A DNA stretch of 64,000 bases. Source: Candidatus Micrarchaeota archaeon (GTDB taxonomy: Archaea > Micrarchaeota > Micrarchaeia > Anstonellales > Anstonellaceae). The stretch is from NCBI GenBank assembly GCA_026413965.1, contig JAOAJY010000001.1, forward strand, positions 57,642-121,641, written 5' to 3'. Positions 1 to 64,000 of the stretch are shown piece by piece. How positions within the stretch are numbered: the first letter of the stretch is position 1; every line of letters starts with the position of its first letter. The translations under genes were made by a program, and so were the position numbers. The notes under the pieces were generated by a model. That model worked only from the letters and a program-made list of their open reading frames with translations. It was not told the origin of the DNA and made no database searches.

Positions 1-1032
1 TTCTTTTGAGGCAAGCTTGATTTCCCTTGCGATTCTTCTGCCCATGCTCATGGGCTCTCCGTAAATGTAAGCGGTGTATGGCGAGCCTTGCGGGTATATG
101 TTTGTGCCTGCCACAATTCTTGCTGAGACTTCAAATGCGAAAAATTGCAGGTTCTCATCCACCACCGTCTCAAGGCAGAAAGGCCCAGGGATTCCCCCAA
201 AAAGCCGGTCCGCAGCCTCGACAATGCTCTTTCCCATCTCAAACACATCCTCCAAAAGAGACTCGCGGATGACCAGAAGCTCGTTTCCGACTACGGTGAA
301 TGAGGGGGAGAAGGTCAGCCCTGCCTTCTCAGTCCGGTAAGCCTCGTCTATGTTGGACTCGAATCTGCGGTCTATCCCTATAAGCTCAATTTTGCCCTCT
401 GATGCGCGGTAGCCGTCTTTTGAGAGGGGGGAGTAGAAGTAGTGGGGATAAACCCGGACGCCGATGAGATATTCTTGTATGGTCACGTTCATGCCTTCAA
501 AATGCTCATAGAACTCCTCGGGGGAATGGACCACTTTGTATCCTCTTCCGCCTTTTGCTCCAGCAAGCTTCACCACGCAAGGCCGGTCTATCTTGTCAGG
601 AGAAAGGGTTGCCGGCACTTGCAGCCCTGCGGCTTTCATCCACTCAAACATCTTTGCCCGGTCCTTTTCCCAAGCCAGGCTGTTGCGGTTGCCGAGCATG
701 GGCACCTCAAGCTCATAAATCCTGTCGCCTGAATACTCCACCAAAGAGCCATGGGGAACAAGAATGGCGTTCTTCTCCGCAAGCTCATCTGCAGGTATGT
801 CGCGCAAGTCATCCACCATCAGAAACTCGTCCGGCTTGCCGAGCGGAAACGCCTCGTATATCTTCCTTCTTTTTTCAGTGCAGATGCCTATGGTCTTTAT
901 ACCCTCAAGCCGCGCTCCGTGGAAAATCTGCAGGGCAGTGTGCGAGCATATGGTTGCTATGCGCAGATTCTTCTTGTCATAGCCTGCAAGAACCTCTTGT
1001 ATTTTCTCTTTTGTCACTTTCATATCGACCAT
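1..1032 (-). CDS. purP: FAICAR synthetase PurP paralog (ATP-grasp); C-terminal end cut by the window edge
   Basis: My own minus-strand translation from the ATG at 1030-1032 reads MVDMKVTKEKIQEVLAGYDKKNLRIATICSHTALQIFHGAR...IAREIKLASKE. It is open to position 1 and alignable to the adjacent 377-aa ORF. It is missing from the ORF track because no stop lies in the window. Confidence 0.8.
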   Translation of the reverse strand, partial: MVDMKVTKEKIQEVLAGYDKKNLRIATICSHTALQIFHGARLEGIKTIGICTEKRRKIYEAFPLGKPDEFLMVDDLRDIPADELAEKNAILVPHGSLVEYSGDRIYELEVPMLGNRNSLAWEKDRAKMFEWMKAAGLQVPATLSPDKIDRPCVVKLAGAKGGRGYKVVHSPEEFYEHFEGMNVTIQEYLIGVRVYPHYFYSPLSKDGYRASEGKIELIGIDRRFESNIDEAYRTEKAGLTFSPSFTVVGNELLVIRESLLEDVFEMGKSIVEAADRLFGGIPGPFCLETVVDENLQFFAFEVSARIVAGTNIYPQGSPYTAYIYGEPMSMGRRIAREIKLASKE

Positions 1033-1033
1033 C

Positions 1034-2167
1034 TCAGGTGACTGCTTTCTCCAAGCAGTTCTCCTTTTGCGCAGTCTTCACTTCCAGGGCAATCCGCTCT
1101 CCGACGCTCATGCCCCTTCCGCGAAGATACTCTGTGTATGGGGTGTAGCGGACTCCGGGCGAGCCTGGCACCCTGAAAGAAACATCAAATATCACTGGCT
1201 TCTCCCCTTCATCAGAGGAAATTATCGCCCCCTGCAGCGCGAACGGACCAATTATGCCAGGCGGGTACTCTTTCCTGCAAGTCTCAGCGAACTTCTCCCC
1301 AATCTCAAATATGTCCTCAAGAAGGGACTCGCGGACTGTGCAGGCGACATGCCCGACTTCAATATTCTTCATGCGCGCCACTTTCAGCACCTCTGCCTGC
1401 TCAGGAGCGGTGAGGCGGAGCAGCCCGTCCAGATTGGTCTGCCTTCTGAAATCAGTCCCCAAAAGCTCAAGCTCCCCGCTTATTGGAGAAACAAAGTAGT
1501 TGAAATTGAACTGCGCCCCCACCACAAACTCTTCTATGAGGGCGCTTTCCAGCCCTTCCTTTGTGATAAGCCCGCGCGAAATCATTTCCTTGCTTTTGCG
1601 CTCATACTCATAGAAAGAGTGCGCTACAAAAAAGGCGCGCTCATATTTTCTTTTCGCCTCAGGGGACTTGATGATTGCCAGCCTGTCAATCTTGTCAGGA
1701 GAATCGAAAGTGATAGGCACGCGCAAGCCTGCTTTTTTGAGAAGCCAGTGCTGATTTTTTGGGGAATTCCTCTCCTCAGCGCGCAGAAGATAGCGGTTGC
1801 CAAAGATAGGGACATGGAAGGCTTTCTCAATCAAATCATAGCCCACATAAACCGAAAAGGAGCGGTGTGGGACGAATATTGCCTGCTTTTGGACCAGCTG
1901 GCTGACTGTTTTGCTTTCTGCTATGTCTTTGAACTTGTCAAGCAGGATTATTTCATCTATGCAGCCCACGCTCCCAAAAACCGTTTTCCTTTTGAGGTAT
2001 TTTTGGTAGGTCTTCTCCCTGCCTTTCTGGCACACCACCAATGACTTTATGCCAAAAGCTCTGGCTCCTGCGGATATGTCAAGCGCGGAATGCGAGCCTA
2101 GCACTGCCAAGCAGGGCTTTTTGTATGAAGAAACCGTCTTTTTGGGATCAAATGGGGCCATATCCAA
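1034..2167 (-). CDS. purP: 5-formaminoimidazole-4-carboxamide ribonucleotide (FAICAR) synthetase PurP
   Basis: The 377-aa ORF has archaeal PurP-like blocks (LAVLGSHSALDI, IFVPHRSF, FGNRYLLRAEER, GPFALQ). Confidence 0.85.
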   Translation of the reverse strand: MDMAPFDPKKTVSSYKKPCLAVLGSHSALDISAGARAFGIKSLVVCQKGREKTYQKYLKRKTVFGSVGCIDEIILLDKFKDIAESKTVSQLVQKQAIFVPHRSFSVYVGYDLIEKAFHVPIFGNRYLLRAEERNSPKNQHWLLKKAGLRVPITFDSPDKIDRLAIIKSPEAKRKYERAFFVAHSFYEYERKSKEMISRGLITKEGLESALIEEFVVGAQFNFNYFVSPISGELELLGTDFRRQTNLDGLLRLTAPEQAEVLKVARMKNIEVGHVACTVRESLLEDIFEIGEKFAETCRKEYPPGIIGPFALQGAIISSDEGEKPVIFDVSFRVPGSPGVRYTPYTEYLRGRGMSVGERIALEVKTAQKENCLEKAVT

Positions 2168-2262
2168 CTAATGGAAAATGGATTAAAAAAACTATCTAAA
2201 ATGAAATTTGGAGGCAGATTTAAATATACGTTGTTTGATAAAATACCACTAAAGGTGATAGG

Positions 2263-2907
2263 ATGCTTGGCAAAGCAAATGGAAATGGAAGCAAAAATCA
2301 GGCTAACCAGCAGGACGGCAAATGGCTTTTTGAGAAACAAATGCGGACTTTAGAAAAGCTGGAGCTGATGAGAGAGGTTGGCATCACAAGAAAGGAAACG
2401 CCTTATTTCACATGGGATGTTCCCCTCAGCGGCTATGCCTTCCCGCTGCACACCAATTTTGAGAAATTCGTCAGCATGCAAGCGGAATCCAAAGCTTCCC
2501 GAGGAATTCCGCTTTTTGTGTTTGACGCCGGCATTGGGAGCGGAAAGCAGTGGCTCCCGCTGATGAAAGGCATGGAAGGCAAGATTGAGCTTTATGGAAG
2601 CAACGTATTGGAGCAGCAGGTGGTGCCTGAGCTTGCTGGGCGTGTTGTTGTGTGCCAAGGCTCGTCAGTCCACCAGAAATTTCCGCAAAAATTTGACATT
2701 GCCGTATCAAGGCACCAGGCAGCATTTGAGGAGCTTGAAGCTATGCTGTCTTTGTCCAGAATATTGGTTCCTGGAGGCTACCTTTTCATGGTGGGGGATG
2801 CAAGAACCATGCCTGAGAGGGAGACAATAATGAAGCAGACCTCTGTGGCTTTGATGGCAGAAGACAGCTTTGAGGGCATCAAGGCATACTGGCTTTTGAA
2901 AAGATAG
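2263..2907 (+). CDS. Putative class I SAM-dependent methyltransferase
   Basis: The 214-aa ORF carries a motif I-like VFDAGIGSG and a post-motif LVPGGYLF. A TATA-like tttaaatata lies about 40 nt upstream. Confidence 0.5.
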   Translation: MLGKANGNGSKNQANQQDGKWLFEKQMRTLEKLELMREVGITRKETPYFTWDVPLSGYAFPLHTNFEKFVSMQAESKASRGIPLFVFDAGIGSGKQWLPLMKGMEGKIELYGSNVLEQQVVPELAGRVVVCQGSSVHQKFPQKFDIAVSRHQAAFEELEAMLSLSRILVPGGYLFMVGDARTMPERETIMKQTSVALMAEDSFEGIKAYWLLKR

Positions 2908-3036
2908 ATGGCAAGGATGCTTTCCAAAAAACACTGGCACCAAGGTCTGCCATCCTTTTTAAATCCGCTTGGGGATGAATTTCTGCTAAATTTCACCTAA
3001 AGGGCAAAGCCCTGATGGATTTAGTGGAGTGAGAGG

Positions 3037-3255
3037 ATGGATGTGCCTGGCGGCGGTGAAATGCCAGATGGAGAGGCTTCCAAAGCCCAAAAGCCTGACT
3101 TTAGGGTGGTGCAGGCTGAATATGACGCCAAAACAGGAAAAACTGTTTATCGGGACATTGGAGCCATGTGGCGCAACACCAGCAAAGCAGGAAACGAATT
3201 TTACACCATGAAAATAGGAAAGCTCAAGCTGCTGGTTTTCAGGAACGAGAAGTGA
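3037..3255 (+). CDS. Small hypothetical protein, DUF736-like by recollection
   Basis: The 72-aa ORF ends 5 nt before radA. The pattern KPDFRV...[21 protein letters not shown] recalls the DUF736 signature (PDFRI...IGAAWKKTS..G..YLS). A GAGG sits upstream of the ATG. Confidence 0.4.
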
Positions 3256-3259
3256 GGCG

Positions 3260-4240
3260 GTGAGCAATATGGCAAAAAAAGAGGACGCTGAGGAGAGGAA
3301 AAAAACTGCCATAAGGGACCTTGAGGACCTGCCTGGCATAGGAGAGGTTTCTGCCGAGAAGCTTCGCAAAGCAGGATATGACATTGAAAAGATAGCTGCC
3401 AGCAGCCCGCATGAGATAGATGAGATAGCCGAGATTGGCGTGGAGGCTGCAAAAAAAGCCATCGCTGCTGCCAGGGATTCGCTTGAGATGGGGTATGAAA
3501 CCGCAGACAAGATACTGGAAAGGCGCAAGGCGATAGGAAGGATAACCACAGGCTCAAAGGAATTGGATGCCCTTTTGGGAGGAGGGGTGGAGACCATGGC
3601 GATAACAGAATGCTATGGGAAATTCTCCTCAGGAAAATCGCAGGTTGGATTCCAGCTTTCTGTGAATGTCCAAAAGCCTGTGGAGCAAGGAGGCCTTGGA
3701 GGCAGCGTTCTTTTCATAGACACCGAATCTACATTCAGGCCCGAGAGGATAAAGCAGCTTGCGGAAAACGCACAGATGGACCCAGAAACTGTCCTGAAAA
3801 ACATCTATGTCTCCAGGGCAATCAACTCTGACCACCAGATGGTCCTGGTGGACAAAGCAGAGGAGCTGGTGAGGGAGAAGAACATACGCTTGATTGTTGT
3901 GGATTCCATGACTGCGCACTTCAGGGCGGATTATATAGGAAGGGGAGCTCTGGGGGACCGGCAGCAGAAGCTCAACAAGCACGTGCACACCCTCCAAAGG
4001 CTGGCAGACAAGTTCAACCTCGCTGTATATATCACCAACCAGGTGATGGACAACCCAGGCATACTTTTTGGGGACCCGACCACTCCAATAGGAGGGCATG
4101 TGCTTGCCCATGCGGCAACATACAGGATATACCTGAGGAAGGGCAAGGATGAGAAAAGGATAGCCCGTCTTGTAGACTCGCCAAATATGCCGGAAGGAGA
4201 ATGTGTCTTCAGGGTAACATCCAAGGGCATAACCGACTGA
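3260..4240 (+). CDS. radA: DNA repair and recombination protein RadA
   Basis: The 326-aa ORF has an N-terminal HhH ([20 protein letters not shown]), a Walker A GKFSSGKS, Walker B LIVVDS, and ITNQV...GGHVLAH. Confidence 0.95.
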
Positions 4241-5182
4241 TTAAGCCAAGCCTTTTTTCATGGAGGCAAGCTCCTCCTCTGCCTCCTTTTTCATTTTGAG
4301 AAGCACAGCCCTGCCTTTCTCATCAATCTTCAGGTTCGCAAGCTCATCCTCCACATACCCCAAGAATTCCTCCAGATGGGCTTTGGGGTTTTTGCACCTA
4401 GTTCCCCAGTCAAACACTGCGCAGCGCATGTTCTTTGAAAGATAGTTGCCATACCTTTGGACCGCCTCCCGCCGGCTTTCCTCAGGCATGATGGAGTCAG
4501 GCATCAGGAAGCGAAGGTCAGTGCCGTCAGGCATAAGGTGGAAAAGCATCTCGCAGGCATAAAATGAGACTGCGCAGGATGGATGCTGAGGGCAAATGTG
4601 GCTTTTTGCAAGCTTAGCAAGCCTTCTTGCTCCTTCTGATGAGCCTGCAAGAGACATGACTGAAATGCTCTTTATGCTTTTGCCTGCCTGCTCAGCAGCA
4701 TCCAAAAGAAGCTGTATGCCTTTCACCAAAGTGGCCCCTGTGGCGACAGTGTCTCCTATCACAACATTTGCCCCATCTGGCAAAGACTCAAAATTCTCAT
4801 ACCCTGCGATTGCTCGGAACTGCCCTTTTTTGCCCTCCACTCTCTGCCGCTGTATCCCTATGAAGCACTGCTGCAAGGCAAACCCGAAGTTTTCCTTGAA
4901 CCCTTGGTTGAGGGCGTAATAAAGGCCTCCTGAAAGGAAAACCAGCTCGCATATGGTTTCCCGCCTGGCTTCTGAAAGCTCCCTTTTTGAAAGCAGCATT
5001 GAGAAAATTTTGGCATTCTCTTCCATCGCATCTTGCAGCCTCTTCCCCACAATGTTTGGCGAGTAGAGCACAAAGCGGGCAGGCTGGCTGCAGATTATAT
5101 AGGTCCTCTCAAGCATGCCGCTCTCCTTGACTTGGTAAAGGGAATAGCTTTCGGACTTCTCCACCAAATCAACTTGCGCCAT
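4241..5182 (-). CDS. Phosphoribosyltransferase (uracil PRTase-like) with a C-terminal extension
   Basis: It has the PRPP-binding motif VVIGDTVATGATL. The start was moved to the internal ATG at 5180-5182 (MAQVDLV), because the longer ORF overlaps the divergent decarboxylase gene. Confidence 0.6.
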   Translation of the reverse strand: MAQVDLVEKSESYSLYQVKESGMLERTYIICSQPARFVLYSPNIVGKRLQDAMEENAKIFSMLLSKRELSEARRETICELVFLSGGLYYALNQGFKENFGFALQQCFIGIQRQRVEGKKGQFRAIAGYENFESLPDGANVVIGDTVATGATLVKGIQLLLDAAEQAGKSIKSISVMSLAGSSEGARRLAKLAKSHICPQHPSCAVSFYACEMLFHLMPDGTDLRFLMPDSIMPEESRREAVQRYGNYLSKNMRCAVFDWGTRCKNPKAHLEEFLGYVEDELANLKIDEKGRAVLLKMKKEAEEELASMKKGLA

Positions 5183-5234
5183 GTTTCCACCAAAGCCTAC
5201 TTGCGGAGCAACCCTAATAAAGCTGATATCCGAA

Positions 5235-6254
5235 ATGGGCGGCATGGAGCCTTCAACCTGGGTTGTTGCGCCCAATATCGCAGTTATAAAGTACTGGGGA
5301 AAAAGAGACAGCCGCCTGAATCTGCCTTACAACGGAAGCGTCTCTTTGACCATGGATGAAACCTTGTCCACGAAAACCTCTGTGAAATTTGACCAGACGT
5401 ACAAATTCGACCGGCTGATCCTCAACGGAAATGACGCAAGCGAAAAGGAAACAGCGCGCGCATCCAGAGTGCTTGATGCCATAAGGAAAAAGGCAGGGAT
5501 TGGGCACAAAGCGCTTGTGGTATCTGAAAACAATTTCCCGACTGCGGCCGGAATTGCTTCCTCTTCTTCAGGCTTCGCCGCCATCGCTCTTGCTGCCTCA
5601 GAGGCAGCGGGGCTGAATTTGGGCATCAAGGAAATTTCTGCGATTGCAAGATTGGGCTCAGGCTCAGCTTGCCGCTCGGTGATTGGGGGGTTTGTGGAGT
5701 GGAAGATGGGGAAGAAAAAAGATGGAAGCGACTCTTATGCTGTCCAGATAGCGCCGCCTTCCCACTGGCCATCCATCAGGAATGTGATTGCCATAACAGA
5801 TGAAAAAAGGAAGAAAACCGGCTCAAATGAAGGGATGGAGCTGACTGTGAAAACCAGCATTCTTTATCCTGAAAGGGTGAGGACAAGGCCCAGGATGATT
5901 TCTTTGATGAAAAAGGCAATACTTGAGAGAAACTTGCAGGCTTTCCTTGAGCTCACCATGAAAGAATCCTCCAACCTCCATGCTGTGATGCTTGACTCCT
6001 ATCCGCCAATAATTTACCTTAATGACACTTCAAGGGAGATAATGGAGGCTGTGCATGAGTACAACCGAAAGAAAGGCACAGTCTGCGCAGGCTACACCTT
6101 TGACGCAGGCCCAAACGCCCATGTCTTCACCGATGAGAAATATGCCGCAGAGGTGAAGCAGATGCTTGAGGGCATAAAAGGCGTGCAAAGGACAATTGTG
6201 TGCAAAGTTGGAGAAGGGCCAAGAAGGCTTTCTGCGATAGAATCATTGATCTGA
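5235..6254 (+). CDS. Diphosphomevalonate decarboxylase family protein (MVD or phosphomevalonate decarboxylase, GHMP fold)
   Basis: Family motifs are present: APNIAVIKYWGKRD, NFPTAAGIASSSSGFAA, LGSGSACRS, FDAGPNAHVF. The start was set at an internal ATG (MGGMEPS). Substrate specificity cannot be told from the sequence. Confidence 0.85.
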   Translation: MGGMEPSTWVVAPNIAVIKYWGKRDSRLNLPYNGSVSLTMDETLSTKTSVKFDQTYKFDRLILNGNDASEKETARASRVLDAIRKKAGIGHKALVVSENNFPTAAGIASSSSGFAAIALAASEAAGLNLGIKEISAIARLGSGSACRSVIGGFVEWKMGKKKDGSDSYAVQIAPPSHWPSIRNVIAITDEKRKKTGSNEGMELTVKTSILYPERVRTRPRMISLMKKAILERNLQAFLELTMKESSNLHAVMLDSYPPIIYLNDTSREIMEAVHEYNRKKGTVCAGYTFDAGPNAHVFTDEKYAAEVKQMLEGIKGVQRTIVCKVGEGPRRLSAIESLI

Positions 6255-6536
6255 AGCTTGCTTGCGCTTCTTGACATCCCAAATGTATTTGCCCATTTTG
6301 ACCGGAGTCACGGTTATCTCAAACCCGAGCCTATGCTCTTTGAGGAATTGCGCAAGCTTTTGGTTTATGTCCTCTGCAACAGGGTCGTTGTTCATCCAGG
6401 TGGTGGATTTGCCCACATTTATGCAGTCTGCCACAAGCCCGGCATCCAAATCAGAAACTCCATATGAGACAAGCCTGTCATATACCTGCTTTGGCGTGAG
6501 CCTTGCAGGCTCAGCCTGCTCAGATGCACTCTCCAT
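6243..6536 (-). CDS. Hypothetical small protein
   Basis: The 97-aa ORF has no recognised motif. Its end overlaps the convergent decarboxylase gene by 12 nt. Confidence 0.35.
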   Translation of the reverse strand: MESASEQAEPARLTPKQVYDRLVSYGVSDLDAGLVADCINVGKSTTWMNNDPVAEDINQKLAQFLKEHRLGFEITVTPVKMGKYIWDVKKRKQASDQ

Positions 6537-6578
6537 GTGAACTCCTCCAGGTTGGGCAGAAAGCCCTCGGTCGCCTGA

Positions 6579-7061
6579 TTGAGATTGGCGAAAAAGATTT
6601 TAGAAGCTTTGCTGGGCAGAAATTTCATGCAGAAAGAAAAGGCAGCGAAGGAAAAGTCCTGCGGCGCGGTTGTTTTCAGAGAGGAGAAAGGCAGAAGGCT
6701 GTATCTGATTTTGCACTATGAAGAGGGGCATTGGGACTTCCCTAAGGGGCATGTGGAGAAAGGCGAAAGCGAGGAAGAGACTGCGAAACGGGAGATATTT
6801 GAGGAAACCGGGATTTCGCAACTTGAATTTTTGCCCAATTACAGGGATTCCATTGCCTATTCTTTCGCAAGGGACGGAAAGCGCATCTCAAAAGAAGTGG
6901 TTTTTTTTGCAGCAAAGACACCGCAAACCCAAGTGGCCCTCTCAAGCGAGCATCTGGGATTTGCTTGGCTGGAATATGAGGAAGCAAAAAGGAGGCTGAC
7001 TTACAAAAACGCAAAGCAAGTCCTTGAAAAGGCAGAAGCGCTTTTAGCCTCGCTTTCTTGA
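6579..7061 (+). CDS. Nudix hydrolase (Ap4A hydrolase-like)
   Basis: It has the Nudix box GHWDFPKGHVEKGESEEETAKREIFEETGI. The true start may be the ATG at 6627. Confidence 0.85.
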   Translation: MRLAKKILEALLGRNFMQKEKAAKEKSCGAVVFREEKGRRLYLILHYEEGHWDFPKGHVEKGESEEETAKREIFEETGISQLEFLPNYRDSIAYSFARDGKRISKEVVFFAAKTPQTQVALSSEHLGFAWLEYEEAKRRLTYKNAKQVLEKAEALLASLS

Positions 7062-8687
7062 TGGCTGCCTCTTGCCCGCCACAATCAGCCTTGAGATTGC
7101 CTTTTTGAGAAGAGAGGAGCGGAAATTTTTTACCACCAAGGCGGCTTTGCCTTGTATTTCTTTCCTGGGAAGTGTGGTCGCAAGCGCTATGCACGGCATT
7201 CCAGCGGAGGCTGCAGCCTGGAATCCTGCCAAAGAATCCTCAAACACTATGCACTCTGAGGGCGAGACGCCAAGCTTCTCTGCGGCAAGAAGAAAGGCTT
7301 CAGGCGAGGGCTTGCGGTTTTTGACATCCTCAAGCCCGACGAATGGGATTTTTGGCAGCCCCAAAGACATCATGGAGGCTAAAATGTGCGGCTTGTGCCC
7401 GCCTGATGCTATTGCGGCAGAAATCCCGTTCTTCTGGAGGTAGCGGAAAAATTGCATGAAGCCAGGGACTTCTTTGAGGCCTTTTTTCTCTATATAATCA
7501 TGGTAAATCTCGGCGCGCTTTTTGAGGACATCTGAGATGTCTTCGCTTATGCCGTGCCTCCTGAAGACGTCTTTGAGTATGGCAACCGAGCCTACCCCGG
7601 TGTAGTTGCGCCTCCAGAAATCCTTGGATATCTTGACGCCGAATTTCAAAAGCGCCTTGTTGAATGTGCGAAGATGGGCTTGCTCGCTATCCACCACTAC
7701 CCCATCCAAGTCAAATATGGCGGCTTTGAGCTTGGAGATTGAGTTGAGAGGGACGGGCTTGAGCTGATTGCCTTGGACAAGCTGGTGCTGGGCTTGCCTT
7801 TTTCTTGAGCCTTTCCCGTTTTGGTCTGCCTTATGCTTGGCTGAGGCTGGCTTTTGGCTTTTCCATGAGGCAAAGGCAGGCTCAGGCAAAGGCTCGCTGA
7901 TATCAAAATAAGGCAAACGATGAGGCAGAGCAGGCTCCTGTGCCCCAAAATCCTGGCCAGCCAAATCCGAAAAAGGCTGCTCTTCGTAAAGCAGCCCGCT
8001 TCGGCTTCCTTGCGGAAAGCTTCCTATGGCTGCGCTTTTGATTTCGTATTCTGCGCTTATGCCTGCCCCTGCTTTCCCCAAAGAATCCTGCCGCCTTTTG
8101 CCTATCAGGAAAAATTCGTGGAAGATTGGCAGAGGCGAAGGCTCGGGCGGAAGCTTTGCTGGAATCCTATCCTCCTCATCTTGGACATAAAGGCAGGAGC
8201 CTTTGCCATCAAGGCTGTAAAGCTTAACCGCCTTATAAACCCGGGTTATTTCGCCTTTGAAGGAATTCTCCAGGTCCAAAGCCACATCATTTACCCAAAC
8301 TCTTATTTTCGCCCCATCCAGCATTTTTGAAAGGGCGGTGTTGCGCATGTCCAAAAAGAGCCTTTCTTTCCCAAAAAAGCTTTCCTTATAGGGAATGCCT
8401 TTTGAGCCGTCGGCAAGCTCGATGGAGAACTCGTATTGGTAAATCCTTCCAAGCTCATCTGCAAGCCGCCATCCTTGCCTTGTTTTGACTATTTGGTAGC
8501 TTGAATTGGACACAAACGCCTCAAGCAGAGTGCCTTTGTATCTTCTCTCCATTCCTCCAGGCAGCGCCCCTTCCTCAAGAAGCCTGGCTCTCCCAAAGGG
8601 GCTCAATTTGAACCTGACCGTCCTTTCCCTCAGCTTGCCATCCATTGTTTTTTCTTGGATTTCCAGCTTGAAGACATTTTGCGCCAT
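7044..8687 (-). CDS. Fusion protein: unknown N-terminal domain of about 300 aa plus a C-terminal HAD-superfamily phosphatase (beta-phosphoglucomutase-like)
   Basis: The C-terminus has HAD motifs: AAIFDLDGVVVDSE (motif I), ASGG, KPSPEAFL, FEDSLAGFQAA. The N-terminal half matches no family I recognise. Confidence 0.7.
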   Translation of the reverse strand: MAQNVFKLEIQEKTMDGKLRERTVRFKLSPFGRARLLEEGALPGGMERRYKGTLLEAFVSNSSYQIVKTRQGWRLADELGRIYQYEFSIELADGSKGIPYKESFFGKERLFLDMRNTALSKMLDGAKIRVWVNDVALDLENSFKGEITRVYKAVKLYSLDGKGSCLYVQDEEDRIPAKLPPEPSPLPIFHEFFLIGKRRQDSLGKAGAGISAEYEIKSAAIGSFPQGSRSGLLYEEQPFSDLAGQDFGAQEPALPHRLPYFDISEPLPEPAFASWKSQKPASAKHKADQNGKGSRKRQAQHQLVQGNQLKPVPLNSISKLKAAIFDLDGVVVDSEQAHLRTFNKALLKFGVKISKDFWRRNYTGVGSVAILKDVFRRHGISEDISDVLKKRAEIYHDYIEKKGLKEVPGFMQFFRYLQKNGISAAIASGGHKPHILASMMSLGLPKIPFVGLEDVKNRKPSPEAFLLAAEKLGVSPSECIVFEDSLAGFQAAASAGMPCIALATTLPRKEIQGKAALVVKNFRSSLLKKAISRLIVAGKRQPSRKRG

Positions 8688-8754
8688 CGCACCCCCACAA
8701 AGGCTTAAGATGAATTAAGAAGGTTTAAATTTGAAGCGGAATGCCAAATGAAAA

Positions 8755-9330
8755 TCAGTAATCTATCCCTGCGCGCGAAATCACGCCTTTGTCAAAAGGA
8801 TGCTTGCCTTTGTTCACATAAGTCAAGTAGTCGGATGCTTCCTCAATTGCTTTGGTGGCGCCGCGCCCAGTCAGCACGATTTCGCATGAGGGAGATTTGC
8901 TTTTGAGCAGATTGAGGACTTCTTCCTCTGAAACCAGCTTCTCCTTCATAGCCCAAAAAATCTCATCCAGCACAACAAGGTGGTATTGCCCTGACCAGCA
9001 AAGCTCTTGCGCCTTCCTGAAAGCTTCCCTTGCCAGCCTCCTGTCTTCATCATTGACCACAAAGCAGTCCTTGCAAAAAAACACGTAGCCATTTTTTGCC
9101 ATAAAATCCGCATGCTCAGGATTCTTCGGGCAATGCTTTGTCCCTGAGATGACCTCAATCCCAAGCTTCCGCATGGCAGAAACTTCGCCTGAAAGCCCGC
9201 CTTTGAGGAACTGCACGAAGGCCACCTTAAGCCCGTGCCCGCATGCGCGGACAGCCACGCCTACCGCAGATGTGGTCTTGCCATTTCCGTCTCCGGTGAG
9301 GACATGCACCAGCCCTTGCTTTCTTGGCAT
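8755..9330 (-). CDS. cobA: ATP:cob(I)alamin adenosyltransferase, CobA/CobO/BtuR family
   Basis: It has a P-loop TGDGNGKTTSA, VQFLKG, LVVLDEI, VLTGRG, and a C-terminal KHPFDKGVISRAGIDY that resembles the Salmonella CobA end. The start was set at the internal ATG (MPRKQG). Confidence 0.8.
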   Translation of the reverse strand: MPRKQGLVHVLTGDGNGKTTSAVGVAVRACGHGLKVAFVQFLKGGLSGEVSAMRKLGIEVISGTKHCPKNPEHADFMAKNGYVFFCKDCFVVNDEDRRLAREAFRKAQELCWSGQYHLVVLDEIFWAMKEKLVSEEEVLNLLKSKSPSCEIVLTGRGATKAIEEASDYLTYVNKGKHPFDKGVISRAGIDY

Positions 9331-9381
9331 GGCAATGATTTGGAGCAAGCATTATTTACTACTTTCTACTAAACCGTTCGC

Positions 9382-10386
9382 ATGCGAGAGGCAGAGCTTT
9401 ACAGGAGGATGCCTGGGGACGCTGTCTCCTGCTTTTTGTGCCAGAGAAGATGCTACATAAAGGATGGGGAAATAGGGCTTTGCAGGGTGAGGAAAAATGT
9501 TGGCGGAAAGCTTTACTCGCTTAATTGGGGCAAGTGCGTTTCGTATGCAGTAGACCCTATTGAAAAAAAGCCCTTTTACCATTTTTTCCCAGGCTCCCAG
9601 GTTTTCTCGTTTGCCGCCCCAGGCTGCAACTTCAAATGCGAGCACTGCCAGAATTGGGAGATTTCCCAGCCTGTGGAGATTTTCGGGCAGGATTTGCCTC
9701 CTGAGAAGCTGGCGCAGATGTCCCTCCGCGCCAAAGCAGAGGGCATCGCCTACACCTACACTGAGCCGACCATATTTTTTGAGTATGCGAAAGACACCGC
9801 CAAGCTGGCACGGAAAAAAGGGCTTTACAATGTGTTTGTCAGCAACGGATACATGACTCCGGAGGCTATTGGGGAGATGGATTTCCTTGACGCAGCAAGG
9901 CTGGACTTGAAAGCCTTCACAGACAAGTTCTACAAAGAAGTTTGCGGAGGGGCATATCTTGAGCCTGTCTTGAAGTCAATAAGGCTGCTCCACAAGAAGA
10001 TGCATATTGAGATAATAACGCTTCTTATCCCCACCCTAAATGATTCTGAGGAGGAAATCCGCGCCCTTTCAAGGTGGGTAAGGGACCTTGACAGGGCAAT
10101 ACCTTTGCACTTCACAGGATATTACCCTGCCAACCGAATGACTTTGCCGCCCACACCGGTAAAAACTTTGGACAGGGCAAGGGAAATAGCCATGGAGGAG
10201 GGCCTGCTTTATGTATACACCGGCAATCGTCCAGGAGACCCCGGGGAGAACACCTACTGCCCAAAGTGCGGCTTCAAGTTGATTTTGAGGATGGGCATGC
10301 GGATGCTGGAGAACCGGCTGGTTGATGGCAACAAGTGCCCAAATTGCAGCCAGAGGATTCCAGGAGTATTTAGAAAAGGCCGATAG
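9382..10386 (+). CDS. AmmeMemoRadiSam-system-type radical SAM enzyme (PFL-activase-like)
   Basis: It has the CNFKCEHCQNWEIS CX3CX2C cluster, an N-terminal Cys motif CFLCQRRCYIKDGEIGLCRVR, and a C-terminal CPKCG...CPNC. Confidence 0.8.
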   Translation: MREAELYRRMPGDAVSCFLCQRRCYIKDGEIGLCRVRKNVGGKLYSLNWGKCVSYAVDPIEKKPFYHFFPGSQVFSFAAPGCNFKCEHCQNWEISQPVEIFGQDLPPEKLAQMSLRAKAEGIAYTYTEPTIFFEYAKDTAKLARKKGLYNVFVSNGYMTPEAIGEMDFLDAARLDLKAFTDKFYKEVCGGAYLEPVLKSIRLLHKKMHIEIITLLIPTLNDSEEEIRALSRWVRDLDRAIPLHFTGYYPANRMTLPPTPVKTLDRAREIAMEEGLLYVYTGNRPGDPGENTYCPKCGFKLILRMGMRMLENRLVDGNKCPNCSQRIPGVFRKGR

Positions 10387-10387
10387 G

Positions 10388-11737
10388 CTAAACCCCAAGC
10401 TGGCGGAGATGCGCAATCCTCTTTTGCACAAGTGCGGGCGTGCCGATGTCTTTCCTGTGCCAGACTTTGCCTGATATCGCCAAGCAGGCTTCCTCTGCCA
10501 TCCTTTCGGCTTGGCTTATGCTGTCCGCAACCCCCACCAAGGCAATTGAGCGGCTGGATTGGGTATAAACCACCCCTTCTTTCTCATGAACCGAGGCGAA
10601 GAAAACTTTCGCCCCTGATTTCTTCAGCCTAGCATGGTCAAAGGAGAGGGGCTGGTTTGCTGTTGGCTTGCCGGGATAGCCTTCAGGCACCAGGTATTTG
10701 CAGACGGTTGCCTTGCTTTCAAATTCCGGGGCATTCCGGATTTTGCCGTCGGCCATCTGCTGAAAGATTGATAGAAGGTCGCTTTGCAAGACCGACAGGA
10801 CGTTCATGGCTTCTGGGTCTCCAAATCTGGAATTGAACTCAATCAGCCTCACTCCCTTGGCAGTTATCATGAACCCTCCGTAAAGAACGCCGACATAGCG
10901 CTCCCCTGTCTTTTTGCGGAAAGCCTCGATGGTCTTCTGCATGATTTCAATCGCCTGCTCATAGTGGGCTTTTTTGGCGAAAGGCAATAGCGCGCCTGCG
11001 TCGGAATAAGAGCCCATTCCGCCGGTGTTGGGTCCGACGTCCCCCTCATAAGCCCTCTTGTGGTCCTGCACCATAGGCATTCCATAAACCCTGCTTCCAT
11101 CCGAGAAAGCCTGAAGGGAGAATTCCTCGCCATCAAGCTTTTCCTCTACCACAATTGAGGAAAGCCCTGATGGCTTTGAGCGTAGAAGCTCTGAGGCGTA
11201 TTCTTTCGCCTCATTTGAATCTTTGAGCTGAAAGCCTGTGACTTTCACCCCTTTGCCTCCTGTAAGCCCAGCTGGCTTGACTGCCACCTGCCCTCCAAGA
11301 GAGTCTATGAATGAATGCGCTTCTTTCTCATCCTCAAAAATCCCGAATTTTGGCGAGCCTGGGATTTTGTAATCTTTCAGAAGCTGGCGGCAGTATGCCT
11401 TGTCCCATTCAAGCCTGGCTGCCTCTTTGGTTGGAGCTGCGCACTTTATCCCCTCTTCAAGCAAGGCGTCAGACACCCCTGCTGCAAGGACGGCATCTGG
11501 GGAGGGAAAAGCCAGCTCCACAGAGTGCTTTTTCGCAAAGGAAGCCACTTCTGATGGGGAGTGTATGTCGCCCATCTGCGCTTGTCCGCCTGATTTCTCC
11601 GCAAGCCCGACAATCCCAGGGTTGTTGGCTGATACAAAGGCAAACAGCTTGGCATTTGGGTTTTTGCACACCGCCTCTGCTATGGCATGCTCCCTTGCGC
11701 CATTGCCTACCAAAAGAAACCTTGCCATATCGACCAC
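10388..11737 (-). CDS. purD: Phosphoribosylamine-glycine ligase PurD
   Basis: The 449-aa ORF has FLLVGNGAREHAIAEA, an ATP-grasp core, and EFNSRFGDPE. Confidence 0.9.
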   Translation of the reverse strand: MVDMARFLLVGNGAREHAIAEAVCKNPNAKLFAFVSANNPGIVGLAEKSGGQAQMGDIHSPSEVASFAKKHSVELAFPSPDAVLAAGVSDALLEEGIKCAAPTKEAARLEWDKAYCRQLLKDYKIPGSPKFGIFEDEKEAHSFIDSLGGQVAVKPAGLTGGKGVKVTGFQLKDSNEAKEYASELLRSKPSGLSSIVVEEKLDGEEFSLQAFSDGSRVYGMPMVQDHKRAYEGDVGPNTGGMGSYSDAGALLPFAKKAHYEQAIEIMQKTIEAFRKKTGERYVGVLYGGFMITAKGVRLIEFNSRFGDPEAMNVLSVLQSDLLSIFQQMADGKIRNAPEFESKATVCKYLVPEGYPGKPTANQPLSFDHARLKKSGAKVFFASVHEKEGVVYTQSSRSIALVGVADSISQAERMAEEACLAISGKVWHRKDIGTPALVQKRIAHLRQLGV

Positions 11738-11797
11738 AGACGAAGATTTGCTGGGAGCCTTTATAACAGTTTTATTGGCAAAAAAAACGGTGGTAGG

Positions 11798-12760
11798 ATG
11801 CCGAAGATTCTTGTCATTGGCGCTGTTGGGCAGATAGGCACAGAGCTGACCATGGAGCTGCGCAAAAAATACGGAGGGGACAACGTGGTGGCAACCACCA
11901 GGAAATCGGATTTTCCCCCTTACATGCTGGAAAGCGGCCCATGCGAAAAGTGGGATGTGCGCAACAAGGACGACATACGCAAATCGGTGAAGGCAAACGG
12001 AATAGACTGCATATACCAGCTGGCATCTCTTCTTTCCGCAAGCGGAGAGAAAGACCCGAACGCGGCTTTCGAAATCAACCTTATTGGGCTGAAAAACACC
12101 ATAGATGTGGCTTTGGAGATGGGCGTGAAAAAGATGTTTTGGCCCAGCTCAATTGCCGCATTTGGCCCAACCACGCCGCGCGACAACACACCGCAAAGAA
12201 CAGTGCTTGAGCCGACCACAATGTATGGAGCCACGAAAGTGTCAGGAGAAACCCTCCTGAACTATTACAACACAAACTATGAGCGCTTTGGAATAGACAT
12301 AAGAAGCGTGCGCTACCCAGGAATAATATCATGGAAAGCCGAGCCTGGAGGCGGAACCACGGATTATGCAGTCGCCATATTTTATGAGGCTCTCAAAAAC
12401 GGAAAATACGAGTGCTATCTCAAGCCAGACACCGCGCTTCCGATGATGTACATGCCTGACGCTTTGCGAGGCACGATAGAGCTTATGGAGGCTCCACGAG
12501 AAAGGCTGACGGTGAAAAACAGCTACAATTTTGCGGCAATAAGCTTCACCCCAAAGGAGCTTGCCGAAGAGGTGGCAAGACTTTTGCCGGGATTCGCCTG
12601 CACCTACAAGCCGGATTTCAGGCAGAAAATAGCTGATTCCTGGCCACGCTCTATTGACGACAGCCAGGCAAGGCGCGACTGGGGATGGAAGCACCATTAC
12701 GACCTTCGCAAAATGTCAAAAGACATGGTGCAAAACCTCAAGAAGAAGCTTAGTCTTTGA
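11798..12760 (+). CDS. NAD-dependent epimerase/dehydratase family protein, L-threonine 3-dehydrogenase-like
   Basis: It has the Rossmann motif KILVIGAVGQIGTEL, YGATK (YxxxK), and GGGTTDYAV. The start was moved to the ATG at 11798, because the upstream extension overlaps purD. Confidence 0.75.
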   Translation: MPKILVIGAVGQIGTELTMELRKKYGGDNVVATTRKSDFPPYMLESGPCEKWDVRNKDDIRKSVKANGIDCIYQLASLLSASGEKDPNAAFEINLIGLKNTIDVALEMGVKKMFWPSSIAAFGPTTPRDNTPQRTVLEPTTMYGATKVSGETLLNYYNTNYERFGIDIRSVRYPGIISWKAEPGGGTTDYAVAIFYEALKNGKYECYLKPDTALPMMYMPDALRGTIELMEAPRERLTVKNSYNFAAISFTPKELAEEVARLLPGFACTYKPDFRQKIADSWPRSIDDSQARRDWGWKHHYDLRKMSKDMVQNLKKKLSL

Positions 12761-12787
12761 AAAAGAAAAAAAATGAAAAGCAGGGCA

Positions 12788-13351
12788 TCATGCCCAGCCT
12801 AAAGCAGCTGCCACTTTTTCTGGAGACAGCGCCGCAGCCATGCCGGCAACTGCTCCGCTTATCACATAGGAGACTGCAATAAGGACAGCAGCCATCAGCA
12901 CTGCAACTGCCACATTGCCTTTCTTAAGCTCCTTGAACTCATCCAAGCCGACAGTTATCTTGTCAAGCACGCGGACTGCGATATAGATTGAGATTACTGA
13001 GAGTATTATGCCGATTATGAGGTTTGCGGCTCCGACAATGATTGCAGCCACCATTTGCACCAGCGACATGTTGGACTCTATGCTTTTTGTGAGCCCGACC
13101 ACGCCAGCCTGCACCACGTTGGCGATTGAGAAGACAATAGCGCCAAGCAGGATTGCGACTGCCACATTTCCTTTCCTAAGCTCAGCAAGCTCATCTATCC
13201 CTTCAGTCATCCTGTCAAACATCTTCAGCCCAAGATACACCGAGCCCATCGCCAAAGCCAGCCCAACCACAAGCTGCAGGAAAGCCATGGCTAAGCCTAA
13301 TACTACTGTCTCTATTCCCATAGAAACACCTCGGAAAAGCATCGCACTCAA
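12788..13351 (-). CDS. Membrane protein with two DUF350-like repeats
   Basis: There is an internal duplication: MFDRMTEGIDELAELRKGNVAVAILLGA and VLDKITVGLDEFKELKKGNVAVAVLMAA. The protein has multiple TM helices. Confidence 0.7.
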   Translation of the reverse strand: MSAMLFRGVSMGIETVVLGLAMAFLQLVVGLALAMGSVYLGLKMFDRMTEGIDELAELRKGNVAVAILLGAIVFSIANVVQAGVVGLTKSIESNMSLVQMVAAIIVGAANLIIGIILSVISIYIAVRVLDKITVGLDEFKELKKGNVAVAVLMAAVLIAVSYVISGAVAGMAAALSPEKVAAALGWA

Positions 13352-13408
13352 CCTTTAAATATTTTGCTTGGCAGCCTGGCTTAAAAACCAAGTGCGCAAA
13401 ATGATTGC

Positions 13409-14404
13409 ATGGCGAAGGCAAGGACCTATGCCTCTGCAGGGGTGGACATAAGAAAAGTCAAAAGCATGCATGAATCCCTGGCAGCTTCGTTTTTCTCCGA
13501 AATCCCGGATTTTGTCCTGCCAATCAAAGGCCACTATGCAGGGCTCTTCAAATCAGGCAGCCAGACTCTTGCCATACACTGCGACGGAGTAGGGAGCAAG
13601 ATATTGGTAGCAGACTGGCTGGGAAAATACGACACTGTGGGGATTGACTGTGTCGCAATGAACGTGAATGACATAATCTGCATTGGGGCAAAGCCCCTTG
13701 TCTTGGTGGATTACATTGCGCTTGCCAAAGAGGATGCGCTGCTTGTCCGGCAAATCATGAAAGGCTTGCAAGAGGGAGCAAGGCAGGCAAGATGCGCTAT
13801 AATAGGCGGGGAGACTGCCATATTGCCCGACATGATAAAAGGGGGCAAGCGCCCATTTGACCTTGCCGCCACCTGCGTGGGCGTGGTTGAAAAGAAGCCC
13901 TTGACTGGAGAGGAGATGAAGCCTCAGGACGCTGTTGTTGGGCTGGAAAGCAGCGGGCTGCACTCAAATGGCTACAGCCTCGCAAGAAGGCTGCTTGGAA
14001 AAAAGTGGTGGGGGGAGATGCTTGCCCCGACCAGGATATATGTGAAGCCAGTCTTGGAGATGCTTGAAGCCTGCCAAATACATGGGCTTGCGCACATAAC
14101 AGGAGGGGCGTTCTCCAAGCTCATGCGGATAGGCAATTTCGCAAATGTAGGCTTCAGGCTTGACCGCATGCCCAAGACTTGGGGCATAATGCGGGAGCTT
14201 GAGGAAAAGGTGAGGGATGACTATGAATTTCACCGCACATTCAACGCAGGAATCGGGATGTGCGTGGTTTGCCCCATGAAGCAGGCAGGCAGAGTCATCA
14301 GGATTGCTGGAAAGCACGGCATCAAAGCTTGGCTGATAGGCAAGGCGACAGATGAGCAGGATGTGGTTTTGGAGAAGGGAGGCAAGAAGATTTCCCTGCT
14401 TTGA
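13409..14404 (+). CDS. purM: Phosphoribosylformylglycinamidine cyclo-ligase PurM
   Basis: Family blocks are present: YASAGVDI, DGVGSK, GIDCVAMNVNDI, GGETA, and a LAHITGGAF-type block. Confidence 0.9.
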   Translation: MAKARTYASAGVDIRKVKSMHESLAASFFSEIPDFVLPIKGHYAGLFKSGSQTLAIHCDGVGSKILVADWLGKYDTVGIDCVAMNVNDIICIGAKPLVLVDYIALAKEDALLVRQIMKGLQEGARQARCAIIGGETAILPDMIKGGKRPFDLAATCVGVVEKKPLTGEEMKPQDAVVGLESSGLHSNGYSLARRLLGKKWWGEMLAPTRIYVKPVLEMLEACQIHGLAHITGGAFSKLMRIGNFANVGFRLDRMPKTWGIMRELEEKVRDDYEFHRTFNAGIGMCVVCPMKQAGRVIRIAGKHGIKAWLIGKATDEQDVVLEKGGKKISLL

Positions 14405-14407
14405 GGA

Positions 14408-14989
14408 TTAGATTCCTGCTGCTTTCGCAATCAGGAGAGCCCTGGCGCCATTAGCCATCATTTCTATTGCTATGGCAGTCAAAAACAGGCCCATTATCTT
14501 GGAGAGTATCTCCACGATTTTTTCATTCACTTTGGGAAGAAGGCAGGAGAAGATATAGAAAATGGCTCCAACTATGGCAAAGGCTGCTGAGACATCTGCC
14601 ACAATAGCCATCGGGCCGATGTCAAAAGCCTTGATGGTAAGGAATGAAATCACAGCAGGGCCTGTAAGAAGAGGAGTGGCTATGATTGCCACAAGGGAAT
14701 CCACCTCATTCACATCTTCCCGCGCAGGCTTTGGCCGGACTGTGTCCAGCCCCAAAAGGAAAAGCACCACCCCTCCTGCCAGGCGGAACGCGTCTACGCT
14801 CACCCCGTAAAGCTGGAAAAACTGAGGCCCGAAAAAAAGCACGAAAAGGGCAATGCCGTAAGCCACCACGGAAGCCTTTATGGCTATTGACCTCACATCC
14901 ATCTTTTTCTTGTAGGCTGCCATGAGGACAGGGAAAGAGGATAGCGGATTGAGCAGGGCGAACATCTGCATAATCAATGCTATATCCAC
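14408..14989 (-). CDS. MarC family (UPF0056) integral membrane protein
   Basis: The 193-aa polytopic protein has the N-terminal FALLNPLSSFPVLMA signature. Confidence 0.8.
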   Translation of the reverse strand: MDIALIMQMFALLNPLSSFPVLMAAYKKKMDVRSIAIKASVVAYGIALFVLFFGPQFFQLYGVSVDAFRLAGGVVLFLLGLDTVRPKPAREDVNEVDSLVAIIATPLLTGPAVISFLTIKAFDIGPMAIVADVSAAFAIVGAIFYIFSCLLPKVNEKIVEILSKIMGLFLTAIAIEMMANGARALLIAKAAGI

Positions 14990-15054
14990 AAAAGCACCTT
15001 TTTGAGGCTAAGCCTTTTCCTGCTGCACATTCGAATCTCAAAGTTAATAAAGGT

Positions 15055-16038
15055 TTAGAAGACCTGGTCTATTCTCCAATAGCCGTTTGGGGAAAGGCTG
15101 CCTGGCTTTTGCCTCTTGCCTCTTTTCCACTCCTGCAAGGCAGTGTAGGCAATCATTGCGCCATTGTCCGCATTCAGATCAGCTGGAGCGGCACCAAACC
15201 TTGCTCCATGCTCTTGGCATACCTCAGACAGCATGCTTCGGAAAAGATGGCTTTGGGCAACCCCGCCGCAGACCAGAACCTCCTTTTTTTTGGACAAGCA
15301 CAGCGCCCTCTCTGAAGCTTCGCATATTTCAGCAAACGCAGTCTCCATAAGCGAGCGGCATATGTCTTCGGTTTTTCTTTTCCCAATCTGCCGAAGCGCT
15401 GAGGTAAGCAGCCCTGCGAATGCGAAATTCATTCCCTTGACTGTGTAAGGAAGAGGGAAATATTCCCCTTTTTCCGCAAGCTTGGCAACCTCAGAGCCAT
15501 GCGGAGACTCAAGGCCTGCTTCCCTGGCGAACACATCAAACAAGTTCCCCAAGCCCATGTCCAAAGTCTCCCCAAGAACCACAAACCTTTGCCTGCCTTT
15601 TTTCCCTTCCACTATAAGCTGGGTGTTGGCTCCGCTCACATAAACATAAAGTGGGTCTTTCATCCCCAGCACCCCTTTGGAGACTTCAAGGTGGGCATGG
15701 CAGTGGTTGATGCCCAAGATTGGCTTTTTGTGCAAGGCGGACAGGTATTTGGCGGCTGCGCAGGAGACACGGAGACACTGCCCAATTCCTGGGCCTTGGG
15801 AAAAAGCAAACAGCCCCACTTGGCTAAGCTTTTTGCCTGATGAAACAAGCGCCTCTGACAAGACCTTCTTGAAATTCTCGGCATGATGGTCCGCGGCTTC
15901 CCGTGGGACGATGCCTTTGCCTTTTTGCGGGCGATAAGCCCGCTTGGCGTTGGCAAGAATCCGGATTTCTCCTGGCAAGCCCTCGCAAATCCCTACGCCT
16001 ATCGTGTGGGCAGTGCTTTCTATTCCAAGGCAGATCAT
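15055..16038 (-). CDS. kae1: tRNA N6-adenosine threonylcarbamoyltransferase Kae1
   Basis: It has MICLGIESTAHTIGVGI, INHCHAHLE (His pair), and VCGGVAQS. There is no fused Bud32 domain. Confidence 0.9.
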   Translation of the reverse strand: MICLGIESTAHTIGVGICEGLPGEIRILANAKRAYRPQKGKGIVPREAADHHAENFKKVLSEALVSSGKKLSQVGLFAFSQGPGIGQCLRVSCAAAKYLSALHKKPILGINHCHAHLEVSKGVLGMKDPLYVYVSGANTQLIVEGKKGRQRFVVLGETLDMGLGNLFDVFAREAGLESPHGSEVAKLAEKGEYFPLPYTVKGMNFAFAGLLTSALRQIGKRKTEDICRSLMETAFAEICEASERALCLSKKKEVLVCGGVAQSHLFRSMLSEVCQEHGARFGAAPADLNADNGAMIAYTALQEWKRGKRQKPGSLSPNGYWRIDQVF

Positions 16039-16649
16039 GCGAGCACCGAAATGGATATTGAAAGCAGATTAAAAGATGCATGGGAGATTATGGGCGGGAT
16101 GATGGAGCCTGACTTGGCAGAAAGCCAGCATAAGGCAAGCCCAAAGGCGAATGCGAAGGCCAGCTGGGCAAAGGAGCCATAGGAAATGTGCATGATGGAA
16201 AATACGGCAGAGGAGGCAGCCGCGCCAAGAAAATGCCTTGCCTCCGCGCTCTTGCGGATTGGCAAAGACTCAGACATTTTCCTGAAAAGATACCCTCTGA
16301 AAAACATCTCCTCGCCGATTGGGGAGAGAGAGACTGCGAAAATGATGGAGAGGATGGAGAGGGATTGGATTTTTTCCCTCACCTCAAAAGTATCAAGAAT
16401 GCCGAAGGCGTAAAGCAGGACTGAGCCAAGAAAGGAAATTGCGCAGAGAATGGCGAAGCCAGCAAGCCCTTGAAGCAAAAAGGGAAGAAGCTTACCGGAG
16501 TCAAGCTCAAGCCGCAGGTATGCGGCGCCTTGGCTGAGGCTTTTTCCCAAGGAGGAAAGCAGAAGGGAAAGGGAGAAAAAAAGCGCTCCGCTTGATATTA
16601 TTCTGGCTTCAGAGAAAGGCTGGGAAAAAAGCGCCACTGCTGCGGACAA
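16035..16649 (-). CDS. CPBP family intramembrane glutamic endopeptidase (CAAX protease-like)
   Basis: It has EEMFFRGYLF, FSIMHISY, and the HASFNL motifs. It shares an ATGA overlap with kae1. The track ORF runs to 16793 and would overlap the S27ae gene, so the start was provisionally set at the in-frame TTG at 16649. Confidence 0.65.
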   Translation of the reverse strand: MSAAVALFSQPFSEARIISSGALFFSLSLLLSSLGKSLSQGAAYLRLELDSGKLLPFLLQGLAGFAILCAISFLGSVLLYAFGILDTFEVREKIQSLSILSIIFAVSLSPIGEEMFFRGYLFRKMSESLPIRKSAEARHFLGAAASSAVFSIMHISYGSFAQLAFAFAFGLALCWLSAKSGSIIPPIISHASFNLLSISISVLA

Positions 16650-16689
16650 AACGCAGGCTAAAAGCAGGGCTTCTTTTGCGCCATATGGC

Positions 16690-16833
16690 TCATTTTTTCT
16701 CAAAGTAGCCGCACTTGCCACAGGCTCGCCTATCCTTGTGCTCTGCCAGACGCACCCCAGAGCCGCACTTCGGGCAGGGCTTGCGAGGAGCATAAGGTTT
16801 GATTTTCTTAGCTGGCTTTTTTTGCTCTGCCAT
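16690..16833 (-). CDS. rps27ae: 30S ribosomal protein S27ae (eS31)
   Basis: My own translation gives [47 protein letters not shown] (47 aa). It has a C4 zinc ribbon and sits directly downstream of S24e, as in the conserved archaeal pair. It falls below the ORF-track size cutoff. Confidence 0.85.
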
Positions 16834-16845
16834 TTCCCATCCCCC

Positions 16846-17163
16846 TCACTTTTGCGCCGGAGCCTTCTTGCCGGACTTCTTCTCCTTTTCCATCAGCCCG
16901 TCGCGAACCAAGAGGTGCTTCCGCTCAACTTCCATTGATTTTTTGTCCTTGTAAGCATGCGCAACCACTTTGCCCCTCTTGCTTCCGAATTGGCTTTTGG
17001 CAGAAACGACCACCAAAAGCTCTGGGGAAACTCCTGCCGCTGCGCATATTGCCTCCCTCAGCTGCTTTCTGGAGGGCATGCTTTTTTCAAAAGACACCTC
17101 GCACAAAATCTCATGGCGTCCAAGCGCCTTGTTCTCCTTCTTCCCAATCAAAGAAAGCTCCAT
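16846..17163 (-). CDS. rps24e: 30S ribosomal protein S24e
   Basis: The 105-aa ORF reads ENKALGRHEILCEVSFEKSMPSRKQLREAI...KVVAHAYKDK. Confidence 0.9.
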   Translation of the reverse strand: MELSLIGKKENKALGRHEILCEVSFEKSMPSRKQLREAICAAAGVSPELLVVVSAKSQFGSKRGKVVAHAYKDKKSMEVERKHLLVRDGLMEKEKKSGKKAPAQK

Positions 17164-17173
17164 GCCATCAACC

Positions 17174-17572
17174 TTAATGTATCCTTATTATCACTTTCTT
17201 GTCCATTGCGCACATAAGTTCAGCCTCTTTTCCTGCCGCCGCATCCTTCAAAAGCTCTGGCGGAATGGTAAGCTCAAACACCTCGTAGGTGTTGGTGTCC
17301 ATAAGCTGGGCAGTGTTGCCATTGACTGCGACCACCTGCGCAGTCTGCCTGTCAATGATTGGCACCTCCACATCGGCATCAGAAGGCACCAGAAGCTGCT
17401 TCTTTTGCCCGTCGAATATGCCTATGCCAGTAACCCTCATTTTAGCCGCCCCATGCTTTCCTGGCTTGGAGACATCTATGCTGACTATCCTGCACGGGAC
17501 GTCCTCAATTATGACGTATTTTCCCTCTTTCAAGTCCTTTGCTGATGAGAATATCTTGCTCATTAAAACCAC
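17174..17572 (-). CDS. eif5a: Translation initiation factor 5A (aIF5A)
   Basis: It has LKEGKYVIIEDVPCRIVSIDVSKPGKHGAAKMR (the hypusine loop) and GGTG upstream of the start. Confidence 0.95.
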   Translation of the reverse strand: MVLMSKIFSSAKDLKEGKYVIIEDVPCRIVSIDVSKPGKHGAAKMRVTGIGIFDGQKKQLLVPSDADVEVPIIDRQTAQVVAVNGNTAQLMDTNTYEVFELTIPPELLKDAAAGKEAELMCAMDKKVIIRIH

Positions 17573-17661
17573 CTTTGAGAATGTGCCAGCTTAATTTGGT
17601 CAAATCATTTAAAAAGCCGACGCCGTGGCGGCAAGGCGCAATATTCCTTGTTTTTTATCTA

Positions 17662-17704
17662 ATTACCACTATATTTTTAAACTGTTTGCGATAAAAGTGG
17701 TAAT
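17662..17704. promoter_or_regulatory. 9-bp perfect inverted repeat (ATTACCACT / AGTGGTAAT) bracketing a TATA-like box
   Basis: attaccact at 17662-17670 and agtggtaat at 17696-17704 are separated by 25 nt that contain atatttttaaa. The right arm abuts the ATG at 17705. Confidence 0.45.
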
Positions 17705-17881
17705 ATGGATAAAGAAATGGGTGAAAAGAGCTTGGCATTTGAGATGAAAGGCAACCGCCTCAAGATTCTGATAGAGGATGCTCCGCCCTATGCCATTGTT
17801 GCAGGAAGGACTTATTTTGCCTTTGAGCTTCCCTCAGTTGTTGTTGGGGGAAAGAAGTATTTTGTTGAGGGCATATTCTAG
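17705..17881 (+). CDS. Hypothetical small protein (58 aa)
   Basis: My own translation gives MDKEMGEKSLAFEMKGNRLKILIEDAPPYAIVAGRTYFAFELPSVVVGGKKYFVEGIF. It fills the gap between aIF5A and pheT, and no family was recognised. Confidence 0.35.
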   Translation: MDKEMGEKSLAFEMKGNRLKILIEDAPPYAIVAGRTYFAFELPSVVVGGKKYFVEGIF

Positions 17882-17920
17882 CACTGCAAAGCTTTTAACA
17901 TTCTTATCCATATAAGCCTC

Positions 17921-19480
17921 ATGGCACAGCTTCAGATTGAGCTTGCAGATTTGCAGGAATTTGTGAAAATAGGCAAAAGAGAGGCAATTGAGACGCTTAC
18001 CCAGATGGGCTTTCCAGCAGAAGAAACTGCTGACGGCAAGCTTAATATTGAGGTCACCCCCAACCGCCCAGATGCCCTTTGCGTGGAAGGGCTCGCGCGC
18101 GCACTTAGGTGCTATCTTGGGGAAAAGCCCAAAGCCTACAAAGCAGGAAAGCCGAAGATAACAGTGGAGGTGGACAAAAGCGTCTTGCCTGTGCGACCTG
18201 CTTTTGGAGGCGCGGTGGTGCGCAAGCTGAAGATGACCGGCTCCCTTGTCCGCTCAATCATGCAGGTTCAGGAGAAATTGCATGAGACGCTTGGGAGAAA
18301 GAGGCGCAAGGTCGCAATCGGGATGCATGATTTGGGGGCAGTCCGACCGCCATTCAGATACTTTGCGTGCGGAAGGGGCGAAATCTCATTTGTTCCTCTG
18401 GATATGCAGGAGGAAATGACTCCTGGACAGATATTGTCTTTGCACCCCAAGGGAATCGCCTACTCCCACCTTGTGCAGGAAAAATGCCCCATGATAACTG
18501 ACCGGGACGGGAATGTCCTTTCTTTTCCGCCCATAATAAATGGGGAAAGGACCAAGCTTTCGGAAAAAACCGCTGACATTTTCATAGACACGACAGGGAC
18601 TTCTGGCGAGGCGGTGAGGCAAGCGGTGAATATAATCTGCGCCATGCTTGCAGACAGGGGAGGAGAGGTGGAGCAGATAAAAGTCAACGGAAAGGCCTAC
18701 CCAATCCTGCAGGAGGAAAAATGGGCTTTGCCCACGCGCCAAGCCGAAAGGCTGCTTGGAATAAAGCTGGGCGGCAGCAAAGCAGGCAGGCTTTTGGAGA
18801 GGATGGGGCATAGGGTGGAAGGAAAAAGCGTCTTTGTGCAAGGCTACCGCACAGACATCATCAGCAGCGTTGATTTGATAGAGGATATTGCCATTGCTTA
18901 TGGGTTCAACAGCTTCGAGCCCACCCTGCCTTCATTTTCCTCCATAGGCAGCCAGGCAGGCGAGCCGGAATACCACTCCATCCTTATCGGCTTGGGCTTT
19001 GAGGAGGCCGTGAGCTGGACCCTGTCCAACCGAAAGCTTGCAGCCAGGGCAAACCTGCGGTTGCAGCCATCAATTGAGATGGAAAACCCCTTGACAGAGG
19101 AATTCACCATTTTCAGGCAGGCGCTGCTTCCGAATTTGATGCAGATTCTTTCGGATGGGAAAAACGAGAAGCTTCCGATAAAGATTTATGAGATAGGGCC
19201 TGTGGCATCCGATAGGCTGGAGAAAAGAATGGCGTTTGCAATCATGCATCCCAAAGCCTCGTTCTCTGAAATCAAAGGAGCAGTCTGCGCTCTCTTTGGG
19301 ACGGCTGGAAAAGCCTTTGGAATCAAAGCTGAAAGCTACGGCCCATTCATAGCCGGAAGATGCGCTGCTGTTTATTTTGGGGAGAGGAAGATAGGGCATT
19401 TTGGGGAGATTTCCCCAGAGGTGCTGGCTGAATTTGGGCTGGAGCAGCCTGTTTGCGCAGCGGAATTTGAGCTTGCCTAA
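17921..19480 (+). CDS. pheT: Phenylalanine-tRNA ligase beta subunit (archaeal type)
   Basis: The 519-aa ORF has NIEVTPNRPDALCVEGLARAL, a B3_4-like core, and a GYRTDI block. Confidence 0.9.
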   Translation: MAQLQIELADLQEFVKIGKREAIETLTQMGFPAEETADGKLNIEVTPNRPDALCVEGLARALRCYLGEKPKAYKAGKPKITVEVDKSVLPVRPAFGGAVVRKLKMTGSLVRSIMQVQEKLHETLGRKRRKVAIGMHDLGAVRPPFRYFACGRGEISFVPLDMQEEMTPGQILSLHPKGIAYSHLVQEKCPMITDRDGNVLSFPPIINGERTKLSEKTADIFIDTTGTSGEAVRQAVNIICAMLADRGGEVEQIKVNGKAYPILQEEKWALPTRQAERLLGIKLGGSKAGRLLERMGHRVEGKSVFVQGYRTDIISSVDLIEDIAIAYGFNSFEPTLPSFSSIGSQAGEPEYHSILIGLGFEEAVSWTLSNRKLAARANLRLQPSIEMENPLTEEFTIFRQALLPNLMQILSDGKNEKLPIKIYEIGPVASDRLEKRMAFAIMHPKASFSEIKGAVCALFGTAGKAFGIKAESYGPFIAGRCAAVYFGERKIGHFGEISPEVLAEFGLEQPVCAAEFELA

Positions 19481-20850
19481 TTCATTATCTCGTTGGCTAT
19501 CTTTCTTGCGTCAAAGGGGACAAGGTCAGAATATCCCTGGCCAACGCCCAAAAACAAGACAGGGATGCCTGTTGCTTTTGCGATTGAGAGCGCAGTGCCG
19601 CCCTTGGCATCGCAATCTGCTTTGGTCAATATTGCCCCATCCATCCCTATGGCAGCGTCAAATGCCTTTATCTGGTCAATCACAGCGTTTCCGCCAATGC
19701 TTTCTCCAACATAAATCTTCAAGTCAGGCTTCGCCACCCGGTTTATCTTTGAAAGCTCAGAAAGAAGATTGGTGTTGGTGTCCTGCCTTCCTGCGGAGTC
19801 TATCAGGACCACATCCACCTTGGAGGCTCTTGCGTAATTTATGGCGTCAAATGCCACTGAAGCCGGATCCGCCCCATACCTGCTTTTTATTGCCTTTATC
19901 CCCAGCCTGGAAGCGTGCTCCTCGGTCTGCTCAATCGCGGCTGCCCTGAATGTGTCTGCTGCCGCAAAAGCCACTGAAAGCCCGGCATCAAGAAGCATCT
20001 TGGCTATTTTTGCCATCGTGGTGGTTTTGCCTGCGCCATTTGGCCCCACAAAGAGTATTTTGACTGGCTTATTCATGCTCTTCACCTTTGCCAAGAAATC
20101 GAATTTCCTGTCGCTTTCCATGACTGAGGCAAGCACATCTGCCACAGCCTCCCTTGTCCTCTGGGCAATCTGCCCTTTCGGGACTTTCATGCCCACAAGC
20201 TTGGAGCGAAGCTGCGAAACCACCTGCTCTGAGACCTCGTATGCCACATCGGCCTCAAGAAGAGAAAGCTCCAGCTCATCAAGAAGGTCGGAAATCTCGG
20301 CTTCGCTTATTGTTATCTCGCTTGAGAAGAAAGACTTGATTGCAGTGCCAATCCCAATTTTTGGCGAGAGGCTGCGCGTCTCTGCCTGCGCCTTCTTCTC
20401 CAGCCTGGAGAAGTCTTTTTCCTCATCGCCCACCGCCCCTATAGCGGCTTTCTTGCCGTCCTTTTTGGCATCTTTGCTTGGCTTTTGCTCAGAAGCAGGC
20501 AGGCTTTCTTGCGCAAGCTTTTGCTTGGCATGGATTTGGCTTTGCGCAGGCGCGCCTTTTTCTTTCTGGATTGCAGCAGGAAAGGGCTTGGAGGCAGATG
20601 GCTGCTGAGGAGATTCTTGGGCTTGGGGAGAGGGCTGATTGGCTGGAGAGGCGCCAGCATTTCCTGCGCTTGAAGGAGGCATGAGAGGCGCAAGAGGCTG
20701 CTGGGGGATTTGCCCTTCGGCTTCGGAGAGCTTTTGTGCCTCTGCCTTTCCCCCGCTTTTGCCATCCTCCTGCTTGCTTGAATCAGGCTCTTTTTTTCCG
20801 GAAAGCCTGCTTATGAAGCTTGAAATCTTATTCTTCAGAAGGCCGAACAT
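19477..20850 (-). CDS. ftsY: Signal recognition particle receptor FtsY
   Basis: The C-terminal NG domain has FVGPNGAGKTTT, DTFRAAA, DSAGR, and TKADCDAKGG. The N-terminal 150 aa or so is a P/Q/A/K-rich low-complexity stretch. Confidence 0.9.
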   Translation of the reverse strand: MFGLLKNKISSFISRLSGKKEPDSSKQEDGKSGGKAEAQKLSEAEGQIPQQPLAPLMPPSSAGNAGASPANQPSPQAQESPQQPSASKPFPAAIQKEKGAPAQSQIHAKQKLAQESLPASEQKPSKDAKKDGKKAAIGAVGDEEKDFSRLEKKAQAETRSLSPKIGIGTAIKSFFSSEITISEAEISDLLDELELSLLEADVAYEVSEQVVSQLRSKLVGMKVPKGQIAQRTREAVADVLASVMESDRKFDFLAKVKSMNKPVKILFVGPNGAGKTTTMAKIAKMLLDAGLSVAFAAADTFRAAAIEQTEEHASRLGIKAIKSRYGADPASVAFDAINYARASKVDVVLIDSAGRQDTNTNLLSELSKINRVAKPDLKIYVGESIGGNAVIDQIKAFDAAIGMDGAILTKADCDAKGGTALSIAKATGIPVLFLGVGQGYSDLVPFDARKIANEIMN

Positions 20851-21262
20851 TTTTCTCCTCTGGCTGAGAAACGGCGTTTGCGCGCCCTGTGAGGTCCTCT
20901 ATTGCGCGAACCACCTGCTGAAGGTCTTTTTGGGCCTCCTGCATGGCTTCGGTCAGCTTTTTTTGCCTCTCCTCAAGGATTTTCAAGGCTTCCTCTGGCT
21001 TTTTTGGAGCCAAAAGGTTGGCGCCTATGTTGACAAGAACCCTATCATAATCAGGCTTTGAGCAGAATATGTATGTCCCTGCGCCTATTGGCACCAAAGT
21101 CTCGCCTTTGGCTTTTTTAAGGTTGGCTAGAGCCTCAATGGCGGCGCCCACCTCAAGGATTGTCTGCTGCATCTGGAGCATCTGCTGCCTTATAGCCTCC
21201 CCCCTTGCCTGGTAAAGCCGAAGCTCGTTGGCTATTTCGTTTAATTCCTCTTCGTCTGCCAT
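20828..21262 (-). CDS. pfdA: Prefoldin alpha subunit
   Basis: It is a coiled-coil / beta-hairpin / coiled-coil protein (ETLVPIGAGTYIF...VLVNIGANLL). The start was set at MADEEE. Confidence 0.85.
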   Translation of the reverse strand: MADEEELNEIANELRLYQARGEAIRQQMLQMQQTILEVGAAIEALANLKKAKGETLVPIGAGTYIFCSKPDYDRVLVNIGANLLAPKKPEEALKILEERQKKLTEAMQEAQKDLQQVVRAIEDLTGRANAVSQPEEKNVRPSEE

Positions 21263-21276
21263 AAGGCATCCCCCCA

Positions 21277-21453
21277 TCAAATTTTCTCAATAGATTCAAT
21301 CTTTATTGCGGCCCTTTTAATGCCTGCGTTGGAGCCGAAAAGCGCCATGGCTTTCTCCAGCGCAAGCTTCTGGCTTTCTGCCTCCACCACTTTCTCAAAA
21401 GGGCGGGCGCTTGCCCCTTTGCCTATTTTGCCAACCACAATGAACTTCGCCAT
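21277..21453 (-). CDS. rplX: 50S ribosomal protein LX (eL20-related)
   Basis: My own translation gives MAKFIVVGKIGKGASARPFEKVVEAESQKLALEKAMALFGSNAGIKRAAIKIESIEKI (58 aa). It sits between aIF6 and pfdA, as in the conserved archaeal cluster. It falls below the ORF-track cutoff. Confidence 0.8.
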   Translation of the reverse strand: MAKFIVVGKIGKGASARPFEKVVEAESQKLALEKAMALFGSNAGIKRAAIKIESIEKI

Positions 21454-21463
21454 GAAACCACCA

Positions 21464-22126
21464 TCACAACAGCCTCAAAGCCTCAGCCGCCCTTCCCAGC
21501 TCAAACCCTGTGCTTGATTCCCCTGCCACCGCCCCTTTTGAGTTGGCGGCAAGGCATATGGAAACAAATGGGACGCCGGTGTTCAGCGTGCAGTTGCTTC
21601 CTGGCACGCCAAATATGCCCTCCAGCTCTTTTAATTCTTGCTCAGATGCCCTGTTGTGGGCAAGAAAGCCGGAGTTGGTTGCCGCAATGCAGCTTCCAAC
21701 CGTAGGGTAGCCAGCTATCCTTATAGGCACCACCTCAACCCCAAGGCAGTCTGAAATCTTTTCAAGCTCCATGCGCGGGATTTCAGGGTTGGCGGCTGCG
21801 CCTTTGTCGTTTGCAGCCAGGTTGTTGCCGACTGCGGAGAACTGCCCAGACAGGACTTCCACATTCAGCCCATGCGACTTGAAAAGGGATATCTCTTCTT
21901 GGCTGCAAAATGAGGGCAATACCGCTCCGTTGGAGTTCATGCACACAAAAAGCCCGGAAAGGCCTGCTCCGCCTATGCTTGCCTTCAAGACCGGAGCCCC
22001 AAGCGACTCAAGCGCAGAGATGAGCTTGGGCGAGGCAGTGATGTCTGCGCACACCAGCCTTTCTGAAGCTTTCGAGAAAAGCCCCACATAAGGATTGCCG
22101 AAATTGCTGGCTTTGACAACAGGCAT
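21464..22126 (-). CDS. eif6: Translation initiation factor 6 (aIF6)
   Basis: It has pentein-repeat sequence (FGNPYVGLF, SIGGAGLSGLF, AVGNNLAAND, GYPTVGSCIAATN). The start was set at MPVVKA. Confidence 0.9.
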   Translation of the reverse strand: MPVVKASNFGNPYVGLFSKASERLVCADITASPKLISALESLGAPVLKASIGGAGLSGLFVCMNSNGAVLPSFCSQEEISLFKSHGLNVEVLSGQFSAVGNNLAANDKGAAANPEIPRMELEKISDCLGVEVVPIRIAGYPTVGSCIAATNSGFLAHNRASEQELKELEGIFGVPGSNCTLNTGVPFVSICLAANSKGAVAGESSTGFELGRAAEALRLL

Positions 22127-22143
22127 AGACACACGCCAAAAAT

Positions 22144-22572
22144 TCACGGCTTTTTCTCAGCAGCTTGGCTAGCCGCAGGATTCTTTGCCGCTTGCGGCTC
22201 TGCGGACGGCTTTGCCGAGGGCTCTTCCCTTTTTTCTTTTTTCTTCTCCTCTGCCTTCTTTTCCGCAGCCTGCTTTTTCTCCTCCTCTTTTTTGGCTGCC
22301 TCGCGCAGCTTTTCTTCCTCGCCGACAAGCCAAACCTTGGCTATCTGGTCCTCGCCTTTGACAATCCGGACTTTTATCCTCCTTGGGGGCTTTTGCATTC
22401 CGTCCCTGAAAATCCTGCTGTTGACTCCCTCAGAGATTTTTGCTTCCTTGGCTTTCATGTGCCTTAGCGCAAATTCCCTTACGAGCTTGACTGCCCTTTT
22501 GGCGCGTTTGGTTCGGACATGCCCATAGGCGTCAGAAAGCGGTATTGTGTATATCCTCTCAAGAGTAGCCAT
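22144..22572 (-). CDS. rpl31e: 50S ribosomal protein L31e with a K/E-rich C-terminal tail
   Basis: The core reads RIYTIPLSDAYGHVRTKRAKRAVKLVREF...PPRRIKVRI. The last 55 aa or so are a lysine/glutamate/alanine-rich extension. Confidence 0.9.
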   Translation of the reverse strand: MATLERIYTIPLSDAYGHVRTKRAKRAVKLVREFALRHMKAKEAKISEGVNSRIFRDGMQKPPRRIKVRIVKGEDQIAKVWLVGEEEKLREAAKKEEEKKQAAEKKAEEKKKEKREEPSAKPSAEPQAAKNPAASQAAEKKP

Positions 22573-22580
22573 TTGCTCAC

Positions 22581-22778
22581 CTAATTTTGCCTATTGCGCT
22601 TCTGGGAGCGCATTTTGAGTTTCTGCGTTCGCCAGTTCCTTCTCTCCTTGTTTTGCACCACCCTCCTGTTTGTCTTGGCAACCACAAACAAAGGGATTCG
22701 CCTGTTCCTTTTCATCATCTTGCCCAATGTAGCCTTTGTCCTGCTGCTTTTCACCCTGCCCATAACTTTCACCTTCAT
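22581..22778 (-). CDS. rpl39e: 50S ribosomal protein L39e
   Basis: It has KRNRRIPLFVVAKTNRRVVQNKERRNWRTQKLK. Confidence 0.85.
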   Translation of the reverse strand: MKVKVMGRVKSSRTKATLGKMMKRNRRIPLFVVAKTNRRVVQNKERRNWRTQKLKMRSQKRNRQN

Positions 22779-23111
22779 TCATCCAATATAGCTTTGCTGG
22801 CTTTCCCGGCTCTCGTGCCTCTTTCTTTTCTCATGCATTTCCCTGTATTCGTGCCACATGCGCTCAGCCTGCTTTCCCCTCAATATTTTCACCACCACAT
22901 TGCGAGGCACTGGAACCGAAAGGCCTTTCTCTGGCCTGTAATCGCAAAGCACGATGTCGCCTTCGCGTATCTTGGAGGCTATTTTGGCATCCACCGCCAT
23001 TGTCAGGACATTCTCGTCCCACATCCTAAGAGTAGCCTGCACTGATTTGTCAGAAGAAATGCTGTCTTTTGGGGTCAGGACTGCAACCACTTTTCCTGGA
23101 TGATACATCAA
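22779..23111 (-). CDS. Hypothetical protein inserted in the ribosomal-protein cluster
   Basis: The 110-aa ORF is tightly packed between the PDCD5-like gene and L39e. No family was recognised. It has a basic C-terminal tail. Confidence 0.5.
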   Translation of the reverse strand: MMYHPGKVVAVLTPKDSISSDKSVQATLRMWDENVLTMAVDAKIASKIREGDIVLCDYRPEKGLSVPVPRNVVVKILRGKQAERMWHEYREMHEKRKRHESRESQQSYIG

Positions 23112-23117
23112 ACCAAC

Positions 23118-23417
23118 TCACTTTTTCCTGAATTCTATCTTGGTCTCTCTTCTCTCAGACATCTTGGAAAGCAGCCGGTAAAGCTGCTCATCAGATATTT
23201 CGCCCATGCTGTTTCCGGACTGAGCAAGATACGCAAGGGAAGAGACCACCTTGTCGTAAAGCTCTGGGTTGGAGAGCCGAACGTTCATCATCCTCTCATA
23301 AGCTTTTGGAGAAAGCATCTTTTTCAGAATCTCTTTCTTCTGCTGCTCAAGCTGAGCCTGGCGAAGCTTTTGCTGGTAGATTTTCTGGTATTCTTCCTCC
23401 TCTTCCAAATTTCCCAC
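23118..23417 (-). CDS. PDCD5/TFAR19-like dsDNA-binding protein
   Basis: It reads QQKLRQAQLEQQKKEILKKMLSPKAYERMMNVRLSNPELY...SDEQLYRLL and sits in the conserved position next to S19e. Confidence 0.8.
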   Translation of the reverse strand: MGNLEEEEEYQKIYQQKLRQAQLEQQKKEILKKMLSPKAYERMMNVRLSNPELYDKVVSSLAYLAQSGNSMGEISDEQLYRLLSKMSERRETKIEFRKK

Positions 23418-23420
23418 CCT

Positions 23421-23834
23421 TCAGGACGAGGAGACCTCCTTGGCGGCAGAGTCCAAAAGCTTCTTTCCTGCGGCAGTTATTTCTCTCCCCACTTTTTTCT
23501 TTGCCAAAAGGCCTGCTGCCTCAAGAGCCTGCATCCCTTTCCTTATGATGGAGCCGCCGGCTTTCCTTTTCTTCTCAGGCTTCACCCCGCGAATCTTTCT
23601 TCCGCCATAATGGAGCCTGAGCTTCCCAACCCCTATATTGCCATTCACATACGCATTCCTTAGCATGGACGCCAAGCGGACATACCAGAAGTCTTTCTGC
23701 TGCGGCATGCGCTCCCTGTGGGCCCCAGACTTCACCGTGCCTATGTAGGAAGGCTGGGGGATGCCCATTCCCTTGAGCTTTTCTGCGACTGCCTTTATGA
23801 GCTTGTGCGGATTCACATCATAAACCGTAACCAT
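23421..23834 (-). CDS. rps19e: 30S ribosomal protein S19e
   Basis: It reads MVTVYDVNPHKLIKAVAEKLK...DFWYVRLASMLR...GGSIIRKGMQALEAAGL. The start was set at the internal ATG, which is preceded by GGGGTG. Confidence 0.9.
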   Translation of the reverse strand: MVTVYDVNPHKLIKAVAEKLKGMGIPQPSYIGTVKSGAHRERMPQQKDFWYVRLASMLRNAYVNGNIGVGKLRLHYGGRKIRGVKPEKKRKAGGSIIRKGMQALEAAGLLAKKKVGREITAAGKKLLDSAAKEVSSS

Positions 23835-23945
23835 TCCAACACCCCTTGCGAATGTTGATTCCAAAAGGCGAAGATCCGTCTTTTTGACTGAAATTCGCTC
23901 CTCTATAAAGCAGACAAGGATATTTAAACCTGCCTGTGGCATAGC

Positions 23946-24614
23946 TTAGGCAAAAAAGTCCTTCGGCTTTTCTTCTGGTTTTGTAATGCCAAGTGCTTTT
24001 TCCTTTTCGCGTATGAGCAATTCTTTTATCTGCTTTTCATAAAGCATACGGGCAAGTGTATTTTGGGTGATGTGGTATTTTGCTGCATCTGGATATTTTT
24101 TAACCAAAGATTCGTAAATCTTGCCTAAAACAAAATCTAAAATATCGGCAGACAGCTTGGAAACTCTGTCGAATGCCTCATCGCTCTTCATCGCCTGATT
24201 GAAAAGAATTTTCAACTCAACTATATAATTTGAGCTTGCTATCTTTACTATCACGTCGTTGCTCGCCCCTGAAATCTTAGCAAAATAAGCGCAAATGTTA
24301 ATCAGAGTGCAAAGCGCAGGAGGTTGCGTGCTATTTTGGTTTGCAAATAGCAGGGAATCGAACACTAAATTTGCGACATAATTTGCTGCTTGCTCAATCG
24401 TCATGTTTTGTTGTTTGCCATTCTCATTCTGATTCTTTATGGCTTGATTGTATAAATCTATAAAGTTCTGATTAGACCGAAAATAATTTTCTAAATCGGA
24501 AACAGCTCGTGAGCGATCTTGCACGGAAATGCTTTTGAGTGTTTCGGAAAGATAATTAATAAGGATAGAAATCTGCTCGTTATTTGGCGTTGGCTTCTTT
24601 GCAGGCGCAGGCAT
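23946..24614 (-). CDS. Hypothetical protein, N/Q/K-rich, compositionally atypical (low GC)
   Basis: The 222-aa ORF has no recognised motif. A hand count of 24421-24480 gives 18/60 G+C, against roughly 50-65 percent in neighbouring genes. Confidence 0.55.
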   Translation of the reverse strand: MPAPAKKPTPNNEQISILINYLSETLKSISVQDRSRAVSDLENYFRSNQNFIDLYNQAIKNQNENGKQQNMTIEQAANYVANLVFDSLLFANQNSTQPPALCTLINICAYFAKISGASNDVIVKIASSNYIVELKILFNQAMKSDEAFDRVSKLSADILDFVLGKIYESLVKKYPDAAKYHITQNTLARMLYEKQIKELLIREKEKALGITKPEEKPKDFFA

Positions 24615-24629
24615 GTTTGCCGCCTCTTA

Positions 24630-24959
24630 TCACTTTGCCTTGCAATATTTAAATTGCTTTTTGCCTCCGCATGAGCAAAGGTGCTCTGCTGCCTTCTGCC
24701 TTTTGCGCAGGCGGACTTTGGTGTTCAGCCCAGGGACAGAGGGCATTCCGCATGATTTGCAAAACAGGGCGCGCTGGCTTTTTTGCATGCGGCAGTTGTA
24801 TCGCATGGAGAGCCTTCTTGCAAGATAAACATAGCGCTTGGCGTAATTCGGCTCTCCTGCCCTCAAAGCTGAAGCTGCCTGCCGCAGGAGTATGTCTATC
24901 CTCTCGTAGATTATCTGTCGAAGGCTGCTTTTCTGGGATTCCACGCAAAAATTCGGCAT
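24630..24959 (-). CDS. rnp4: RNase P protein component 4 (Rpr2/Rpp21)
   Basis: It reads IIYERIDILLRQA...AKRYVYLARRLSMRYNCRM...FCKSCGMPSVPG...CSCGG (zinc ribbon). The start was set at the ATG at 24959, because the upstream part of the track ORF overlaps the tRNA gene. Confidence 0.8.
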   Translation of the reverse strand: MPNFCVESQKSSLRQIIYERIDILLRQAASALRAGEPNYAKRYVYLARRLSMRYNCRMQKSQRALFCKSCGMPSVPGLNTKVRLRKRQKAAEHLCSCGGKKQFKYCKAK

Positions 24960-25017
24960 TTGCGCAATAAAAAGATTGGCATGGGCCCGACGAGATTCGA
25001 ACTCGTGACCTACAGCT

Positions 25018-25045
25018 GTCCAAGACACTTTGCGAGAGCGTGCCA
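25018..25045 (-). other. tRNA-Ile intron 2 (28 nt, canonical position 37/38)
   Basis: BHB motif: the anticodon stem is followed by a central helix CTTA/TTGG (C-G, U-G, U/U mismatch, A-U). The 3-nt bulges are TAT and ACA. The inner helix is GGCAC/GTGTC with an 11-nt loop. Confidence 0.65.
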
Positions 25046-25053
25046 TATAAGAC

Positions 25054-25083
25054 ATGCGAGCAGGCAACTTGGAGTTGCCAGCA
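25054..25083 (-). other. tRNA-Ile intron 1 (30 nt, non-canonical position 29/30)
   Basis: BHB motif: the central helix is GCGG/TCGC, with 3-nt bulges CAT and ATG. The outer helix is AGA/TCT. The inner hairpin is GC-(T/T)-GGCAACT, loop CCA, then AGTTGCC-(T)-GC. Confidence 0.65.
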
Positions 25084-25135
25084 TGCCGCTCTAACCAGCT
25101 GAGCTACGGGCCCAGGAGAAATAGGTGGAAAAAGG

Positions 25136-25144
25136 AATTTAAAG
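25136..25144 (-). promoter_or_regulatory. TATA-like box for the tRNA-Ile gene
   Basis: The minus strand reads CTTTAAATT about 25 nt upstream of the tRNA 5' end. Confidence 0.5.
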
Positions 25145-25150
25145 CAAAGT

Positions 25151-25909
25151 CTAGGCTTCCTGCTTGTAAAGCGCAAGCAGAGCAATCTGGGTTATTGGGA
25201 CATACGCCAAGACAAGATACAAAACTCCGGCAATGGGGATGGCAGAAGGAATCCAAAGCAGAGAGGAAATCACCACAAAAATTGCGACTTTGCCGAAGTT
25301 TTTGACCACAAATGCCGCTGACCTTCGGATTGCCTCCAATGCCCCTTTCTCATCCACCACCAGGGAAGGGACTGTGAAAATGAAAAATAGGCTCATCAGC
25401 AAGGAAACCAAGACTGCTGAGGTCATTATGGCTATGCCTGCAATGCCCCAGCCTACCGCAAACGACAATATCAAGCCTGCTGCTATAGGGGAAAGGAGTA
25501 TGGCTCCGCTCAAAAGCCCAAGCGCCAGCATGCTTGCGGCATACCTTGGTATCCTGTAAAACAGGCCGAAAAGCGTCTGCTTCCTCCCAGAGTGCAAAAT
25601 GTATAGGCTCTCCACAAAGGAGGCAGAAAGCCCGCCTTGCACCAGGAGGAAGATAACAAACCCTGCCGCAACCACCAAGGATGTGAGAAGCATTCCGGCT
25701 ATCTCCAAGGAGAAGCCCTTGCCTGAAACCAAGGCATTGAGCACTCCGCCTATTGAGAATGCCCCAAGAACCAATCCGGCGGCAAGCAAAATTGCCCCAA
25801 GCAAAGTCCCAAAGAGAAATGTGGCAAAGGAGAACAGGGCGCATGGAAGGATGTTTCTTTTGTAGGTGGAGAATGCTTCGTAATAGGCTGAAATTGCAGG
25901 GATTGGCAT
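25151..25909 (-). CDS. Polytopic membrane protein, function unknown
   Basis: The 252-aa ORF has about 6 hydrophobic helices. Confidence 0.5.
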   Translation of the reverse strand: MPIPAISAYYEAFSTYKRNILPCALFSFATFLFGTLLGAILLAAGLVLGAFSIGGVLNALVSGKGFSLEIAGMLLTSLVVAAGFVIFLLVQGGLSASFVESLYILHSGRKQTLFGLFYRIPRYAASMLALGLLSGAILLSPIAAGLILSFAVGWGIAGIAIMTSAVLVSLLMSLFFIFTVPSLVVDEKGALEAIRRSAAFVVKNFGKVAIFVVISSLLWIPSAIPIAGVLYLVLAYVPITQIALLALYKQEA

Positions 25910-25920
25910 AGGACCACCAG

Positions 25921-26847
25921 ATGAAAAAAGCAGCCAAGCAATTTAATCTTTTGTCCAAAAAAACAGCTGTGGAAGAATTTCTTGAAGAGTATTTCATAAA
26001 CCCGATTTTTGACAGGGTTGGGTATAATCCTGTGAATACTTTTGCCTATGCTGTAATTGCACTGGCATCTGTTTATGCTATTTGGAGGATTATGCGCAAC
26101 AGGTATGATTTCGCAAGCAAGGAATTCCTGCTTGGAGCCGCGGCTTTTGTCCTTCTTGGGACCACCTCGCGTGTGCTGACTGATTTGTCGGATGCTGGAG
26201 CTATAAGGCAGGCTTCCCTTTCCGGAGGGATTTTGGGGGCAGTTTATGGCGCAATTGAAAGCAGAGGGGTTTTCCAATACGGATATTTGACCGTGACTCC
26301 TGGGATATATGTGGTGATTGCCCTGCTGTTCCTTGCCTCAATCGCAGTCGGGGAAGCCATGAGGATGCGGATTTTTCCCGCGGTGGCTGGATTTGCCCTA
26401 TGGATTCCCTGCTTTCTTTTGCTTGCGCCATTCATGAAAAATTTCGCCTATGGATTGCTTGCCTTGCTTTTGGCTTTGGTTGGCTCAGCAGCGGCTTTCC
26501 AAGCGCTTGCAAGGCTTGGGGCAAGCATGAAAATGCACCACAAGCTGGCGGTTGCAGGGCAGGCTCTTGATGGAGCTGCAACTTTTGTGGTGATTGACGT
26601 GTTTGGGCCGCTTTCAGGAAAGCCTTATTTTGAGCAGCACGTTCTTTCCTCTGCCATAGGGCATGCCACTCCCCTTGGCTTTGGGCTGTTTTTCGCATTC
26701 AAGATTGCCATAGCCTCGTTGATAGCCTACATGATTTCAAAAGAAAAGCTTGAGGCAAAAGATGCCGCCCTTTTGCTTGTGGTGATAGCCATAATGGGAT
26801 TTGCCCCTGGAATAAGGAACCTTCTGAGGATGCTTTGCGGCACTTAA
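25921..26847 (+). CDS. Polytopic membrane protein (possibly the DUF63 family)
   Basis: The 308-aa ORF has the N-terminal block FLEEYFINPIFDRVGYNPVNTFAYAV. The DUF63 assignment is from memory only. Confidence 0.5.
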   Translation: MKKAAKQFNLLSKKTAVEEFLEEYFINPIFDRVGYNPVNTFAYAVIALASVYAIWRIMRNRYDFASKEFLLGAAAFVLLGTTSRVLTDLSDAGAIRQASLSGGILGAVYGAIESRGVFQYGYLTVTPGIYVVIALLFLASIAVGEAMRMRIFPAVAGFALWIPCFLLLAPFMKNFAYGLLALLLALVGSAAAFQALARLGASMKMHHKLAVAGQALDGAATFVVIDVFGPLSGKPYFEQHVLSSAIGHATPLGFGLFFAFKIAIASLIAYMISKEKLEAKDAALLLVVIAIMGFAPGIRNLLRMLCGT

Positions 26848-27416
26848 AGCCCGAACCCTTTCCTTATGTATTCCACTGCGAATGCGGCAAGCAGCACCCC
26901 CATGACCCGCGAGAGTATCTCAAGCCCGCTTTTCCCAATCAGCCTGTAAATCTGCGAAGATGCCAAAAGGATTGCGTAGCTTGCCAAGCAAGCGGCAATG
27001 CCTGCCAAAGCCACATTGATTTCCCCGAAGCTGCTGCGCAAAAGCATGGAGGTGAGCATGGTTCCAGGCCCTGATAGGAGAGGAACTCCTATTATCACTG
27101 CCTCCACTGGAGCATGCTGGCTTTTTCCGAATTCAATGCCCAAAGCAAAGGAAACCGCAATAAGCAGCATAAGCAGCCCGCCTGCAATCTGGAAGGACTC
27201 GAACCTTATCCCAAGAAACGACAGGGCAAGAGGGCCTAAAAAAAGAAACCCGAGAAACACGCCTGCAGCAACTGCGGTAGCCACTGTTGCTGCCCTAAGC
27301 TTGTCTTTCTGCGAATATTTCCTGGTGAGGGCAAGAAAGACCGGCACTGAGGAGAAAGGGTCCATTACTATGAAAAGCGCGATGAACGCTGCCGCCACTG
27401 AGCTTATGTCAATCAT
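26844..27416 (-). CDS. MarC family (UPF0056) integral membrane protein, second copy
   Basis: The 190-aa ORF has FIVMDPFSSVPVFLALT and is a paralog of 14408-14989. Confidence 0.8.
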   Translation of the reverse strand: MIDISSVAAAFIALFIVMDPFSSVPVFLALTRKYSQKDKLRAATVATAVAAGVFLGFLFLGPLALSFLGIRFESFQIAGGLLMLLIAVSFALGIEFGKSQHAPVEAVIIGVPLLSGPGTMLTSMLLRSSFGEINVALAGIAACLASYAILLASSQIYRLIGKSGLEILSRVMGVLLAAFAVEYIRKGFGL

Positions 27417-27444
27417 TTGAACCGGTTAGCAAACACGGCGATGG

Positions 27445-27453
27445 TTTTTAAAT
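27445..27453 (+). promoter_or_regulatory. TATA-like box for the tRNA-Glu gene
   Basis: tttttaaat lies about 25-30 nt upstream of the tRNA 5' end. Confidence 0.5.
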
Positions 27454-27516
27454 CGCTTGGTGCTTTAACCAATCTGCGCTCCCATAGTCTAGCCCGGTAA
27501 GGACGCGGGCCTTTCA

Positions 27517-27535
27517 GCCATGGAAAAAGGAAGAA
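27517..27535 (+). other. tRNA-Glu intron 1 (19 nt, canonical 37/38)
   Basis: The central helix is CTTT/GAAG and the 3-nt bulges are CAG and AAA. The inner helix is weak. Confidence 0.7.
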
Positions 27536-27556
27536 AGCCTGTAACACGGGTTCAAA

Positions 27557-27591
27557 TGCGCAAAGCTGATTTTATCGAAAGCCGCGGAGAC
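27557..27591 (+). other. tRNA-Glu intron 2 (35 nt, T-loop position 59/60)
   Basis: The T stem serves as the outer helix. The central helix is TTCA/GGAG (one A/G mismatch), the 3-nt bulges are AAT and ACT, and the inner helix is GCG/CGC. Identical T residues at both junctions leave a 1-nt ambiguity. Confidence 0.6.
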
Positions 27592-27733
27592 TCCCGTTGG
27601 GAGCGCTTTTCTTCAGCTTGGGCTTGCCGCCTTTTTTGGGAAGGCAGCCTGAAAGCGAAACAATCAGCAATTCGGCCGCTTTGGCAGCCCATTCGCTAAG
27701 GACAAGCATAGGATCTCCTTTGAAAAGAAAAAA

Positions 27734-27943
27734 TCACTCTGGCGGCGGTGGAGGGGGCGCCTCGCCATCCCCAAAATCCTCAGGCATGAGAGGCGTGGCT
27801 TCTTTTTCCTGCTGTGCGCTTTTGACCATTTTTCCTTCTGGGGGAGCTGGGGGGCGGCTGTCATCTGCCGAGTCGCTGGGCTTGCTTTGAGCGCAGCCTG
27901 CCAAAAGCAGAAAGGCAGCCAAGAAAACCAATAGCCCTTTCAT
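27734..27943 (-). CDS. Small putative lipoprotein, proline/acidic-rich
   Basis: It starts MKGLLVFLAAFLLLAGC (lipobox-like LAGC) and ends PPPPPPE. It overlaps the upstream PKD gene by 4 nt. Confidence 0.5.
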   Translation of the reverse strand: MKGLLVFLAAFLLLAGCAQSKPSDSADDSRPPAPPEGKMVKSAQQEKEATPLMPEDFGDGEAPPPPPPE

Positions 27944-30201
27944 TGAACCGCCGCCTTTTTGCTTGTTTGCTGTGCCTGTGGCACGCACACGAATACCTGG
28001 CAGCCGTTTTTGTCAATATGAGAAAAAACAGGAACAAGCCCAGGCAGGCAGGTGGCGGTTGTTTGGCATGATGCTGGATAGACCTGCACCGTCAAAGCCG
28101 CCTGCGCGCTTGCGCCCTGCTCATCATAGACCGTCATATATACAGTGTAGGCGCCAGGCGCGCTGTATGAGTGGGTGGCTGATGCAGTCTGAACCACTGC
28201 CATAGGCTTGGGCATTCTTGGATTTTCATCTCCCCATATGAAAGAATAAGTCAGCTGCCTGCCCTCTGGGTCGTATGCTGAGATTGTCCAGGTTCCTTGC
28301 TGCCCAACAGCAAGCTGTGATGGCCCTGAGACGCTGGTGATGACTGGCGGGAGATTTTGCTGGATTTGGCGCTTGACGGTTATCACACCGCTTTCAGAAA
28401 ATGGCTCTCTGGAATGCATGTGTATGCCTACTCGGATTTTGTACTGCCCTTCTGGGAAATTTGATGGTATATTCCATGCTGCCTGCCCTGCCGAAAGCGG
28501 GTTGTTTCCGCAATCTATGTTTGTGGCTGCTCCGGTATTGACATTTATTGCCTGCACGCAGGAGAGCCTGCCATTCAAATCAGAGGAAACTGACCAGGCA
28601 ATCATGTAGGTTTGGCCTGCTACGAATTCCTCGCCTCCAATCGGAGAAGACACCTTTATGCTGTAGCTTGGAGCATTCCGGTAAACCTGAACCCTGTAGG
28701 TTGAGCTGGCAGATGCCCCTTGCTCATCCACAACTGTGAATGTTATGGTGTAAGTTCCTGCTGAATTGTAGGTGTGAGAGATGGTTGAGGACTGCTCTGC
28801 TGCAGCGCTTCTTCTTGCAAGCTCAGCAGGCTCATCTCCCCAAGTGACATAATAAGTCAGCTGCCTGCCCTCTGGGTCGTATGCTGAGATTGTCCAGGTT
28901 CCTTGCTGCCCAACAGTAAGCTGTGATGGCCCTGAGACGCTGGTGATGACTGGCGGGGGATTTGGCCTGGAAGGTTGCAGATATATTAGGGCGTCATTGT
29001 ATCCGCCATCAAATTTTATGCCGTCATCTGCTTCTATCGTGAATTTGTTTCCCTTCTGCGTTATGCTGAAATAATGCGGGTTTGTGGAAAAGGCTTTTTC
29101 GTACCATCTGCCATTCCATTGGGTTTGTATGGAAAGGACAACTTCCTCTCCCTCTTTCAGATAGCCGATAGGCGTGACTCTATTGACCCAATTATTGGCG
29201 CCTGTGAATGTCCCGAGATTTTTGAAATTCGGCTTTTCTACCGCAATGACCGAACTTCCCGAGGTGTCATACCATGCAACATTTATCTCGTATTCTCCAG
29301 ACTGCGGGATTATTATTCTCTGCTGCGGGGGCTCTGGAACAGGGGCAAGAAATACAGTGACGCTTATGCTTGCAGTCTCGCTTTCGCCTGCATCATCCAC
29401 AACTTTGACGACTATCTTATAGGTTCCTGCCGAATTGTATGTGTGGGTGAATGAAGCGGTCTGTGAGGCTGGCGTGCTGGCAGAGGATCCCTGCTTATTG
29501 AACTCGTCGCCCCAAGTGACATAATAAGTCAGCTGCCTGCCCTCTGGGTCGTATGCTGAGATTGTCCAGGTCCCTTGCTGCCCAACAGCAAGCTGTGATG
29601 GCCCTGAGATTTTGGTTATCACAGGAGGGAGATTGGGCTGAGGCGGGGATGGCGGCTCGTCCTTCCCAAATCCGAGCCTGCATGATGAGGCTGCCTTTAT
29701 CCAGTAAGCTTTGCCCGGCTCAAGCGTGCTTGAGTACCTGTATGGGCTTTGGGCAGGACCGCTTGCGTAATAATGCCAGGGGCCAGAGATTATCTTGCAG
29801 TCGCCTGCATAGTCTGTGATTTCTGCCTTGTGGGGCGGCGCCCCAACAAGATTCCATCCTGAAAAAAGCTCTTTGTTCGCAAAGATCGGCGAAGCTGAAT
29901 AAGCGTACCTGCACTCCCTTGTCCCCTTTATCCAATATCCCTCTCCTGGCTTAAGAACGGCTTCTTTGATGTATCCTGACTGCGAAAGCCTCCAAGCATA
30001 TTGGGAGGCACCGCAGATAAAAGCCAGCTCTTTGACAGGCAAATCTGCTGAAACTGAAATCATGTTCCATCCGGGATAGATTTGCACCTCATAGTTTTGC
30101 GGAGCAGGGAGGGTAAGCGCTGCAGCTGCGGGAAAAATAAGCAACATCGCAACAAGAATTGCCCCAAATCTGTTGCTTTCAAGATTCGCTTTTATTGCCA
30201 T
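27940..30201 (-). CDS. Secreted multidomain surface protein: double GWN...YWIK module, three PKD-like repeats, C-terminal 4-Cys module
   Basis: The signal peptide is MAIKANLESNRFGAILVAMLLIFPAAAA. The repeat PPVIT.(I/V)SGPSQL.VGQQGTWTISAYDPEGRQLTY..(T/I)WGDE occurs three times. The C-terminal end reads CQTTATCLPGLVPVFSHIDKNGCQVFVCVP. Confidence 0.8.
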   Translation of the reverse strand: MAIKANLESNRFGAILVAMLLIFPAAAALTLPAPQNYEVQIYPGWNMISVSADLPVKELAFICGASQYAWRLSQSGYIKEAVLKPGEGYWIKGTRECRYAYSASPIFANKELFSGWNLVGAPPHKAEITDYAGDCKIISGPWHYYASGPAQSPYRYSSTLEPGKAYWIKAASSCRLGFGKDEPPSPPQPNLPPVITKISGPSQLAVGQQGTWTISAYDPEGRQLTYYVTWGDEFNKQGSSASTPASQTASFTHTYNSAGTYKIVVKVVDDAGESETASISVTVFLAPVPEPPQQRIIIPQSGEYEINVAWYDTSGSSVIAVEKPNFKNLGTFTGANNWVNRVTPIGYLKEGEEVVLSIQTQWNGRWYEKAFSTNPHYFSITQKGNKFTIEADDGIKFDGGYNDALIYLQPSRPNPPPVITSVSGPSQLTVGQQGTWTISAYDPEGRQLTYYVTWGDEPAELARRSAAAEQSSTISHTYNSAGTYTITFTVVDEQGASASSTYRVQVYRNAPSYSIKVSSPIGGEEFVAGQTYMIAWSVSSDLNGRLSCVQAINVNTGAATNIDCGNNPLSAGQAAWNIPSNFPEGQYKIRVGIHMHSREPFSESGVITVKRQIQQNLPPVITSVSGPSQLAVGQQGTWTISAYDPEGRQLTYSFIWGDENPRMPKPMAVVQTASATHSYSAPGAYTVYMTVYDEQGASAQAALTVQVYPASCQTTATCLPGLVPVFSHIDKNGCQVFVCVPQAQQTSKKAAVQ
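28245..28350. repeat. Intragenic near-identical DNA repeat, copy A (PKD-like repeat core)
   Basis: The 106 bp differ from copy B by 1 nt (aataagtcagctgcctgccctctgggtcgtatgctgagattgtccagg...). Confidence 0.9.
28839..28956. repeat. Intragenic near-identical DNA repeat, copy B
   Basis: This copy shares the same core. It also shares the upstream ccccaagtgacat extension with copy C. Confidence 0.9.
29511..29609. repeat. Intragenic near-identical DNA repeat, copy C
   Basis: This copy shares the same core with 1 mismatch and diverges after gccctgaga. Confidence 0.9.
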
Positions 30202-30211
30202 TCAAATCACC

Positions 30212-31441
30212 TCAATTTGGAGGCATTGGAGGCGCCTCTTCTAAATTGCCATAAAGCCTGCATGAAGAACCCACTTTTATCCAGTAAGCTTTGCCTGGCT
30301 CAAGGGTCTGAGAGTATGCATAAGGGCTTGCGCCTGCGCTGGTGTCATAATGCCAGGGGCCAGAGATTATCTTGCAGTCGCCTGAGTATTCGGATATTTT
30401 GACCGTGCTGGACGGAGCCCCAACCAAGTTCCAGCCAGGAAATAATGGTTTGAGGGAAAGAGAATAGGCAGGCGCAGAAACCTCAAACTCGCAGCTTCTT
30501 CTGCCTTTTATCCAATATCCTGCTCCTGGCTCAAGGTACTCTTCTTTTGAGTATCCAGAGGGCAGAAGCAACCATGCCTGGGCAGATGTGCCGCACTTGC
30601 CAGAAAGCTCTTTCATTGAGAGCTTGGAATTGACTGGAAGGGAAACCATGTTCCACCCGTTTTTTATGTTCAAGACGAACTTTGCCTCATCTTGCGGGGG
30701 AAGCGGAGGCTCGCTTTGCTCAGCTCTGACTTTCACTTTCGCCCTTGCCTGCCCAACAAGGTGCTCCTGCTCAGAGCAGGCTCCGGCGCTATTGCAGCTT
30801 GAAAACAGGTAGTAGACTGAGATGGTCGCGAATTTCACGCCTGGCGAGATTGCTGTGAAATAGGCAGAAATGCTTGCGCTTTCGCCGCTGGAGAGCGTCA
30901 TGTAGTCTATCCTTTCTTGGAAGCTTTGGCGCTTTCCGCTGGATGATGCATGCGCTGGAAACGCCTTGCCAACGCTGTCAACAACCCTCAAGGATTGCTG
31001 CTCCTCTTTGCCCATGCCTTCTTGGATGCTTTTGCTTGCGAAAAAAGAGGGCTTGCCTGAAGAAAGTTCTGCAGCATCAGACAACTGCGTGATGATTTTC
31101 AGCCTGTAGATGGAGTCCGTGCGCCCGTCGCTGACCAAACTGACTTTTCCGCCCACAAAAATTTGCTGATTCTGTTGCGCTTCGGATGGCTCGGCATGTA
31201 TTGAAACCGATACTGTTGGCATATTGGCTGGCCTGCAGCCATAAATTTCGCACCCAAACTCATCAAGATGGGAAAAATATGGCTCATAGCCTAAGGCGCA
31301 TTTTGCCATTGAAATGCATCGCTCATCCGATTTTGCCTGAGCCTGTGGCACAAGCAGCAGGACTGCGATAAGCGCAACCAAACCGGCACTTCTCATCAAC
31401 AGATGAATCACCAGCCAAGCTTTTGCTCTGGGTTTCTCCAT
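30212..31441 (-). CDS. Secreted protein: N-terminal 4-Cys module, unknown middle region, C-terminal double GWN...YWIK module
   Basis: It has a signal-like MRSAGLVALIAVLLLVPQAQA, and the start may be that internal Met. It has CISMAKCALGYEPYFSHLDEFGCEIYGCRP. The C-terminal 165 aa or so are alignable to the N-terminus of the 753-aa neighbour, with 38-nt identical DNA patches. Confidence 0.7.
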   Translation of the reverse strand: MEKPRAKAWLVIHLLMRSAGLVALIAVLLLVPQAQAKSDERCISMAKCALGYEPYFSHLDEFGCEIYGCRPANMPTVSVSIHAEPSEAQQNQQIFVGGKVSLVSDGRTDSIYRLKIITQLSDAAELSSGKPSFFASKSIQEGMGKEEQQSLRVVDSVGKAFPAHASSSGKRQSFQERIDYMTLSSGESASISAYFTAISPGVKFATISVYYLFSSCNSAGACSEQEHLVGQARAKVKVRAEQSEPPLPPQDEAKFVLNIKNGWNMVSLPVNSKLSMKELSGKCGTSAQAWLLLPSGYSKEEYLEPGAGYWIKGRRSCEFEVSAPAYSLSLKPLFPGWNLVGAPSSTVKISEYSGDCKIISGPWHYDTSAGASPYAYSQTLEPGKAYWIKVGSSCRLYGNLEEAPPMPPN

Positions 31442-31465
31442 CGGCTCTTATTTAAAAAGAAAACT

Positions 31466-31507
31466 CGGTCCGGCTGCGGAACCCATATATAAGCTTTTCG
31501 CGGTCCG
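31466..31507. promoter_or_regulatory. Two copies of the palindromic heptamer CGGTCCG flanking a TATA-like element
   Basis: cggtccg occurs at 31466-31472 and 31501-31507. catatataag at 31483-31492 lies between them, in the 82-nt gap between the wHTH gene and the secreted-protein genes. Confidence 0.35.
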
Positions 31508-31523
31508 ACGCGTTGCGCAAAAT

Positions 31524-32615
31524 TCACCTGAAAATTTGCCCGTTTATTTCCGCAAGAAGATTCCTCCCGAATGGATGCAGCTTGACTATGTTTTTCCGCT
31601 CAAGCGAGCGCAGGTTGCGAAGCAGGCTTGTTTTTGGAATCAGCAGCTTGTGCTGAATTTGCGAGCGCTTCGCCCTCCCGCCTGACCGCATAAGGAACAG
31701 CACTATCTCCCTCTCCCGCTCGGAAAGCGTGGATAGGACCGCAGTTGCCTTTGGGCTGGATGCATCATAAATGCCTGCATCAGTAAGCTGCTTGGGCGCG
31801 CGATTGCCAGGCTTTTTGGCTGCTTTGCCCTTGGCTGGAGCTTTGTTTTCTTTTTTCTCTTGCTGTTTGGAGGCTTTCATTGAGCCCATGCCCCTAAGGA
31901 AAAGCCACAAGCCAAAAGCAGCAGCCAGGCCCACTATAGCCATAAGCAAAAGGTCATCTTCTGAGGACTTGTTTCCCATCTCAATTGAAACCATGGTGGT
32001 TTCTCCTGCAACTATGCTAGCCTCCTGCGAGCCTGCCTTCCCCTTGTGGTAGGCAGAAACCAGGCAAGAGCCTGCCGGCAGGGCTTTGAACAGGAACTCG
32101 CCTGCCTCTCCTGCCAAAACTTTGCTCCCTCCATTTATCCTTGAATAGTTGAAGGCAGAGGAAGGGCAGGAGACCGAGATTGTGGCTTGCGGGACAGGAG
32201 AATCTTTGCTGGCTGCCCTGCCTGCCAGGCTTCCTGCTGGATAAAAAATCACTGTTAGGTTGCTTTTGCCTGGGGCTGCGAAATCCTCGGTTGCCGCAAA
32301 ATCTATGCCGCTTGTGGATGGAAAATCAATCAAGGCATCCAGCTGGTGGCTCCCCCTATCAACAAACAAGACAAAGCCGCCAGAGTAATCAGTGATTGCG
32401 CGGTAGATGGTGTCGGACTTTTCAGAGCGCAGGAGAAGCACCACTGGAACCTGCGAAGCTGGTGTTCCGTTTGAGAATACTGCATAAACCCAGACCGTAT
32501 TTGGGAGGCTGGGGACAGAAGGAGGGCCTTGCTGGGCTTCTTGATGGAAAGGGTCGTCTTGGGCAAAAAGGATAGAAAAGGCGAAAAAAGCTAGCAATAC
32601 AGGCCTCATGAGCAT
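31524..32615 (-). CDS. Membrane-tethered winged-helix protein: signal peptide, two CarboxypepD_reg-like beta-sandwich domains, a TM helix, and a cytoplasmic wHTH
   Basis: The signal peptide is MLMRPVLLAFFAFSILFAQDD. The TM helix is LLLMAIVGLAAAFGLWLFL, followed by a K-rich linker. The C-terminal LSEREREIVLFLMRSGGRAKRSQIQHKLLIPKTSLLRNLRSLERKNIV is a MarR/ArsR-like HTH. Confidence 0.65.
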   Translation of the reverse strand: MLMRPVLLAFFAFSILFAQDDPFHQEAQQGPPSVPSLPNTVWVYAVFSNGTPASQVPVVLLLRSEKSDTIYRAITDYSGGFVLFVDRGSHQLDALIDFPSTSGIDFAATEDFAAPGKSNLTVIFYPAGSLAGRAASKDSPVPQATISVSCPSSAFNYSRINGGSKVLAGEAGEFLFKALPAGSCLVSAYHKGKAGSQEASIVAGETTMVSIEMGNKSSEDDLLLMAIVGLAAAFGLWLFLRGMGSMKASKQQEKKENKAPAKGKAAKKPGNRAPKQLTDAGIYDASSPKATAVLSTLSEREREIVLFLMRSGGRAKRSQIQHKLLIPKTSLLRNLRSLERKNIVKLHPFGRNLLAEINGQIFR

Positions 32616-32649
32616 GCATAGTTTATGCTGCTTGTGTTTTAAAATCGCT

Positions 32650-32952
32650 CTATTTCGCCTCTTCTTTCACCAGATACTTGACTGCCAAAAATATGACAAA
32701 TGCGATTATCAGGAAATCCACCAGCGCCCCAAGGAAACTGCCAACCATGAGCTTCGCAGGGCCTGCTTCAAGGACAAACGCTCTCCAGTCCCCTCCAGTG
32801 GCGGAAAGCAGAACTCCTATGACAGGCATTATTATGTCGCTCACAAGCGCGCTGACCAGCTTGGATGCGGCTGTGCCTATTATGAACGCCACCGCAAGCC
32901 CGACAACCTTGTGCTTGTTCAAAAAAGCCAAAAACTCTTCCGCAAAACCCAA
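32650..32952 (-). CDS. mscL: Large-conductance mechanosensitive channel MscL
   Basis: It has GLAVAFIIGTAASKLVSALVSDIIMPVIG and a second TM helix FLGALVDFLIIAFVIFL. The track ORF overlaps the helicase gene, so the start was provisionally set at the TTG at 32952, which is preceded by AAGGGTGG. Confidence 0.8.
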   Translation of the reverse strand: MGFAEEFLAFLNKHKVVGLAVAFIIGTAASKLVSALVSDIIMPVIGVLLSATGGDWRAFVLEAGPAKLMVGSFLGALVDFLIIAFVIFLAVKYLVKEEAK

Positions 32953-32992
32953 AGAACCACCCTTACTGATCGGTAGCCGAAAGGATAAAATC

Positions 32993-34279
32993 CTACCTCC
33001 CTCTGCCGAAATAGTGGTGCCCGCGCGAAGGAACTTCCTTTTGGGAATGCTGCCTTGCATGCATCTGCTTTTGCGGCGCTTTGTGGCGCGCGCTTTTCCT
33101 GAAATCAGCCCCAGCCTTTGCCGATGCAGAAAAGCTTTTCCTTCTTGGAATAAGCTCCTGCTTTATTTCCACCCTCAAAGGCTCTATTTTGCAGCCAGCC
33201 AAATTCTCCACCATTTTGACCAGATGAGTTTGGTCAAAGAAAACCAGGCTTATCGCCTCTCCGTTTTTCCCCATCCTTCCGGTCCTGCCAATCCGATGAA
33301 GATAGACATAAGGGTCGTCGGTCATGTCATAATTGAAAACGTGAGTCACCCCCGTTATGTCCAGCCCCCTGCTTGCAAGGTCGGTCGCCACCAGGATATT
33401 CACGTGGCTTTTGCGGAAAGCCTCCATGGACCGGTCGCGCTTGTTTTGGCTCATGTCTCCATGAAGCGCCATGGAGCTGAAACCCCTGTCCTGCAGTATT
33501 TGGTTGAGCCGCTCTGCTCCTCTTTTTGTCCGCACGAAAACAAGCGCCAATTTCGGCTTTTTTTGGGAAAGCAGCACAAGAAATGCGTTTAGCTTGTCGA
33601 ATTTGGAGACCTCAACGTAGTGCTGCTTTATGGACTTGACTGAAAGAGAGTCCTCGCTGACCAAAACCTCCTGCGGGGAATTCATGTATTTTTTTCCAAG
33701 AGCAAGGATTTCTGCTGGCATGGTTGCCGAAAAAAGAAGAGTCTGCCGGCTTTTGGGGGTCTTTTGCAGAATTTTCTCTATGTCGTCTATGAACCCCATG
33801 TCCAGCATCCTGTCTGCCTCATCCAAGACAACTATCCTGATTTCCGAAAGGGAAAGCGTCCCCCTCTCCATATGGTCCAATATCCTTCCTGGCGTCCCCA
33901 CCACTATGTCCACGCCTTCATCAAGAAGCCTTATCTGCTTGTCTATCTCCTGCCCGCCATAAATTGCGGCTGTGCGGAAAGGAAGATGCGCCCCTATCTT
34001 CGAAATCTCATCGCTGATTTGGACCGCAAGCTCGCGGGTTGGCGCCAGGACAAGCGCGCGGGTTTTGCGCCCTCCGCTGCCTTCAGCAGCAAGCTTCTCC
34101 AAGATGGCAATCCCGAAAGTTGCGGTCTTCCCTGTCCCTGTCTGCGCCTGCCCTATCAAATCCTCCCCTTGCAAAAGCAAAGGCAGGGCTTTCTCCTGGA
34201 TGGGCGTTGGCTGGGAAAAGCCCATTTCCCCTATAGCCTTGATTATCTGTGGGCAGAGCCCAAAACGGCTGAAACTCAT
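32993..34279 (-). CDS. DEAD-box ATP-dependent RNA helicase
   Basis: It has the Q motif FSQPTPIQ, AQTGTGKT, PTRELA, VLDEADRML, SAT, ARGLD, and HRIGRTGR. The start was set at MSFSRFG. Confidence 0.9.
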   Translation of the reverse strand: MSFSRFGLCPQIIKAIGEMGFSQPTPIQEKALPLLLQGEDLIGQAQTGTGKTATFGIAILEKLAAEGSGGRKTRALVLAPTRELAVQISDEISKIGAHLPFRTAAIYGGQEIDKQIRLLDEGVDIVVGTPGRILDHMERGTLSLSEIRIVVLDEADRMLDMGFIDDIEKILQKTPKSRQTLLFSATMPAEILALGKKYMNSPQEVLVSEDSLSVKSIKQHYVEVSKFDKLNAFLVLLSQKKPKLALVFVRTKRGAERLNQILQDRGFSSMALHGDMSQNKRDRSMEAFRKSHVNILVATDLASRGLDITGVTHVFNYDMTDDPYVYLHRIGRTGRMGKNGEAISLVFFDQTHLVKMVENLAGCKIEPLRVEIKQELIPRRKSFSASAKAGADFRKSARHKAPQKQMHARQHSQKEVPSRGHHYFGRGR

Positions 34280-34417
34280 TCTTCCACTCCTTTTCCACTT
34301 TGGCTGTGCCAGAACGCAGCCCAAAGTTCCCCAGGGCTGCCCTCACAAAAATAGCCAAGCAGTGCGAAAAAATAATAGAGCAATATAATAAGGCTTTGCA
34401 AAAACAGGTATAAAAAC

Positions 34418-36049
34418 TTGATTGCAGTAGTGCATTCCCGTATGCGCCTCAAAGCAAGAAAATACATTGTGGTTTTAGGCTCGCTCATGTCTGGCTTGGG
34501 CAAAGGCATCCTGGCTGCCTCTGTCGCGAAGCTTCTCCAGTCAAGAGGGCTGAAAATCTCGCCTATAAAATTTGACGGCTATTTGAATGTGGATTGCGGA
34601 ACCATGAATCCTTTCAGGCATGGCGAGGTTTTTGTGCTTGATGACGGAACAGAGTGCGACATGGATTTCGGGACTTACGAGAGATTTTTGAATGTGGACC
34701 TTTCCTCAAAAAACAGCATAACCGGAGGGAAGCTTTTCCGCAACATAATAGACAAGGAGAGGAAAGGCGGGTTTCTTGGAAGAGACGTCCAGATTGTCCC
34801 GCACTTGACTGATGAGATAAAGAACTGGATACGCAAGACTGGCGAGGAGCAGGATGCTGATGTTGTTATTGTGGAGGTCGGCGGGACCGTCGGCGACCTT
34901 GAGAATGGCTATTTCCTTGAGGCAGTCAGGCAGCTTGCCTCGGAGGAGAAGGTGGTCTTCATACAGCTGACTTTTGTCCCGTCGCTTTCAGAAGGCGAGC
35001 TTAAAACCAAGCCCACCCAGCACGCCAATCGCCTCATACAATCCATGGGGATACACCCTGATTTCATAGTTTGCCGCGGCAATGAGCCTCTCAGCAGGGA
35101 AGCGCGGGACAAGATTTCAATGTTCTGCAACGTGCCTCCGCAGAATGTCCTTGACGACCCTGCGCTTGAGTCCATATATGAGCTTCCGCAGGTTCTTGAG
35201 AAGCAGGGGATGACTGGGCTTCTTCTTTCTGCCCTTGGGGCAGAGGCAGGAGAGGAGGATTTGAAGGATTGGAAAGCCCTTGTGGAGAGGATAAAGAACC
35301 CGAAAAAAGAGATTGCGGTTGCGATAACCGGCAAATACACCGCTGTCAAGGACGCCTATGTCAGCGTGAAGGAGGCTTTGGTGCATGCTGGCGCGCAGCA
35401 TTCGGCAAAGGTCAATGTGCGGTGGGTTGAGACCTCTGGAATTGAGGACGGGCAGGCAAGCGCAAAGGAGCTTCTTTCAGGCTGCGACGGGATAATTGTC
35501 CCAGGAGGATTTGGAAGCCGAGGAACTGAGGGCAAGATTGCCTGCATAAAATACGCCCGAGAAAGCAAGATGCCCTATCTTGGGCTTTGCTACGGAATGC
35601 AGATGGCGGTGGTGGAGTGGGCAAGAAACGTGTGCGGAATGGATGGAGCCAACTCCACTGAGATAAACCCTGACACCAAATACCCTGTGATTGATTTTCT
35701 GCCCGAGCAAAGAGGCATAAAGGAGAAGGGAGCCACCATGAGGCTTGGGGCATGGGAGTGCAGGCTGAAAAAAGGGACTAAAGCCTACGAAGCTTATGGG
35801 ACTGAAAAGATTTCGGAGAGGCACCGCCACCGATACGAGCTCAACAACGCTTACAGGCAGAAGCTTGAGGAAAGCGGGCTGGTTATATCCGGAACCTCTC
35901 CTGATGGGGAGATTGTTGAGATAATTGAATGGCCAGACGGCTTTGGCATAGGGACGCAAGCCCATCCTGAGCTCAAAAGCAGGCTGGAGAGGCCGGCGCC
36001 TCTTTTTGCGGCATTTGTGAAAGCCTGCCTTGAGAAGAAAAAGGGCTAG
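34418..36049 (+). CDS. pyrG: CTP synthase PyrG
   Basis: It has SGLGKGI, GTVGDLE, and a glutaminase domain with GLCYGMQ and HRHRYE. The track start is TTG; an ATG at 34442 is an alternative. Confidence 0.95.
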   Translation: MIAVVHSRMRLKARKYIVVLGSLMSGLGKGILAASVAKLLQSRGLKISPIKFDGYLNVDCGTMNPFRHGEVFVLDDGTECDMDFGTYERFLNVDLSSKNSITGGKLFRNIIDKERKGGFLGRDVQIVPHLTDEIKNWIRKTGEEQDADVVIVEVGGTVGDLENGYFLEAVRQLASEEKVVFIQLTFVPSLSEGELKTKPTQHANRLIQSMGIHPDFIVCRGNEPLSREARDKISMFCNVPPQNVLDDPALESIYELPQVLEKQGMTGLLLSALGAEAGEEDLKDWKALVERIKNPKKEIAVAITGKYTAVKDAYVSVKEALVHAGAQHSAKVNVRWVETSGIEDGQASAKELLSGCDGIIVPGGFGSRGTEGKIACIKYARESKMPYLGLCYGMQMAVVEWARNVCGMDGANSTEINPDTKYPVIDFLPEQRGIKEKGATMRLGAWECRLKKGTKAYEAYGTEKISERHRHRYELNNAYRQKLEESGLVISGTSPDGEIVEIIEWPDGFGIGTQAHPELKSRLERPAPLFAAFVKACLEKKKG

Positions 36050-36942
36050 CTGGACTTCAGCTCAAACGGAGCCGACACCAGCCTTGCAGATATGTTGCCT
36101 GCTGAAAGATAAAGCAAAACCCTCTTTTGCTTGTCAACAAATATTTTGGCATAGCTTCCTTCGGACTGGTGCTCCACCTCAAACGCCTCCCGCCCATAAA
36201 GGAGGCTGCTGCCTTTTGAAGCAAAGCTTTGCCTGAAGCTGTACTCCGCCGGATTTTTCATCCTTGTCTCAACCGACCAGCTGAAGCCTTCAGAGGCTGC
36301 AAGCATCCATGGGGAGAAAAGCAGCATCCCTGCCCCTGCGCTAAGGTTTGAGAAATTGGAGGCTGCAGACGTGCCATCCCAAAGAAGGCAGGCTTCCTGC
36401 AAAAGGTTTTGCCCCATCCACTCTGAAACTGCCGCTCCATCGCAATCGGCAGAGCGGCTGATTTTGTAGGAGATGGAGGCTGGCTCCTGCCCGAAAGACA
36501 CAAGGTACTCGTATCTTTCCCCTGGAAAAAGAGAAAGCTGGGCGTTTTTTTGGAGAGGCTCCTCTGCGACCTCAACCTCAATTGAGCTGTAGATTGGCGG
36601 GGAGAAGAAAAAAACCCATGCCATGAACGCTAAGTACGCAGCCAAGACAGCATAGGCGATAGCAGAGGTTTGCCTGTCAAGGAAGGGCAGGAGGGGAAGA
36701 TTGCCGTAGGCTATCCGCAAGGTTTTGGCGGCAGCCTGCGCAAAACTCTCCTTTGCATGCTCTTTTTCTTTTTTGCGCCAATCCTTTTTCTCCTCCTTAG
36801 CAAGCGCCTGCCATTCTGGCTTGCTTGCCTCCTTCCACATAAGATAAACAAGGAACGCAAGCAAAGCGCAGGCTGCGGCAGAAAGAAGCACAATGTCCAT
36901 GAGGGGAATGCTACTTGAAATATTAAATATGATTCGCCCCAA
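36046..36942 (-). CDS. Hypothetical membrane protein (two N-terminal TM helices plus an extracytoplasmic domain)
   Basis: The 298-aa ORF has no recognised family. Confidence 0.5.
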   Translation of the reverse strand: MGRIIFNISSSIPLMDIVLLSAAACALLAFLVYLMWKEASKPEWQALAKEEKKDWRKKEKEHAKESFAQAAAKTLRIAYGNLPLLPFLDRQTSAIAYAVLAAYLAFMAWVFFFSPPIYSSIEVEVAEEPLQKNAQLSLFPGERYEYLVSFGQEPASISYKISRSADCDGAAVSEWMGQNLLQEACLLWDGTSAASNFSNLSAGAGMLLFSPWMLAASEGFSWSVETRMKNPAEYSFRQSFASKGSSLLYGREAFEVEHQSEGSYAKIFVDKQKRVLLYLSAGNISARLVSAPFELKSS

Positions 36943-36950
36943 GCTTATGC

Positions 36951-37949
36951 ATGAAGTTTTCCTGCTCTGCCCCTTGCAAAGCCATACTATTTGGGGAGCA
37001 TTATGTTGTTTATGGAGCCCCTGCGCTCTCCATCCCGATAGAGCCCAGGAACAAGGTGCATTTTTTCCGCGGCGAAGGCAGCGGGCTTTTGCTGGAATCC
37101 TCGCTTGGCGCAGCCCGCATGTCAGGCAGAAGGTTTGCTGGGGAGCCTGCCCTCAAGATATACCAAAAAGCCGCGCTTGCGATTGTCGGGAAAGGAAGCC
37201 TTCCTGATGCGAGGGCAAGGTTCCAGCCTGCATGGTCTGCCAAAGGAGTGGGAATCAGCGCCTCCCTTTGCGCAGCATTCGCGGCAGGCATCCTCAAGCT
37301 GAAAGGCAGGAAGGCTTCTCCAAACAGGATTTTCATGGCTGCCCAGCAAGGGGATTTGCTTGCCCATGGAGGCAGGGCATCTGGCATAGACGCAAAAACG
37401 GTTTCTTTCGGAAAGCCGCTGATTTTCCAAAGAAGCTTCCAGCCTCCAAAGTTTTCAGCAAAGCCCATGCGGCTTCTTCTGCCAAGAAGCAGCAGGCTTC
37501 TGCTGGTGGACACATGGAGAGGAAAAAGAAGCAGGACCGAAGAGATGCTCTTGGCTTTCGCAAGGCAATTTGGCGCATCTGGATTGCCTGAGGAGGTTGG
37601 GGAGGAAAAAAGGCAGGAGATTGTGGAGGAGTATTTGCCTGTTTGGAAAAAGGCGCGCGCCGGCTTGCAGAAAGCAGATGCCAGAGAGATTGGAAGGCTG
37701 ATGAGCGAAAACCAAGACCTGCTCAGAAAAAGGAAAGTCTCAAGCAGAGGCATAGACAAAGCGGTGGAGTCTGCCCTTTCGCTTGGGGCTTATGGAGCAA
37801 AGCTGACCGGCGGAGGAGGGGAAGGAGGGGCGGTGCTGGTCCTATGCAAGCGAAAAGATGAGAAGATGGTTGCCAGGGGCATTTTCCAGCAGACAGGCTT
37901 CCCTTGCCGCCCAATTGAGGTTGCTGAAAGAGGCGCAGGGTTGGACTAG
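36951..37949 (+). CDS. mvk: Mevalonate kinase
   Basis: It has CKAILFGEHYVVYGAPALS, the GHMP motif KGVGISASLCAAF, and KLTGGGGEGGAV. Confidence 0.85.
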   Translation: MKFSCSAPCKAILFGEHYVVYGAPALSIPIEPRNKVHFFRGEGSGLLLESSLGAARMSGRRFAGEPALKIYQKAALAIVGKGSLPDARARFQPAWSAKGVGISASLCAAFAAGILKLKGRKASPNRIFMAAQQGDLLAHGGRASGIDAKTVSFGKPLIFQRSFQPPKFSAKPMRLLLPRSSRLLLVDTWRGKRSRTEEMLLAFARQFGASGLPEEVGEEKRQEIVEEYLPVWKKARAGLQKADAREIGRLMSENQDLLRKRKVSSRGIDKAVESALSLGAYGAKLTGGGGEGGAVLVLCKRKDEKMVARGIFQQTGFPCRPIEVAERGAGLD

Positions 37950-38746
37950 CCTTTGCCAAGCTGGCTGAGGAATTCTTCTTCCATGAAGTGCAGCCCGGCT
38001 GGCACGATTATTGCCGCTGGGGGGTCCTTGCCAGATGGAGGCAGGCTGAGCATTTGGCTCAAGGGCAGCCAAGAGACTTTCTGGCAGCTCCAGCCAAGCC
38101 CTTGCAGAAGAACCACCTTGGTCTGCCCTGAGAAAATGCCTTTTTTTCCTGCGGATTCCATATCAAGCATGGTCTTCGCGGCCGTCTGCGGCCTCATGGG
38201 CCCAAGCTGCTCATCAATGTCCAAAAGCAGAAGGCTGTGCAGCCTGCGGGCAAGGTTTTCCGCCACTGCCTCATATGCTGCCATGGGCTTGTAGTTCTCC
38301 CTCCAATAAGCAAGAGTGGAGGTCTTGCCGAATTTGTAAGTCTGCAAGCCGGACTCGCCAATCGCAGCAGAAAGGATTGACGAGGAATGCACCACCCTTG
38401 CGCGCACGCCCCGCTTTCTTGCCGAAACCACAAGCGAAACATGGGTGGTTGCGATAAGCGGGTCTCCTGGCACCAGCAAGGCGGCAGAGCCTTTTTCAGC
38501 CGCATCAAGCAGGGTTTTTTCGCCCTCCACATCCATGCGGGAAAGGAGAGCTATCTTCTTGCCGCAAAGCCTTTCCAGCTCTTCCAAAAACCCATCCGGG
38601 ACAAGATTGGTGTATTGCTCGGCAAAAAGGAAAGAGCAGGATTTTGCCGCCTCCAGCCCCTCCAAAGTCATTCCCTTTGCGCCGCATATTCCTGTGCCAA
38701 TAAGCAAAAGCTCCCCCACAAAAACACCTAATCTATAGCGCAGCAA
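37946..38746 (-). CDS. dphB: Diphthine synthase
   Basis: It has LLLIGTGI, LVPGDPLIATTH, and GLQTYKFGKT. The exact start is uncertain. Confidence 0.85.
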   Translation of the reverse strand: MLRYRLGVFVGELLLIGTGICGAKGMTLEGLEAAKSCSFLFAEQYTNLVPDGFLEELERLCGKKIALLSRMDVEGEKTLLDAAEKGSAALLVPGDPLIATTHVSLVVSARKRGVRARVVHSSSILSAAIGESGLQTYKFGKTSTLAYWRENYKPMAAYEAVAENLARRLHSLLLLDIDEQLGPMRPQTAAKTMLDMESAGKKGIFSGQTKVVLLQGLGWSCQKVSWLPLSQMLSLPPSGKDPPAAIIVPAGLHFMEEEFLSQLGKG

Positions 38747-38777
38747 CTTCTTTTAAATTGGCAAGAGAAGGAATTGC

Positions 38778-39941
38778 ATGAAGCTTTGCCAGGAGTGCAG
38801 GAAAGCTGGGAGAGTGTGGTGCCCCCATAGCGCAGCTTATGAGATGAAGGCCCGCCTTTCAGCAAGCTTGAAGCAGGAAATGTTCGGCCCAACTCCGCCC
38901 GGCTTTTTTGTTGGGCACAGCTTTTACCCGAAGGTTTTTTTCGGGCCCATGATTTCCGCCACAGGCGAGCCGGTCGCAGACGACCCCAAGCAGCTTTATG
39001 GAATGAGCATCCCTCAGATAATGCAAAGCCGCCTTGCGCTTGTGCGCGGCATGGCAAGAGGAGAGGTTGGCGCAAGGGGGAGGCTGCTTTCGGAATCCCA
39101 GCTGGCAGTGATGAGCATAAAGCCTGTGGATGCTGAGGCCAAATTCTCAAGGCAGCCTTTCTTCAAGCTGGAATTTGACGAAATCGCCCAGCCGGTTGGC
39201 GTGTCTGCCCCTATTGAGAAATTCCTGCTTGCTGAAAACCCGCCAGTCCCGAAAAAAGTGGATTCTGCGGTTTCAGAGGGCATGGAGGCTGAGGAGGCAA
39301 TAGGGGAGCTTCTGGCTTCAGGCTTTGATGTGCATTACCTGTCAAGGCTTCTTGCTGCTGGGCTTTTGGGCAAGCCTGAGCAGCGGAAAATGGTGCCGAC
39401 CAAATGGGCAATAACTGCCACAGACGACATTGCCGCAAAGAGGCTGATTGGGCATATCAAGGATTTCCGGCAAATAGAAGCCCCTCTGCTTTACTCCAAC
39501 ATCTACCTTGACAACCGCTTTGAGATACTGCTTCTTCCAGGAAGCTGGGAGTATGAGCAGTTTGAGGCATATCTCAAATCGCCTGGCAAAATATCAGAGG
39601 AGCATGAGCCTTTTGGCGGAAGGAAGAAATACGCTGAAAGCCAGGGGGGAGGATACTATGCCGCAAGATTTGCTGTCGCAGAGGGCTTGTGGAAGATGGG
39701 CAGGCAGGCAAAAGCAGTGGTTTTCAGGGAAATAGGGGAAAAATACGATGTGCCTGTGGGCGTGTGGGAAGTCAGAGAAAATGTGAGGCATGCTTTTTCG
39801 CAACCGCCTGAGAAATTCAGCTCCCTCAAAGAAGCGCTGGCAAGGCTTTCTGCAAAGCTCGCCTTGCCCATCAGCAATTACCTGAAAAAAAGCAGGGTGC
39901 TTTTGCAAAGAAGGCTGGATGAAAGCTGGGACAGATTTTAA
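38778..39941 (+). CDS. Nre-family protein (DUF650/DUF651, archaeal DNA repair associated)
   Basis: It has an N-terminal Cys/His cluster CQECRKAGRVWCPH followed by FGPTPPGFFVGHSFYPKVFFGP. The family assignment is from recollection. Confidence 0.65.
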   Translation: MKLCQECRKAGRVWCPHSAAYEMKARLSASLKQEMFGPTPPGFFVGHSFYPKVFFGPMISATGEPVADDPKQLYGMSIPQIMQSRLALVRGMARGEVGARGRLLSESQLAVMSIKPVDAEAKFSRQPFFKLEFDEIAQPVGVSAPIEKFLLAENPPVPKKVDSAVSEGMEAEEAIGELLASGFDVHYLSRLLAAGLLGKPEQRKMVPTKWAITATDDIAAKRLIGHIKDFRQIEAPLLYSNIYLDNRFEILLLPGSWEYEQFEAYLKSPGKISEEHEPFGGRKKYAESQGGGYYAARFAVAEGLWKMGRQAKAVVFREIGEKYDVPVGVWEVRENVRHAFSQPPEKFSSLKEALARLSAKLALPISNYLKKSRVLLQRRLDESWDRF

Positions 39942-39963
39942 ACTTTGCCAGCTAAGTGGAATC

Positions 39964-40191
39964 ATGGGGGCCGCTGGGGATTCGCTGGTGGATGAGATTG
40001 AGGCAGTGATAAAGGAAGCTGCAGGAAAGCAGGAAGTGGTGATGATAAGGCTGGCGGTTGGAGAGAAGATAAGCATCCCAAAAAGCGCGCTTGCGGCAGA
40101 GCTTCACCGGAGGTTCCCGAAAGCAAGCATAGAGATGGTGGATGGCAAAGAGGAAGGCTCAGTGGTTGTGAAAGACATTGAGGTAGAGTGA
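39964..40191 (+). CDS. Small hypothetical protein with a HypA-like N-terminal pattern and no zinc ribbon
   Basis: The 75-aa ORF reads DEIEAVIKEAAGKQEVVMIRLAVGEKISIPKSALAAELHRRF...VVVKDIEVE and has no cysteines. Confidence 0.35.
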   Translation: MGAAGDSLVDEIEAVIKEAAGKQEVVMIRLAVGEKISIPKSALAAELHRRFPKASIEMVDGKEEGSVVVKDIEVE

Positions 40192-40195
40192 AAGG

Positions 40196-40837
40196 ATGAT
40201 AATAGGGATTGATGAGGCAGGAAGAGGCTGCATAATAGGCCCCATGGTCGTCTGCGCTGCGGCAATCAACCCGCTGGACGAGTACCGGCTAAAGGAGCTG
40301 GGGGTGCGCGACTCCAAGAAGCTCACCCCGCGGCAGCGCGAGCGGATTTACGGCAAGATTTGCCGGCTTTGCAGGTACACCGCTGTCAAGGTTCATGCGG
40401 AGGAGATAAACGCCTTGATGGAAAAATGCAGCCTGAACGAGATAGAGGCGATGAAGGTTGCGCAAGCCATAGACAAGCTGGGGATTGGGGGAGCAACCGC
40501 TTATGTGGATTCTCCGGACAATGTGCCCTCAAAATTTGCGCAGAGGATAAGGAAATACCTGAAAACTCCGGTGGAGATAGTCTCCGCAAACAAGGCAGAC
40601 GACAAATACGTGATTGTGGGGGCTGCTTCAATAATAGCCAAAGTCACCCGAGACCGGGAAGTGGAGAAGATAAAGGAGATTGTGGGCTTTGACTTCAATT
40701 CTGGCTATACTTCAGATCCAATAACCCAAAGCTATATTAGCAAAAGGAGCCAGTACCCTCAGCTTGAGCCTTATCTTCGCAAAAAATGGTCAACCCTCAA
40801 AGCTGAAAAGCAGAAGAAATTGGTGGAATTTGAATAG
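40196..40837 (+). CDS. rnhB: Ribonuclease HII
   Basis: It has IIGIDEAGRGCIIGPMVV, DSKKLTP, and ASIIAKV. Confidence 0.95.
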   Translation: MIIGIDEAGRGCIIGPMVVCAAAINPLDEYRLKELGVRDSKKLTPRQRERIYGKICRLCRYTAVKVHAEEINALMEKCSLNEIEAMKVAQAIDKLGIGGATAYVDSPDNVPSKFAQRIRKYLKTPVEIVSANKADDKYVIVGAASIIAKVTRDREVEKIKEIVGFDFNSGYTSDPITQSYISKRSQYPQLEPYLRKKWSTLKAEKQKKLVEFE

Positions 40838-40845
40838 GCGATGGT

Positions 40846-41553
40846 ATGCAGGCATCATGCAGAGGACAGGGAGCAACGGAGTATTTGGTACTTCTTGCGA
40901 TTGTCTTGATAATAGCCATGGTTGCAGTTGCCCTCCTTGGATTTTTCCCAGGCATGGCAGGAGACGCCAAGCTTGCGCAAAGCAAGGCTTATTGGCAGTC
41001 TGCAAGCCCTATTGCGATAGTGGATGGCGCTGCTTCTAGATTCTATGGAGCGCACAGTCAGATACTTCTAACTTTGCAAAACAATGGCGCCACGCCGGTT
41101 GAGCTGGTGGCTGTTGGGCCTATAAGAAGCCCTTGGACATACACCATAACGCATAATGAGTATGGGCAGATAACTAAACAAGGAAAGTATGCGTTTTTCA
41201 GCCCTGGATGGTTCAGCACCGGCTATGGACCAGATTTGGAAGGCACGTGGAGAGGATATGTTGCGCCACCAGAAGGAAATGGTTGGGATTACTATCAAGA
41301 AAAGCTGGTCATTTCTCCCGGAGAGAAAATCACAATTGGATTTTATGCATCTGCGCACGACCCTTCGCTATCAGACTCCTATCCATACACCAATCCTTGC
41401 AGTTTTGGAGAAGAAGCGGTTTCAAAATACTACGAGTTCAAGCAATTCAACATATACTATGTCTCCTACGCTGAAAATGGAGAAAAGCTTTTGAAAAGGC
41501 AGGCTGGCTCAAAACCCCTCGTCTTATCATGCACTGAGGGCGAATTTTGGTAA
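40846..41553 (+). CDS. Archaeal type IV pilin-like protein (class III signal peptide)
   Basis: The N-terminus RGQGATEYLVLLAIVLIIAMVAVALLGF fits the prepilin QGA-(T/I)EYL pattern. Confidence 0.6.
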   Translation: MQASCRGQGATEYLVLLAIVLIIAMVAVALLGFFPGMAGDAKLAQSKAYWQSASPIAIVDGAASRFYGAHSQILLTLQNNGATPVELVAVGPIRSPWTYTITHNEYGQITKQGKYAFFSPGWFSTGYGPDLEGTWRGYVAPPEGNGWDYYQEKLVISPGEKITIGFYASAHDPSLSDSYPYTNPCSFGEEAVSKYYEFKQFNIYYVSYAENGEKLLKRQAGSKPLVLSCTEGEFW

Positions 41554-41554
41554 A

Positions 41555-41722
41555 TTAGCGAAGCACAACCAGGGGGATTATTCCTGCCTCAAGCTCGCGC
41601 TTTGCGACATCAATTGCGGACTCCCCAGGCTTGACCTCCAAAAGCGGGGGAGCGCCGTAAGACAGCTGCAGGGCGCGGGCGCCAATTATCCGCGCAATCT
41701 CAAATTTGCTCAAGGAAGCCAT
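41555..41722 (-). CDS. rpoK: DNA-directed RNA polymerase subunit K (Rpo6)
   Basis: My own translation gives MASLSKFEIARIIGARALQLSYGAPPLLEVKPGESAIDVAKRELEAGIIPLVVLR (55 aa). It falls below the ORF-track cutoff. Confidence 0.85.
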   Translation of the reverse strand: MASLSKFEIARIIGARALQLSYGAPPLLEVKPGESAIDVAKRELEAGIIPLVVLR

Positions 41723-41727
41723 ATGAC

Positions 41728-42354
41728 TCACCGCTTTTTCTTGAATTCTTGGTATTCCTCAAAAGCGCTTTTCTTTCTGATGTGGGGATTATTCTTAGAA
41801 AAACCCAGTTTGTCCATTTTGGAGGAAAGCGTTTTTAACTCTTGCAGGATGGCTTGCAGAAGCTCTGCCTCGCTTTTGCTTGGCTCAGAGGGCGCTTCGC
41901 CTTTTGCAAGCTGGACTTTTTGCATGATTTCAGCAATCAATGCGTCTTTGTTGGCAATTCCTGGGATGAATGTCTCGGAAGCTATGCGGGAGGAGCCTGC
42001 GGTCTCTATCTCAATTGTGGCAAGCCCCAAAAGCCGCTCCACCACCGTCCTTTCGCTGTTGATGTCCTGTATTGTAACATAGGGGATGACGGTTGTTTTC
42101 CTGGTCAGCACGCCTTCGCGTATGATTATGTCCGACTGGCGAAGCTCGTAGGTGAAATTGCGGTAAACAAGCTCCACCCAGAGATAAAGCGGAATGGCTG
42201 CAATGGCAGCAAGCAAAATTATCGCCAACGGCAAGTCGTTTTTGTGAAGCCCGGCTACTGAGAACTCTGCCGGCAGCGTCAATGACAAGGAGAGCCCGAG
42301 CAGAGCCAGAAAAAGCACGGCTATTGCGGTTGGCAGGAACCAAATCAGCTTCAC
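41728..42354 (-). CDS. Membrane protein with a bacterial PH domain (bPH_2/YdbT-like)
   Basis: It has two N-terminal TM helices, then YELRQSDIIIREGVLTRKTTVIPYVTIQDINSERTVVERLLGLATIEIETAG. Confidence 0.7.
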   Translation of the reverse strand: MKLIWFLPTAIAVLFLALLGLSLSLTLPAEFSVAGLHKNDLPLAIILLAAIAAIPLYLWVELVYRNFTYELRQSDIIIREGVLTRKTTVIPYVTIQDINSERTVVERLLGLATIEIETAGSSRIASETFIPGIANKDALIAEIMQKVQLAKGEAPSEPSKSEAELLQAILQELKTLSSKMDKLGFSKNNPHIRKKSAFEEYQEFKKKR

Positions 42355-42393
42355 CTTCGGGTCAAGATGCCTTGCTCCCTCCAGAAAATCACC

Positions 42394-43029
42394 TCAAAAA
42401 ACCTGTCCGCTCTCCTGGAAATCCTCATAAGCCAAGTCGTTGAACGCGTATATTATCTTGCCTTTCAGCGAGTCCATGGCTTGCTGCCCTGAGGCAAACT
42501 CCTGGATTGCCTCTTTTGAGTGGTCTGCCACAAAGCTTTTCCCTCGGAATTGGAAAAGGACGTAGGAATTCCGTGTGTCGGTGACGAAAACCTTGGCGTT
42601 TTCAGAGCCCAAAGCCCGCAGGATAGAGCAGAGGAAGATGGATTTGTCAATCTCGTCGCCTGCCATAAGCTCCTTAATCTCTGAGAAAGAAAGCCAGAAA
42701 GAAACAGGGGCAGAGACGGTCTTGAAGGCTGAAACGTGCTTGAAAGCCATCTTGGCGCAATCCAGGAAATGCTCAGAATAAACGTATGGATGGAAGCTTT
42801 CTGTTATGGCTTCTTTCAGCTCAACAACACAAGCGTCCTTGGGATTCACCATGCTTTTCAAATCGGAGACCGATTTGGTCTCGGACTCCTCTATTTTTTC
42901 CCGGTATCGCTCAATTATGAGCCGGCAAAGCCTAAGCTTGAGCTCATCGTCAGAGGGCGGAGAGGAAGCTGGAGGGCTGGATGGCGGGCTTTTTGGCTTT
43001 TTTGCCAAAAGCCTAAGCAAATCTTCCAT
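42394..43029 (-). CDS. Hypothetical protein, weakly transglutaminase-like
   Basis: GDEIDKSIFLCSILRALGSENAKVFV resembles the Cys-containing core of transglutaminase-like proteins. This similarity is unverified. Confidence 0.4.
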   Translation of the reverse strand: MEDLLRLLAKKPKSPPSSPPASSPPSDDELKLRLCRLIIERYREKIEESETKSVSDLKSMVNPKDACVVELKEAITESFHPYVYSEHFLDCAKMAFKHVSAFKTVSAPVSFWLSFSEIKELMAGDEIDKSIFLCSILRALGSENAKVFVTDTRNSYVLFQFRGKSFVADHSKEAIQEFASGQQAMDSLKGKIIYAFNDLAYEDFQESGQVF

Positions 43030-43089
43030 GCATGCCGATTTTTCTTCTCAGGCTTATAACTTTTGTGGTAAGGAGCGGTTTTTGGGCTG

Positions 43090-45294
43090 TCAGACATAGT
43101 CTGAGCATACCGGCGCGAATGGATTTCCGCAGTAAAACACAGCCGCAGCCTGATTGTTTGTGTAGTCAATTTCCTGTATGCTGGGGTTCCTTGGCAGGTT
43201 GGCTTCTGCAACCACCCTTTTCAGCCCTGCTGACGAGCATATGCAGGTGAATGACAATGGGGAGGAAGTTTGCCCGGCGTTGAGCGGAGGGGTTTGCCGC
43301 ACCTGGTCCTCGCCGTTTGCGGTGCAGTTTGCCCCAAACAAGGTGGTGCTGGACGGTACCGACACGTTCTGGTTCCCCTTGTTTGCGACACTGAGGCTTA
43401 TGCTGAGGCTTCCGCCAATCGGAGTTATGATGCGCGATGGAGACATGCCTGATATTACGTAGTCAGGGCCTATTCCTTGGACCACCAAGACGGGATTGGC
43501 GCAGGAAAGTGATGGGAAGCGGGCATCCTCGCTTGATGCGTTGATTCTTCCTGATTGGGGAACTGGCGCGTTTTGTGTAGAGAAATTGGTGGTGGGGCGA
43601 ATCATGCTAGGAGTCCGCTCAGGATTGAGCCTTCCGCCAATTATGTTGGTTGACCAAATCAGCCGCGGGCAGCCCACAAGCCCAGGAACCCCGGTTTTGG
43701 TGCAGTTTGCCTCAACCAAAGCCCAGTCATTTGGAAGAAACAGGTTGGAATGGTTCACCAGCCCGCACACCATTCGGTCAGGACGGGGGGAGAACAGAAG
43801 CAGGACCTCGCATGATGCTGAGCACTCCTCCGCATTCGCGCAGGATATTGCTATTTTTCCTGGCTGCACTGATGGCGGCTCGGCGGAAGGAGAGGTGAAA
43901 AGCGAAAAGACTGGCGAGGGAGCAGCAGGCGTGGAGCTGGGATTGAGAGATGCGCCTGTCAGGTTGGTTGTCCAGTTGAGAGCAGGGCACAAGTCAAGAT
44001 CGCCATTTTTGATGCATGAGGCTTTCACTTGCGCAGTCTCATTTGGGAAGAAAACAGGCCCGTGATTGACAAGCTCGCATGAAAGAGCGTATGCGCTTGC
44101 CTCAGACACCCTGACCTTCACTGCAAGCGCCGTGCTGTTGTTGCAGTCCTTCAAGCCAGTGTTTGTGCAGTCAGGAGAAGTGGTTTTTGACCGGATGTCC
44201 AGAACCAAGTCATACGTTCCAGGAGGAGTGCCCTGCGGCACAAAAACCGTGCCGTTGATTTGCCTGCTTGAGCCTGCAGGAACCACAAAAGGCAGGCTGG
44301 GCGAGGATATTTGAAGGTTGGAGAAAGTGCTCCCTGCAAGCGAGATTGAGCTTACTGAAAGGTTCCTGTTCGCCCCGTTGTTTAGGGTGAAGCTGAATGA
44401 GACTGCTTTGCCTGGGGTTGTGGATACGGTGGGCGCAGGCGAGGACGGATAAAGCGAGCAGGAGAATGGATTTTCCACTCTGAGGTAGGCTGTTTCGCTG
44501 GAGAATTCCGGGCTGAAACTGTCATTTATTACTGCATAGACTGTAGAGATGCGATTGAGGCTCGGATTGACTATATTCCTGATGGGGGCTACGCACCTGT
44601 TTATGTCTATCACGCCTCTTACTGCGTGCTGGCCAAGAGGCAACACCAAATCATTTTTGGAAAATGAGCCTGTGAAAGGCCGGGAGTATTCGGTGTTGCC
44701 CACAATGATTTTGCCGGTTGCGTCGCAAATCATGCCTATGAAAGCCTGGTATTTTTGCCCGTTGTTGTAAAATCCATAGGGATTGCCGCCATTTCCCATG
44801 TGCTGGCGGTATTTTATGCCGACCTCTTTTTCATAAGAAGAATAATCCGTTATGCCTATGGAGGCAAGGTAGTTTTGCCATGTTTGATTCGGGCTCCATT
44901 CCCATTTTCTTGGAACTCCTGAATCGGCAAATTGTCTCAAGCTTTGCACTTGCTGGGTGGTGGACCAGCGGATGGGGTAAATGCCTCCAGGCTGGTTGTA
45001 GGCGGAAATCGGATCGTTTTGGGAAAGGGCTCCGCTTGCTGTCCCTCCTTCAAAGATGCTCGGGTTTATCCGCCAGCCTCCAGAGGAAGTTAGATTTATT
45101 TGGGTTGGGCTTCCTGCGCAGACGCTTTCAGGAACCGAGATGGTTGGAAGGGCATCCATATCGCTTTTCAGATAAGTATTGTTCTCCGGGCTTTGTGTTT
45201 TCCAATGCATAGCGAATTGCGCAGAAGCGGAGAAGACTGCTTGTGAAAGCAAAGCGCAGGCAAGGCAAAGAAAAAAAATTCTGCTCTCCCTCAT
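43090..45294 (-). CDS. Large secreted surface/adhesin-like protein (internal Cys-containing repeats, CARDB-like C-terminal region)
   Basis: The signal peptide is MRESRIFFLCLACALLSQAVFSASA. The module C.LVNH..(F/L)F.PN..A.V.A.C.K.G...CP.L.W(T/S)TN..G..LNP is duplicated. The tail reads EIDYTNNQAAAVFYC. The start was set at the ATG at 45294. Confidence 0.65.
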   Translation of the reverse strand: MRESRIFFLCLACALLSQAVFSASAQFAMHWKTQSPENNTYLKSDMDALPTISVPESVCAGSPTQINLTSSGGWRINPSIFEGGTASGALSQNDPISAYNQPGGIYPIRWSTTQQVQSLRQFADSGVPRKWEWSPNQTWQNYLASIGITDYSSYEKEVGIKYRQHMGNGGNPYGFYNNGQKYQAFIGMICDATGKIIVGNTEYSRPFTGSFSKNDLVLPLGQHAVRGVIDINRCVAPIRNIVNPSLNRISTVYAVINDSFSPEFSSETAYLRVENPFSCSLYPSSPAPTVSTTPGKAVSFSFTLNNGANRNLSVSSISLAGSTFSNLQISSPSLPFVVPAGSSRQINGTVFVPQGTPPGTYDLVLDIRSKTTSPDCTNTGLKDCNNSTALAVKVRVSEASAYALSCELVNHGPVFFPNETAQVKASCIKNGDLDLCPALNWTTNLTGASLNPSSTPAAPSPVFSLFTSPSAEPPSVQPGKIAISCANAEECSASCEVLLLFSPRPDRMVCGLVNHSNLFLPNDWALVEANCTKTGVPGLVGCPRLIWSTNIIGGRLNPERTPSMIRPTTNFSTQNAPVPQSGRINASSEDARFPSLSCANPVLVVQGIGPDYVISGMSPSRIITPIGGSLSISLSVANKGNQNVSVPSSTTLFGANCTANGEDQVRQTPPLNAGQTSSPLSFTCICSSAGLKRVVAEANLPRNPSIQEIDYTNNQAAAVFYCGNPFAPVCSDYV

Positions 45295-45302
45295 GAAACC
45301 CA

Positions 45303-48300
45303 CTAGCGCTGCGGGTAAGACCGTGTGTAACTCGCCCCGCCTCCAAGAACTAAAGGAATTGGAATTCCTACTGTGACATAGTATTGGGTAGAATTCCCTT
45401 TCCCAAAACTTACACTAGGAGTAATTTTGAACTCCCATACATTTATGTCTGCTCCTACTCCGGCCTGCAAATGGAAATCATTCAAATTAGATCCCCCAAA
45501 CTGCGCGCTGGTAGTAACATATGGGTTAACCGGGCCTTGTTTATGCTGAATAGTTCCTAGTAGCGTGGCAGTTGGGGGAAGGGGCATATTGAGAGCTTGG
45601 TTCAATCCTGCTTGGACTATCACATCTAGCTTGTCATAAATCTCAAATCTTTTTGTGGCATTAAGATTCAAAGACACTGTGGATGATTGGTAGCTGTATG
45701 ATTCATTTGTGGCGGGCGAAGTGGAAGAATAACTTGTACGATCAACACTTAACCCAACACCAACTAGAAGGTTTTGCGGAACGTTGAACCACATCAGAGC
45801 CGCCTTTCTAGCATACCGTTCAAAATTGGTTTCCTGCCCTAAAAAGACCACCTTGCCGGTATTTACATCTATGCCGACATTAAGGAGGATGTTGTTGTTT
45901 GTATCAACTTGGTAGATTCCTCCGGTGAACTCAACGTGGTGGCTGCGGACTGAAAATTTTATGTAATTGGAAAGTTCTTTAAAGTTATTTAGCTGTATGG
46001 TCTGCTGACCAAACTGCGAATTTTTGAAAAGCTCTGAATCTTCCCTGATACGCTTCCGCGCTTCTTGGAACTTGCCTTGCTCCAAGAGCGAAAAGTATTG
46101 TGTTAGCTTGTCAATGCTACCATCAAATGCGTTAAGCCAGGCCTCATCGTTTTTCACACGAATAAAAACATCATGTATCATGTTCTTAAATTTATCATCT
46201 GGCAGTTTGTTCTTATTCATTAATTCATAGTAATAATTTATCGCTTTGTTGAGGTCGGTTATATTTTCAAATCCAAAAGTGTCTAACAGGCTTGAAGAAT
46301 AACCCACAATGCCGTTGAACTTTTGAAAATTGATAGACAGTTGGTAATCAAACTGTGGTTGGATGCGTGGAATCTCAAGGGGGACAACATTCTGGATATC
46401 ATCTTTTGGAAATTCAATTGTTGGAACTGTTTTCAACGTAAGCTGCTTTTTCGTGCTCCAGACCGGCTTTGTTGCCAAGCCTTCACTGGTTTCTGCATAA
46501 GCAATGAATCTGCCATCCAAGATAGGCGTATTGGCAAACAGCTCTGATTTCACAGACCACTTCTCAGGTTCTTTTCCATTTTTATTGACGAGCAAAAGGT
46601 GCCCAGGATCAACTCGGAAAACTTGCTTTTCGCCATCATTGCGCACAAATTTGACATATTCTGAAGGGACCTCATAAAGCTTGTCCTCCTCGCCGGAATG
46701 CAGCTTGCCGTAAAAGAAAACCTTAAGCTTGTCTTTTTCATGGTTGAATTGGAGCGGAATGCCGTTTAAGCTGTATTGCACTGAAAGCTCCACAGTGTTT
46801 CTCTCAGGCTGAGATATCTCTATATCCAAAGCATATTTACCTTCAATGGAAGAGCTGATTGACCTGCCGCCTCGGGCAGTGAGGGCAACGACAAAAGCGT
46901 TTTGGTTTTTCTCATCGCGCATGCCTTCCTTGGAGGCGTCTTTTCTCATGAAGTAATTTGACAGTTTTGAGATGCTATTTTCATCTGCTTTCATTGAATA
47001 CCTGCCTGTTTGCTGGTTGTATAAGACCACGTCATTGAGCTTGCTATAGCACGATACCGCGTCTAGATAGCCCTCCTTTTTCAAATTTTCCAAATCGTGC
47101 ATAAAGTTGTTGAAGTTGTCGGCTGCCTCCTGCTTGTTGAATCCGTAGCGCTTTGATAGGAGATCTTCAAAAGACTTGAATCCGGATATTTTGTTTGCCT
47201 TCAAAAACTTATCAAAAGCTGCCCTTTGGCTGCTGCTGAGGGAGCTTGAATTTGGAAGGTTCTCTTGGAAAAATTGGACTTTTGCCCTGGTTTCATATTT
47301 TATGAAATCTTTGCCCATTTCTATTAATTTTCCATTCACCTCTTGCAGATAACTTTCGCATTTGCTTGCCCTTTTGAGAGCCAGCTGGTAGTTTTTCTCA
47401 GCCTGGTCCAAAAATTCGCTTAGATTCTTGCCATTATAAATCAGCTCCATTGTTGCACTGCCAGTGAACGTGAAAACTATGTTACTTTGGTTGCATTTTT
47501 TCACAAAATCCTGCCCTTCTTCACTTGCAAAAAAAATGGCAAGCTCGTCCTGGTTTGAGTTTCTGTTTCTACCTACAATATCCTGGTTTGAGTTTATGTT
47601 TCTCTTTACAATATTGTCGTAATCGTATCCCATGGACAAAGCAATCTTCTTGACTTGCCCCCTTACTGCGAACTTGGGGCTATATTCCGCATCAATTTCT
47701 TCTGAGGTGAACTTCCTGCTGTACTTCAATTGGTGTAACATTTGCGACTTTGACTTGCCTTCTGTTGTTTCTTTTTGGTGGTAAGGTAATAGGTTGTTGA
47801 TGGCGTCCTGGATCAACATTCTGCCGGCGGCGTCTTGGTTGGTTTGCAACTCTGCAGAAATTTTGTAGGGAATTGATGATGTTGTGCCATATTCAGATGT
47901 TGTAGAAGTGGGATGTTTGGTCGGAACATGCACCTTTTCATCTATTTCAGCACGTCTTGGGCGAAAGTAGAGAGATATTGCATGCTTGCTGTTTCCAAGA
48001 TTGACATATTGGTTCTGTGAGTTGTCTATTATTGTCTCAACCATCTTGCCAAACTCCTTGTAGGCTGAAAAAGAGTATTCCCCACCCTCTCCGAAAGTGC
48101 CATTTGGATTGATCAGGTATTGCGCAAGAACCTGGTATTTGTTTTGCTTGACATAATCCAGAATTTCTTTTTTCCCTTTCAGTTCTTTCAGCTTTTCTTC
48201 GTATGCGATTATGGAAAAACTATAATTAGGGTCTGAAAGAAGAGAACGTATGAAATAGCCGAGATTTTCCTTTTTATTCATGCCAACTGAAACCATTTCG

Positions 48301-48707
48301 CCTTCCGTGAGCCTTCTGTTTTCTGCTAATTTGTTTTGCGCTTCAGCCAGCTTTTTTACTGACTCATGCCCGAGCTTGTACAATTCTACGCATTTTATGT
48401 AGTTTTTGGCTTTTTGAAGCTCAACTTCATCAGGCTCACCAAGCTGCGCCTGCAAGCTGATGCCTTTGCCGCCAAGCCAATCCTGCCAAGCCTTGCAGAA
48501 AGCAAGAGCGCGCCCGTAATCCTTGTCTGCCTTTTTTGAGCCCAAGCCTGAGATGAAGCTTTGAAGAGAAACGGAAAAATTTTTGAGGCTGGCGGCATCG
48601 TTTTGTTTTCCTTGCCTATGCAAATTGTAGAACTCGTCCTGCAAAGATGACAGCTGCGCTGCAATAGAGGTGCTTTGATCCTGCTGCGCCCTGAACGCTT
48701 GACCCAT
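45303..48707 (-). CDS. Giant orphan protein (1134 aa), low GC, no N-terminal signal peptide, beta-strand-rich C-terminal region
   Basis: It is the longest uninterrupted ORF in the window. A hand count of 46201-46260 gives 19/60 G+C, while the 5' end (48400-48707) is GC-normal. The C-terminal 200 aa or so show alternating hydrophobic/polar strands (WEFKITPSVSF, QYYVTVGIPI). Confidence 0.7.
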   Translation of the reverse strand: MGQAFRAQQDQSTSIAAQLSSLQDEFYNLHRQGKQNDAASLKNFSVSLQSFISGLGSKKADKDYGRALAFCKAWQDWLGGKGISLQAQLGEPDEVELQKAKNYIKCVELYKLGHESVKKLAEAQNKLAENRRLTEGEMVSVGMNKKENLGYFIRSLLSDPNYSFSIIAYEEKLKELKGKKEILDYVKQNKYQVLAQYLINPNGTFGEGGEYSFSAYKEFGKMVETIIDNSQNQYVNLGNSKHAISLYFRPRRAEIDEKVHVPTKHPTSTTSEYGTTSSIPYKISAELQTNQDAAGRMLIQDAINNLLPYHQKETTEGKSKSQMLHQLKYSRKFTSEEIDAEYSPKFAVRGQVKKIALSMGYDYDNIVKRNINSNQDIVGRNRNSNQDELAIFFASEEGQDFVKKCNQSNIVFTFTGSATMELIYNGKNLSEFLDQAEKNYQLALKRASKCESYLQEVNGKLIEMGKDFIKYETRAKVQFFQENLPNSSSLSSSQRAAFDKFLKANKISGFKSFEDLLSKRYGFNKQEAADNFNNFMHDLENLKKEGYLDAVSCYSKLNDVVLYNQQTGRYSMKADENSISKLSNYFMRKDASKEGMRDEKNQNAFVVALTARGGRSISSSIEGKYALDIEISQPERNTVELSVQYSLNGIPLQFNHEKDKLKVFFYGKLHSGEEDKLYEVPSEYVKFVRNDGEKQVFRVDPGHLLLVNKNGKEPEKWSVKSELFANTPILDGRFIAYAETSEGLATKPVWSTKKQLTLKTVPTIEFPKDDIQNVVPLEIPRIQPQFDYQLSINFQKFNGIVGYSSSLLDTFGFENITDLNKAINYYYELMNKNKLPDDKFKNMIHDVFIRVKNDEAWLNAFDGSIDKLTQYFSLLEQGKFQEARKRIREDSELFKNSQFGQQTIQLNNFKELSNYIKFSVRSHHVEFTGGIYQVDTNNNILLNVGIDVNTGKVVFLGQETNFERYARKAALMWFNVPQNLLVGVGLSVDRTSYSSTSPATNESYSYQSSTVSLNLNATKRFEIYDKLDVIVQAGLNQALNMPLPPTATLLGTIQHKQGPVNPYVTTSAQFGGSNLNDFHLQAGVGADINVWEFKITPSVSFGKGNSTQYYVTVGIPIPLVLGGGASYTRSYPQR
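47548..47613. repeat. 33-bp tandem duplication inside the giant ORF
   Basis: tcctggtttgagtttctgtttctacctacaata is followed by tcctggtttgagtttatgtttctctttacaata (4 mismatches). The copies encode KRNINSNQDIV and GRNRNSNQDEL. Confidence 0.85.
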
Positions 48708-48744
48708 CGGCTCACCTATTTTTTTGCATTTTTTCTATTTATAA

Positions 48745-49953
48745 CTATTTGCTTGCTTCCAATATCTTGACCCCTGGCAGCTCCTCGCCTGAGAGGTATT
48801 CTATCAGGGCTTTGCCTGCCAAGGAGACGTATCCGAGCCTCTTGCGGCTTATCTTGAACTTGTCCAAAGCTGAAAGAGTGTGCCCCCCGCCTACGACCGA
48901 GAAGGCTTTGCTTGACTGGACTGCTTGAAGTATCTTTTTTGTCCCGTATTCTGACTCTGGCTTCTCATAGACTCCTGCTGGGCCATTCACAAGCACGGTT
49001 TTTGCCGAAAGGATTTTCCTTGCGTAAAGCTGCGCAGTCTTTCTCCCTATATCCACTATAAGCCCGTCTGAAGGAAGCTTTGAGATGGCAAGCTCTTTCC
49101 TTTTTCCTGATATTGACACAGCGACATCCTGAGGAAAGAGTATCTTCCTTTTGTGTTTGGCAAGAAGCTCCCGCGCGGCAGGCAGATATTCTGTCGCCTT
49201 GGACTCTTTGAGAAAATCAAGCGTTTTGCCAAGCTCCTTTCCAGAGGCAAGGATGAAAAGCTCGCCCAAAACACCGCAGGTGAGGGCGAAGTCCAATTTG
49301 CCTTCTGAAAGCCATTTTTGCATTATGCCTATGGAATCATCCGGCTTTGCCCCGCCAAATACGAAGACTGCCGGCTTTTTCGGGCTTTTGAGCTTGGAGA
49401 GGGCTTCAAGCTCCTTTTGCATCACCCTGCCTGCCACAACAGGCTTTCTGCGGAAGCCGACTATGGATGCCTGCGCCCGATGGGCGGCCGAGAAGGCATC
49501 CAGCACAAACACGTCGCACAATGGGGAAAGCTCTTTGACTATTGTCGCCTGCTCGTTTTCCTCGATTGTTTTGTGCTTTGTTTCATCATCCAAGAACCGC
49601 ACATTCTCAAGGAGCAGGATTTCGCCTGGCTTGAGCCCCATTATCGCCTCCTTTGCTTTGCTGCCGCACACATCACCCACGAATTTCACCGGCTTTCCTG
49701 CCTCCTCTTGAAGAAGGGAGGCGTGCTGCGACAGCGATATGCAGTCATAATCGCCTTTCCTTCCCTGGTGCGCAAGGACCACCACCTTTGCGCCCTTCTC
49801 AGAAAGCTCCTTTATGGTCTGGGCGTGCCCAGCTATCCTGTCGGATTTCTCTACCCTCAGCGTTTTTTCATCCACCGGGCAATTCAGGTCTGCCCTGACA
49901 AAAGCGGTCTTTCCTGAAAAGTCAAAGGTGTCCAAAGTCTGCATAAGCCTCAC
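48745..49953 (-). CDS. pgk: Phosphoglycerate kinase (archaeal type)
   Basis: The 402-aa ORF has VRADLNCPV, VLAHQGR, FVFGGAKPDD, and VVGGGHT. Confidence 0.95.
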   Translation of the reverse strand: MRLMQTLDTFDFSGKTAFVRADLNCPVDEKTLRVEKSDRIAGHAQTIKELSEKGAKVVVLAHQGRKGDYDCISLSQHASLLQEEAGKPVKFVGDVCGSKAKEAIMGLKPGEILLLENVRFLDDETKHKTIEENEQATIVKELSPLCDVFVLDAFSAAHRAQASIVGFRRKPVVAGRVMQKELEALSKLKSPKKPAVFVFGGAKPDDSIGIMQKWLSEGKLDFALTCGVLGELFILASGKELGKTLDFLKESKATEYLPAARELLAKHKRKILFPQDVAVSISGKRKELAISKLPSDGLIVDIGRKTAQLYARKILSAKTVLVNGPAGVYEKPESEYGTKKILQAVQSSKAFSVVGGGHTLSALDKFKISRKRLGYVSLAGKALIEYLSGEELPGVKILEASK

Positions 49954-50032
49954 CCATTAAAACTGGCAGCCAAGCATTTAAACCATTGGCAAAAGGAAAA
50001 AGCCCTTTATTGCTTGCGCGCAAAAACCAGAT

Positions 50033-50824
50033 GTGGAAGGGGAAAACAGGCTATACACCTCTCTTTCGATTGCAGGCGGGTTCTTTTGCCTTGCGGCAGC
50101 CTTGTTCTTCGGCTCAGCGCCAGCCGCAGCTGCAGCCGCGCTCTTCTTTTTCCTCTCGCTTGCCCTATGGAGATACGGGAATGTGCTGGTGCCTGTCTTG
50201 GCGTCTTGGTCAAGGATTGTGGAGGTTGGGAAGGGCTATGAGATACCGCCCTCCCAGGATGTCGTGGTTGGCAGCGTTGGGGGCAGGTTCTTGGCGACTG
50301 CCTTCCTCTCCGCAAGAATCTACGACTCGCCAAGCCAAAAGGACGACAAGGCGAAAACCGCGTCCCTTCTGATGTTTGAGAAAGCGATTTCCTCTGCTGG
50401 ATTCCCTTTCAAAGCCTGCATGCAGGTGTGCAGGCTGGATTTGGCGTCCGAGCTTGAGGAGGTGAAGACAAGGCGGAGCGTGGCTGAGGCAAAGAGGGCG
50501 CAGCTTGACAGCAGCCCCAAGCACGACCCTGAAAGGACAAGGTATGAGCGGGAAATTGCCATGTGGAGCAGGCTTGCTGAAAGGATGGGCGAGGGAGAGA
50601 TGCCTTTGGAGGTGGTGTTCTACTTCTCCACCACAGCGGAAGGAAGGACAAAAGAGGAGGCGATTGCCCGCGCCCGCTCGCAGGCAGACGAGCTTTCTGT
50701 CATGCTCTCAAGCGCGCTGTCATGCGAGGTTTCCAGGCTGAAAGGAGAGGAGATGAAAAGATGCTTTGCGTGGGACTTTTTTGGGCCCACAAGCGCGGAA
50801 GAGATGCGGGACGCAATGTTTTAG
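50033..50824 (+). CDS. Hypothetical membrane protein (two N-terminal TM helices plus a cytoplasmic domain)
   Basis: The 263-aa ORF has a GTG start in the track and no confident family. Confidence 0.45.
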   Translation: MEGENRLYTSLSIAGGFFCLAAALFFGSAPAAAAAALFFFLSLALWRYGNVLVPVLASWSRIVEVGKGYEIPPSQDVVVGSVGGRFLATAFLSARIYDSPSQKDDKAKTASLLMFEKAISSAGFPFKACMQVCRLDLASELEEVKTRRSVAEAKRAQLDSSPKHDPERTRYEREIAMWSRLAERMGEGEMPLEVVFYFSTTAEGRTKEEAIARARSQADELSVMLSSALSCEVSRLKGEEMKRCFAWDFFGPTSAEEMRDAMF

Positions 50825-50852
50825 GCTGCTTTGCGCAAAATATGAAGCTGGG

Positions 50853-51443
50853 CTACTGGGATGGGTTTTCGCCCTTTGCGTACGCCCTGCAGATGCTCCG
50901 GGCGCTTTCTTCTGCAAGCGTCTTGCAGCTTTCCAGGTCTTTTGTGACCATCGCAACCTTGGCAACGCATGATGCTTTGATGGATGAGCTGGCAATCTTT
51001 TCGCAAACAAGAATGTCCTTTGAAGCCAAAGCCAAATCCCTTATGCAGCTGTCTTTCTCCTCGCCAAATTTGGCTGCGCAGCCCTCCTGCTCTTTTTGTG
51101 GCGGCTGTTGCTGCGGTGCAGGCTCGGCAGCCGGGGGCTGCTCGGGCTCATCTGGCAGCGATTCCTCAGCCGGAACATTCTGCAATTGCCTCTTGGCTGA
51201 AGCGTCTGTGGCATGCTTGAGGCAGGCTGCCCTTTTCGCAATATCATCCATCAGATAGCAAAAAGATGGATTCTGCTCCAAAACCGCTTTCCTGTAAATG
51301 CACTCTGCCTGCTTGCTTTGAGGCAGGCTTCTGCATTCCTCCGGAAGAGAAAGCTGGACGCAGCCAAAAACAAGCAGAAAAATGCCACATGCGGCAAAAA
51401 TTGCGGCTTTGGAGGCAGGCATGAGCCAATTTCTCTGCAACAT
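50853..51443 (-). CDS. Secreted or lipoprotein-like Cys-rich helical-repeat protein
   Basis: It has the N-terminal hydrophobic segment AAIFAACGIFLLVFGC, recurring C-x(10-12)-C spacing on both sides, and a P/Q/E-rich linker. Confidence 0.45.
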   Translation of the reverse strand: MLQRNWLMPASKAAIFAACGIFLLVFGCVQLSLPEECRSLPQSKQAECIYRKAVLEQNPSFCYLMDDIAKRAACLKHATDASAKRQLQNVPAEESLPDEPEQPPAAEPAPQQQPPQKEQEGCAAKFGEEKDSCIRDLALASKDILVCEKIASSSIKASCVAKVAMVTKDLESCKTLAEESARSICRAYAKGENPSQ

Positions 51444-51473
51444 TTTAAATTTGTTTAGAGGGAATGTGGAAGC

Positions 51474-51965
51474 ATGCTGCAGAATCTTCTTTACCCGCGC
51501 CAGGTGGTTTTGGTCACGGCTTCCACAAGCGAAAAAAGCAACGTGACTGCGGTGGAGTGGATTATGCCTGTTGCGGAAAAGCCGCCATTGGTGGCGCTCT
51601 CCCTTGCGAACAACTCGCTAACCCTTGACCTGATTTGCACCTCTATGGAATTTGTGGTCTCCATACCTTCTGAGAGGCTGAAGGAAGCCGCAATCCTTTG
51701 CGGAAGCACGTCCGGCAAATACATAGACAAGTTTGAGGAAGCCCGCTTGACCCAGGTGAGGGCGAAAAAGGTCTCTGCGCCCCTTGTCCTTGAGGCTATA
51801 GCCAACTTGGAGTGCAAGGTCCTGTCTTACAACACTTCGGGCGACCACACTGTTGTTGTGGGAGAGGTTGTGGAGGTCCATTTGCCCAAGCAGAATGGCG
51901 AGCAGGAGCCTTTGCTGTTCAACCATGGCGGAAAAAGGCTTTTTGGCTTCAAAAAAGAGGGCTAA
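51474..51965 (+). CDS. Flavin reductase-like FMN-binding domain protein
   Basis: It reads PRQVVLVTAS...NVTAVEWIMPVAEKPPLVALSL...GDHTVVVGEVVEVH. Confidence 0.75.
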   Translation: MLQNLLYPRQVVLVTASTSEKSNVTAVEWIMPVAEKPPLVALSLANNSLTLDLICTSMEFVVSIPSERLKEAAILCGSTSGKYIDKFEEARLTQVRAKKVSAPLVLEAIANLECKVLSYNTSGDHTVVVGEVVEVHLPKQNGEQEPLLFNHGGKRLFGFKKEG

Positions 51966-53233
51966 TTTGCCAGCCTTTCTCCATAGCCGCACTCAAACCA
52001 ATCATAGCCTATGCTCCATTCCTTGTATGGGCCGTTGATGCAGCAGGGTATGAACTGGCACTGGCTTTTGATTACTGACAGGTTCACAAACCCCTCTTTG
52101 TTGGGGTTTGGGTTGGCGCAGTCTCCTCCGTAGTAATACTGCATGTGCGCCCTCACAAAAGTCCCGCCGTCTTGATATTGGTTGCAGTAGGCATCAGGGT
52201 AGAAAGGCGCGCTTGAGCGGAAGACTGCTACCCTGCGGAAAACCGGGAACGTCTGCTGGCTTGAGGAATTTGTGGAGTTTGTTGCGTTGGTTGTGGAGCT
52301 TGTTGCTCCGGCTGAAAGGTTTGCGGTGCCATTTGCAGGAGAGGTTGGGGGCAGTGGCTGGCTTTTGTTTGATGGGCTTTTGGCTGGCGGGGATGAGTTG
52401 TTGGCTGGCTGGAATGGAGGCGGCTGAGCAGATGGGGAAGAGGGGCTTTGGTTGGCTTGGCTCTGATTGGCTTCTGATTTTGGCGCCTCTTTTTGAGCAG
52501 GAGGCATGGGCTGGCTTTCTTTCTCAGAGGATTTGTTGGTCTGGTTGGCTCTTCTTGCTGTGGAATTGGCAGGGGGCTTGGGCTTTATTTCAGGGGAATT
52601 GTTTGTCTTGTTCAAGGATGATGGAGAGGCATTTTTCTGGCCAGGCTCCTGGATAGGCGCGCTTATGCCTTCTTTCGGGCTTTGTTGCATGCTGCCTTGC
52701 TCTTGCTCGCTTTGGCCCTGCGGAGAAAGGAAGGCAAAATAGGCTGCAGCTGCCATCAGCAGGAAGACTGCCAGGGCCATTGCCGCAGCTGGGATTGGAA
52801 AAGGAGGCTTTGCGGCTTTTTGCGGAGGGCTTGCCTGGCTTTGGGCAGCAGGAGCCAGCGGCTGTGGCTGAGGAGGATTGGGCTGGGGGGAAAGCGGCGC
52901 TTGAGGTGAAGGCTGGGGGGTTGGAGAAGCTGGCTGCTGGGGAGAGGAGCCCAAAGCAGAGCTGCCCAAAATGCTTGCCGGAGGAATTGGCGATGGAGAA
53001 GAAGGCGCAGCGGATGGCTGGGATTGCGCTGGCTGGGCAGGCGGCTGCTGAGGCTCAGGAGGCTCTTGGGAAGACAAAAGCTGGCTTTGGATTTCTGAGG
53101 CTCTCTTGAAAGCCCAATCCACTTTCTCTTTTTTCCAGCCTACCGAAAGAAGAGCGTTCCTTATCTGCTCGTCGTTGCGGTTTTTTTGCCTTGACTTGAT
53201 TATGAAATTCACAAGCTCCTCTTCGCCGCCCAT
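51962..53233 (-). CDS. Hypothetical single-pass membrane protein with a long P/Q/S/A-rich region and a Cys-containing C-terminal domain
   Basis: It has a small N-terminal folded domain, a TM helix FPIPAAAMALAVFLLMAAAAYFAF, and a C-terminal domain with 6 Cys. Confidence 0.5.
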   Translation of the reverse strand: MGGEEELVNFIIKSRQKNRNDEQIRNALLSVGWKKEKVDWAFKRASEIQSQLLSSQEPPEPQQPPAQPAQSQPSAAPSSPSPIPPASILGSSALGSSPQQPASPTPQPSPQAPLSPQPNPPQPQPLAPAAQSQASPPQKAAKPPFPIPAAAMALAVFLLMAAAAYFAFLSPQGQSEQEQGSMQQSPKEGISAPIQEPGQKNASPSSLNKTNNSPEIKPKPPANSTARRANQTNKSSEKESQPMPPAQKEAPKSEANQSQANQSPSSPSAQPPPFQPANNSSPPAKSPSNKSQPLPPTSPANGTANLSAGATSSTTNATNSTNSSSQQTFPVFRRVAVFRSSAPFYPDAYCNQYQDGGTFVRAHMQYYYGGDCANPNPNKEGFVNLSVIKSQCQFIPCCINGPYKEWSIGYDWFECGYGERLAN

Positions 53234-53291
53234 AGACACACAATCCAAAATCTCATGTGCTGCTTATAAAAGTAATTGGAGAAGGCAGGCA

Positions 53292-53975
53292 TCAGAATTT
53301 GAGCATCCTGAAATGCCTGGAGGAAAAAGCGTCAAGCAAAAGGATGTCTGGAAACAGGATAGCTGGCTTCCCCAAAACCAAGTTCATGGCTTGCTGGGCA
53401 GCAAGGCAGCCGATTGCGTTGGCGACTGGCCCCAAGGCATGGTCGCACGGCAGGCCCCTTCTTGCAGGAAAAGCCGCTGCCACCTCCTTCCTGAAATCTT
53501 TGCCTAAAAACACAGTCAGCATGCCGCGGCTGCCTCTTGCCGACGCGAAAATGTAGGGGACTTTCTGCTTTTCGCAGCCTGAGAATACTGCCAGGCGGGA
53601 AGCCAGCGAATCGGTCGCATCCACAATTGCGTCGCAGCCTCTTGCGAATTCTCCAGCATTCTTTTTTGTGATTTTGCCGAATGCCTCAATCTTGCAGCCA
53701 GGGTTGGTGCCTCTTGCGAACTCCATTGCTGCCTCCACCTTGCTTCTGCCGTCATTTTTGATGGACCAGAGGGCTTGGCGGTTTGCGTTTGACTGCTCAA
53801 AAAATCCGCAGTCGGATATCTTCATCTTCCCGGCTCCTGCCCTGAGGAGAAGCTGGAAGGCTATCCCTCCGACTCCGCCAAGCCCTGCCACCCCTATGCA
53901 AGAGCGCAGAAGGGCTTCTTGCCCCTCTTTGCCTATGCTGGAAAGGTTGGCTTTGGTGATGGAGGAAAGGCGCAT
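53292..53975 (-). CDS. ThiF/MoeB/HesA-family E1-like adenylyltransferase
   Basis: It has GVAGLGGVGGIAFQLLLRAGAGKMKISD and NANRQ. Confidence 0.85.
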   Translation of the reverse strand: MRLSSITKANLSSIGKEGQEALLRSCIGVAGLGGVGGIAFQLLLRAGAGKMKISDCGFFEQSNANRQALWSIKNDGRSKVEAAMEFARGTNPGCKIEAFGKITKKNAGEFARGCDAIVDATDSLASRLAVFSGCEKQKVPYIFASARGSRGMLTVFLGKDFRKEVAAAFPARRGLPCDHALGPVANAIGCLAAQQAMNLVLGKPAILFPDILLLDAFSSRHFRMLKF

Positions 53976-54021
53976 GAGGGTTTTTGGAAAGGAAATTTAA
54001 TTTTTCTTCCCAAAGCCTGCC

Positions 54022-54807
54022 ATGAAGCCCTTGGTTGTGGTGTCAAAGGAAAACCCTGCCAGCCAGAACATCAAAAGCGCGCTTTTTGGGCTTGAAAGCC
54101 TTCGGCAAGAGGAGAGCGGGCTTTGGTCCTCCTCCGACTTCAAGCTTGCTGAATACAGCGGAAGCATTGTTGAGATTGCGCCGAAGCATGATGCGGAGTA
54201 TTACATATTCGCAAGCACGCACAAAAGCGCAAGCGGAACCCCGTCTTTGACTGTGCACACGCCCGGAAATTGGGGCTCTGCTGATTTGGGCGGCAAGCCA
54301 CGCACACTCAATATCGCATATGCCTCAAAAGTCAAGGAGATTGCGCAGGCGCTTGCCAAGCTTGCAGGCAAGCTGGATGGATGGCAAGCGTCAGTTGAGG
54401 TGGACCACCACGGGCCTTGCCTCTCCCGGCCTGTCCTTTTCGCGGAGATAGGGAGCTCGGAAAAGGAATGGGGCAACCCTGAGGCTGGATGCGCGGTTGC
54501 GCAGGCAATATTGTCTGCCATAAGAAGCGACAGGCACTACCCTGCATACGCCGCATTCGGCGGAACCCATTATGCCCCAAAATTCGCCCCAAAGATAATT
54601 GGCTCAGATGTTGCCGTAGGGCATATCATTTCAGGCTATGCTTTGGAGAAGGAAGGCTGCGGGCAGGAAATGGTGAGGCAGGCGCTTGAGAAAAACGTGG
54701 AAGAGCTTGAAGGCGCGCTTATTGACTGGAAAGGGGTGCGCAAAGAGGCAAAAGAAAGCCTGGTTGCTGCTCTTGAGAGGCTTGGCGCGGCTTGGAAGAA
54801 AGCATAA
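54022..54807 (+). CDS. dtdA: D-aminoacyl-tRNA deacylase, archaeal DTD2 type
   Basis: It has IFASTHKSASGTPSLTVHTPGNWG, EVDHHGP, FAEIGSSEKEW, GGTHYAPK, and IDWKG, which align well with the Pyrococcus Dtd2 sequence as I remember it. Confidence 0.85.
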   Translation: MKPLVVVSKENPASQNIKSALFGLESLRQEESGLWSSSDFKLAEYSGSIVEIAPKHDAEYYIFASTHKSASGTPSLTVHTPGNWGSADLGGKPRTLNIAYASKVKEIAQALAKLAGKLDGWQASVEVDHHGPCLSRPVLFAEIGSSEKEWGNPEAGCAVAQAILSAIRSDRHYPAYAAFGGTHYAPKFAPKIIGSDVAVGHIISGYALEKEGCGQEMVRQALEKNVEELEGALIDWKGVRKEAKESLVAALERLGAAWKKA

Positions 54808-55361
54808 GCCAAAAAACATTAAAAGGAAGGCTGCGAAAAGGAGCTGGTGGTCTTGTGGGCAAAAAGGCAGATCCTATTCCTGAAGATTATGTCAAAGAGT
54901 ATGAGAAAGCCATCCATGAAGTGGTGAAAGCCTGCGGAAGCCAAGAGTCCGCAAGCAAGATGCTGGATGAATTGCACAGGCAGTATGAGAAAGTTGGGGC
55001 GGAGCTCAAGAAGCTTGAGAAGGAGCACAAGGCAGGAAGCGCAAGCTATGAGAGGGAGAGAAGAAGGATTCTTGAAAGGGGAAAATACGAGGTGCATAAG
55101 ATAATAGAGAAGCATGTGCCGCATGTAAGCTGGCATTTGGAGGAGCTCATAATAGGCACCTCGCTTGCGGTCACTGCTGCTGTGCTTCCTGCAGCCAGGG
55201 CTGCGCATGCGCTGATAGCAGCCACCAGCATAATTGCAATAGGAAGCTCCTATTACATAGGCTTCAAGCTTTTGCGCAACTGGAAAGCGATTGCAGGCAA
55301 GCACAAGATAGCCGACCTTTCCCACATCGTAGGCCCAAAGCACATCGCAAAGAAAAAATAG
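54792..55361 (+). CDS. Hypothetical coiled-coil protein with C-terminal TM helices
   Basis: The 189-aa ORF has no recognised family, and its start is uncertain. Confidence 0.4.
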   Translation: MEESISQKTLKGRLRKGAGGLVGKKADPIPEDYVKEYEKAIHEVVKACGSQESASKMLDELHRQYEKVGAELKKLEKEHKAGSASYERERRRILERGKYEVHKIIEKHVPHVSWHLEELIIGTSLAVTAAVLPAARAAHALIAATSIIAIGSSYYIGFKLLRNWKAIAGKHKIADLSHIVGPKHIAKKK

Positions 55362-55362
55362 C

Positions 55363-56241
55363 TCACATTGAGCGCAGGCGCCTTATTCTCTCATCAATTG
55401 GCGGATGGGTGGAGAAAAGCTGCCCTACAGATATGGGATTGGCGAAGTATATCGGAGCAGAGGCATCCGAGGCATTCTTTACTGCCGAGCCTACTTTTTT
55501 TATCTTCTCCAAGGCAGACGCCAAGCCCTCTGGGTATCTTGTCAGCTGGGCAGCGGTCGCATCCGCAAGGTATTCGCGCCTGCGGGACAAAGCCAGCCTC
55601 ACAATTTGCGCTATGAAAGGCGCCAAAATCAAAACAACCAGCCCCAGAAGAATGAAGGCTCCTCCGCCTTTTCCGCTGCGGAGATTCCTTGAGCGGAACA
55701 TCATTCTCAATCCAACATCAGACAGGATGGCAATCAAGCCCACCATGACCACCATGAGGGTGGCAAGCCGAGAGTCATAATTTTTGATGTGCGATATCTC
55801 ATGCGCAGCCACGCCTTCAAGCTCTGCCCGGTTGAGATTGGAAAGCAGCCCTGTGGTGAATGCCACTGAGGCTTTCTGCGGAGAAAGCCCGGTGGCGAAA
55901 GCATTCATGGCGGGATCATCTATGACATATATTTTCGGGGTTGGAATGCCTGCCGCTATGGACAAGCCCTCCACCACATTCACAAGATAAGGGAACTCCT
56001 CCTTTTTAGCCTCCCTTGCGCCTGAAAATCCCAGCAGTATCTTGTCTGCATTGGAATATGTGAAGTAAATGTATGCTGATGATGCCACAAAGGTGAAAAG
56101 AAGCCCAAAAAGGCTTTCGCCAAACAAGACAAGCGAAAAAACATAGGCTGCCGCAAAAGCAAAAACGAACACAAGAAAGACTAAGATATAGGAGTTGCGC
56201 TTGTTGGCGGATATCTCATCATAAAAACTGAGGCGCTGCAT
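55363..56241 (-). CDS. htpX: Zinc metalloprotease HtpX (M48)
   Basis: It has HEISHIKNYD (HExxH), four TM helices, and EYLADATAA. Confidence 0.9.
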   Translation of the reverse strand: MQRLSFYDEISANKRNSYILVFLVFVFAFAAAYVFSLVLFGESLFGLLFTFVASSAYIYFTYSNADKILLGFSGAREAKKEEFPYLVNVVEGLSIAAGIPTPKIYVIDDPAMNAFATGLSPQKASVAFTTGLLSNLNRAELEGVAAHEISHIKNYDSRLATLMVVMVGLIAILSDVGLRMMFRSRNLRSGKGGGAFILLGLVVLILAPFIAQIVRLALSRRREYLADATAAQLTRYPEGLASALEKIKKVGSAVKNASDASAPIYFANPISVGQLFSTHPPIDERIRRLRSM

Positions 56242-56263
56242 CTTTTTGAGTCACCTGTCTTGG

Positions 56264-56827
56264 CTAAAACTGAACCTTCACGCTTTGCTTTTCGCTTTCT
56301 TCTGCCCTGAAAAACTCCTTGGGGGTGAAGCCGAACATGGCTGCCACCACATTTGTCGGGACAGAATGGATAGCTGTGTTGTAGGACAGGACGCTGTCGT
56401 TGTAGAACTGCCTGGCGTATGCTATCTTGTTCTCTATCCCTGCCAGCTCCTCTTGGAGCATCTTGAAATTCTCATTCGCCTTCAAATCAGGGTAATTTTC
56501 AGCAACTGCGAAAAGAGATTTGAGGGTGGATGAAAGCATGTTCTCCGCCTGGGCCTTGTCCGAAACTCCGGTTGCTCCCAAAGCTGCCGCCCTTGCCTTT
56601 GTGACATTCTCGAAAAGGGCCTTCTCATGCTTGACATAGCCTTTCACAGTCTCAACAAGGTTTGGGACCAGATCATAGCGCCGCTTTAGCTGCACGTCTA
56701 TTTGCGACCAGGCGTTTTCTATCTGAATCTTTTTTTGGACAAGAGAGTTGTACATGAGTATGAAGGCTAGCCCGAAAAAAAGGAAGGCGGCGCCGAAAGC
56801 CAAAAGAAGGATGTCCATTCCCCTCAC
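56264..56827 (-). CDS. lemA: LemA family protein
   Basis: It has an N-terminal TM helix and [18 protein letters not shown]...[10 protein letters not shown]...ARQFYN. Confidence 0.9.
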
Positions 56828-56845
56828 TTGAGCTTGGCTTTTCCC

Positions 56846-57100
56846 TTAGCCGATGGTTTTTTTGTCCACAATTATGTGGTCGGATGCCGCAAGCACTGAT
56901 GCGTATGGAATGACCACCAGCCCGTCTTCTTTGTTCAGGCGCCTGGCAGTCGGATTGTCAAGATTGGGCTCAAGAAGGATGTTCTCTATCTTGCCTGAGG
57001 ACTCAACAATCTCCAAATCAACTAGCCTGCCCAAGTCTTCGCCATCGTTTGTTATTATCTTTTTGCCCGCCAGCTGTTTCGCAAGAACTATTTTAGCCAT
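56846..57100 (-). CDS. PRC-barrel domain protein
   Basis: The 84-aa ORF reads LAGKKIITNDGEDLGRLVDLEIVESSGKIENILLEP. Confidence 0.75.
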   Translation of the reverse strand: MAKIVLAKQLAGKKIITNDGEDLGRLVDLEIVESSGKIENILLEPNLDNPTARRLNKEDGLVVIPYASVLAASDHIIVDKKTIG

Positions 57101-57207
57101 CTGCTCACCTTTTGGTAATTGAGTGCTTTAACTAACCTGTTCAGATTTAAAAAGCTTTGTCCGACGGAGGAATAGAGGTTTTAAAGCTTGGCAAAATATT
57201 TGCTTGG

Positions 57208-57981
57208 ATGGGTGGGAAAATGAAAAGCAAAAGCTCTCATTTGGGAAAATTGGTCAGGAACGGGAAGGTGCTGATACTTGCGATGGACCAGGGGATGGAG
57301 CATGGCCCCAAGGATTTTGACGAGAGGAACATCAACCCTGAGTATGTCATAGACATCGCATGCAAAGGCGGATTCACCGGCTTTGCGATACAGAAAGGGA
57401 TTGCCAAGCACTACAAGGAAAACTACTCCGGAAAAGTTCCTTTGGTCCTCAAGCTTAACGGCAAGACCAATATCGCGCCGAAAGACGAGGCATATTCGCC
57501 TCCGATTGCGTCTGTCAAAGAGGCTGCGGCTTTGGGCGCGGATGCGGTGGGCTACACCATATATGTAGGCTCCCCAAGGGAAGCTGAAATGTTCAGGGAA
57601 TTCGGAAAAATACAAGAAGAGGCAGATGACTACGGGCTGCCGACGGTGGTTTGGGCTTACCCAAGAGGGAAATATGTCCCTGATGAGAAATCGGTGGAGA
57701 TGGTCTCTTATGCCGCAAGGGTGGCGCTTGAGCTTGGCGCGGACATAGTGAAGATAAACTACCCAGGAAGCGTGGATGGGATGAGGAAAGTGGTCGCCGC
57801 GGCAGGAAGGACAAAAGTCATCTCTGCTGGCGGAAGCAAGCAGCCTGACGCCGAGTTCCTGCAGAAAGTCAGGGACATAATGGCTGGAGGAGCATGCGGG
57901 CTTGCCGTTGGAAGGAACGTGTGGCAAAACGAGAATCCGATGAAAATCACTCAGGAGATAAAGAAGATAGTTTTCGGGTGA
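57208..57981 (+). CDS. Archaeal class I fructose-bisphosphate aldolase family (DhnA/FbaB; an ADH synthase alternative is not excluded)
   Basis: It has VLILAMDQGMEHGP, VLKLNG, and DIVKINYPG. The start was set at the ATG at 57208, downstream of the TATA-like gatttaaaaa. Confidence 0.8.
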   Translation: MGGKMKSKSSHLGKLVRNGKVLILAMDQGMEHGPKDFDERNINPEYVIDIACKGGFTGFAIQKGIAKHYKENYSGKVPLVLKLNGKTNIAPKDEAYSPPIASVKEAAALGADAVGYTIYVGSPREAEMFREFGKIQEEADDYGLPTVVWAYPRGKYVPDEKSVEMVSYAARVALELGADIVKINYPGSVDGMRKVVAAAGRTKVISAGGSKQPDAEFLQKVRDIMAGGACGLAVGRNVWQNENPMKITQEIKKIVFG

Positions 57982-57985
57982 AAAG

Positions 57986-58903
57986 TTGGGCGTGCAGACT
58001 CTGGCAGAGCATTTGGAGAAGCATGTGGAGGACCCGGCTTTGCGCCACCTGATAAACTCGTTCGCATATATTTCGCTTGATGCCCAGCACCATTTCCCAA
58101 AATACCTCAGGGGCACGCTTGGGGACAGGAACAAGTACGGAGAGGCAGTCGCCCAGCTGGACTCGTGGGTGAACGGATACCTTTGCGACAGCCTGGTGAA
58201 GACTGGCGTGGTCAGGAAAATCTATTCGGAGGAGCTGGATAGCCCGCTGATTGCCACTTCCCAGAGCGCCCCTTTCGTGGTCACTTTGGACCCTTTGGAT
58301 GGCTCGTCAAACATTGTGAGCAACAATGCATTCGGCTCAATTGTTGGGGTATATAGGGAGGATTTGCCCCAAAAGGGAAGGAAGCTTGCCGCTGCTTTCT
58401 ACAAGCTTTATGGCCCTGTGAACACCTTCGTATATACCGTAGGCAAAGGGACGCATGAATTTGTGAAGCATTATGATTCGGAAGGGAAGGCGCAGTTTAT
58501 GCTTTTGGCAGAAAGCCTTTCTCTGCCTGAGCCAGGGGAGGTTTTCGGGATAGGGGGGGACCCGCTTTCCTGGGAGCCAAATTTCCTCAAGTTCGCAAAA
58601 GACTTGTTCAGGGTGGAAAAGCTCAAAGTCCGCTACTCTGGGACATTTGTTGCTGATTTCTCCCAGGTTCTTCACCGCGGAGGAATATTCTCCTATCCTG
58701 CGACCAAAAAAAGCCCGAAGGGCAAGCTCAGGCTGTTTTACGAGGCTCAGCCAATGGCATTCATAATGGAGCAGGCAGGAGGGGCAAGCTGGTCTGGCAA
58801 GGAATCGCTTTTGGATGTGGAGGAAAGCGATGTTGATGCGAGGACTCCTCTTCACCTGGGCAACAGCTACCTGATTGGAAAGCTCAAGCAGGCATGCCCT
58901 TAG
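57986..58903 (+). CDS. fbp: Fructose-1,6-bisphosphatase class 1
   Basis: It has LDPLDGSSNI, RYSGTFVADF, and LFYEAQPMAFIMEQAGG. The start is TTG in the track. Confidence 0.85.
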   Translation: MGVQTLAEHLEKHVEDPALRHLINSFAYISLDAQHHFPKYLRGTLGDRNKYGEAVAQLDSWVNGYLCDSLVKTGVVRKIYSEELDSPLIATSQSAPFVVTLDPLDGSSNIVSNNAFGSIVGVYREDLPQKGRKLAAAFYKLYGPVNTFVYTVGKGTHEFVKHYDSEGKAQFMLLAESLSLPEPGEVFGIGGDPLSWEPNFLKFAKDLFRVEKLKVRYSGTFVADFSQVLHRGGIFSYPATKKSPKGKLRLFYEAQPMAFIMEQAGGASWSGKESLLDVEESDVDARTPLHLGNSYLIGKLKQACP

Positions 58904-60084
58904 GGCTGCTCCCACTCTATCTCATAATACTCGTATTTTGAGCCTGGGACCTCTATCCTCTTGACTGCGTAATATGTGACCGAGGTTTCCCTGTCGCATA
59001 TGGCAAGCAGAAGCTCAAGCCCTATGCGCTTGCACTGCTCAATCGCCCATGCAAGCTCTTCCCCTCCTATGTATTCATCCTCTGAAAGCGAAAACATGAG
59101 ATATTTTGGCTTGCCGGTCTTGGGGTTCTCAATCCCGCCGCCCAAGCGGTGGAAAAGCAGAAAGTCAAGGGTGGTGTGCAAATCCCCTTCCTTCTTTCTT
59201 TTGCGCTTTTTGGCCTCTCCTGGTATGGCTAGGACAAAGGTCTTTTTGACTGAATGCGCCACCCTTATGGCGCGCGCCCATTCAGATATGAGAAGCTTGG
59301 AGGCGCGCGGAAAGCAGTGGATCACGTGCTTTGAGTGGATCCACTCGCCGTTGCTTCGGACAGGCGAAGCTCCTGGGAAATATAGGCGGAAATGCGTGCC
59401 GAACTTGAACCCTGTTTTCAGGACAAACCCGTTCAGCCGCCAATCCTCATAGACCTCATACATATTGAGGAAGTACTTGTGCCTCTTCTTCGCAGCCTTG
59501 ACAACCTCCTCTACAGAGGAATTGATGAGCCTCAGCCCTGCGTGCTTTGCTAGAAAAAGCGTCTCAAACACATCCAGCTTTGAAAGCTTCCCTCTCTGCT
59601 CTGCTTTGTACGAGCCAAACTGCCCAAGCCAGTATCTTTCATAAAGCTCCCTGCCTGCAGCCTCATCATCAATCACAGACCAAAGGTCGTCTGGATAAAA
59701 CCTTGCCTGAAGGGAATATCGGTCCAGCTGAAGCTTTCCTGCCGGATATTTCTTCACGCTGTTCCTTCCGTATTTCTCGCAGATTTCAGTGACTTGCCGG
59801 GCTATAAGCCCGCGGTCGCGCCAGTCTTTGTACGTGAAATACCTTGCCATCTGCTTTTTGCCTTCAAAATGCTTCGCCACATCATTGAACTTGTACTCGT
59901 TCAAGGCAGAGTCAAAGCAGCGGGCATTCCGTATGTCCATAAGATAGAGAGCCTCCTCAGGAAAAAGGTGGATTTTGCCTTTTTTCATGCACCCATAATG
60001 CCCGTTTGCCAGCGAGGAGACCGATTCCGGCTGGGAAACAACAAGCGCTTTTTTGCGCGGGTCAAATTCTATTTGGATTGCCAA
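58900..60084 (-). CDS. endA: tRNA-splicing endonuclease, long three-unit-like form
   Basis: The catalytic unit reads YEDWRLNGFVLKTGFKFGTHFRLYFPG...HSKHVIH. An extra N-terminal EndA-like unit reads ALYLMDIRNA...YKDWRDRGLIARQ. A C-terminal structural unit reads YLMFSLSEDEY...ETSVTYYAVKRIEV. The start was provisionally set at the TTG at 60084, which is preceded by GGAGAGGTG. Confidence 0.8.
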   Translation of the reverse strand: MAIQIEFDPRKKALVVSQPESVSSLANGHYGCMKKGKIHLFPEEALYLMDIRNARCFDSALNEYKFNDVAKHFEGKKQMARYFTYKDWRDRGLIARQVTEICEKYGRNSVKKYPAGKLQLDRYSLQARFYPDDLWSVIDDEAAGRELYERYWLGQFGSYKAEQRGKLSKLDVFETLFLAKHAGLRLINSSVEEVVKAAKKRHKYFLNMYEVYEDWRLNGFVLKTGFKFGTHFRLYFPGASPVRSNGEWIHSKHVIHCFPRASKLLISEWARAIRVAHSVKKTFVLAIPGEAKKRKRKKEGDLHTTLDFLLFHRLGGGIENPKTGKPKYLMFSLSEDEYIGGEELAWAIEQCKRIGLELLLAICDRETSVTYYAVKRIEVPGSKYEYYEIEWEQP

Positions 60085-60160
60085 TGAAACACCTCTCCGC
60101 CTGCGTGAAAAAATGGCTTGCGGAAAGCCTTTGCGGGCGCAAGCATTTGCCCAAGAGTGT

Positions 60161-60174
60161 TTAAATAGCGAACG
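60161..60174 (+). promoter_or_regulatory. TATA-containing 14-mer TTAAATAGCGAACG upstream of taw1
   Basis: It ends 14 nt before the ATG at 60188. An identical 14-mer recurs at 63456-63469. Confidence 0.5.
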
Positions 60175-60187
60175 GAAAAGAAGCATT

Positions 60188-61267
60188 ATGGCAAGGGAGA
60201 GGTCCGCAAAAGGCAGGGGCAAGCATTACGCGAAATTGAAAAAAGCCGCCCCAGCCCTGCCAGAGGAGATGCTCAAGCTCCTAATAAGGCAGAAATACCA
60301 TCTTGCAGGGCAGCACTCGGCAGCCAAGCTTTGCCACTGGTCCCACTCTGCGCTGAAAGGGGGGGAAAGCTGCTACAAAAGCAGGTTTTACGGGATAGCC
60401 TCGCACCGCTGCCTGCAATGCACCCCTGTGCTCCTATTCTGCAACCATGCCTGTGTCTTTTGCTGGAGATTCATGCCAGAAAAGGACAAGTACGGAAGCA
60501 TTGGCAAAAAGTTCGCATGGGATGAGCCGGAGAAAATTGCCGAATGGCTGATTTCCGCGCAAAAAGAGCTGGTCTCAGGCTATGGAGGAAACAAGAAGGT
60601 GAGAAAAGAATTGTATGAGCAAGCCTGCGAGCCAAAGCATGTTGCCCTATCGCTCACAGGAGAGCCTGCCATGTACCCCTACATTGGAAGGCTTCTGAGG
60701 GAATTCCACCGGAGGGGAATGACCACCTTTTTGGTGACAAATGGCACCTTTCCAGAAAGGATGGAAAAATGGGAAGAGATGCCAACACAGCTTTATGTTT
60801 CAATGGTGGCCCCAAATGAAGATGCCTACTTGAAGTCAATCCGGCCGGCTGAAAGGAATTTGTGGAAAAAGTACCTCAAAGGCTTGGAAGTGCTTCGCAA
60901 GCTTGGGGAAAAGACCCGCACCGTTTTGCGGATGACTCTTTGCCGAGGAGTGAATGATTTTGGCTTGGAGGGCTACGCCAGGCAGATTGCCATCGCCAAG
61001 CCGCACTATGTGGAAGTGAAAAGCATGGTTTTTGTGGGAGGAGCAAGGCAGCCTGGGCGGAACCTCTCCCTTTCAAGCATGCTTTCCATGGAGGAGATTA
61101 GGCAGATTGCCTCAAAGCTATCGGATATGACAGGCTATAAGATAAGCTGCGAGCATGCGCCATCAAGAGTGGTGCTTTTGTGCAAAGACAAGCAAGCTGA
61201 AGAAAGCAGAATCATAAGGTGGGTGGATGGACAGGAAGGGCAGCAGGATTCGCGCCATAATATTTGA
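60188..61267 (+). CDS. taw1: tRNA 4-demethylwyosine synthase Taw1/TYW1 (radical SAM)
   Basis: It has CHWSHSALKGGESCYKSRFYGIASHRC and CNHACVFCWR. The start was set at the ATG at 60188. Confidence 0.9.
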   Translation: MARERSAKGRGKHYAKLKKAAPALPEEMLKLLIRQKYHLAGQHSAAKLCHWSHSALKGGESCYKSRFYGIASHRCLQCTPVLLFCNHACVFCWRFMPEKDKYGSIGKKFAWDEPEKIAEWLISAQKELVSGYGGNKKVRKELYEQACEPKHVALSLTGEPAMYPYIGRLLREFHRRGMTTFLVTNGTFPERMEKWEEMPTQLYVSMVAPNEDAYLKSIRPAERNLWKKYLKGLEVLRKLGEKTRTVLRMTLCRGVNDFGLEGYARQIAIAKPHYVEVKSMVFVGGARQPGRNLSLSSMLSMEEIRQIASKLSDMTGYKISCEHAPSRVVLLCKDKQAEESRIIRWVDGQEGQQDSRHNI

Positions 61268-61901
61268 CATAGACGGCGTCCTTGCTGATTCCAGGGAGGC
61301 TGTGGTCATAAACACCAAAACCCTGCTGGCAGAATTTGGGTTTCAAGTTGATGGCAGCAGGGTTGAGGGCATGTCCAGCGCGCATAGCGCAGAAAGCGTG
61401 CTGCTCAGCCTAGTGCCCTCTCTCTCAGGCGACAAGCTGCTTCTGAAAAAGATGCTTTCCAGGCTTTCTGAGATAACAAGGGAGAATCTGCATTTGGTAA
61501 AGCCAACAGGCATAGCTAAGGAAATCCCTAGGCTTTCAAAAAAATACCTTCTTGCTGTGGCTACCAACAGGAAAACCAGCGCAAAGATGGTCCTGGAGAG
61601 GCTTGGCTTGGAAAAGCACTTCTTGGCTGTGCTCACCAGCGCTGATGCTGAGCCAAAGCCCTCCCCGCAGATGATAAAGCTCTGCCTTCAGAGGCTGGGG
61701 GTTTTCCCTCATGAGGCTGTTTTTGTTGGGGACAATTTGGAGGACAGGCAGGCAGGAGAGTCGGCAGGAGTCAGAACCATCATGATTGATGGAGCCAAAG
61801 AGCCTGCCAGCAAGCTGCTGAAAAAAATCGCTGGGCTTGGCTTGGGAAAAAGCCGTGCTGACCTTCAAGTAAGGCATAAAAAGATGCCTACAGACAATTA
61901 A
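61227..61901 (+). CDS. HAD-superfamily hydrolase (phosphoglycolate phosphatase-like)
   Basis: It has IIFDIDGVLADS, ATNR, KPSPQ, and VGDNLEDRQAG. Confidence 0.8.
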   Translation: MDRKGSRIRAIIFDIDGVLADSREAVVINTKTLLAEFGFQVDGSRVEGMSSAHSAESVLLSLVPSLSGDKLLLKKMLSRLSEITRENLHLVKPTGIAKEIPRLSKKYLLAVATNRKTSAKMVLERLGLEKHFLAVLTSADAEPKPSPQMIKLCLQRLGVFPHEAVFVGDNLEDRQAGESAGVRTIMIDGAKEPASKLLKKIAGLGLGKSRADLQVRHKKMPTDN

Positions 61902-61903
61902 GC

Positions 61904-62692
61904 ATGCCTTCTTTATTTTGCAAAGAACACAAAAAAGCGCAAAGCGGAACGGAACAATTAGGAATATTGGCGGTCGTTTTGATAATTGGGCTGGTGGGGA
62001 TATCAGTTATTTGGCAATCCGCTAGCTCAGCTTCAGGCATCTCAGAAAGCTCATCTGAAATCTACTGGAAAGAGATGCGCCCTGTGAGGGTTCTTGAGGC
62101 AGGGCTTGCGGCTGATTCTGAAATATTTTTTGTTGTTGAAAATTCTGGGCCTGACCCGATAACTATAAACAGGATAGGCATAGGGGAAGCATCTGCGTCT
62201 TTAAGAGAGTATGGATCAGACATGCCTTTAACAAGCATTTATCTTGCCCCAGGAGAAATTAAGAGAGTGGTTGCAAGCTCCTTTGGGTCTTTTGATTGCA
62301 TGGTTGGCAAAAAAAAGGACGTGGCTCTTTCCATAGGCTACAGGACACAATACGGAGACGCCAGGGTTCTCAAAGGCGAGAAGAGCTTAGCCATACGCTG
62401 CAATATGAATAGCGGCGCTTATGCGAGCTCCAACCAAACCTCTTGCGCTTCTCAAGGGCAGGGCTGCGGCTCAGGCATAAGCTGCTGTGAAGGTTTAGCC
62501 TGCATCGACAATACGTGCGAATACTGCAGAGGAGAAGGCAAGGACTGCAAAGATAGCAGTTGGTGTTGCGAAGGTTTAGCTTGCATGGAAGGTTATTGCC
62601 AATACTGCAGAGGAGAAGGAGGAGAATGTGCGGATAATAGCTGGTGCTGCGAAGGTTTAGCTTGCATGGAAGGTTATTGCAAGTTTTATTGA
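61904..62692 (+). CDS. Type IV pilin-like protein with three C-terminal knottin-like six-cysteine repeats
   Basis: It has the class III signal-like KAQSGTEQLGILAVVLIIGLVGISVIW. The C-terminus carries three copies of C-x6-C-x5-CC-EGLAC-x4-C. Confidence 0.6.
   Translation: MPSLFCKEHKKAQSGTEQLGILAVVLIIGLVGISVIWQSASSASGISESSSEIYWKEMRPVRVLEAGLAADSEIFFVVENSGPDPITINRIGIGEASASLREYGSDMPLTSIYLAPGEIKRVVASSFGSFDCMVGKKKDVALSIGYRTQYGDARVLKGEKSLAIRCNMNSGAYASSNQTSCASQGQGCGSGISCCEGLACIDNTCEYCRGEGKDCKDSSWCCEGLACMEGYCQYCRGEGGECADNSWCCEGLACMEGYCKFY
62444..62689 (+). repeat. Three tandem units of about 81 bp encoding the six-cysteine module
   Basis: Units 2 and 3 share long identical DNA stretches (tgcgaaggtttagcttgcatggaaggttattgc; atactgcagaggagaagg). 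Confidence 0.85.
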
Positions 62693-62761
62693 TTTTGTAT
62701 GCAGGTAAGGCAGAGAGAGCAACTATTGCGCTTTCGCAGTTGGCTGTGCGGGAGGCAAAAC

Positions 62762-63145
62762 TCACCTTATTTCCAGCGCGCCGTTTTTGTTCTCAATGGT
62801 TGCTTCAGGTTTTGGGAAGCTTGCCTTGATTGATATTTGGCAGGGCAGGGAGATATTTGAGGAGAAGTTTCCTGAGGAAAAGAAAATAGTCTGGCTGTCT
62901 GCTGAGATGCTGGGCGGCAAGCCTGAGAATACGATGAGGCGCAGATTTCCATTCCCAAGCAGGCAAGCAGACTCTGCTTTTTGGGAAAGCAGGCGGAAAT
63001 CCGCAGCGGATTTCTCATAGCTTATCTTTTCTTGAGCAGCCGAGCTTATGCGCGAAGAGGCGGCAAGAGACACTCCAAGAAGCGCAAGAAAAACGACAAA
63101 AAGGAGCAGCGCTTCCATGGAAAGCTGCCCTGCAAAGCGGCCCAC
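62762..63145 (-). CDS. Type IV pilin-like protein
   Basis: The N-terminus reads GRFAGQLSMEALLLFVVFLALLGVSLA (class III signal pattern). Confidence 0.55.
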   Translation of the reverse strand: MGRFAGQLSMEALLLFVVFLALLGVSLAASSRISSAAQEKISYEKSAADFRLLSQKAESACLLGNGNLRLIVFSGLPPSISADSQTIFFSSGNFSSNISLPCQISIKASFPKPEATIENKNGALEIR

Positions 63146-63394
63146 TCAGCTGCACCTTGATGAAACGGGGTTGCAATTTCCGGATGCGCATTCTGAATCA
63201 TATGAGCAGAATTCGCCTGCCTTTTTTGCCCGGGCGTAGCTTTCCTCAGAGGCATTCAGTATGTAATCTGCCTTTTGCTCTGCTTTTTCAGCGGCTTTAT
63301 TGGCGCTTCTCAAAAGCACGCTTGCCACAAGAGCAGATATGCCAAGTATTATGACCAAAATGACAAGCATCTCGACTGAAAGCTGCCCGCGCAT
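63146..63394 (-). CDS. Small type IV pilin-like protein with a 4-Cys tail
   Basis: It starts MRGQLSVEMLVILVIILGISALVA and ends CSYDSECASGNCNPVSSRCS. Confidence 0.55.
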   Translation of the reverse strand: MRGQLSVEMLVILVIILGISALVASVLLRSANKAAEKAEQKADYILNASEESYARAKKAGEFCSYDSECASGNCNPVSSRCS

Positions 63395-63455
63395 GGCACC
63401 ACCAAGAAAGTTGCGGCGGCAAGGAGTAAAAATGTTTGCTGCCGCAACCTAAAAA

Positions 63456-63469
63456 TTAAATAGCGAACG
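63456..63469 (+). promoter_or_regulatory. TATA-containing 14-mer TTAAATAGCGAACG upstream of topA
   Basis: It ends 16 nt before the ATG at 63485 and is identical to 60161-60174. Confidence 0.5.
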
Positions 63470-63484
63470 CATGAAAAGCCGAAC

Positions 63485-64000
63485 ATGAAGCTTGTCATTT
63501 GCGAAAAGCCGAATGCCGCTGAAAAAATAGCCTCTGCAATAGCGTCAGCAGGCAAGAAGAAGGCAGAAAGGCGCGCCTTTGGCAAGGCGAGCTATTGGCA
63601 AACTGAATTTGGCGGGGAAAAGATAACTGTGGTGTCCGCAGTTGGGCACCTTTATAGCCTAAGGCAGGCTGGAGCTGGGCAATATCCTGTTTTTGATGTG
63701 GAGTGGGCGCCTGCTTACGAGGTGGATGAGGAGGCTGGTTTTCAGAAGCCCTATTTGGAGGCCATAAAAAAGCTTTCTGAGGGAGCAGAGGAATACGTCT
63801 GCGCCTGCGACTTTGACACTGAAGGGACGCTCATAGGATACAATATACTGCGCTTTGCGTGCAGGGCTGAAAAGGCCAGCCGCATGAAGTTCTCCACGCT
63901 TGTGCAGGAGGAATTGCAGTCTGCATGGCTGAACAGAGGCAAATTTGACCTTGAAAATGCGCTTGCGGGAGAAGCCCGGCACATACTTGACTGGTTTTAT
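63485..64000 (+). CDS. topA: DNA topoisomerase I (type IA), N-terminal TOPRIM part; truncated by the window edge
   Basis: My own translation gives MKLVICEKPNAAEKIASAI...VVSAVGHLYSL...ACDFDTEGTLIGYNILRF...EARHILDWFY. It is open to the window end and so is absent from the ORF track. Confidence 0.85.
   Translation, partial: MKLVICEKPNAAEKIASAIASAGKKKAERRAFGKASYWQTEFGGEKITVVSAVGHLYSLRQAGAGQYPVFDVEWAPAYEVDEEAGFQKPYLEAIKKLSEGAEEYVCACDFDTEGTLIGYNILRFACRAEKASRMKFSTLVQEELQSAWLNRGKFDLENALAGEARHILDWFY

Follow-up and report, generated by a model that had tools for sequence, protein, structure and literature searches.

A candidate transmembrane transcription regulator and an adjoining operon for putative surface proteins in a Candidatus Micrarchaeota genome

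Genes and bounds of the locus

The window, a 64-kb stretch of the genome of a Candidatus Micrarchaeota archaeon, a tiny symbiont, holds four consecutive co-oriented minus-strand genes, termed G1 to G4 (Table 1). The ORFs of this four-gene unit, proposed earlier in a sequence-only reading of the same DNA, were confirmed, and their coordinates agree with the 10-nt gap it gave between G2 and G3. It had also described the four minus-strand genes as a tight unit. The genes are indeed co-oriented, but strand alone is insufficient to bound the unit because the upstream neighbours, encoding MscL and a DEAD-box helicase, and the downstream neighbour, encoding MarC, are on the minus strand too. Candidate bounds are the TATA-like box before G1, the promoter before G2 and the T-run after G4. 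The sequence TTTTAAAA is a candidate promoter of G1 itself, which would give a near-leaderless mRNA, and TTTTTTCTTTT is a candidate archaeal oligo-T terminator that may end the unit. NCBI places the G1 start at 32609 (361 aa, P0001; 100% match to N3F07_00525).

Table 1. Features of the locus, with positions in the window
Feature	Position	Strand	Basis or remark
G1, 363 aa	31524-32615	-	ORF; candidate transmembrane transcription regulator, type-I membrane protein, C-terminal winged helix
G1 TATA-like box TTTTAAAA	32637-32644	-	21 nt 5' of ATG 32615, 27 nt 5' of ATG 32609
G1 extracytoplasmic beta-sandwich 1, aa 39-136	32208-32501	-	AF2 strands, pLDDT >90
G1 extracytoplasmic beta-sandwich 2, aa 145-212, CarboxypepD_reg-like	31980-32183	-	Pfam PF13620, AF2
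G1 TM helix, aa 219-243	31887-31961	-	Hydropathy 2.54; AF2 helix 219-243
G1 cytoplasmic linker, aa 244-287, Lys-rich, disordered	31755-31886	-	pLDDT <50 at aa 249-278
G1 cytoplasmic wHTH, aa 288-362	31530-31754	-	AF2 H-H-(b)-H-H-b-b fold, pLDDT about 95
G1-G2 spacer, conserved promoter and leader of G2-G3-G4 operon	31397-31523	-	75-nt element
Proximal GGACC box	31502-31506	-	9 nt 5' of TATA box, abuts BRE-like GCGAAAAGC
TATA box 1 TTATATAT	31485-31492	-	BRE-like CGAAAAGC on its 5' side
Second GGACC box	31467-31471	-	35 nt downstream of first box
Second TATA-like TTTTAAAT	31450-31457	-	3' of second GGACC box
Shine-Dalgarno GGTGAT of G2	31407-31412	-	10 nt 5' of ATG 31396
G2, secreted, 394 aa	30212-31396	-	NCBI N3F07_00520 (P0228); long ORF 30212-31441, 409 aa
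G2 GWN...YWxK double-repeat domain, 4 conserved Cys	30242-30688	-	Alignments; no Pfam model
G3, secreted, 753 aa	27940-30201	-	Apparent G2 paralogue; ORF, Pfam, HMM, tblastn
G4, 69 aa, Pro-rich lipobox protein	27734-27943	-	Lipobox MKGLLVFLAAFLLLAG before C; ATG overlaps G3 stop (ATGA)
T-run TTTTTTCTTTT	27723-27733	-	Directly 3' of G4 stop; read from sequence

G2 had been given 409 aa. It most likely starts at Met16 of that ORF, because the Shine-Dalgarno sequence precedes this ATG as it does in relatives, which show AGGTGAT-N5-7-ATG, and because the NCBI call is 394 aa. With this start the G1-G2 spacer is 31397-31523 and not 31442-31523. The protein consists of a signal peptide, a small Cys-rich module, a beta-sandwich with a disordered insert, the GWN/YWIK double-repeat domain and a PPMPP tail (AF2 model, pLDDT 82.7), and it had no match in Pfam or NCBIfam. 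The only other relatives found for the GWN/YWxK domain were domains within bacterial T9SS-substrate proteins. In G3 the GWN domain (aa 37-180) is followed by three PKD domains (aa 190-283, 414-506 and 616-707; Pfam PKD_4 E=2.8e-32) with two intervening domains and by a C-terminal Cys-rich module that resembles the G2 N-terminus. G3 shares its three bona fide PKD domains with PKD-domain surface proteins, from which G2 and G3 differ in their defining GWN/YWxK domain. The GWN HMM matched G3 at E=3e-46 and tblastn supported its paralogy to G2; with its many PKD domains, G3 seems to be a paralogue specific to the lineage.

The ATG of G4 (27943) overlaps the G3 stop as ATGA. The 4-nt overlap described earlier stands and implies that G4 has 69 aa in place of the 84 aa reported from a GTG start (ORF 27734-27988, minus strand). 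The protein contains the motif PPAPPE internally and ends in the tail EAPPPPPPE. Its lipobox reads LLAGC, a canonical L-A-G-C shared with archaeal lipobox lipoproteins of the AliA/AliB pathway (PMC12462473). A prevalence of lipoproteins has been reported for DPANN. An AliA/AliB-family gene is present about 0.9 kb from the cassette. A PPxxP-tailed mini-lipoprotein of the G4 type was not found described in the literature. G2, G3 and G4 each carry one N-terminal hydrophobic segment, and their modular secreted or lipobox character was borne out, while the lengths of G2 and G4 had to be revised; all three may be surface or adhesion proteins. Consistent with the sequence-only reading, Pfam and NCBIfam searches assigned none of G1 to G4 to a well-annotated family whose function is unrelated.

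Fold, topology and family of G1

Pfam, the AlphaFold2 model (pLDDT 85.8, N-terminal helix 6-17) and hydropathy bore out the anatomy described earlier for G1, which runs from a signal peptide through two beta-sandwiches and a single TM helix to a Lys-rich linker, disordered in the model, and a winged helix at the C-terminus. Pfam CarboxypepD_reg (PF13620) matched aa 137-213 at 32.2 bits, the GA cut-off being 32.3, and the Cys pair C150/C184 of this second sandwich was invariant in the family alignments. Between family members the linker differed in both length and sequence (alignments A1 and A2). The wHTH assignment rests on the predicted fold together with weak profile matches: DUF7343, TrmB, HTH_27, ArsR and Lrs14 matched below Pfam/NCBIfam cut-offs, and CodY, SlyA/MarR and Lrs14 wHTH structures at E of about 1e-3. 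Domains of the wHTH type are also able to contact other proteins.

Simple rules (charge, sequons, Cys and hydropathy) served to assess topology and signal-peptide cleavage. G1 has a net charge of -3 before the TM helix and +8 after it, with 11 K+R within the 40 aa that follow the helix, and all four of its N-X-S/T sequons lie in the ectodomain. Among 59 family members, K+R was higher after the TM helix than before it in 54, sequons per 100 aa numbered 1.21 outside vs 0.31 inside, and the ectodomain Cys pair was conserved. Together these indicators place the wHTH in the cytoplasm, as predicted earlier.

At least 275 clusters at 50% identity scored E<=1e-30 against the G1 profile in a search of 1.84 billion representatives, and most of these matches were 320-430 aa long and aligned end to end. 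Full-length Micrarchaeota clusters (n=90) were 38-54% identical to G1, with one outlier at 29%, and had a near-invariant wHTH. By these matches, the proteins form a large, uncharacterised, full-length family that is conserved and not a chance fusion. Every source name found was from DPANN (Micrarchaeota, Woesearchaeota and Nanoarchaeota), to which, judging by these names, the family is so far restricted.

Transmembrane transcription regulators (TTRs) have been reported as widespread in archaea, at about 4 per genome (PMC10269533). Like ToxR, TcpP and CadC in bacteria and ArnR in Sulfolobus, G1 combines in one polypeptide an ectodomain, at least one TM helix and a predicted cytoplasmic DNA-binding domain, and its predicted control is of a nearby surface-structure gene set. 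In contrast to ToxR and CadC, the polarity is reversed: the signal sequence and ectodomain are N-terminal and the DNA-binding domain is C-terminal, and "ToxR-like logic with inverted polarity" was a fair description. The wHTH also differs in being MarR/Lrs14/TrmB-like, below family cut-offs, and not OmpR-type, and the tandem CarboxypepD_reg-like sandwich distinguishes the G1 ectodomain from those of TTRs. The earlier remark that no characterised system of this composition was recognised fits the G1 family and its cis-element, for which no description was found in the literature; the general class, TTRs, was already known.

Alternatively, G1 could serve chiefly as a structural component of the envelope, a stalk or anchor in the membrane that loosely resembles SlaB, the Sulfolobus S-layer membrane anchor, and that holds or organises the GWN-domain proteins and the lipoprotein. 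Its wHTH would then have a non-transcriptional role, such as binding a partner in the cytoplasm or tethering the nucleoid or this locus at the membrane. Foldseek matches for the ectodomain were pilin/adhesin-type sandwiches, and SlaB (PDB 8qox_B) ranked 9th, aligned over the whole G1 model at E=5e-6. The two proteins share a signal sequence, serial beta-sandwich ectodomains and a single TM helix on the C-terminal side, and the gene of each adjoins surface-layer genes. However, the TM-score was low (0.20), G1 has no coiled-coil stalk, and SlaB lacks the 80-aa cytoplasmic wHTH that follows the long linker of G1. The most conserved part of the family was the recognition-helix region of the wHTH (LLIPKTSLLRNLRSLERKNIV, near-invariant) and not the ectodomain (A1 and A2), and a flexible Lys-rich linker suits reaching DNA. 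We regard a mainly structural role as rather unlikely.

Gene linkage in relatives

Among 17 GTDB Micrarchaeota loci, 14 had at least 2 kb of downstream sequence, and a GWN-domain protein was co-oriented downstream of G1 in 13 of these. GWN HMM matches were confined to genes downstream of G1 homologues, with none elsewhere in about 570 kb of loci or in the rest of the window, and the NCBI locus tags of the G1 and G2 homologues were consecutive in three genomes. The Micrarchaeota loci are not independent, because wider synteny (CTP synthase, DEAD helicase, MscL, MarC) is common to them. In a distant subfamily, about 25-35% identical and with different flanking genes, the first downstream ORF was secreted-like in 21 of 33 loci vs 26 of 169 other ORFs (Fisher P=4e-8, a value that treats related loci as independent). 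The GWN domain was again found downstream of the G1 homologue in 7 of the distant loci, and others had S_layer_C, CARDB or LamG surface proteins there.

In both clades the cassette often ends with a small lipoprotein whose C-terminus forms a [DE]xxPPxxP tail. Positional orthologues of G4 with lipobox and PPxxP tail were present in L004, L006, L008, L013, L014, L017 and L020 (Micrarchaeota) and in L069, and Cys-rich variants in L027, L028, L041, L050 and L070. The S_layer_C matches in distant relatives fit a structural G1, as do the conserved PPxxP tails of G2 and G4 homologues, which could be docking peptides. By these counts the co-occurrence is far beyond chance, and it extends to distant DPANN clades with other flanks. 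G1, one large secreted protein and a small lipoprotein make up the conserved core.

Adjacency might nevertheless reflect co-function or inherited gene order only, with G1 regulating other genes or nothing nearby. The wide synteny inherited in Micrarchaeota favours this. About a third of the distant loci (e.g. L068) have no secreted gene directly downstream of the G1 homologue, which tells against local regulation by G1. On the other hand, linkage persists where both flanks differ, next to KH/RIO1 in Woesearchaeota-like loci, SpoIIM in L021 and a CCA-adding enzyme in L022.

The promoter after G1 and its GGWCC boxes

The 75-nt spacer element was near-identical in 17 of 18 Micrarchaeota loci, whereas the flanking proteins were only 42-59% identical. 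The BRE/TATA of this promoter is close to consensus and comes with a 5' hairpin and a strong SD, and the spacer sequence TCGGACCGCG occurs once in the window. The proximal GGACC box is a candidate operator half-site whose position relative to BRE/TATA is repeated in Micrarchaeota and distant DPANN loci. In the distant loci TGGACC occurs in as many as three boxes spaced 30-31 nt apart, with the proximal one 8-9 nt from the TATA box; in some loci the box is degenerate (GAACC, AGACC, GTTCC). Both GGWCC-TATA composites of the window (n=2) lie in the G1-G2 spacer. The 150 nt that follow the G1 stop showed a 12-fold (P=7e-27) and a 14.5-fold (P=1e-24) enrichment of GGWCC, these P-values again treating related loci as independent.

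On the reading that adjacency reflects co-function or inherited gene order only, the boxes would be sites for some other factor, or would be part of an RNA-level leader or a small RNA and not of a DNA operator. The distant loci L048, L051 and L068 retain the promoter without a downstream surface gene, and the conserved hairpin and T-run that follow it in L068, L046, L055 and L031 suggest that it drives a separate short transcript. In the window, the second GGACC likewise forms part of a hairpin with a T-run after it; it pairs with GGTTC (31483-31479) as an inverted repeat and is followed by TTTTCTTTTT. In contrast, the boxes are mostly outside any transcript because they are located upstream of, or overlapping, the TATA box, and GGWCC enrichment is limited to those 150 nt. 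Co-function or inherited order without local regulation by G1 seems improbable to us.

For a structural G1, high expression of a surface-protein operon would be enough to account for the conserved promoter, and its near-consensus elements, hairpin and SD are together typical of abundant surface proteins. In far-diverged clades, GGWCC boxes fixed in position by the TATA box are difficult to account for unless a sequence-specific binder recognises them. That binder could be another factor, or the boxes could be part of an unusually extended, strong promoter that serves a highly expressed surface gene.

We put at about 0.5 the probability that G1 is a one-component transmembrane transcription regulator locally controlling the surface-protein and lipoprotein operon, and the conserved promoter with its GGWCC boxes provides a concrete candidate regulator-target link beyond the sequence-only reading. 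A cleavable or anchoring signal sequence would place the two beta-sandwich domains outside the cell, while the single TM helix and long Lys-rich flexible linker would keep the MarR/Lrs14-like winged helix beneath the membrane. This domain would bind GGWCC boxes, one at a fixed distance upstream of BRE/TATA and another often just downstream of the TATA box. Binding at this promoter, right after the G1 stop, would activate or repress transcription of the adjacent operon; in this genome the operon would comprise G2 and G3 (secreted, GWN/YWxK domain) and G4 (small Pro-rich lipoprotein). The state reported by the ectodomain may concern the envelope or contact, and the cue might even be the surface proteins or their PPxxP tails. 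Since the pairing of G1 with a surface operon and the promoter motif recur across distant DPANN, the pairing is probably an uncharacterised switch linking cell surface to gene expression.

In both bacteria and eukaryotes, regulated intramembrane proteolysis is firmly established for membrane-tethered factors. A variant of the regulator model, differing in how the signal crosses the membrane, would make G1 a latent factor: an extracellular cue would lead to cleavage within or close to the TM helix, and the released linker-wHTH would act as a soluble fragment on the adjacent promoter and possibly on others. Besides that precedent, the single-pass TM helix and the long disordered linker before the wHTH suit this, and in the AF2 model the wHTH is a lone domain without dimerisation helices, which may therefore need release or clustering. 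Yet no site-2 protease, rhomboid or other protease gene was linked to the cassette in any locus examined, and no conserved cleavage motif was evident in the variable linker (A1 and A2). We consider such a release quite improbable, and known ToxR/CadC-type regulators can act while tethered (PMC10269533).

The predicted arrangement also resembles that of soluble activators. EarA (at the fla promoter), TFB-RF1 and Ptr2 are archaeal activators that bind just upstream of BRE. They share with the G1 system short repeated sites immediately upstream of BRE/TATA, a small wHTH regulator and a cell-surface structure operon as target. Unlike them, G1 is membrane-bound by prediction, and its system often has one more box immediately 3' of the TATA box, where archaeal repressors typically bind.

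Gene models and anatomy of G1

The source genome is a metagenome-assembled genome of Ca. Micrarchaeota (Anstonellaceae-like). ORF calling recovered the four minus-strand genes that had been read from the sequence alone, namely G1 (a membrane protein with a C-terminal winged helix-turn-helix, wHTH), G2 and G3 (secreted proteins) and G4 (a lipobox protein), and N3F07_00525 and N3F07_00520 of NCBI were 100% identical to G1 and G2, respectively. The 10-nt gap between G2 and G3 was confirmed. For G4, the described 4-nt overlap with G3 was found (ATGA, G3 stop and G4 ATG at 27943), but the form that overlaps has 69 aa and not 84 aa. Similarly, the 409-aa ORF of G2 is present, but its most likely start judged from the sequence is Met16 (ATG 31396), which gives a 394-aa product. 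A GGTGAT Shine-Dalgarno (SD) sequence lies 10 nt 5' of this ATG, the arrangement AGGTGAT-N5-7-ATG is also present in relatives, and NCBI annotates the 394-aa product. The G1-G2 spacer was therefore delimited from this start codon.

The genes are co-oriented as proposed. Strand is insufficient as a limit of the unit, since the minus strand also carries MscL and a DEAD-box helicase on the upstream side and MarC on the downstream side. Plausible limits of the transcripts are a TATA-like box, TTTTAAAA, 21-27 nt 5' of the G1 start codons, the BRE/TATA present within the G1-G2 spacer, and a TTTTTTCTTTT run immediately 3' of the G4 stop.

Positions in the window of the four genes and of neighbouring features
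Feature	Position	Strand	Description
MscL	32650-33060	-	upstream of G1
G1	31524-32615	-	ORF, 363 aa; 361 aa from NCBI start 32609
Hairpin region	31440-31523	-	short GC hairpin between two TATA-like boxes
G1-G2 spacer	31397-31523		promoter and leader
G2	30212-31441	-	ORF, 409 aa (long form)
Acidic Pro motif	30212-30260		G2 C-terminus
G3	27940-30201	-	ORF, 753 aa
Acidic Pro motif	~29640-29670		after the GWN domain of G3
G4	27734-27988	-	ORF, 84 aa from GTG start
Acidic Pro motif	27734-27900		in G4
AliA/AliB-family gene	25921-26847	+	308-aa membrane protein
tRNA	24982-25113	-	132 nt, 49 bits (Rfam)
Rpr2-like ORF	24630-25067		RNase P subunit-like

Pfam searches of G1 gave a CarboxypepD_reg match at aa 137-213, which scored 32.2 bits (gathering threshold, 32.3), and several weak matches to wHTH families at aa ~297-352, including DUF7343, TrmB and HTH_27, all below cut-off; further weak matches below cut-off were obtained in NCBIfam for ArsR, Lrs14 and Sta1. 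A profile of the wHTH matched CodY, SlyA/MarR, Lrs14 and Lrp-type winged helices weakly (E=5e-4 to 3e-3 for CodY, SlyA and Lrs14). The AlphaFold2 model, built with 26 family members as input (mean pLDDT 85.8), predicted an N-terminal hydrophobic helix followed by beta-sandwiches at aa 39-136 and 145-212, a transmembrane (TM) helix at 219-243, a disordered Lys-rich stretch at 249-278 and a compact winged helix at aa 288-362 (pLDDT ~95), with a cytoplasmic part of 120 aa. The hydropathy of aa 222-240 was 2.54 and the TM segment was kept in 59 family members.

The predicted topology places the wHTH in the cytoplasm, because the distributions of charge, Lys+Arg, sequons and the Cys pair all agree. 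The net charge is -3 on the N-terminal side of the TM helix and +8 on its C-terminal side, and the N-glycosylation sequons (4/4) are on the N-terminal side. Lys+Arg were more abundant after the TM segment than before it in 54 of the 59 family members, and the sequon density across these members was 1.21 per 100 aa outside compared to 0.31 inside. The second sandwich holds an invariant Cys pair. These results agree with the cytoplasmic wHTH and outer ectodomain proposed in the sequence-only reading.

A word-indexed search found 90 full-length G1 homologues, mostly with 38-54% identity, and all the named ones were from Micrarchaeota. The LLIPKTSLLRNLRSLERKNIV region was almost invariant across G1 homologues. 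When 1.84 billion representatives were searched with a G1 profile, 5898 matches were obtained at E<=1e-3 and at least 275 at E<=1e-30. Among the best 150 matches, the majority had 320-430 aa and aligned end to end with the profile; some of the weaker matches were unrelated multi-CarboxypepD_reg proteins. Source names in the family included Nanoarchaeota archaeon, Woesearchaeota archaeon and Micrarchaeota archaeon, and the proteins were annotated as "helix-turn-helix transcriptional regulator" or "uncharacterized membrane protein". At 20-30% identity, members still had the signal sequence, the two sandwiches including the Cys pair, the TM helix and a basic linker, which is variable, as well as the IPKTSLxRxLxxLExK motif. 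No G1 paralogues were found in the window.

The class of transmembrane transcription regulators (TTR; Demey et al. 2023) is established and has been reported to be widespread in archaea (PMC10269533), so the principle is not new; G1 has both the DNA-binding domain, here a predicted wHTH, and at least one TM segment. G1 may also share the third trait of the class, regulation of transcription from the membrane, for which the evidence is indirect and consists of the conserved GGWCC-BRE/TATA promoter that directly follows the gene. In ToxR, CadC and TcpP an N-terminal cytoplasmic OmpR-type wHTH is followed by the TM segment and a C-terminal periplasmic sensor, whereas the order is reversed in G1, in which signal peptide and ectodomain come first and the wHTH last; the earlier description as ToxR-like logic with inverted polarity thus holds. 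No OmpR-type (Trans_reg_C) match was among those listed for G1 in the Pfam and NCBIfam searches, and G1 was not assigned to the ToxR/CadC type. Membership in the MarR family, for which a Pfam MarR or MarR_2 match above threshold would be required, was rejected, as HTH_27 scored 12.8 bits versus 22.2 and the others were likewise below threshold. The MarR family has dimerisation helices flanking the wHTH, whereas the G1 model contains a lone wHTH with neither N- nor C-terminal ones. An anti-phage defence system was also rejected, since the sole PADLOC match was a weak one of G1, restricted to the wHTH, to a CARF-HTH model (E=9e-4); no PADLOC defence model matched G2 to G4.

Predicted surface proteins downstream of G1

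G2 matched no Pfam family at E<=1 and no NCBIfam model. In its predicted structure (pLDDT 82.7), a small Cys-rich hairpin precedes a beta-sandwich that has a disordered insert, and the beta domain at the C-terminus is modelled with confidence. Foldseek found only generic Ig/macroglobulin-like folds. The C-terminal domain, named here the GWN domain, is a double repeat with the hallmark GWNxVSxP ... GYWxK ... C. It also occurs at the N-terminus of G3. In bacteria it forms a domain of its own in proteins whose T9SS sorting tail lies in another part of the chain. These bacterial proteins (P0243-P0264) had, for example, Rhodothermales and Cloacimonetes annotations. The GWN domain has no Pfam model and appears to be an unannotated extracellular module shared across domains by bacteria and DPANN archaea. 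Its identity with the T9SS sorting domain (Por_Secre_tail, PF18962) was rejected, as the two regions do not coincide in bacterial homologues; in P0245, for example, the GWN-like part covers aa 86-221 and Por_Secre_tail aa 384-453.

Pfam matches of G3 were limited to PKD/Ig-type families and included three PKD domains (PKD_4, 111 bits with GA 27, E=2.8e-32; PKD, 83 bits with GA 23.5; three copies each). G3 ends in a Cys-rich module, CQTTATCLPGLVPVFSHIDKNGCQVFVC, and a similar module, CISMAKCALGYEPYFSHLDEFGCEIYGC, is found at the G2 N-terminus. Since the two proteins share the GWN domain and similar Cys-rich modules, G2 and G3 are, on sequence grounds, domain-shuffled paralogues. They are not the canonical Micrarchaeota S-layer protein, which is of a different type with PF05123 (S_layer_N), as neither G2 nor G3 matched S_layer_N or S_layer_C. 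Matches to S_layer_C (PF05124) were limited to genes downstream of distant G1 homologues.

The archaeal lipobox is [L/V/I][A/S/T/V/I][G/A/S]C at the end of the signal peptide, and lipoproteins and the lipidation enzyme AliA have been reported in DPANN (PMC12462473). In G4, the stretch MKGLLVFLAAFLLLAGC contains the lipobox L-A-G-C (LLAGC), and its positional orthologues have LSFGC, LSSGC, LFAGC or LLVGC. G4 also has an internal PPAPPE motif and a C-terminal tail EAPPPPPPE, and nearly all G2 homologues have a PPxPP end. An acidic Pro motif, [DE]xxPPxPP or PPxxP, closes almost every GWN-domain protein (homologues in L004-L070, L numbers denoting loci around G1 homologues) and occurs twice in the mini-lipoproteins, with one copy at the extreme C-terminus. 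A role of this motif in sorting or as a docking peptide is conceivable. About 0.9 kb from G4, after MarC, lies a gene assigned by inference to the AliA/AliB family because it is 56% identical to a PF01889 (AliA_AliB) gene in L001; its position is kept in relatives.

Gene order was conserved in 17 GTDB genomes of Micrarchaeota: CTP synthase | DEAD > MscL > G1 > secreted > MarC < AliA/B-like, where the "secreted" slot holds one to several PKD/GWN secreted proteins. This order could be inherited synteny, and distant homologues were therefore checked. The distant metagenome loci, collected with an alignment of the Woesearchaeota-like subfamily, included 33 that could be evaluated. The first ORF downstream of the G1 homologue was secreted-like in 21 of these 33 loci, versus 26 of 169 other ORFs (odds ratio 9.6, P=4e-8). 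A GWN-domain HMM, run on all loci (~570 kb) and on the entire window after translation in six frames, matched only genes that lie 3' of a G1 homologue in the same orientation, and nothing elsewhere. Of the 14 Micrarchaeota loci that extend 2 kb or more past G1, 13 had such a gene, as did 7 distant loci. Co-occurrence of the genes was thus found in Micrarchaeota and in distant clades with different flanks, and chance or purely inherited synteny was rejected, as the linkage persists where the other flanks differ.

The large surface protein varied among distant loci. Downstream of the G1 homologue, L022 (CCA-adding enzyme upstream) has a secreted protein of 436 aa with an evident GWN domain, L021 (Nanoarchaeota; SpoIIM upstream) has four genes with S_layer_C matches, and L069 has CARDB and LamG proteins and an 85-aa lipoprotein. 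L070 has the order KH | G1 > 811-aa CARDB/S_layer_C protein with a GWN-like end > 104-aa lipoprotein | RIO1, and L068 has the same KH and RIO1 flanks without the cassette. Pro-rich mini-lipoproteins with two PPxPP motifs were found in L004, L006, L008, L013, L014, L017 and L020 (Micrarchaeota) and in L069, and Cys-rich ones ending ...FDDxxxxEPPxxPS in L027, L028, L041, L050 and L070. From the linkage in distant loci and the positional mini-lipoprotein, the conserved core is G1, a variable large surface protein (often GWN) and a PPxxP-tailed mini-lipoprotein, and G3 appears to be a lineage-specific elaboration. The results suggest that the slot downstream of G1 is a hot spot for the exchange of surface proteins of GWN-type, S_layer_C/CARDB-type and LamG-type. 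The downstream genes of L021 (9236-16985), L034, L062 and L024 encode a second class of surface proteins with a C-terminal Cys-rich module ...ECxSNxCxNGxC... and an amphipathic tail ...ILNWLKNLF. Several had S_layer_C matches, and they may be the S-layer proteins of Nanoarchaeota-like lineages.

GGWCC boxes in the G1-G2 spacer

The ~75 nt that follow the G1 stop were nearly identical in 17 of 18 Micrarchaeota loci, although the flanking proteins were only 42-59% identical. The order of elements is aTCGGACCGCG, aAAGCTTTATATA, tGGGtCCcGG, a short GC hairpin with compensatory changes, TCCTTTTTAAGCAAA and aACCGGcGCAGC. In the window, TCGGACCGCG occurs once in 64 kb, CGGACCG has three copies of which two flank the spacer TATA box, and the only two GGWCC-N4-10-TATA composites are inside the spacer. 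The distant subfamily uses the same promoter logic with a different sequence: up to three TGGACC boxes are spaced 30-31 nt, the proximal one is 8-9 nt 5' of the TATA box with a BRE-like stretch between (e.g. cCCAAGt), and a GGWCC-like element often lies 2-3 nt past the TATA box.

Over the first 150 nt past the G1 stop, GGWCC was enriched 14.5-fold in 18 Micrarchaeota loci (binomial P=1e-24) and 12-fold in 31 distant loci (binomial P=7e-27), P-values that are optimistic because related loci are not independent. The pattern recurs in clades whose spacers are unalignable. No enrichment was found 5' of G1, within the gene or farther 3', and autoregulatory boxes 5' of G1 were rejected on this basis.

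Further 3', a strong hairpin whose sequence is not conserved is present in most Micrarchaeota loci and is followed by an A-rich run, AGGTGAT and the ATG. Hairpin, A-rich run and SD together look like a structured 5' leader. The short GC hairpin, which in the window and in L004-L020 lies between the first TATA box (TATA1) and a second TATA-like box, varies with compensatory changes (e.g. CTGCGTTTCGCAG vs TTGCGTTCCGCAA), and a T-run that might end G1 transcripts or cause attenuation is located between the same boxes. Rfam at the gathering threshold gave one tRNA only for the window, hence no known RNA family in spacer or leader, and at E<=0.1 on six loci it gave only tRNAs and one chance match. 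Scans for sigma-70 promoters and intrinsic terminators returned background counts, their models being bacterial and inapplicable to an archaeon.

Two other elements were observed after the promoter in distant loci. Woesearchaeota-like loci (L046, L055, L031, L039/L043 and L068, 7180-7290) share a conserved GGCTATC, then a hairpin that has GAACCAAAGTTC at its apex, and finally a long T-run, without an Rfam match. This element is kept in L068 between the G1 homologue and RIO1, where there is no surface-protein gene, and might represent a short non-coding RNA or act as an attenuator. In L025, L026, L030, L040 and L062 a promoter of this type is followed by a different conserved leader, CTCAACCTAAACC, and a GGAGTA...TACTCC hairpin, and the ORF called next has ~184 aa and lacks a signal sequence.

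A putative membrane-tethered regulator

The near-invariant recognition-helix region, the position-fixed motif bracketing the core promoter and the conserved downstream surface-protein operon form the pattern expected of a one-component transmembrane transcription regulator with a local target, and G1 is for these reasons a putative regulator. By analogy, the boxes 5' of the BRE resemble archaeal activator sites, and the one directly 3' of the TATA box is reminiscent of a repressor site. With its long, basic and disordered linker, the tethered wHTH would be able to reach DNA beneath the membrane of a very small cell. Alternatively, linker and wHTH could be freed by proteolysis instead of acting tethered; no protease gene is linked to the cassette in any of the loci examined.

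The main rival explanation is that G1 is mainly structural, a SlaB-like anchor whose wHTH has no transcriptional role. Foldseek against the PDB, which returned generic pilin/adhesin-type sandwiches and nothing informative past the fold class, did rank SlaB, the Sulfolobus S-layer anchor, ninth (E=5e-6), but with a TM-score of 0.20. SlaB-like anchors have a coiled-coil stalk and no cytoplasmic domain, whereas G1 lacks a coiled coil and extends into the cytoplasm, so G1 was not assigned to this class. A structural role is also less compatible with the pattern of conservation and with the operator-like boxes.

For the putative regulator, the conserved acidic PPxxP tails of both the large proteins and the lipoprotein suggest, speculatively, that the G1 ectodomain could monitor its own surface products. 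A broader proposal, to which we give about one chance in four, sees in the G1 family a dedicated feedback circuit from surface to genome, possibly ancestral to DPANN, which senses surface or host contact and sets transcription of the surface slot. The tandem beta-sandwich ectodomain would read the state of the cell's own surface coat or host contact and might bind the PPxxP tails of GWN-domain proteins and the mini-lipoprotein; the GGWCC operators bracketing the TATA box would directly set transcription of the variable major surface-protein slot. If true, the circuit would count as the first conserved system of signal transduction to be defined in DPANN and would give a handle on the control of host-facing surface proteins in genome-reduced symbionts.

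To our knowledge, DPANN archaea have few recognisable regulators, and the control of their host-facing surface proteins is essentially unknown. The cassette provides a candidate regulator that is widely conserved, a predicted operator whose core is simple (GGWCC set at a constant distance from BRE/TATA) and defined target genes, and thereby a directly testable hypothesis for DPANN surface biology in mostly uncultivated lineages. The analysis also defines two unannotated protein modules missed by current databases, the GWN/YWxK double repeat and the PPxxP-tailed mini-lipoprotein. Our literature search found no paper on the G1 family, its cassette or the GGWCC promoter, in agreement with the initial impression that no characterised system has this composition.

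Elsewhere in the window, the tRNA detected with Rfam, where ARAGORN reported none, is probably an intron-containing archaeal tRNA, and the Rpr2-like ORF overlaps its neighbourhood.

Follow-up and report, generated by a model that had tools for sequence, protein, structure and literature searches.

A small, fast-evolving Micrarchaeota gene family paired with a gene for a predicted secreted, CARDB-like protein

We found that a 1134-aa protein encoded in a 64,000-nt stretch of a Candidatus Micrarchaeota genome (hereafter the window) is a member of a small family that evolves very fast and whose gene keeps a fixed chromosomal position, with the gene for a predicted secreted partner downstream. The pair probably acts at the cell surface or at a host interface. 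We tentatively read the locus as a vertically inherited, lineage-specific envelope or host-interface operon, specific to Micrarchaeota on present data, and hold this reading with somewhat less than even confidence.

A small, fast-evolving family at a fixed chromosomal position

An earlier note on this DNA had called the 1134-aa protein an orphan. Exhaustive HMMER searches overturned that description, recovering 12 relatives at E <= 1e-3, five of them at E <= 1e-30 with the query itself counted. All relatives with a source name came from Micrarchaeota, Micrarchaeia, or Anstonellaceae MAGs, and no source-named homolog from outside Micrarchaeota was found among 1.84 billion representatives. The family gene lay in the same neighborhood in 8/8 related contigs fetched, with the common order phosphoglycerate kinase (PGK), family gene, CARDB gene, 211-229-aa gene, RpoK, RNase HII, and Nre; the contigs differ in coverage, and each of the eight displays this order only for the parts covered. 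In L002, L003, L004, L005, L007, and L009, the PGK gene precedes the family gene. The family protein and its partner were the most diverged in the neighborhood (26% and 32% identity, respectively, compared to L002, versus 50-83% for housekeeping neighbors), divergence that would fit surface-exposed proteins.

The 8-nt spacing reported for the two genes was confirmed when counted from the TAG stop to the partner ATG at 45294. The partner is 734 aa from this ATG and 737 aa from the GTG of the full ORF (43090-45303, minus strand), while the NCBI start lies 31 codons inside the 737-aa ORF and thereby excludes the signal peptide. In related loci, CARDB orthologs start 0-11 nt past the family gene or past an extra gene. 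The TATA-like box and Shine-Dalgarno-like element ahead of the 1134-aa gene (Table 1) have counterparts, TTTATAA(A/G) and GGTG, 5' of orthologs in L003, L004, and other loci; we infer that the box is the promoter of the 1134-aa gene.

The third gene of the string encodes a 211-aa protein in which a signal peptide was absent. Its GDEIDKSIxLCS motif accompanies C134, H170, and D198, which were invariant in five orthologs. In 3/3 orthologs, weak matches to the CEP76 peptidase-like family (PF24656; E 1e-3 to 5e-3) fell short of the Pfam cut-off; there was also a weak PDB match to a 'Coiled-coil lobo-like protein' chain, which we take to have a transglutaminase-like core. The sequence suggests that the fold may be transglutaminase- or papain-like. 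The protein shares GDxxDxSIxLCSxL and invariant Cys, His, and Asp residues with transglutaminase-like and CEP76 peptidase-like enzymes, but all matches fall under curated thresholds and the putative triad is read from spacing only. The gene for the fourth product, a bPH_2 membrane protein, was found in L001 and was missing from the gene calls of L002, L007, and L008, and window RpoK was 83-84% identical to Rpb6 of L001 and L002.

Table 1. Features of the locus, in window coordinates
Feature	Position	Strand	Detail
RpoK (Rpb6), RNA polymerase subunit K	41555..41731	-	End of same-strand gene string
bPH_2 (bacterial-PH) membrane protein, fourth gene	41728..42354	-	Pfam E 2.5e-18
211-aa cytoplasmic protein, third gene of string	42394..43029	-	50-71% identical in five loci
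Secreted partner gene	43090..45294	-	NCBI N3F07_00595
CARDB-like C-terminal domain of partner	43129..43491	-	Residues ~605-725
Two duplicated Cys modules of partner	43501..44085	-	Residues 407-498, 511-601 (737-aa numbering)
Predicted Sec-type signal peptide of partner	45220..45294	-	MRESRIFFLCLACALLSQAVFSASA; hydropathy 2.03
1134-aa family gene	45303..48707	-	NCBI N3F07_00600, annotated 'hypothetical protein'
Amphipathic beta-rich tail	45306..45920	-	Residues ~930-1134; ~10-14 strands, G/N/S turns
Type-1 helical sub-domain	45945..46298	-	Residues ~804-921; AlphaFold helices; (Q/N)G(K/Q)F(Q/I)(E/D)A motif
All-beta, sandwich-like domain	46449..46862	-	Residues ~616-753; AlphaFold strands, pLDDT ~70-89
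Conserved family core	46794..47735	-	Residues ~325-638; GQxF, GSAxxE, NxxLAxxRA, FFQ(D/E), GGMRxE
Tandem 33-nt duplication	47548..47613	-	88% identical; repeat search
N-terminal domain	47958..48674	-	Residues ~12-250; helical bundle, then small alpha/beta unit
Shine-Dalgarno-like GGTGA	48712-48716	-	3' of TATA-like box, ahead of 1134-aa gene
TATA-like box TTATAAATA	48736..48744	-	Read directly; between PGK stop and 1134-aa start
Phosphoglycerate kinase (PGK)	48745..49953	-	Pfam E 4e-108; upstream synteny anchor

Domains of the 1134-aa protein and its partner

As had been described from the sequence, the 1134-aa protein has no transmembrane helix (maximum Kyte-Doolittle 19-residue mean, 1.26), no signal peptide (its N-terminus is not hydrophobic), and no Walker A nucleotide-binding motif; a motif scan also found no HExxH or CxxC. 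Neither a signal peptide nor a transmembrane helix was found in any family member examined. AlphaFold gave ordinary globular helical and alpha/beta domains for the N-terminal 750 residues. The N-terminal domain (pLDDT mostly 70-94) is 52% identical to that of P0006 and is preceded in most relatives by the pentapeptide MFLFQ; the window copy begins MGQAF and does not have it. The tandem duplication encodes an Asn-rich insert (IVKRNINSNQD/IVGRNRNSNQD) that was modeled at low pLDDT and is absent from most relatives in alignments. The family core, modeled at pLDDT 80-92, was the sole region common to all 11 relatives extending that far and had no match in PDB or Pfam, while the all-beta domain could be aligned with P0004 and P0005 as far as residues 762-782. 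The N-terminal two-thirds of the protein is confidently modeled, and no relative whose function is known could be detected for it.

The C-terminal module of the family is exchangeable and occurs in two alternative types. Type 1, found in the window copy, combines a helical part with an amphipathic beta-rich tail; it is conserved with P0007 from residue 857 onward (35% identity, E 2e-49), and P0015 and P0005 are further matches for the complete module. Type-2 loci contain one more gene, lying between the family and CARDB genes, whose product is a 539-621-aa beta-rich protein; one of these stand-alone proteins begins MFVFQ. The stand-alone proteins showed weak similarity to the fused tails above shuffled controls; type-2 tails, used as controls, were not above shuffled, and hhalign assigned a probability of 0.4% to the match between stand-alone and fused modules, too little to demonstrate homology.

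The strands that had drawn attention to the tail (FHLQAGVGADI, WEFKITPSVSF, and QYYVTVGIPI) were located at residues 1078-1088, 1091-1101, and 1108-1117, and the beta-type hydrophobic moment of the protein is strongest at residues ~900-1134. Gly, Ser, Asn, and Thr are abundant in the tail, which alternates strictly, with one hydrophobic face over ~200 residues. AlphaFold rendered it as a long beta meander (pLDDT 25-70; tail model, 49). With this model, the best Foldseek matches were nearly all transmembrane barrels, led by FapF, BrkA, KdgM, OmpG, and designed barrels (E 0.01-0.3); no match reached E 0.001 and none was significant. The suggested likeness to membrane beta-barrels held for the strand pattern and the kind of match but not for significance, and the modeled tail resembles a porin or autotransporter barrel with low confidence. 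Amphipathic strands occur in soluble sandwiches and solenoids as well.

Most of what had been proposed for the partner was borne out. Its N-terminal segment (KD 2.03, followed by Q) is kept in orthologs, which show a matching n/h/c signal peptide layout. The duplicated Cys modules are 40% identical to each other (E 5e-19), both are conserved in P0003, and Cys content is 3.1%. The partner contains 17 N-x-S/T sequons, versus 0-2 in most window proteins. The proposed CARDB-like tail was only partly upheld: the region aligns with a part of P0003 that holds a Pfam CARDB repeat (E 0.001, 0.009) and partner orthologs have 2-5 Pfam CARDB domains each, but the window partner itself had no CARDB match in Pfam. 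Past this domain, the C-terminus follows the pattern ...C(S/A)xY(F)V, which is conserved. The partner resembles archaeal and bacterial surface proteins with CARDB (PF07705) domains in its signal peptide, its numerous N-glycosylation sequons, and its Ig-like, CARDB-similar C-terminal domain; in contrast to them, it has lineage-specific duplicated Cys modules and the ...CxxYV end, and no transmembrane or PGF-CTERM-type anchor.

Possible roles of the gene pair

In the operon that we tentatively favor, the family protein, the secreted CARDB protein, the 211-aa Cys-His-Asp protein, sometimes the bPH membrane protein, and RpoK would form an operon-like string transcribed from its own TATA-type promoter, with the partner gene translationally coupled to the family gene. 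With shared transcription and translational coupling, the proteins would be produced jointly and would also function jointly. The CARDB protein may be a secreted, outward-facing, adhesin-like subunit and the 1134-aa protein its membrane-proximal partner, with a beta-rich tail that could serve, at the envelope of the cell or where it touches a host, as a membrane-associated anchor or conduit of porin-like or sheet-like form. The conserved MFLFQ N-terminus would be a candidate recognition tag, lost in the window copy. The family and its taxonomy, the fixed gene order, the 0-11 nt gaps, the conserved promoter-like elements, the composition, the fast divergence, the partner's signal peptide, sequons, Cys modules, and ortholog CARDB domains, the barrel-like tail, and the modularity of the family point to such an operon; the missing signal peptide and transmembrane helix, the lack of sequon enrichment, the poor tail model, the single membrane reported for Micrarchaeota, the low hhalign probability, and the absence of MFLFQ here count against it.

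Bacterial type V secretion systems (autotransporters such as BrkA; two-partner secretion, TpsB/TpsA) and the amyloid transporter FapF likewise join a large 'passenger-like' N-terminus to a ~200-residue amphipathic beta meander, with a tightly coupled adjacent gene for a secreted adhesin-like protein, and FapF and BrkA were the top, non-significant Foldseek matches of the low-confidence tail model. However, the 1134-aa protein has no sequence homology to these systems and no Sec signal peptide or POTRA domains, and the window copy has no terminal aromatic beta-signal. We know of no outer membrane, BAM machinery, or other barrel-insertion machinery in Micrarchaeota. These archaea are reported to have one membrane and an S-layer (bioRxiv 10.1101/2021.04.28.441871). 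A classical barrel would have no evident membrane in which to reside.

The two-component S-layer SlaA/SlaB of Sulfolobales is likewise encoded by adjacent envelope-associated genes, and in our pair too one product could anchor the other to the membrane. SlaB-type anchors carry a signal peptide and a C-terminal transmembrane helix, neither of which is present in the 1134-aa protein. A search of NCBIfam with an E limit of 0.1 gave no match to TIGR01564 or TIGR01567 for either protein of our pair; we presume that NCBIfam includes both models. These are the S-layer families reported in SLP_Mh, the S-layer protein of Micrarchaeum harzensis, by a study that also suggests, for Micrarchaeota, an anchoring subunit distinct from it (10.1101/2021.04.28.441871).

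A rather unlikely alternative is that the 1134-aa protein stays inside the cell as a scaffold, its tail a soluble sandwich, solenoid, or oligomerization domain; adjacency to the CARDB gene would then reflect nothing more than co-expression, or work as a chaperone or in assembly at the inner face of the membrane. The missing signal peptide and transmembrane helix, the globular models of the first 750 residues, and the 211-aa product of the next gene, also without a signal peptide, are consistent with this, and the barrel likeness depends on a model with pLDDT 49. Sequons are not enriched (10 observed versus 11 expected), unlike in the partner and a 428-aa neighbor, and so give no positive sign of an extracellular location. 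The strict one-faced alternation of the Gly/Ser/Asn/Thr-rich tail argues against a scaffold, as do Foldseek matches almost exclusively to membrane barrels, very fast divergence like that of the secreted partner, and a Cys content of only 0.4%, versus 1-3% in most neighbors.

We consider it improbable that the pair is a vertically inherited device for attacking host membranes, in which the beta tail would form pores in the membrane of a wall-less host, the CARDB protein would attach, and the result would serve as a metabolite conduit. The barrel-like tail, the adhesin-like, glycosylation-prone partner, the rapid evolution of both proteins, and the confinement of source-named relatives to Micrarchaeota, a DPANN lineage described as dependent on host organisms (PMC8975820), would suit it. 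Against it, the export signal is absent, no known pore-forming toxin family is similar (gasdermin and leukotoxin matches were non-significant), and a monomeric 10-14-strand meander is porin-like and unlike oligomeric beta pore-forming toxins.

Base composition and the transfer question

The earlier note had proposed a horizontally acquired foreign segment fused behind a native 5' end. The hand-counted GC values behind this proposal were exact (0.317 at 46201-46260; 0.65 at 49441-49500), but both are extremes of a noisy distribution in which 60-nt windows have an SD of 0.066. At gene level, the shift persisted but was modest (0.425 for the gene versus a window mean of 0.505), and the 5' end was GC-normal as stated (0.50 at 48400-48707; 0.51 over the first 100 codons). 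The gene is the lowest-GC 3.4-kb stretch within the window, and its GC3 of 0.472 is 0.088 lower than the 0.560 expected from amino-acid content (z ~-1.9). Amino-acid composition accounts for ~4.7 points of the 8-point deficit, about half, and synonymous sites for ~3.3.

It is very improbable that a recent low-GC segment from a host, virus, or other DPANN archaeon was fused to a native 5' end and brought in a membrane-attack or adhesion module: although the low GC, the GC3 deficit, and the GC-normal first codons suit such a transfer, it is contradicted by the constant locus and gene order in the eight related contigs, by the restriction of source-named homologs to Micrarchaeota, and by the absence at the locus of any tRNA, flanking repeat, mobile-element gene, or viral, phage, or defence-system match. 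P0006, P0004, and P0005 align from residue ~13 across the GC step at ~100, and this continuity over the proposed boundary indicates that there is no fusion junction. The GC dip recurred in 2/3 relatives: at L003, the N-terminal fragment of the closest relative was itself low (0.383 versus 0.446 for its own contig), and L002 showed a milder dip. Within this sub-clade, low GC is a trait of the family's genes and not of a recent insertion.

The family and its locus

The 1134-aa protein had been taken for an orphan, and this proved wrong. Exhaustive HMMER searching of 1.84 billion representatives recovered 12 relatives of 295-1153 aa, and every relative with a source name came from Candidatus Micrarchaeota, Micrarchaeia or Anstonellaceae MAGs. 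The protein belongs to an uncharacterised family, so far seen in Micrarchaeota only. The exhaustive search was needed: a word-index homology search recovered only the protein itself, and a family-profile version of it added one fragment. Pattern scans covering GTDB genomes, JGI metagenomes and IMG/VR returned nothing or only two contigs that had already been fetched. Neither the 1134-aa protein nor the partner, the secreted 737-aa protein encoded directly downstream, matched Pfam, NCBIfam, PADLOC or PHROGs, and similarity to viruses, phages or defence systems was not detected (BFVD, PADLOC and PHROGs included). Phage tblastn gave no match, and PDB sequence searches with the single protein, a core profile and a full-family profile found nothing.

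The family gene occupies a common neighbourhood in 8/8 related contigs fetched for comparison (L001-L005, L007-L009), within the reach of each contig. In these relatives, flavin reductase and a 260-265-aa protein come before PGK, and at some loci two divergent genes separate PGK from the family gene; a CARDB gene and the gene for a 211-229-aa protein follow, then at some loci a bPH_2 gene, and finally Rpb6, RNase HII and Nre. The window string runs from PGK through the pair to RpoK, with RNase HII and Nre beyond (see table). A TATA-like box and a GGTG motif lie between the PGK stop and the family gene, and both are kept in relatives. At every locus, the downstream gene begins 0-11 nt after its predecessor. 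The 8-nt gap described in the earlier note was measured between the family-gene stop TAG and the partner ATG at 45294.

Coordinates of the gene string, its counterparts in related contigs, and other features of the window
Feature	Position	Strand	Remark
PGK gene	48745-49953	minus	before family gene
TATA-like box	48736-48744		
Family gene	45303-48707	minus	1134-aa ORF
Tandem 33-nt duplication	47548-47613		inside family gene
Partner gene	43090-45303	minus	737 aa from GTG or 734 aa from ATG at 45294
Partner start region	45201-45294		signal peptide omitted in N3F07_00595
211-aa gene	42394-43029	minus	after partner gene
bPH_2 gene	41728-42354	minus	after 211-aa gene
RpoK gene	41555-41731	minus	after bPH_2 gene
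Pilin-like gene	40846-41553	plus	between RNase HII and RpoK
428-aa protein gene	51962-53248	minus	
753-aa PKD-domain protein gene	27940-30201	minus	
222-aa ORF	23946-24614	minus	
262-aa Cys-rich protein gene	61904-62692	plus	
Family gene starts, relatives	L002:8001, L003:8001, L005:7217, L008:5076, L007 ~3677, L009 ~5280		window start, 48707
Extra gene, type-2 loci	L005:10426-12105, L007:6548-8413, L008:8177-9796		539-621 aa

The earlier note had proposed that the pair was horizontally acquired as a host-contact or membrane-attack module, with a foreign segment fused behind a native 5' end. A genomic island would be absent from this locus in relatives, and the family gene was present there in all eight contigs. 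No tRNA was found in the 64-kb window, no repeat flanking the pair was longer than chance-sized matches, and no integrase or mobile-element gene lay beside it, the neighbours being housekeeping genes. Family homologs align unbroken across the proposed fusion point at about residue 100. The description itself is mostly accurate and the feature is real; it is the claims of orphan status, transfer and fusion that are wrong.

The family protein is the fastest diverging product of the neighbourhood, and the partner is a close second. Compared with L002, the family protein is 26% identical over 243 residues and the CARDB partner 32%, against 50-83% for neighbouring genes; compared with L003, where the partner lies beyond contig reach, the values are 52% for the family protein and 50-80% for neighbouring genes. 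Overall, the gene string is shown to be lineage-specific, vertically inherited and tightly packed, and its first two products to be fast-evolving. The window also carries a pilin-like gene (class III signal peptide, E 4e-4; low GC3, 0.449) between RNase HII and RpoK, two genes that adjoin in L002, L007 and L008.

Base composition

The low-GC claim had been drawn from two hand counts, 0.317 and 0.65, which are exact; those 60-nt windows are extremes of the 60-nt GC distribution (SD 0.066). The shift survived windowed analysis, the family gene having a GC of 0.425 compared to a window mean of 0.505, with no other 3.4-kb stretch as low, but about half of it reflects the protein encoded. The 1134-aa protein is rich in K, N, S, E, Q, F, I and Y, and its amino-acid content combined with usual window codon choice already gives an expected GC of 0.458, so that about 4.7 of the 8 GC points come from amino acids. 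At third positions, GC3 was 0.472 compared to 0.560 expected, a deficit of 0.088 (z about -1.9), and other surface or hypothetical genes in the window were equally far off, such as the pilin-like gene, one rich in Cys and a small orphan ORF. The first 100 codons are GC-normal (0.51), as described earlier. The closest relative, a family fragment in L003, has a GC of 0.383 compared to 0.446 for its contig, and a distant relative 0.545 compared to 0.58-0.60, while a third is without a dip; as in the window copy, GC tends downward in the L002 and L003 relatives.

The tandem duplication inside the family gene is 88% identical and encodes an Asn-rich 11-residue repeat, which falls in an insert absent from most relatives. 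Elsewhere in the window, the lowest GC (0.383; GC3 0.395) belongs to the 222-aa ORF, which has no Pfam or NCBIfam match. The most atypical codon usage (GC3 0.445 compared to 0.611 expected) is that of the 262-aa protein, which is 8% Cys with weak knottin-type matches (Toxin_12, Dickkopf_N), which is unusual for an archaeon.

Domain architecture and the beta-rich tail

The family alignment comprises a common N-terminal domain, a conserved core (residues ~325-638; motifs GQxF, GSAxxE, NxxLAxxRA, FFQ(D/E) and GGMRxE), a beta-sandwich-like domain and then one of two unrelated C-terminal modules. The window protein carries the type 1 module, a helical part followed by a beta-rich tail, which is significantly common to the relatives P0007, P0015 and P0005 and is probably also carried by P0008, P0013 and P0014. 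The motif NxxLAxxRAxxxxYL raised the idea of an OmpA/MotB-like core, and 1/11 family members matched PF00691 (E 0.031). This candidate was dropped because hhalign against a verified OmpA alignment gave 8% probability over 19 columns, covering the NxxLxxRA helix only.

Complete family N-termini begin with MFLFQ in 9/11 cases (MLLFQ once), a count that takes in two corrected starts. The motif is encoded by different synonymous codons behind different start codons (ATG, GTG, TTG), and therefore selection acts on the peptide; beyond it, relatives continue with polar sequence. The motif has been lost from the window copy, which starts MGQAF, and from P0008, which starts MPPILQ. A role for MFLFQ as a general sorting signal was considered and rejected: in the fetched loci the motif is confined to family-gene starts, and it was not found in the literature searched.

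Scans of the 1134-aa protein for Walker A, HExxH and CxxC motifs found none. No segment is hydrophobic enough for a transmembrane helix or signal peptide, the maximum 19-residue Kyte-Doolittle mean being 1.26 (residue 970). The earlier statement that the protein lacks a signal peptide, a transmembrane helix and a nucleotide-binding motif is upheld. An AlphaFold2 model of the full-length protein from a 13-sequence alignment had a mean pLDDT of 63.9, with residues 12-750 mostly at 70-94 and the tail at 25-47. Within residues 12-750, the model places a helical bundle and alpha/beta units as well as a beta sandwich (616-753). Foldseek with this model gave no meaningful match, the best E being 0.05 in PDB (probability 0.10) and 0.018 in BFVD, with probabilities of at most 0.16.

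The C-terminal part does contain amphipathic beta strands, as had been noticed: the three strands quoted earlier span residues 1078-1117 and lie within the stretch of highest beta-type hydrophobic moment in the protein, and the alternating pattern of the tail is strong. A separate model of residues 800-1134 (7-sequence alignment, mean pLDDT 48.9) begins with a helical sub-domain and continues as 10-12 long antiparallel strands. Nearly all of its top 50 Foldseek matches in PDB were transmembrane barrels (E 0.01-0.3), among them FapF, the BrkA autotransporter beta domain, KdgM, OmpG, designed barrels, OmpT/U/W and TamA, the leading matches having query TM-scores of 0.28-0.31. Because the tail model is so weak, its likeness to transmembrane barrels should be read as a weakly supported resemblance rather than a classification. 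The nearest analogies are the barrels of bacterial autotransporters, two-partner secretion and FapF. In contrast to these families, the window protein has no signal peptide and no C-terminal aromatic beta-signal (it ends ...GGGASYTRSYPQR), and for this reason membership of the tail in barrel families is not supported. C-termini of relatives vary, and an aromatic end, ...SYHFW, occurs solely in a stand-alone protein of L008.

That protein is the product of an extra gene, which at the three type-2 loci, those whose family protein has the alternative C-terminus, is inserted after the family gene and ahead of the CARDB gene. The extra-gene product has no signal peptide, starts with MFVFQ in L008, and contains a helical part with a motif resembling that of the type-1 module; its C-terminal portion is an amphipathic beta region rich in G, N and S. 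This layout suggests that type-1 proteins carry the beta module as a fusion and that type-2 loci encode it as a protein of its own. Such a split would provide a Rosetta-stone-style argument for the module working with the family protein. Comparison of stand-alone and fused modules by hhalign gave a probability of 0.4%, so homology is not demonstrated. Several stand-alone/fused cross-pairs outscored every shuffle or almost every one (p 0.003-0.017), which the type-2-tail controls did not, a result that is suggestive only, since shuffling destroys the alternating strand pattern and the test is therefore lenient.

The secreted partner and possible roles of the gene pair

The partner has the signal peptide and duplicated Cys modules described for it: an n/h/c layout typical of signal peptides is retained in orthologs, and the two Cys-containing modules are 40% identical to each other (E 5e-19). 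It also holds 17 sequons. Its tail had been called CARDB-like. The window partner gave no match to CARDB (PF07705) at E <= 1, but its C-terminal domain aligns (E 0.001) to the region of its ortholog P0003 that holds a Pfam CARDB repeat; orthologs did match CARDB above the gathering score (P0003, E 1.5e-22; a 1050-aa protein of L002, E 5e-35). As the link runs through P0003, the partner's place among CARDB proteins is likely, and transitive only. The public annotation N3F07_00595, at 706 aa, is 31 residues short of the 737-aa ORF and omits the signal peptide, and ATG 45294 or GTG 45303 is more likely to be the start.

The best-conserved component of the string is the 211-aa protein (50-71% identity), kept at every locus that extends far enough. 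Across five orthologs, C134, H170 and D198 do not vary, and a GDEIDKSIxLCS motif is present. Sub-threshold matches to PF24656 (CEP76 peptidase-like) were obtained for 3/3 orthologs (E 1e-3 to 5e-3), with a weak PDB match to a 'Coiled-coil lobo-like protein' chain (E 0.35). These features make the protein a candidate cysteine protease or transglutaminase of the same system, with its neighbours as possible substrates.

DPANN archaea are described as dependent on physical contact with hosts, and to our knowledge the proteins for this contact are mostly 'hypothetical' genes of no known function. What had seemed an orphan is now a defined family that keeps one genomic address and has a conserved N-terminal tag and swappable C-terminal modules; an obligate secreted CARDB partner goes with it, and a conserved Cys-His-Asp protein is encoded nearby. 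It is a candidate envelope or host-interface system, testable in cultivated Micrarchaeota. The second product of the string is a sequon-rich, Cys-rich CARDB protein with predicted Sec export, and we tentatively propose a joint function of the products at the envelope. In this scheme the outward-facing subunit would be the CARDB protein, and the large protein would, by way of its beta-rich tail, be an anchor or conduit associated with the membrane. The nearest analogies are CARDB surface proteins for the partner and two-component archaeal S-layers for the pairing. We hold this envelope complex to be the leading reading, if somewhat more apt to fail than to hold. Against it, the large protein has no export signal and no sequon enrichment (10 compared to 11 expected), and a cultivated Micrarchaeon is reported with one cytoplasmic membrane and an S-layer (10.1101/2021.04.28.441871).

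A purely cytoplasmic scaffold role for the 1134-aa protein is unlikely, if still a serious contender. A vertically inherited pore in the host membrane is improbable, and we find it similarly doubtful that the tail is a membrane barrel in an archaeon: the amphipathic pattern and barrel-dominated Foldseek matches speak for one, while the best E of 0.01 and the low pLDDT speak against it. Equally a long shot is a combined scheme in which the type-1 module would be a membrane-inserting beta-barrel or sheet, exported via an unrecognised route marked by MFLFQ, and forming with the CARDB protein, where the Micrarchaeon touches its host, an anchor or pore of autotransporter-like or two-partner-like type, with the module a separate subunit in type-2 loci. 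We know of no membrane-inserting beta-barrel or beta-sheet in an archaeon, and this would be the first such case; if the tail truly inserts, this would call into question the idea that only bacteria and organelles have transmembrane beta-barrels. Otherwise, the family still clearly exemplifies how the low GC of a fast-evolving gene confined to one lineage can mimic horizontal transfer. The original transfer-and-fusion model, given the shared locus and the unbroken homology, is very hard to credit.

Sequons were also counted in two other proteins of the window. The 428-aa protein, with no Pfam match, has 17 N-x-S/T sequons (4 per 100 residues, compared to 4.9 expected) and is probably a heavily glycosylated surface protein; its ortholog in L003 is 56% identical over the C-terminal half. 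The 753-aa PKD-domain protein has 0 N-x-S/T sequons compared to 5.6 expected.
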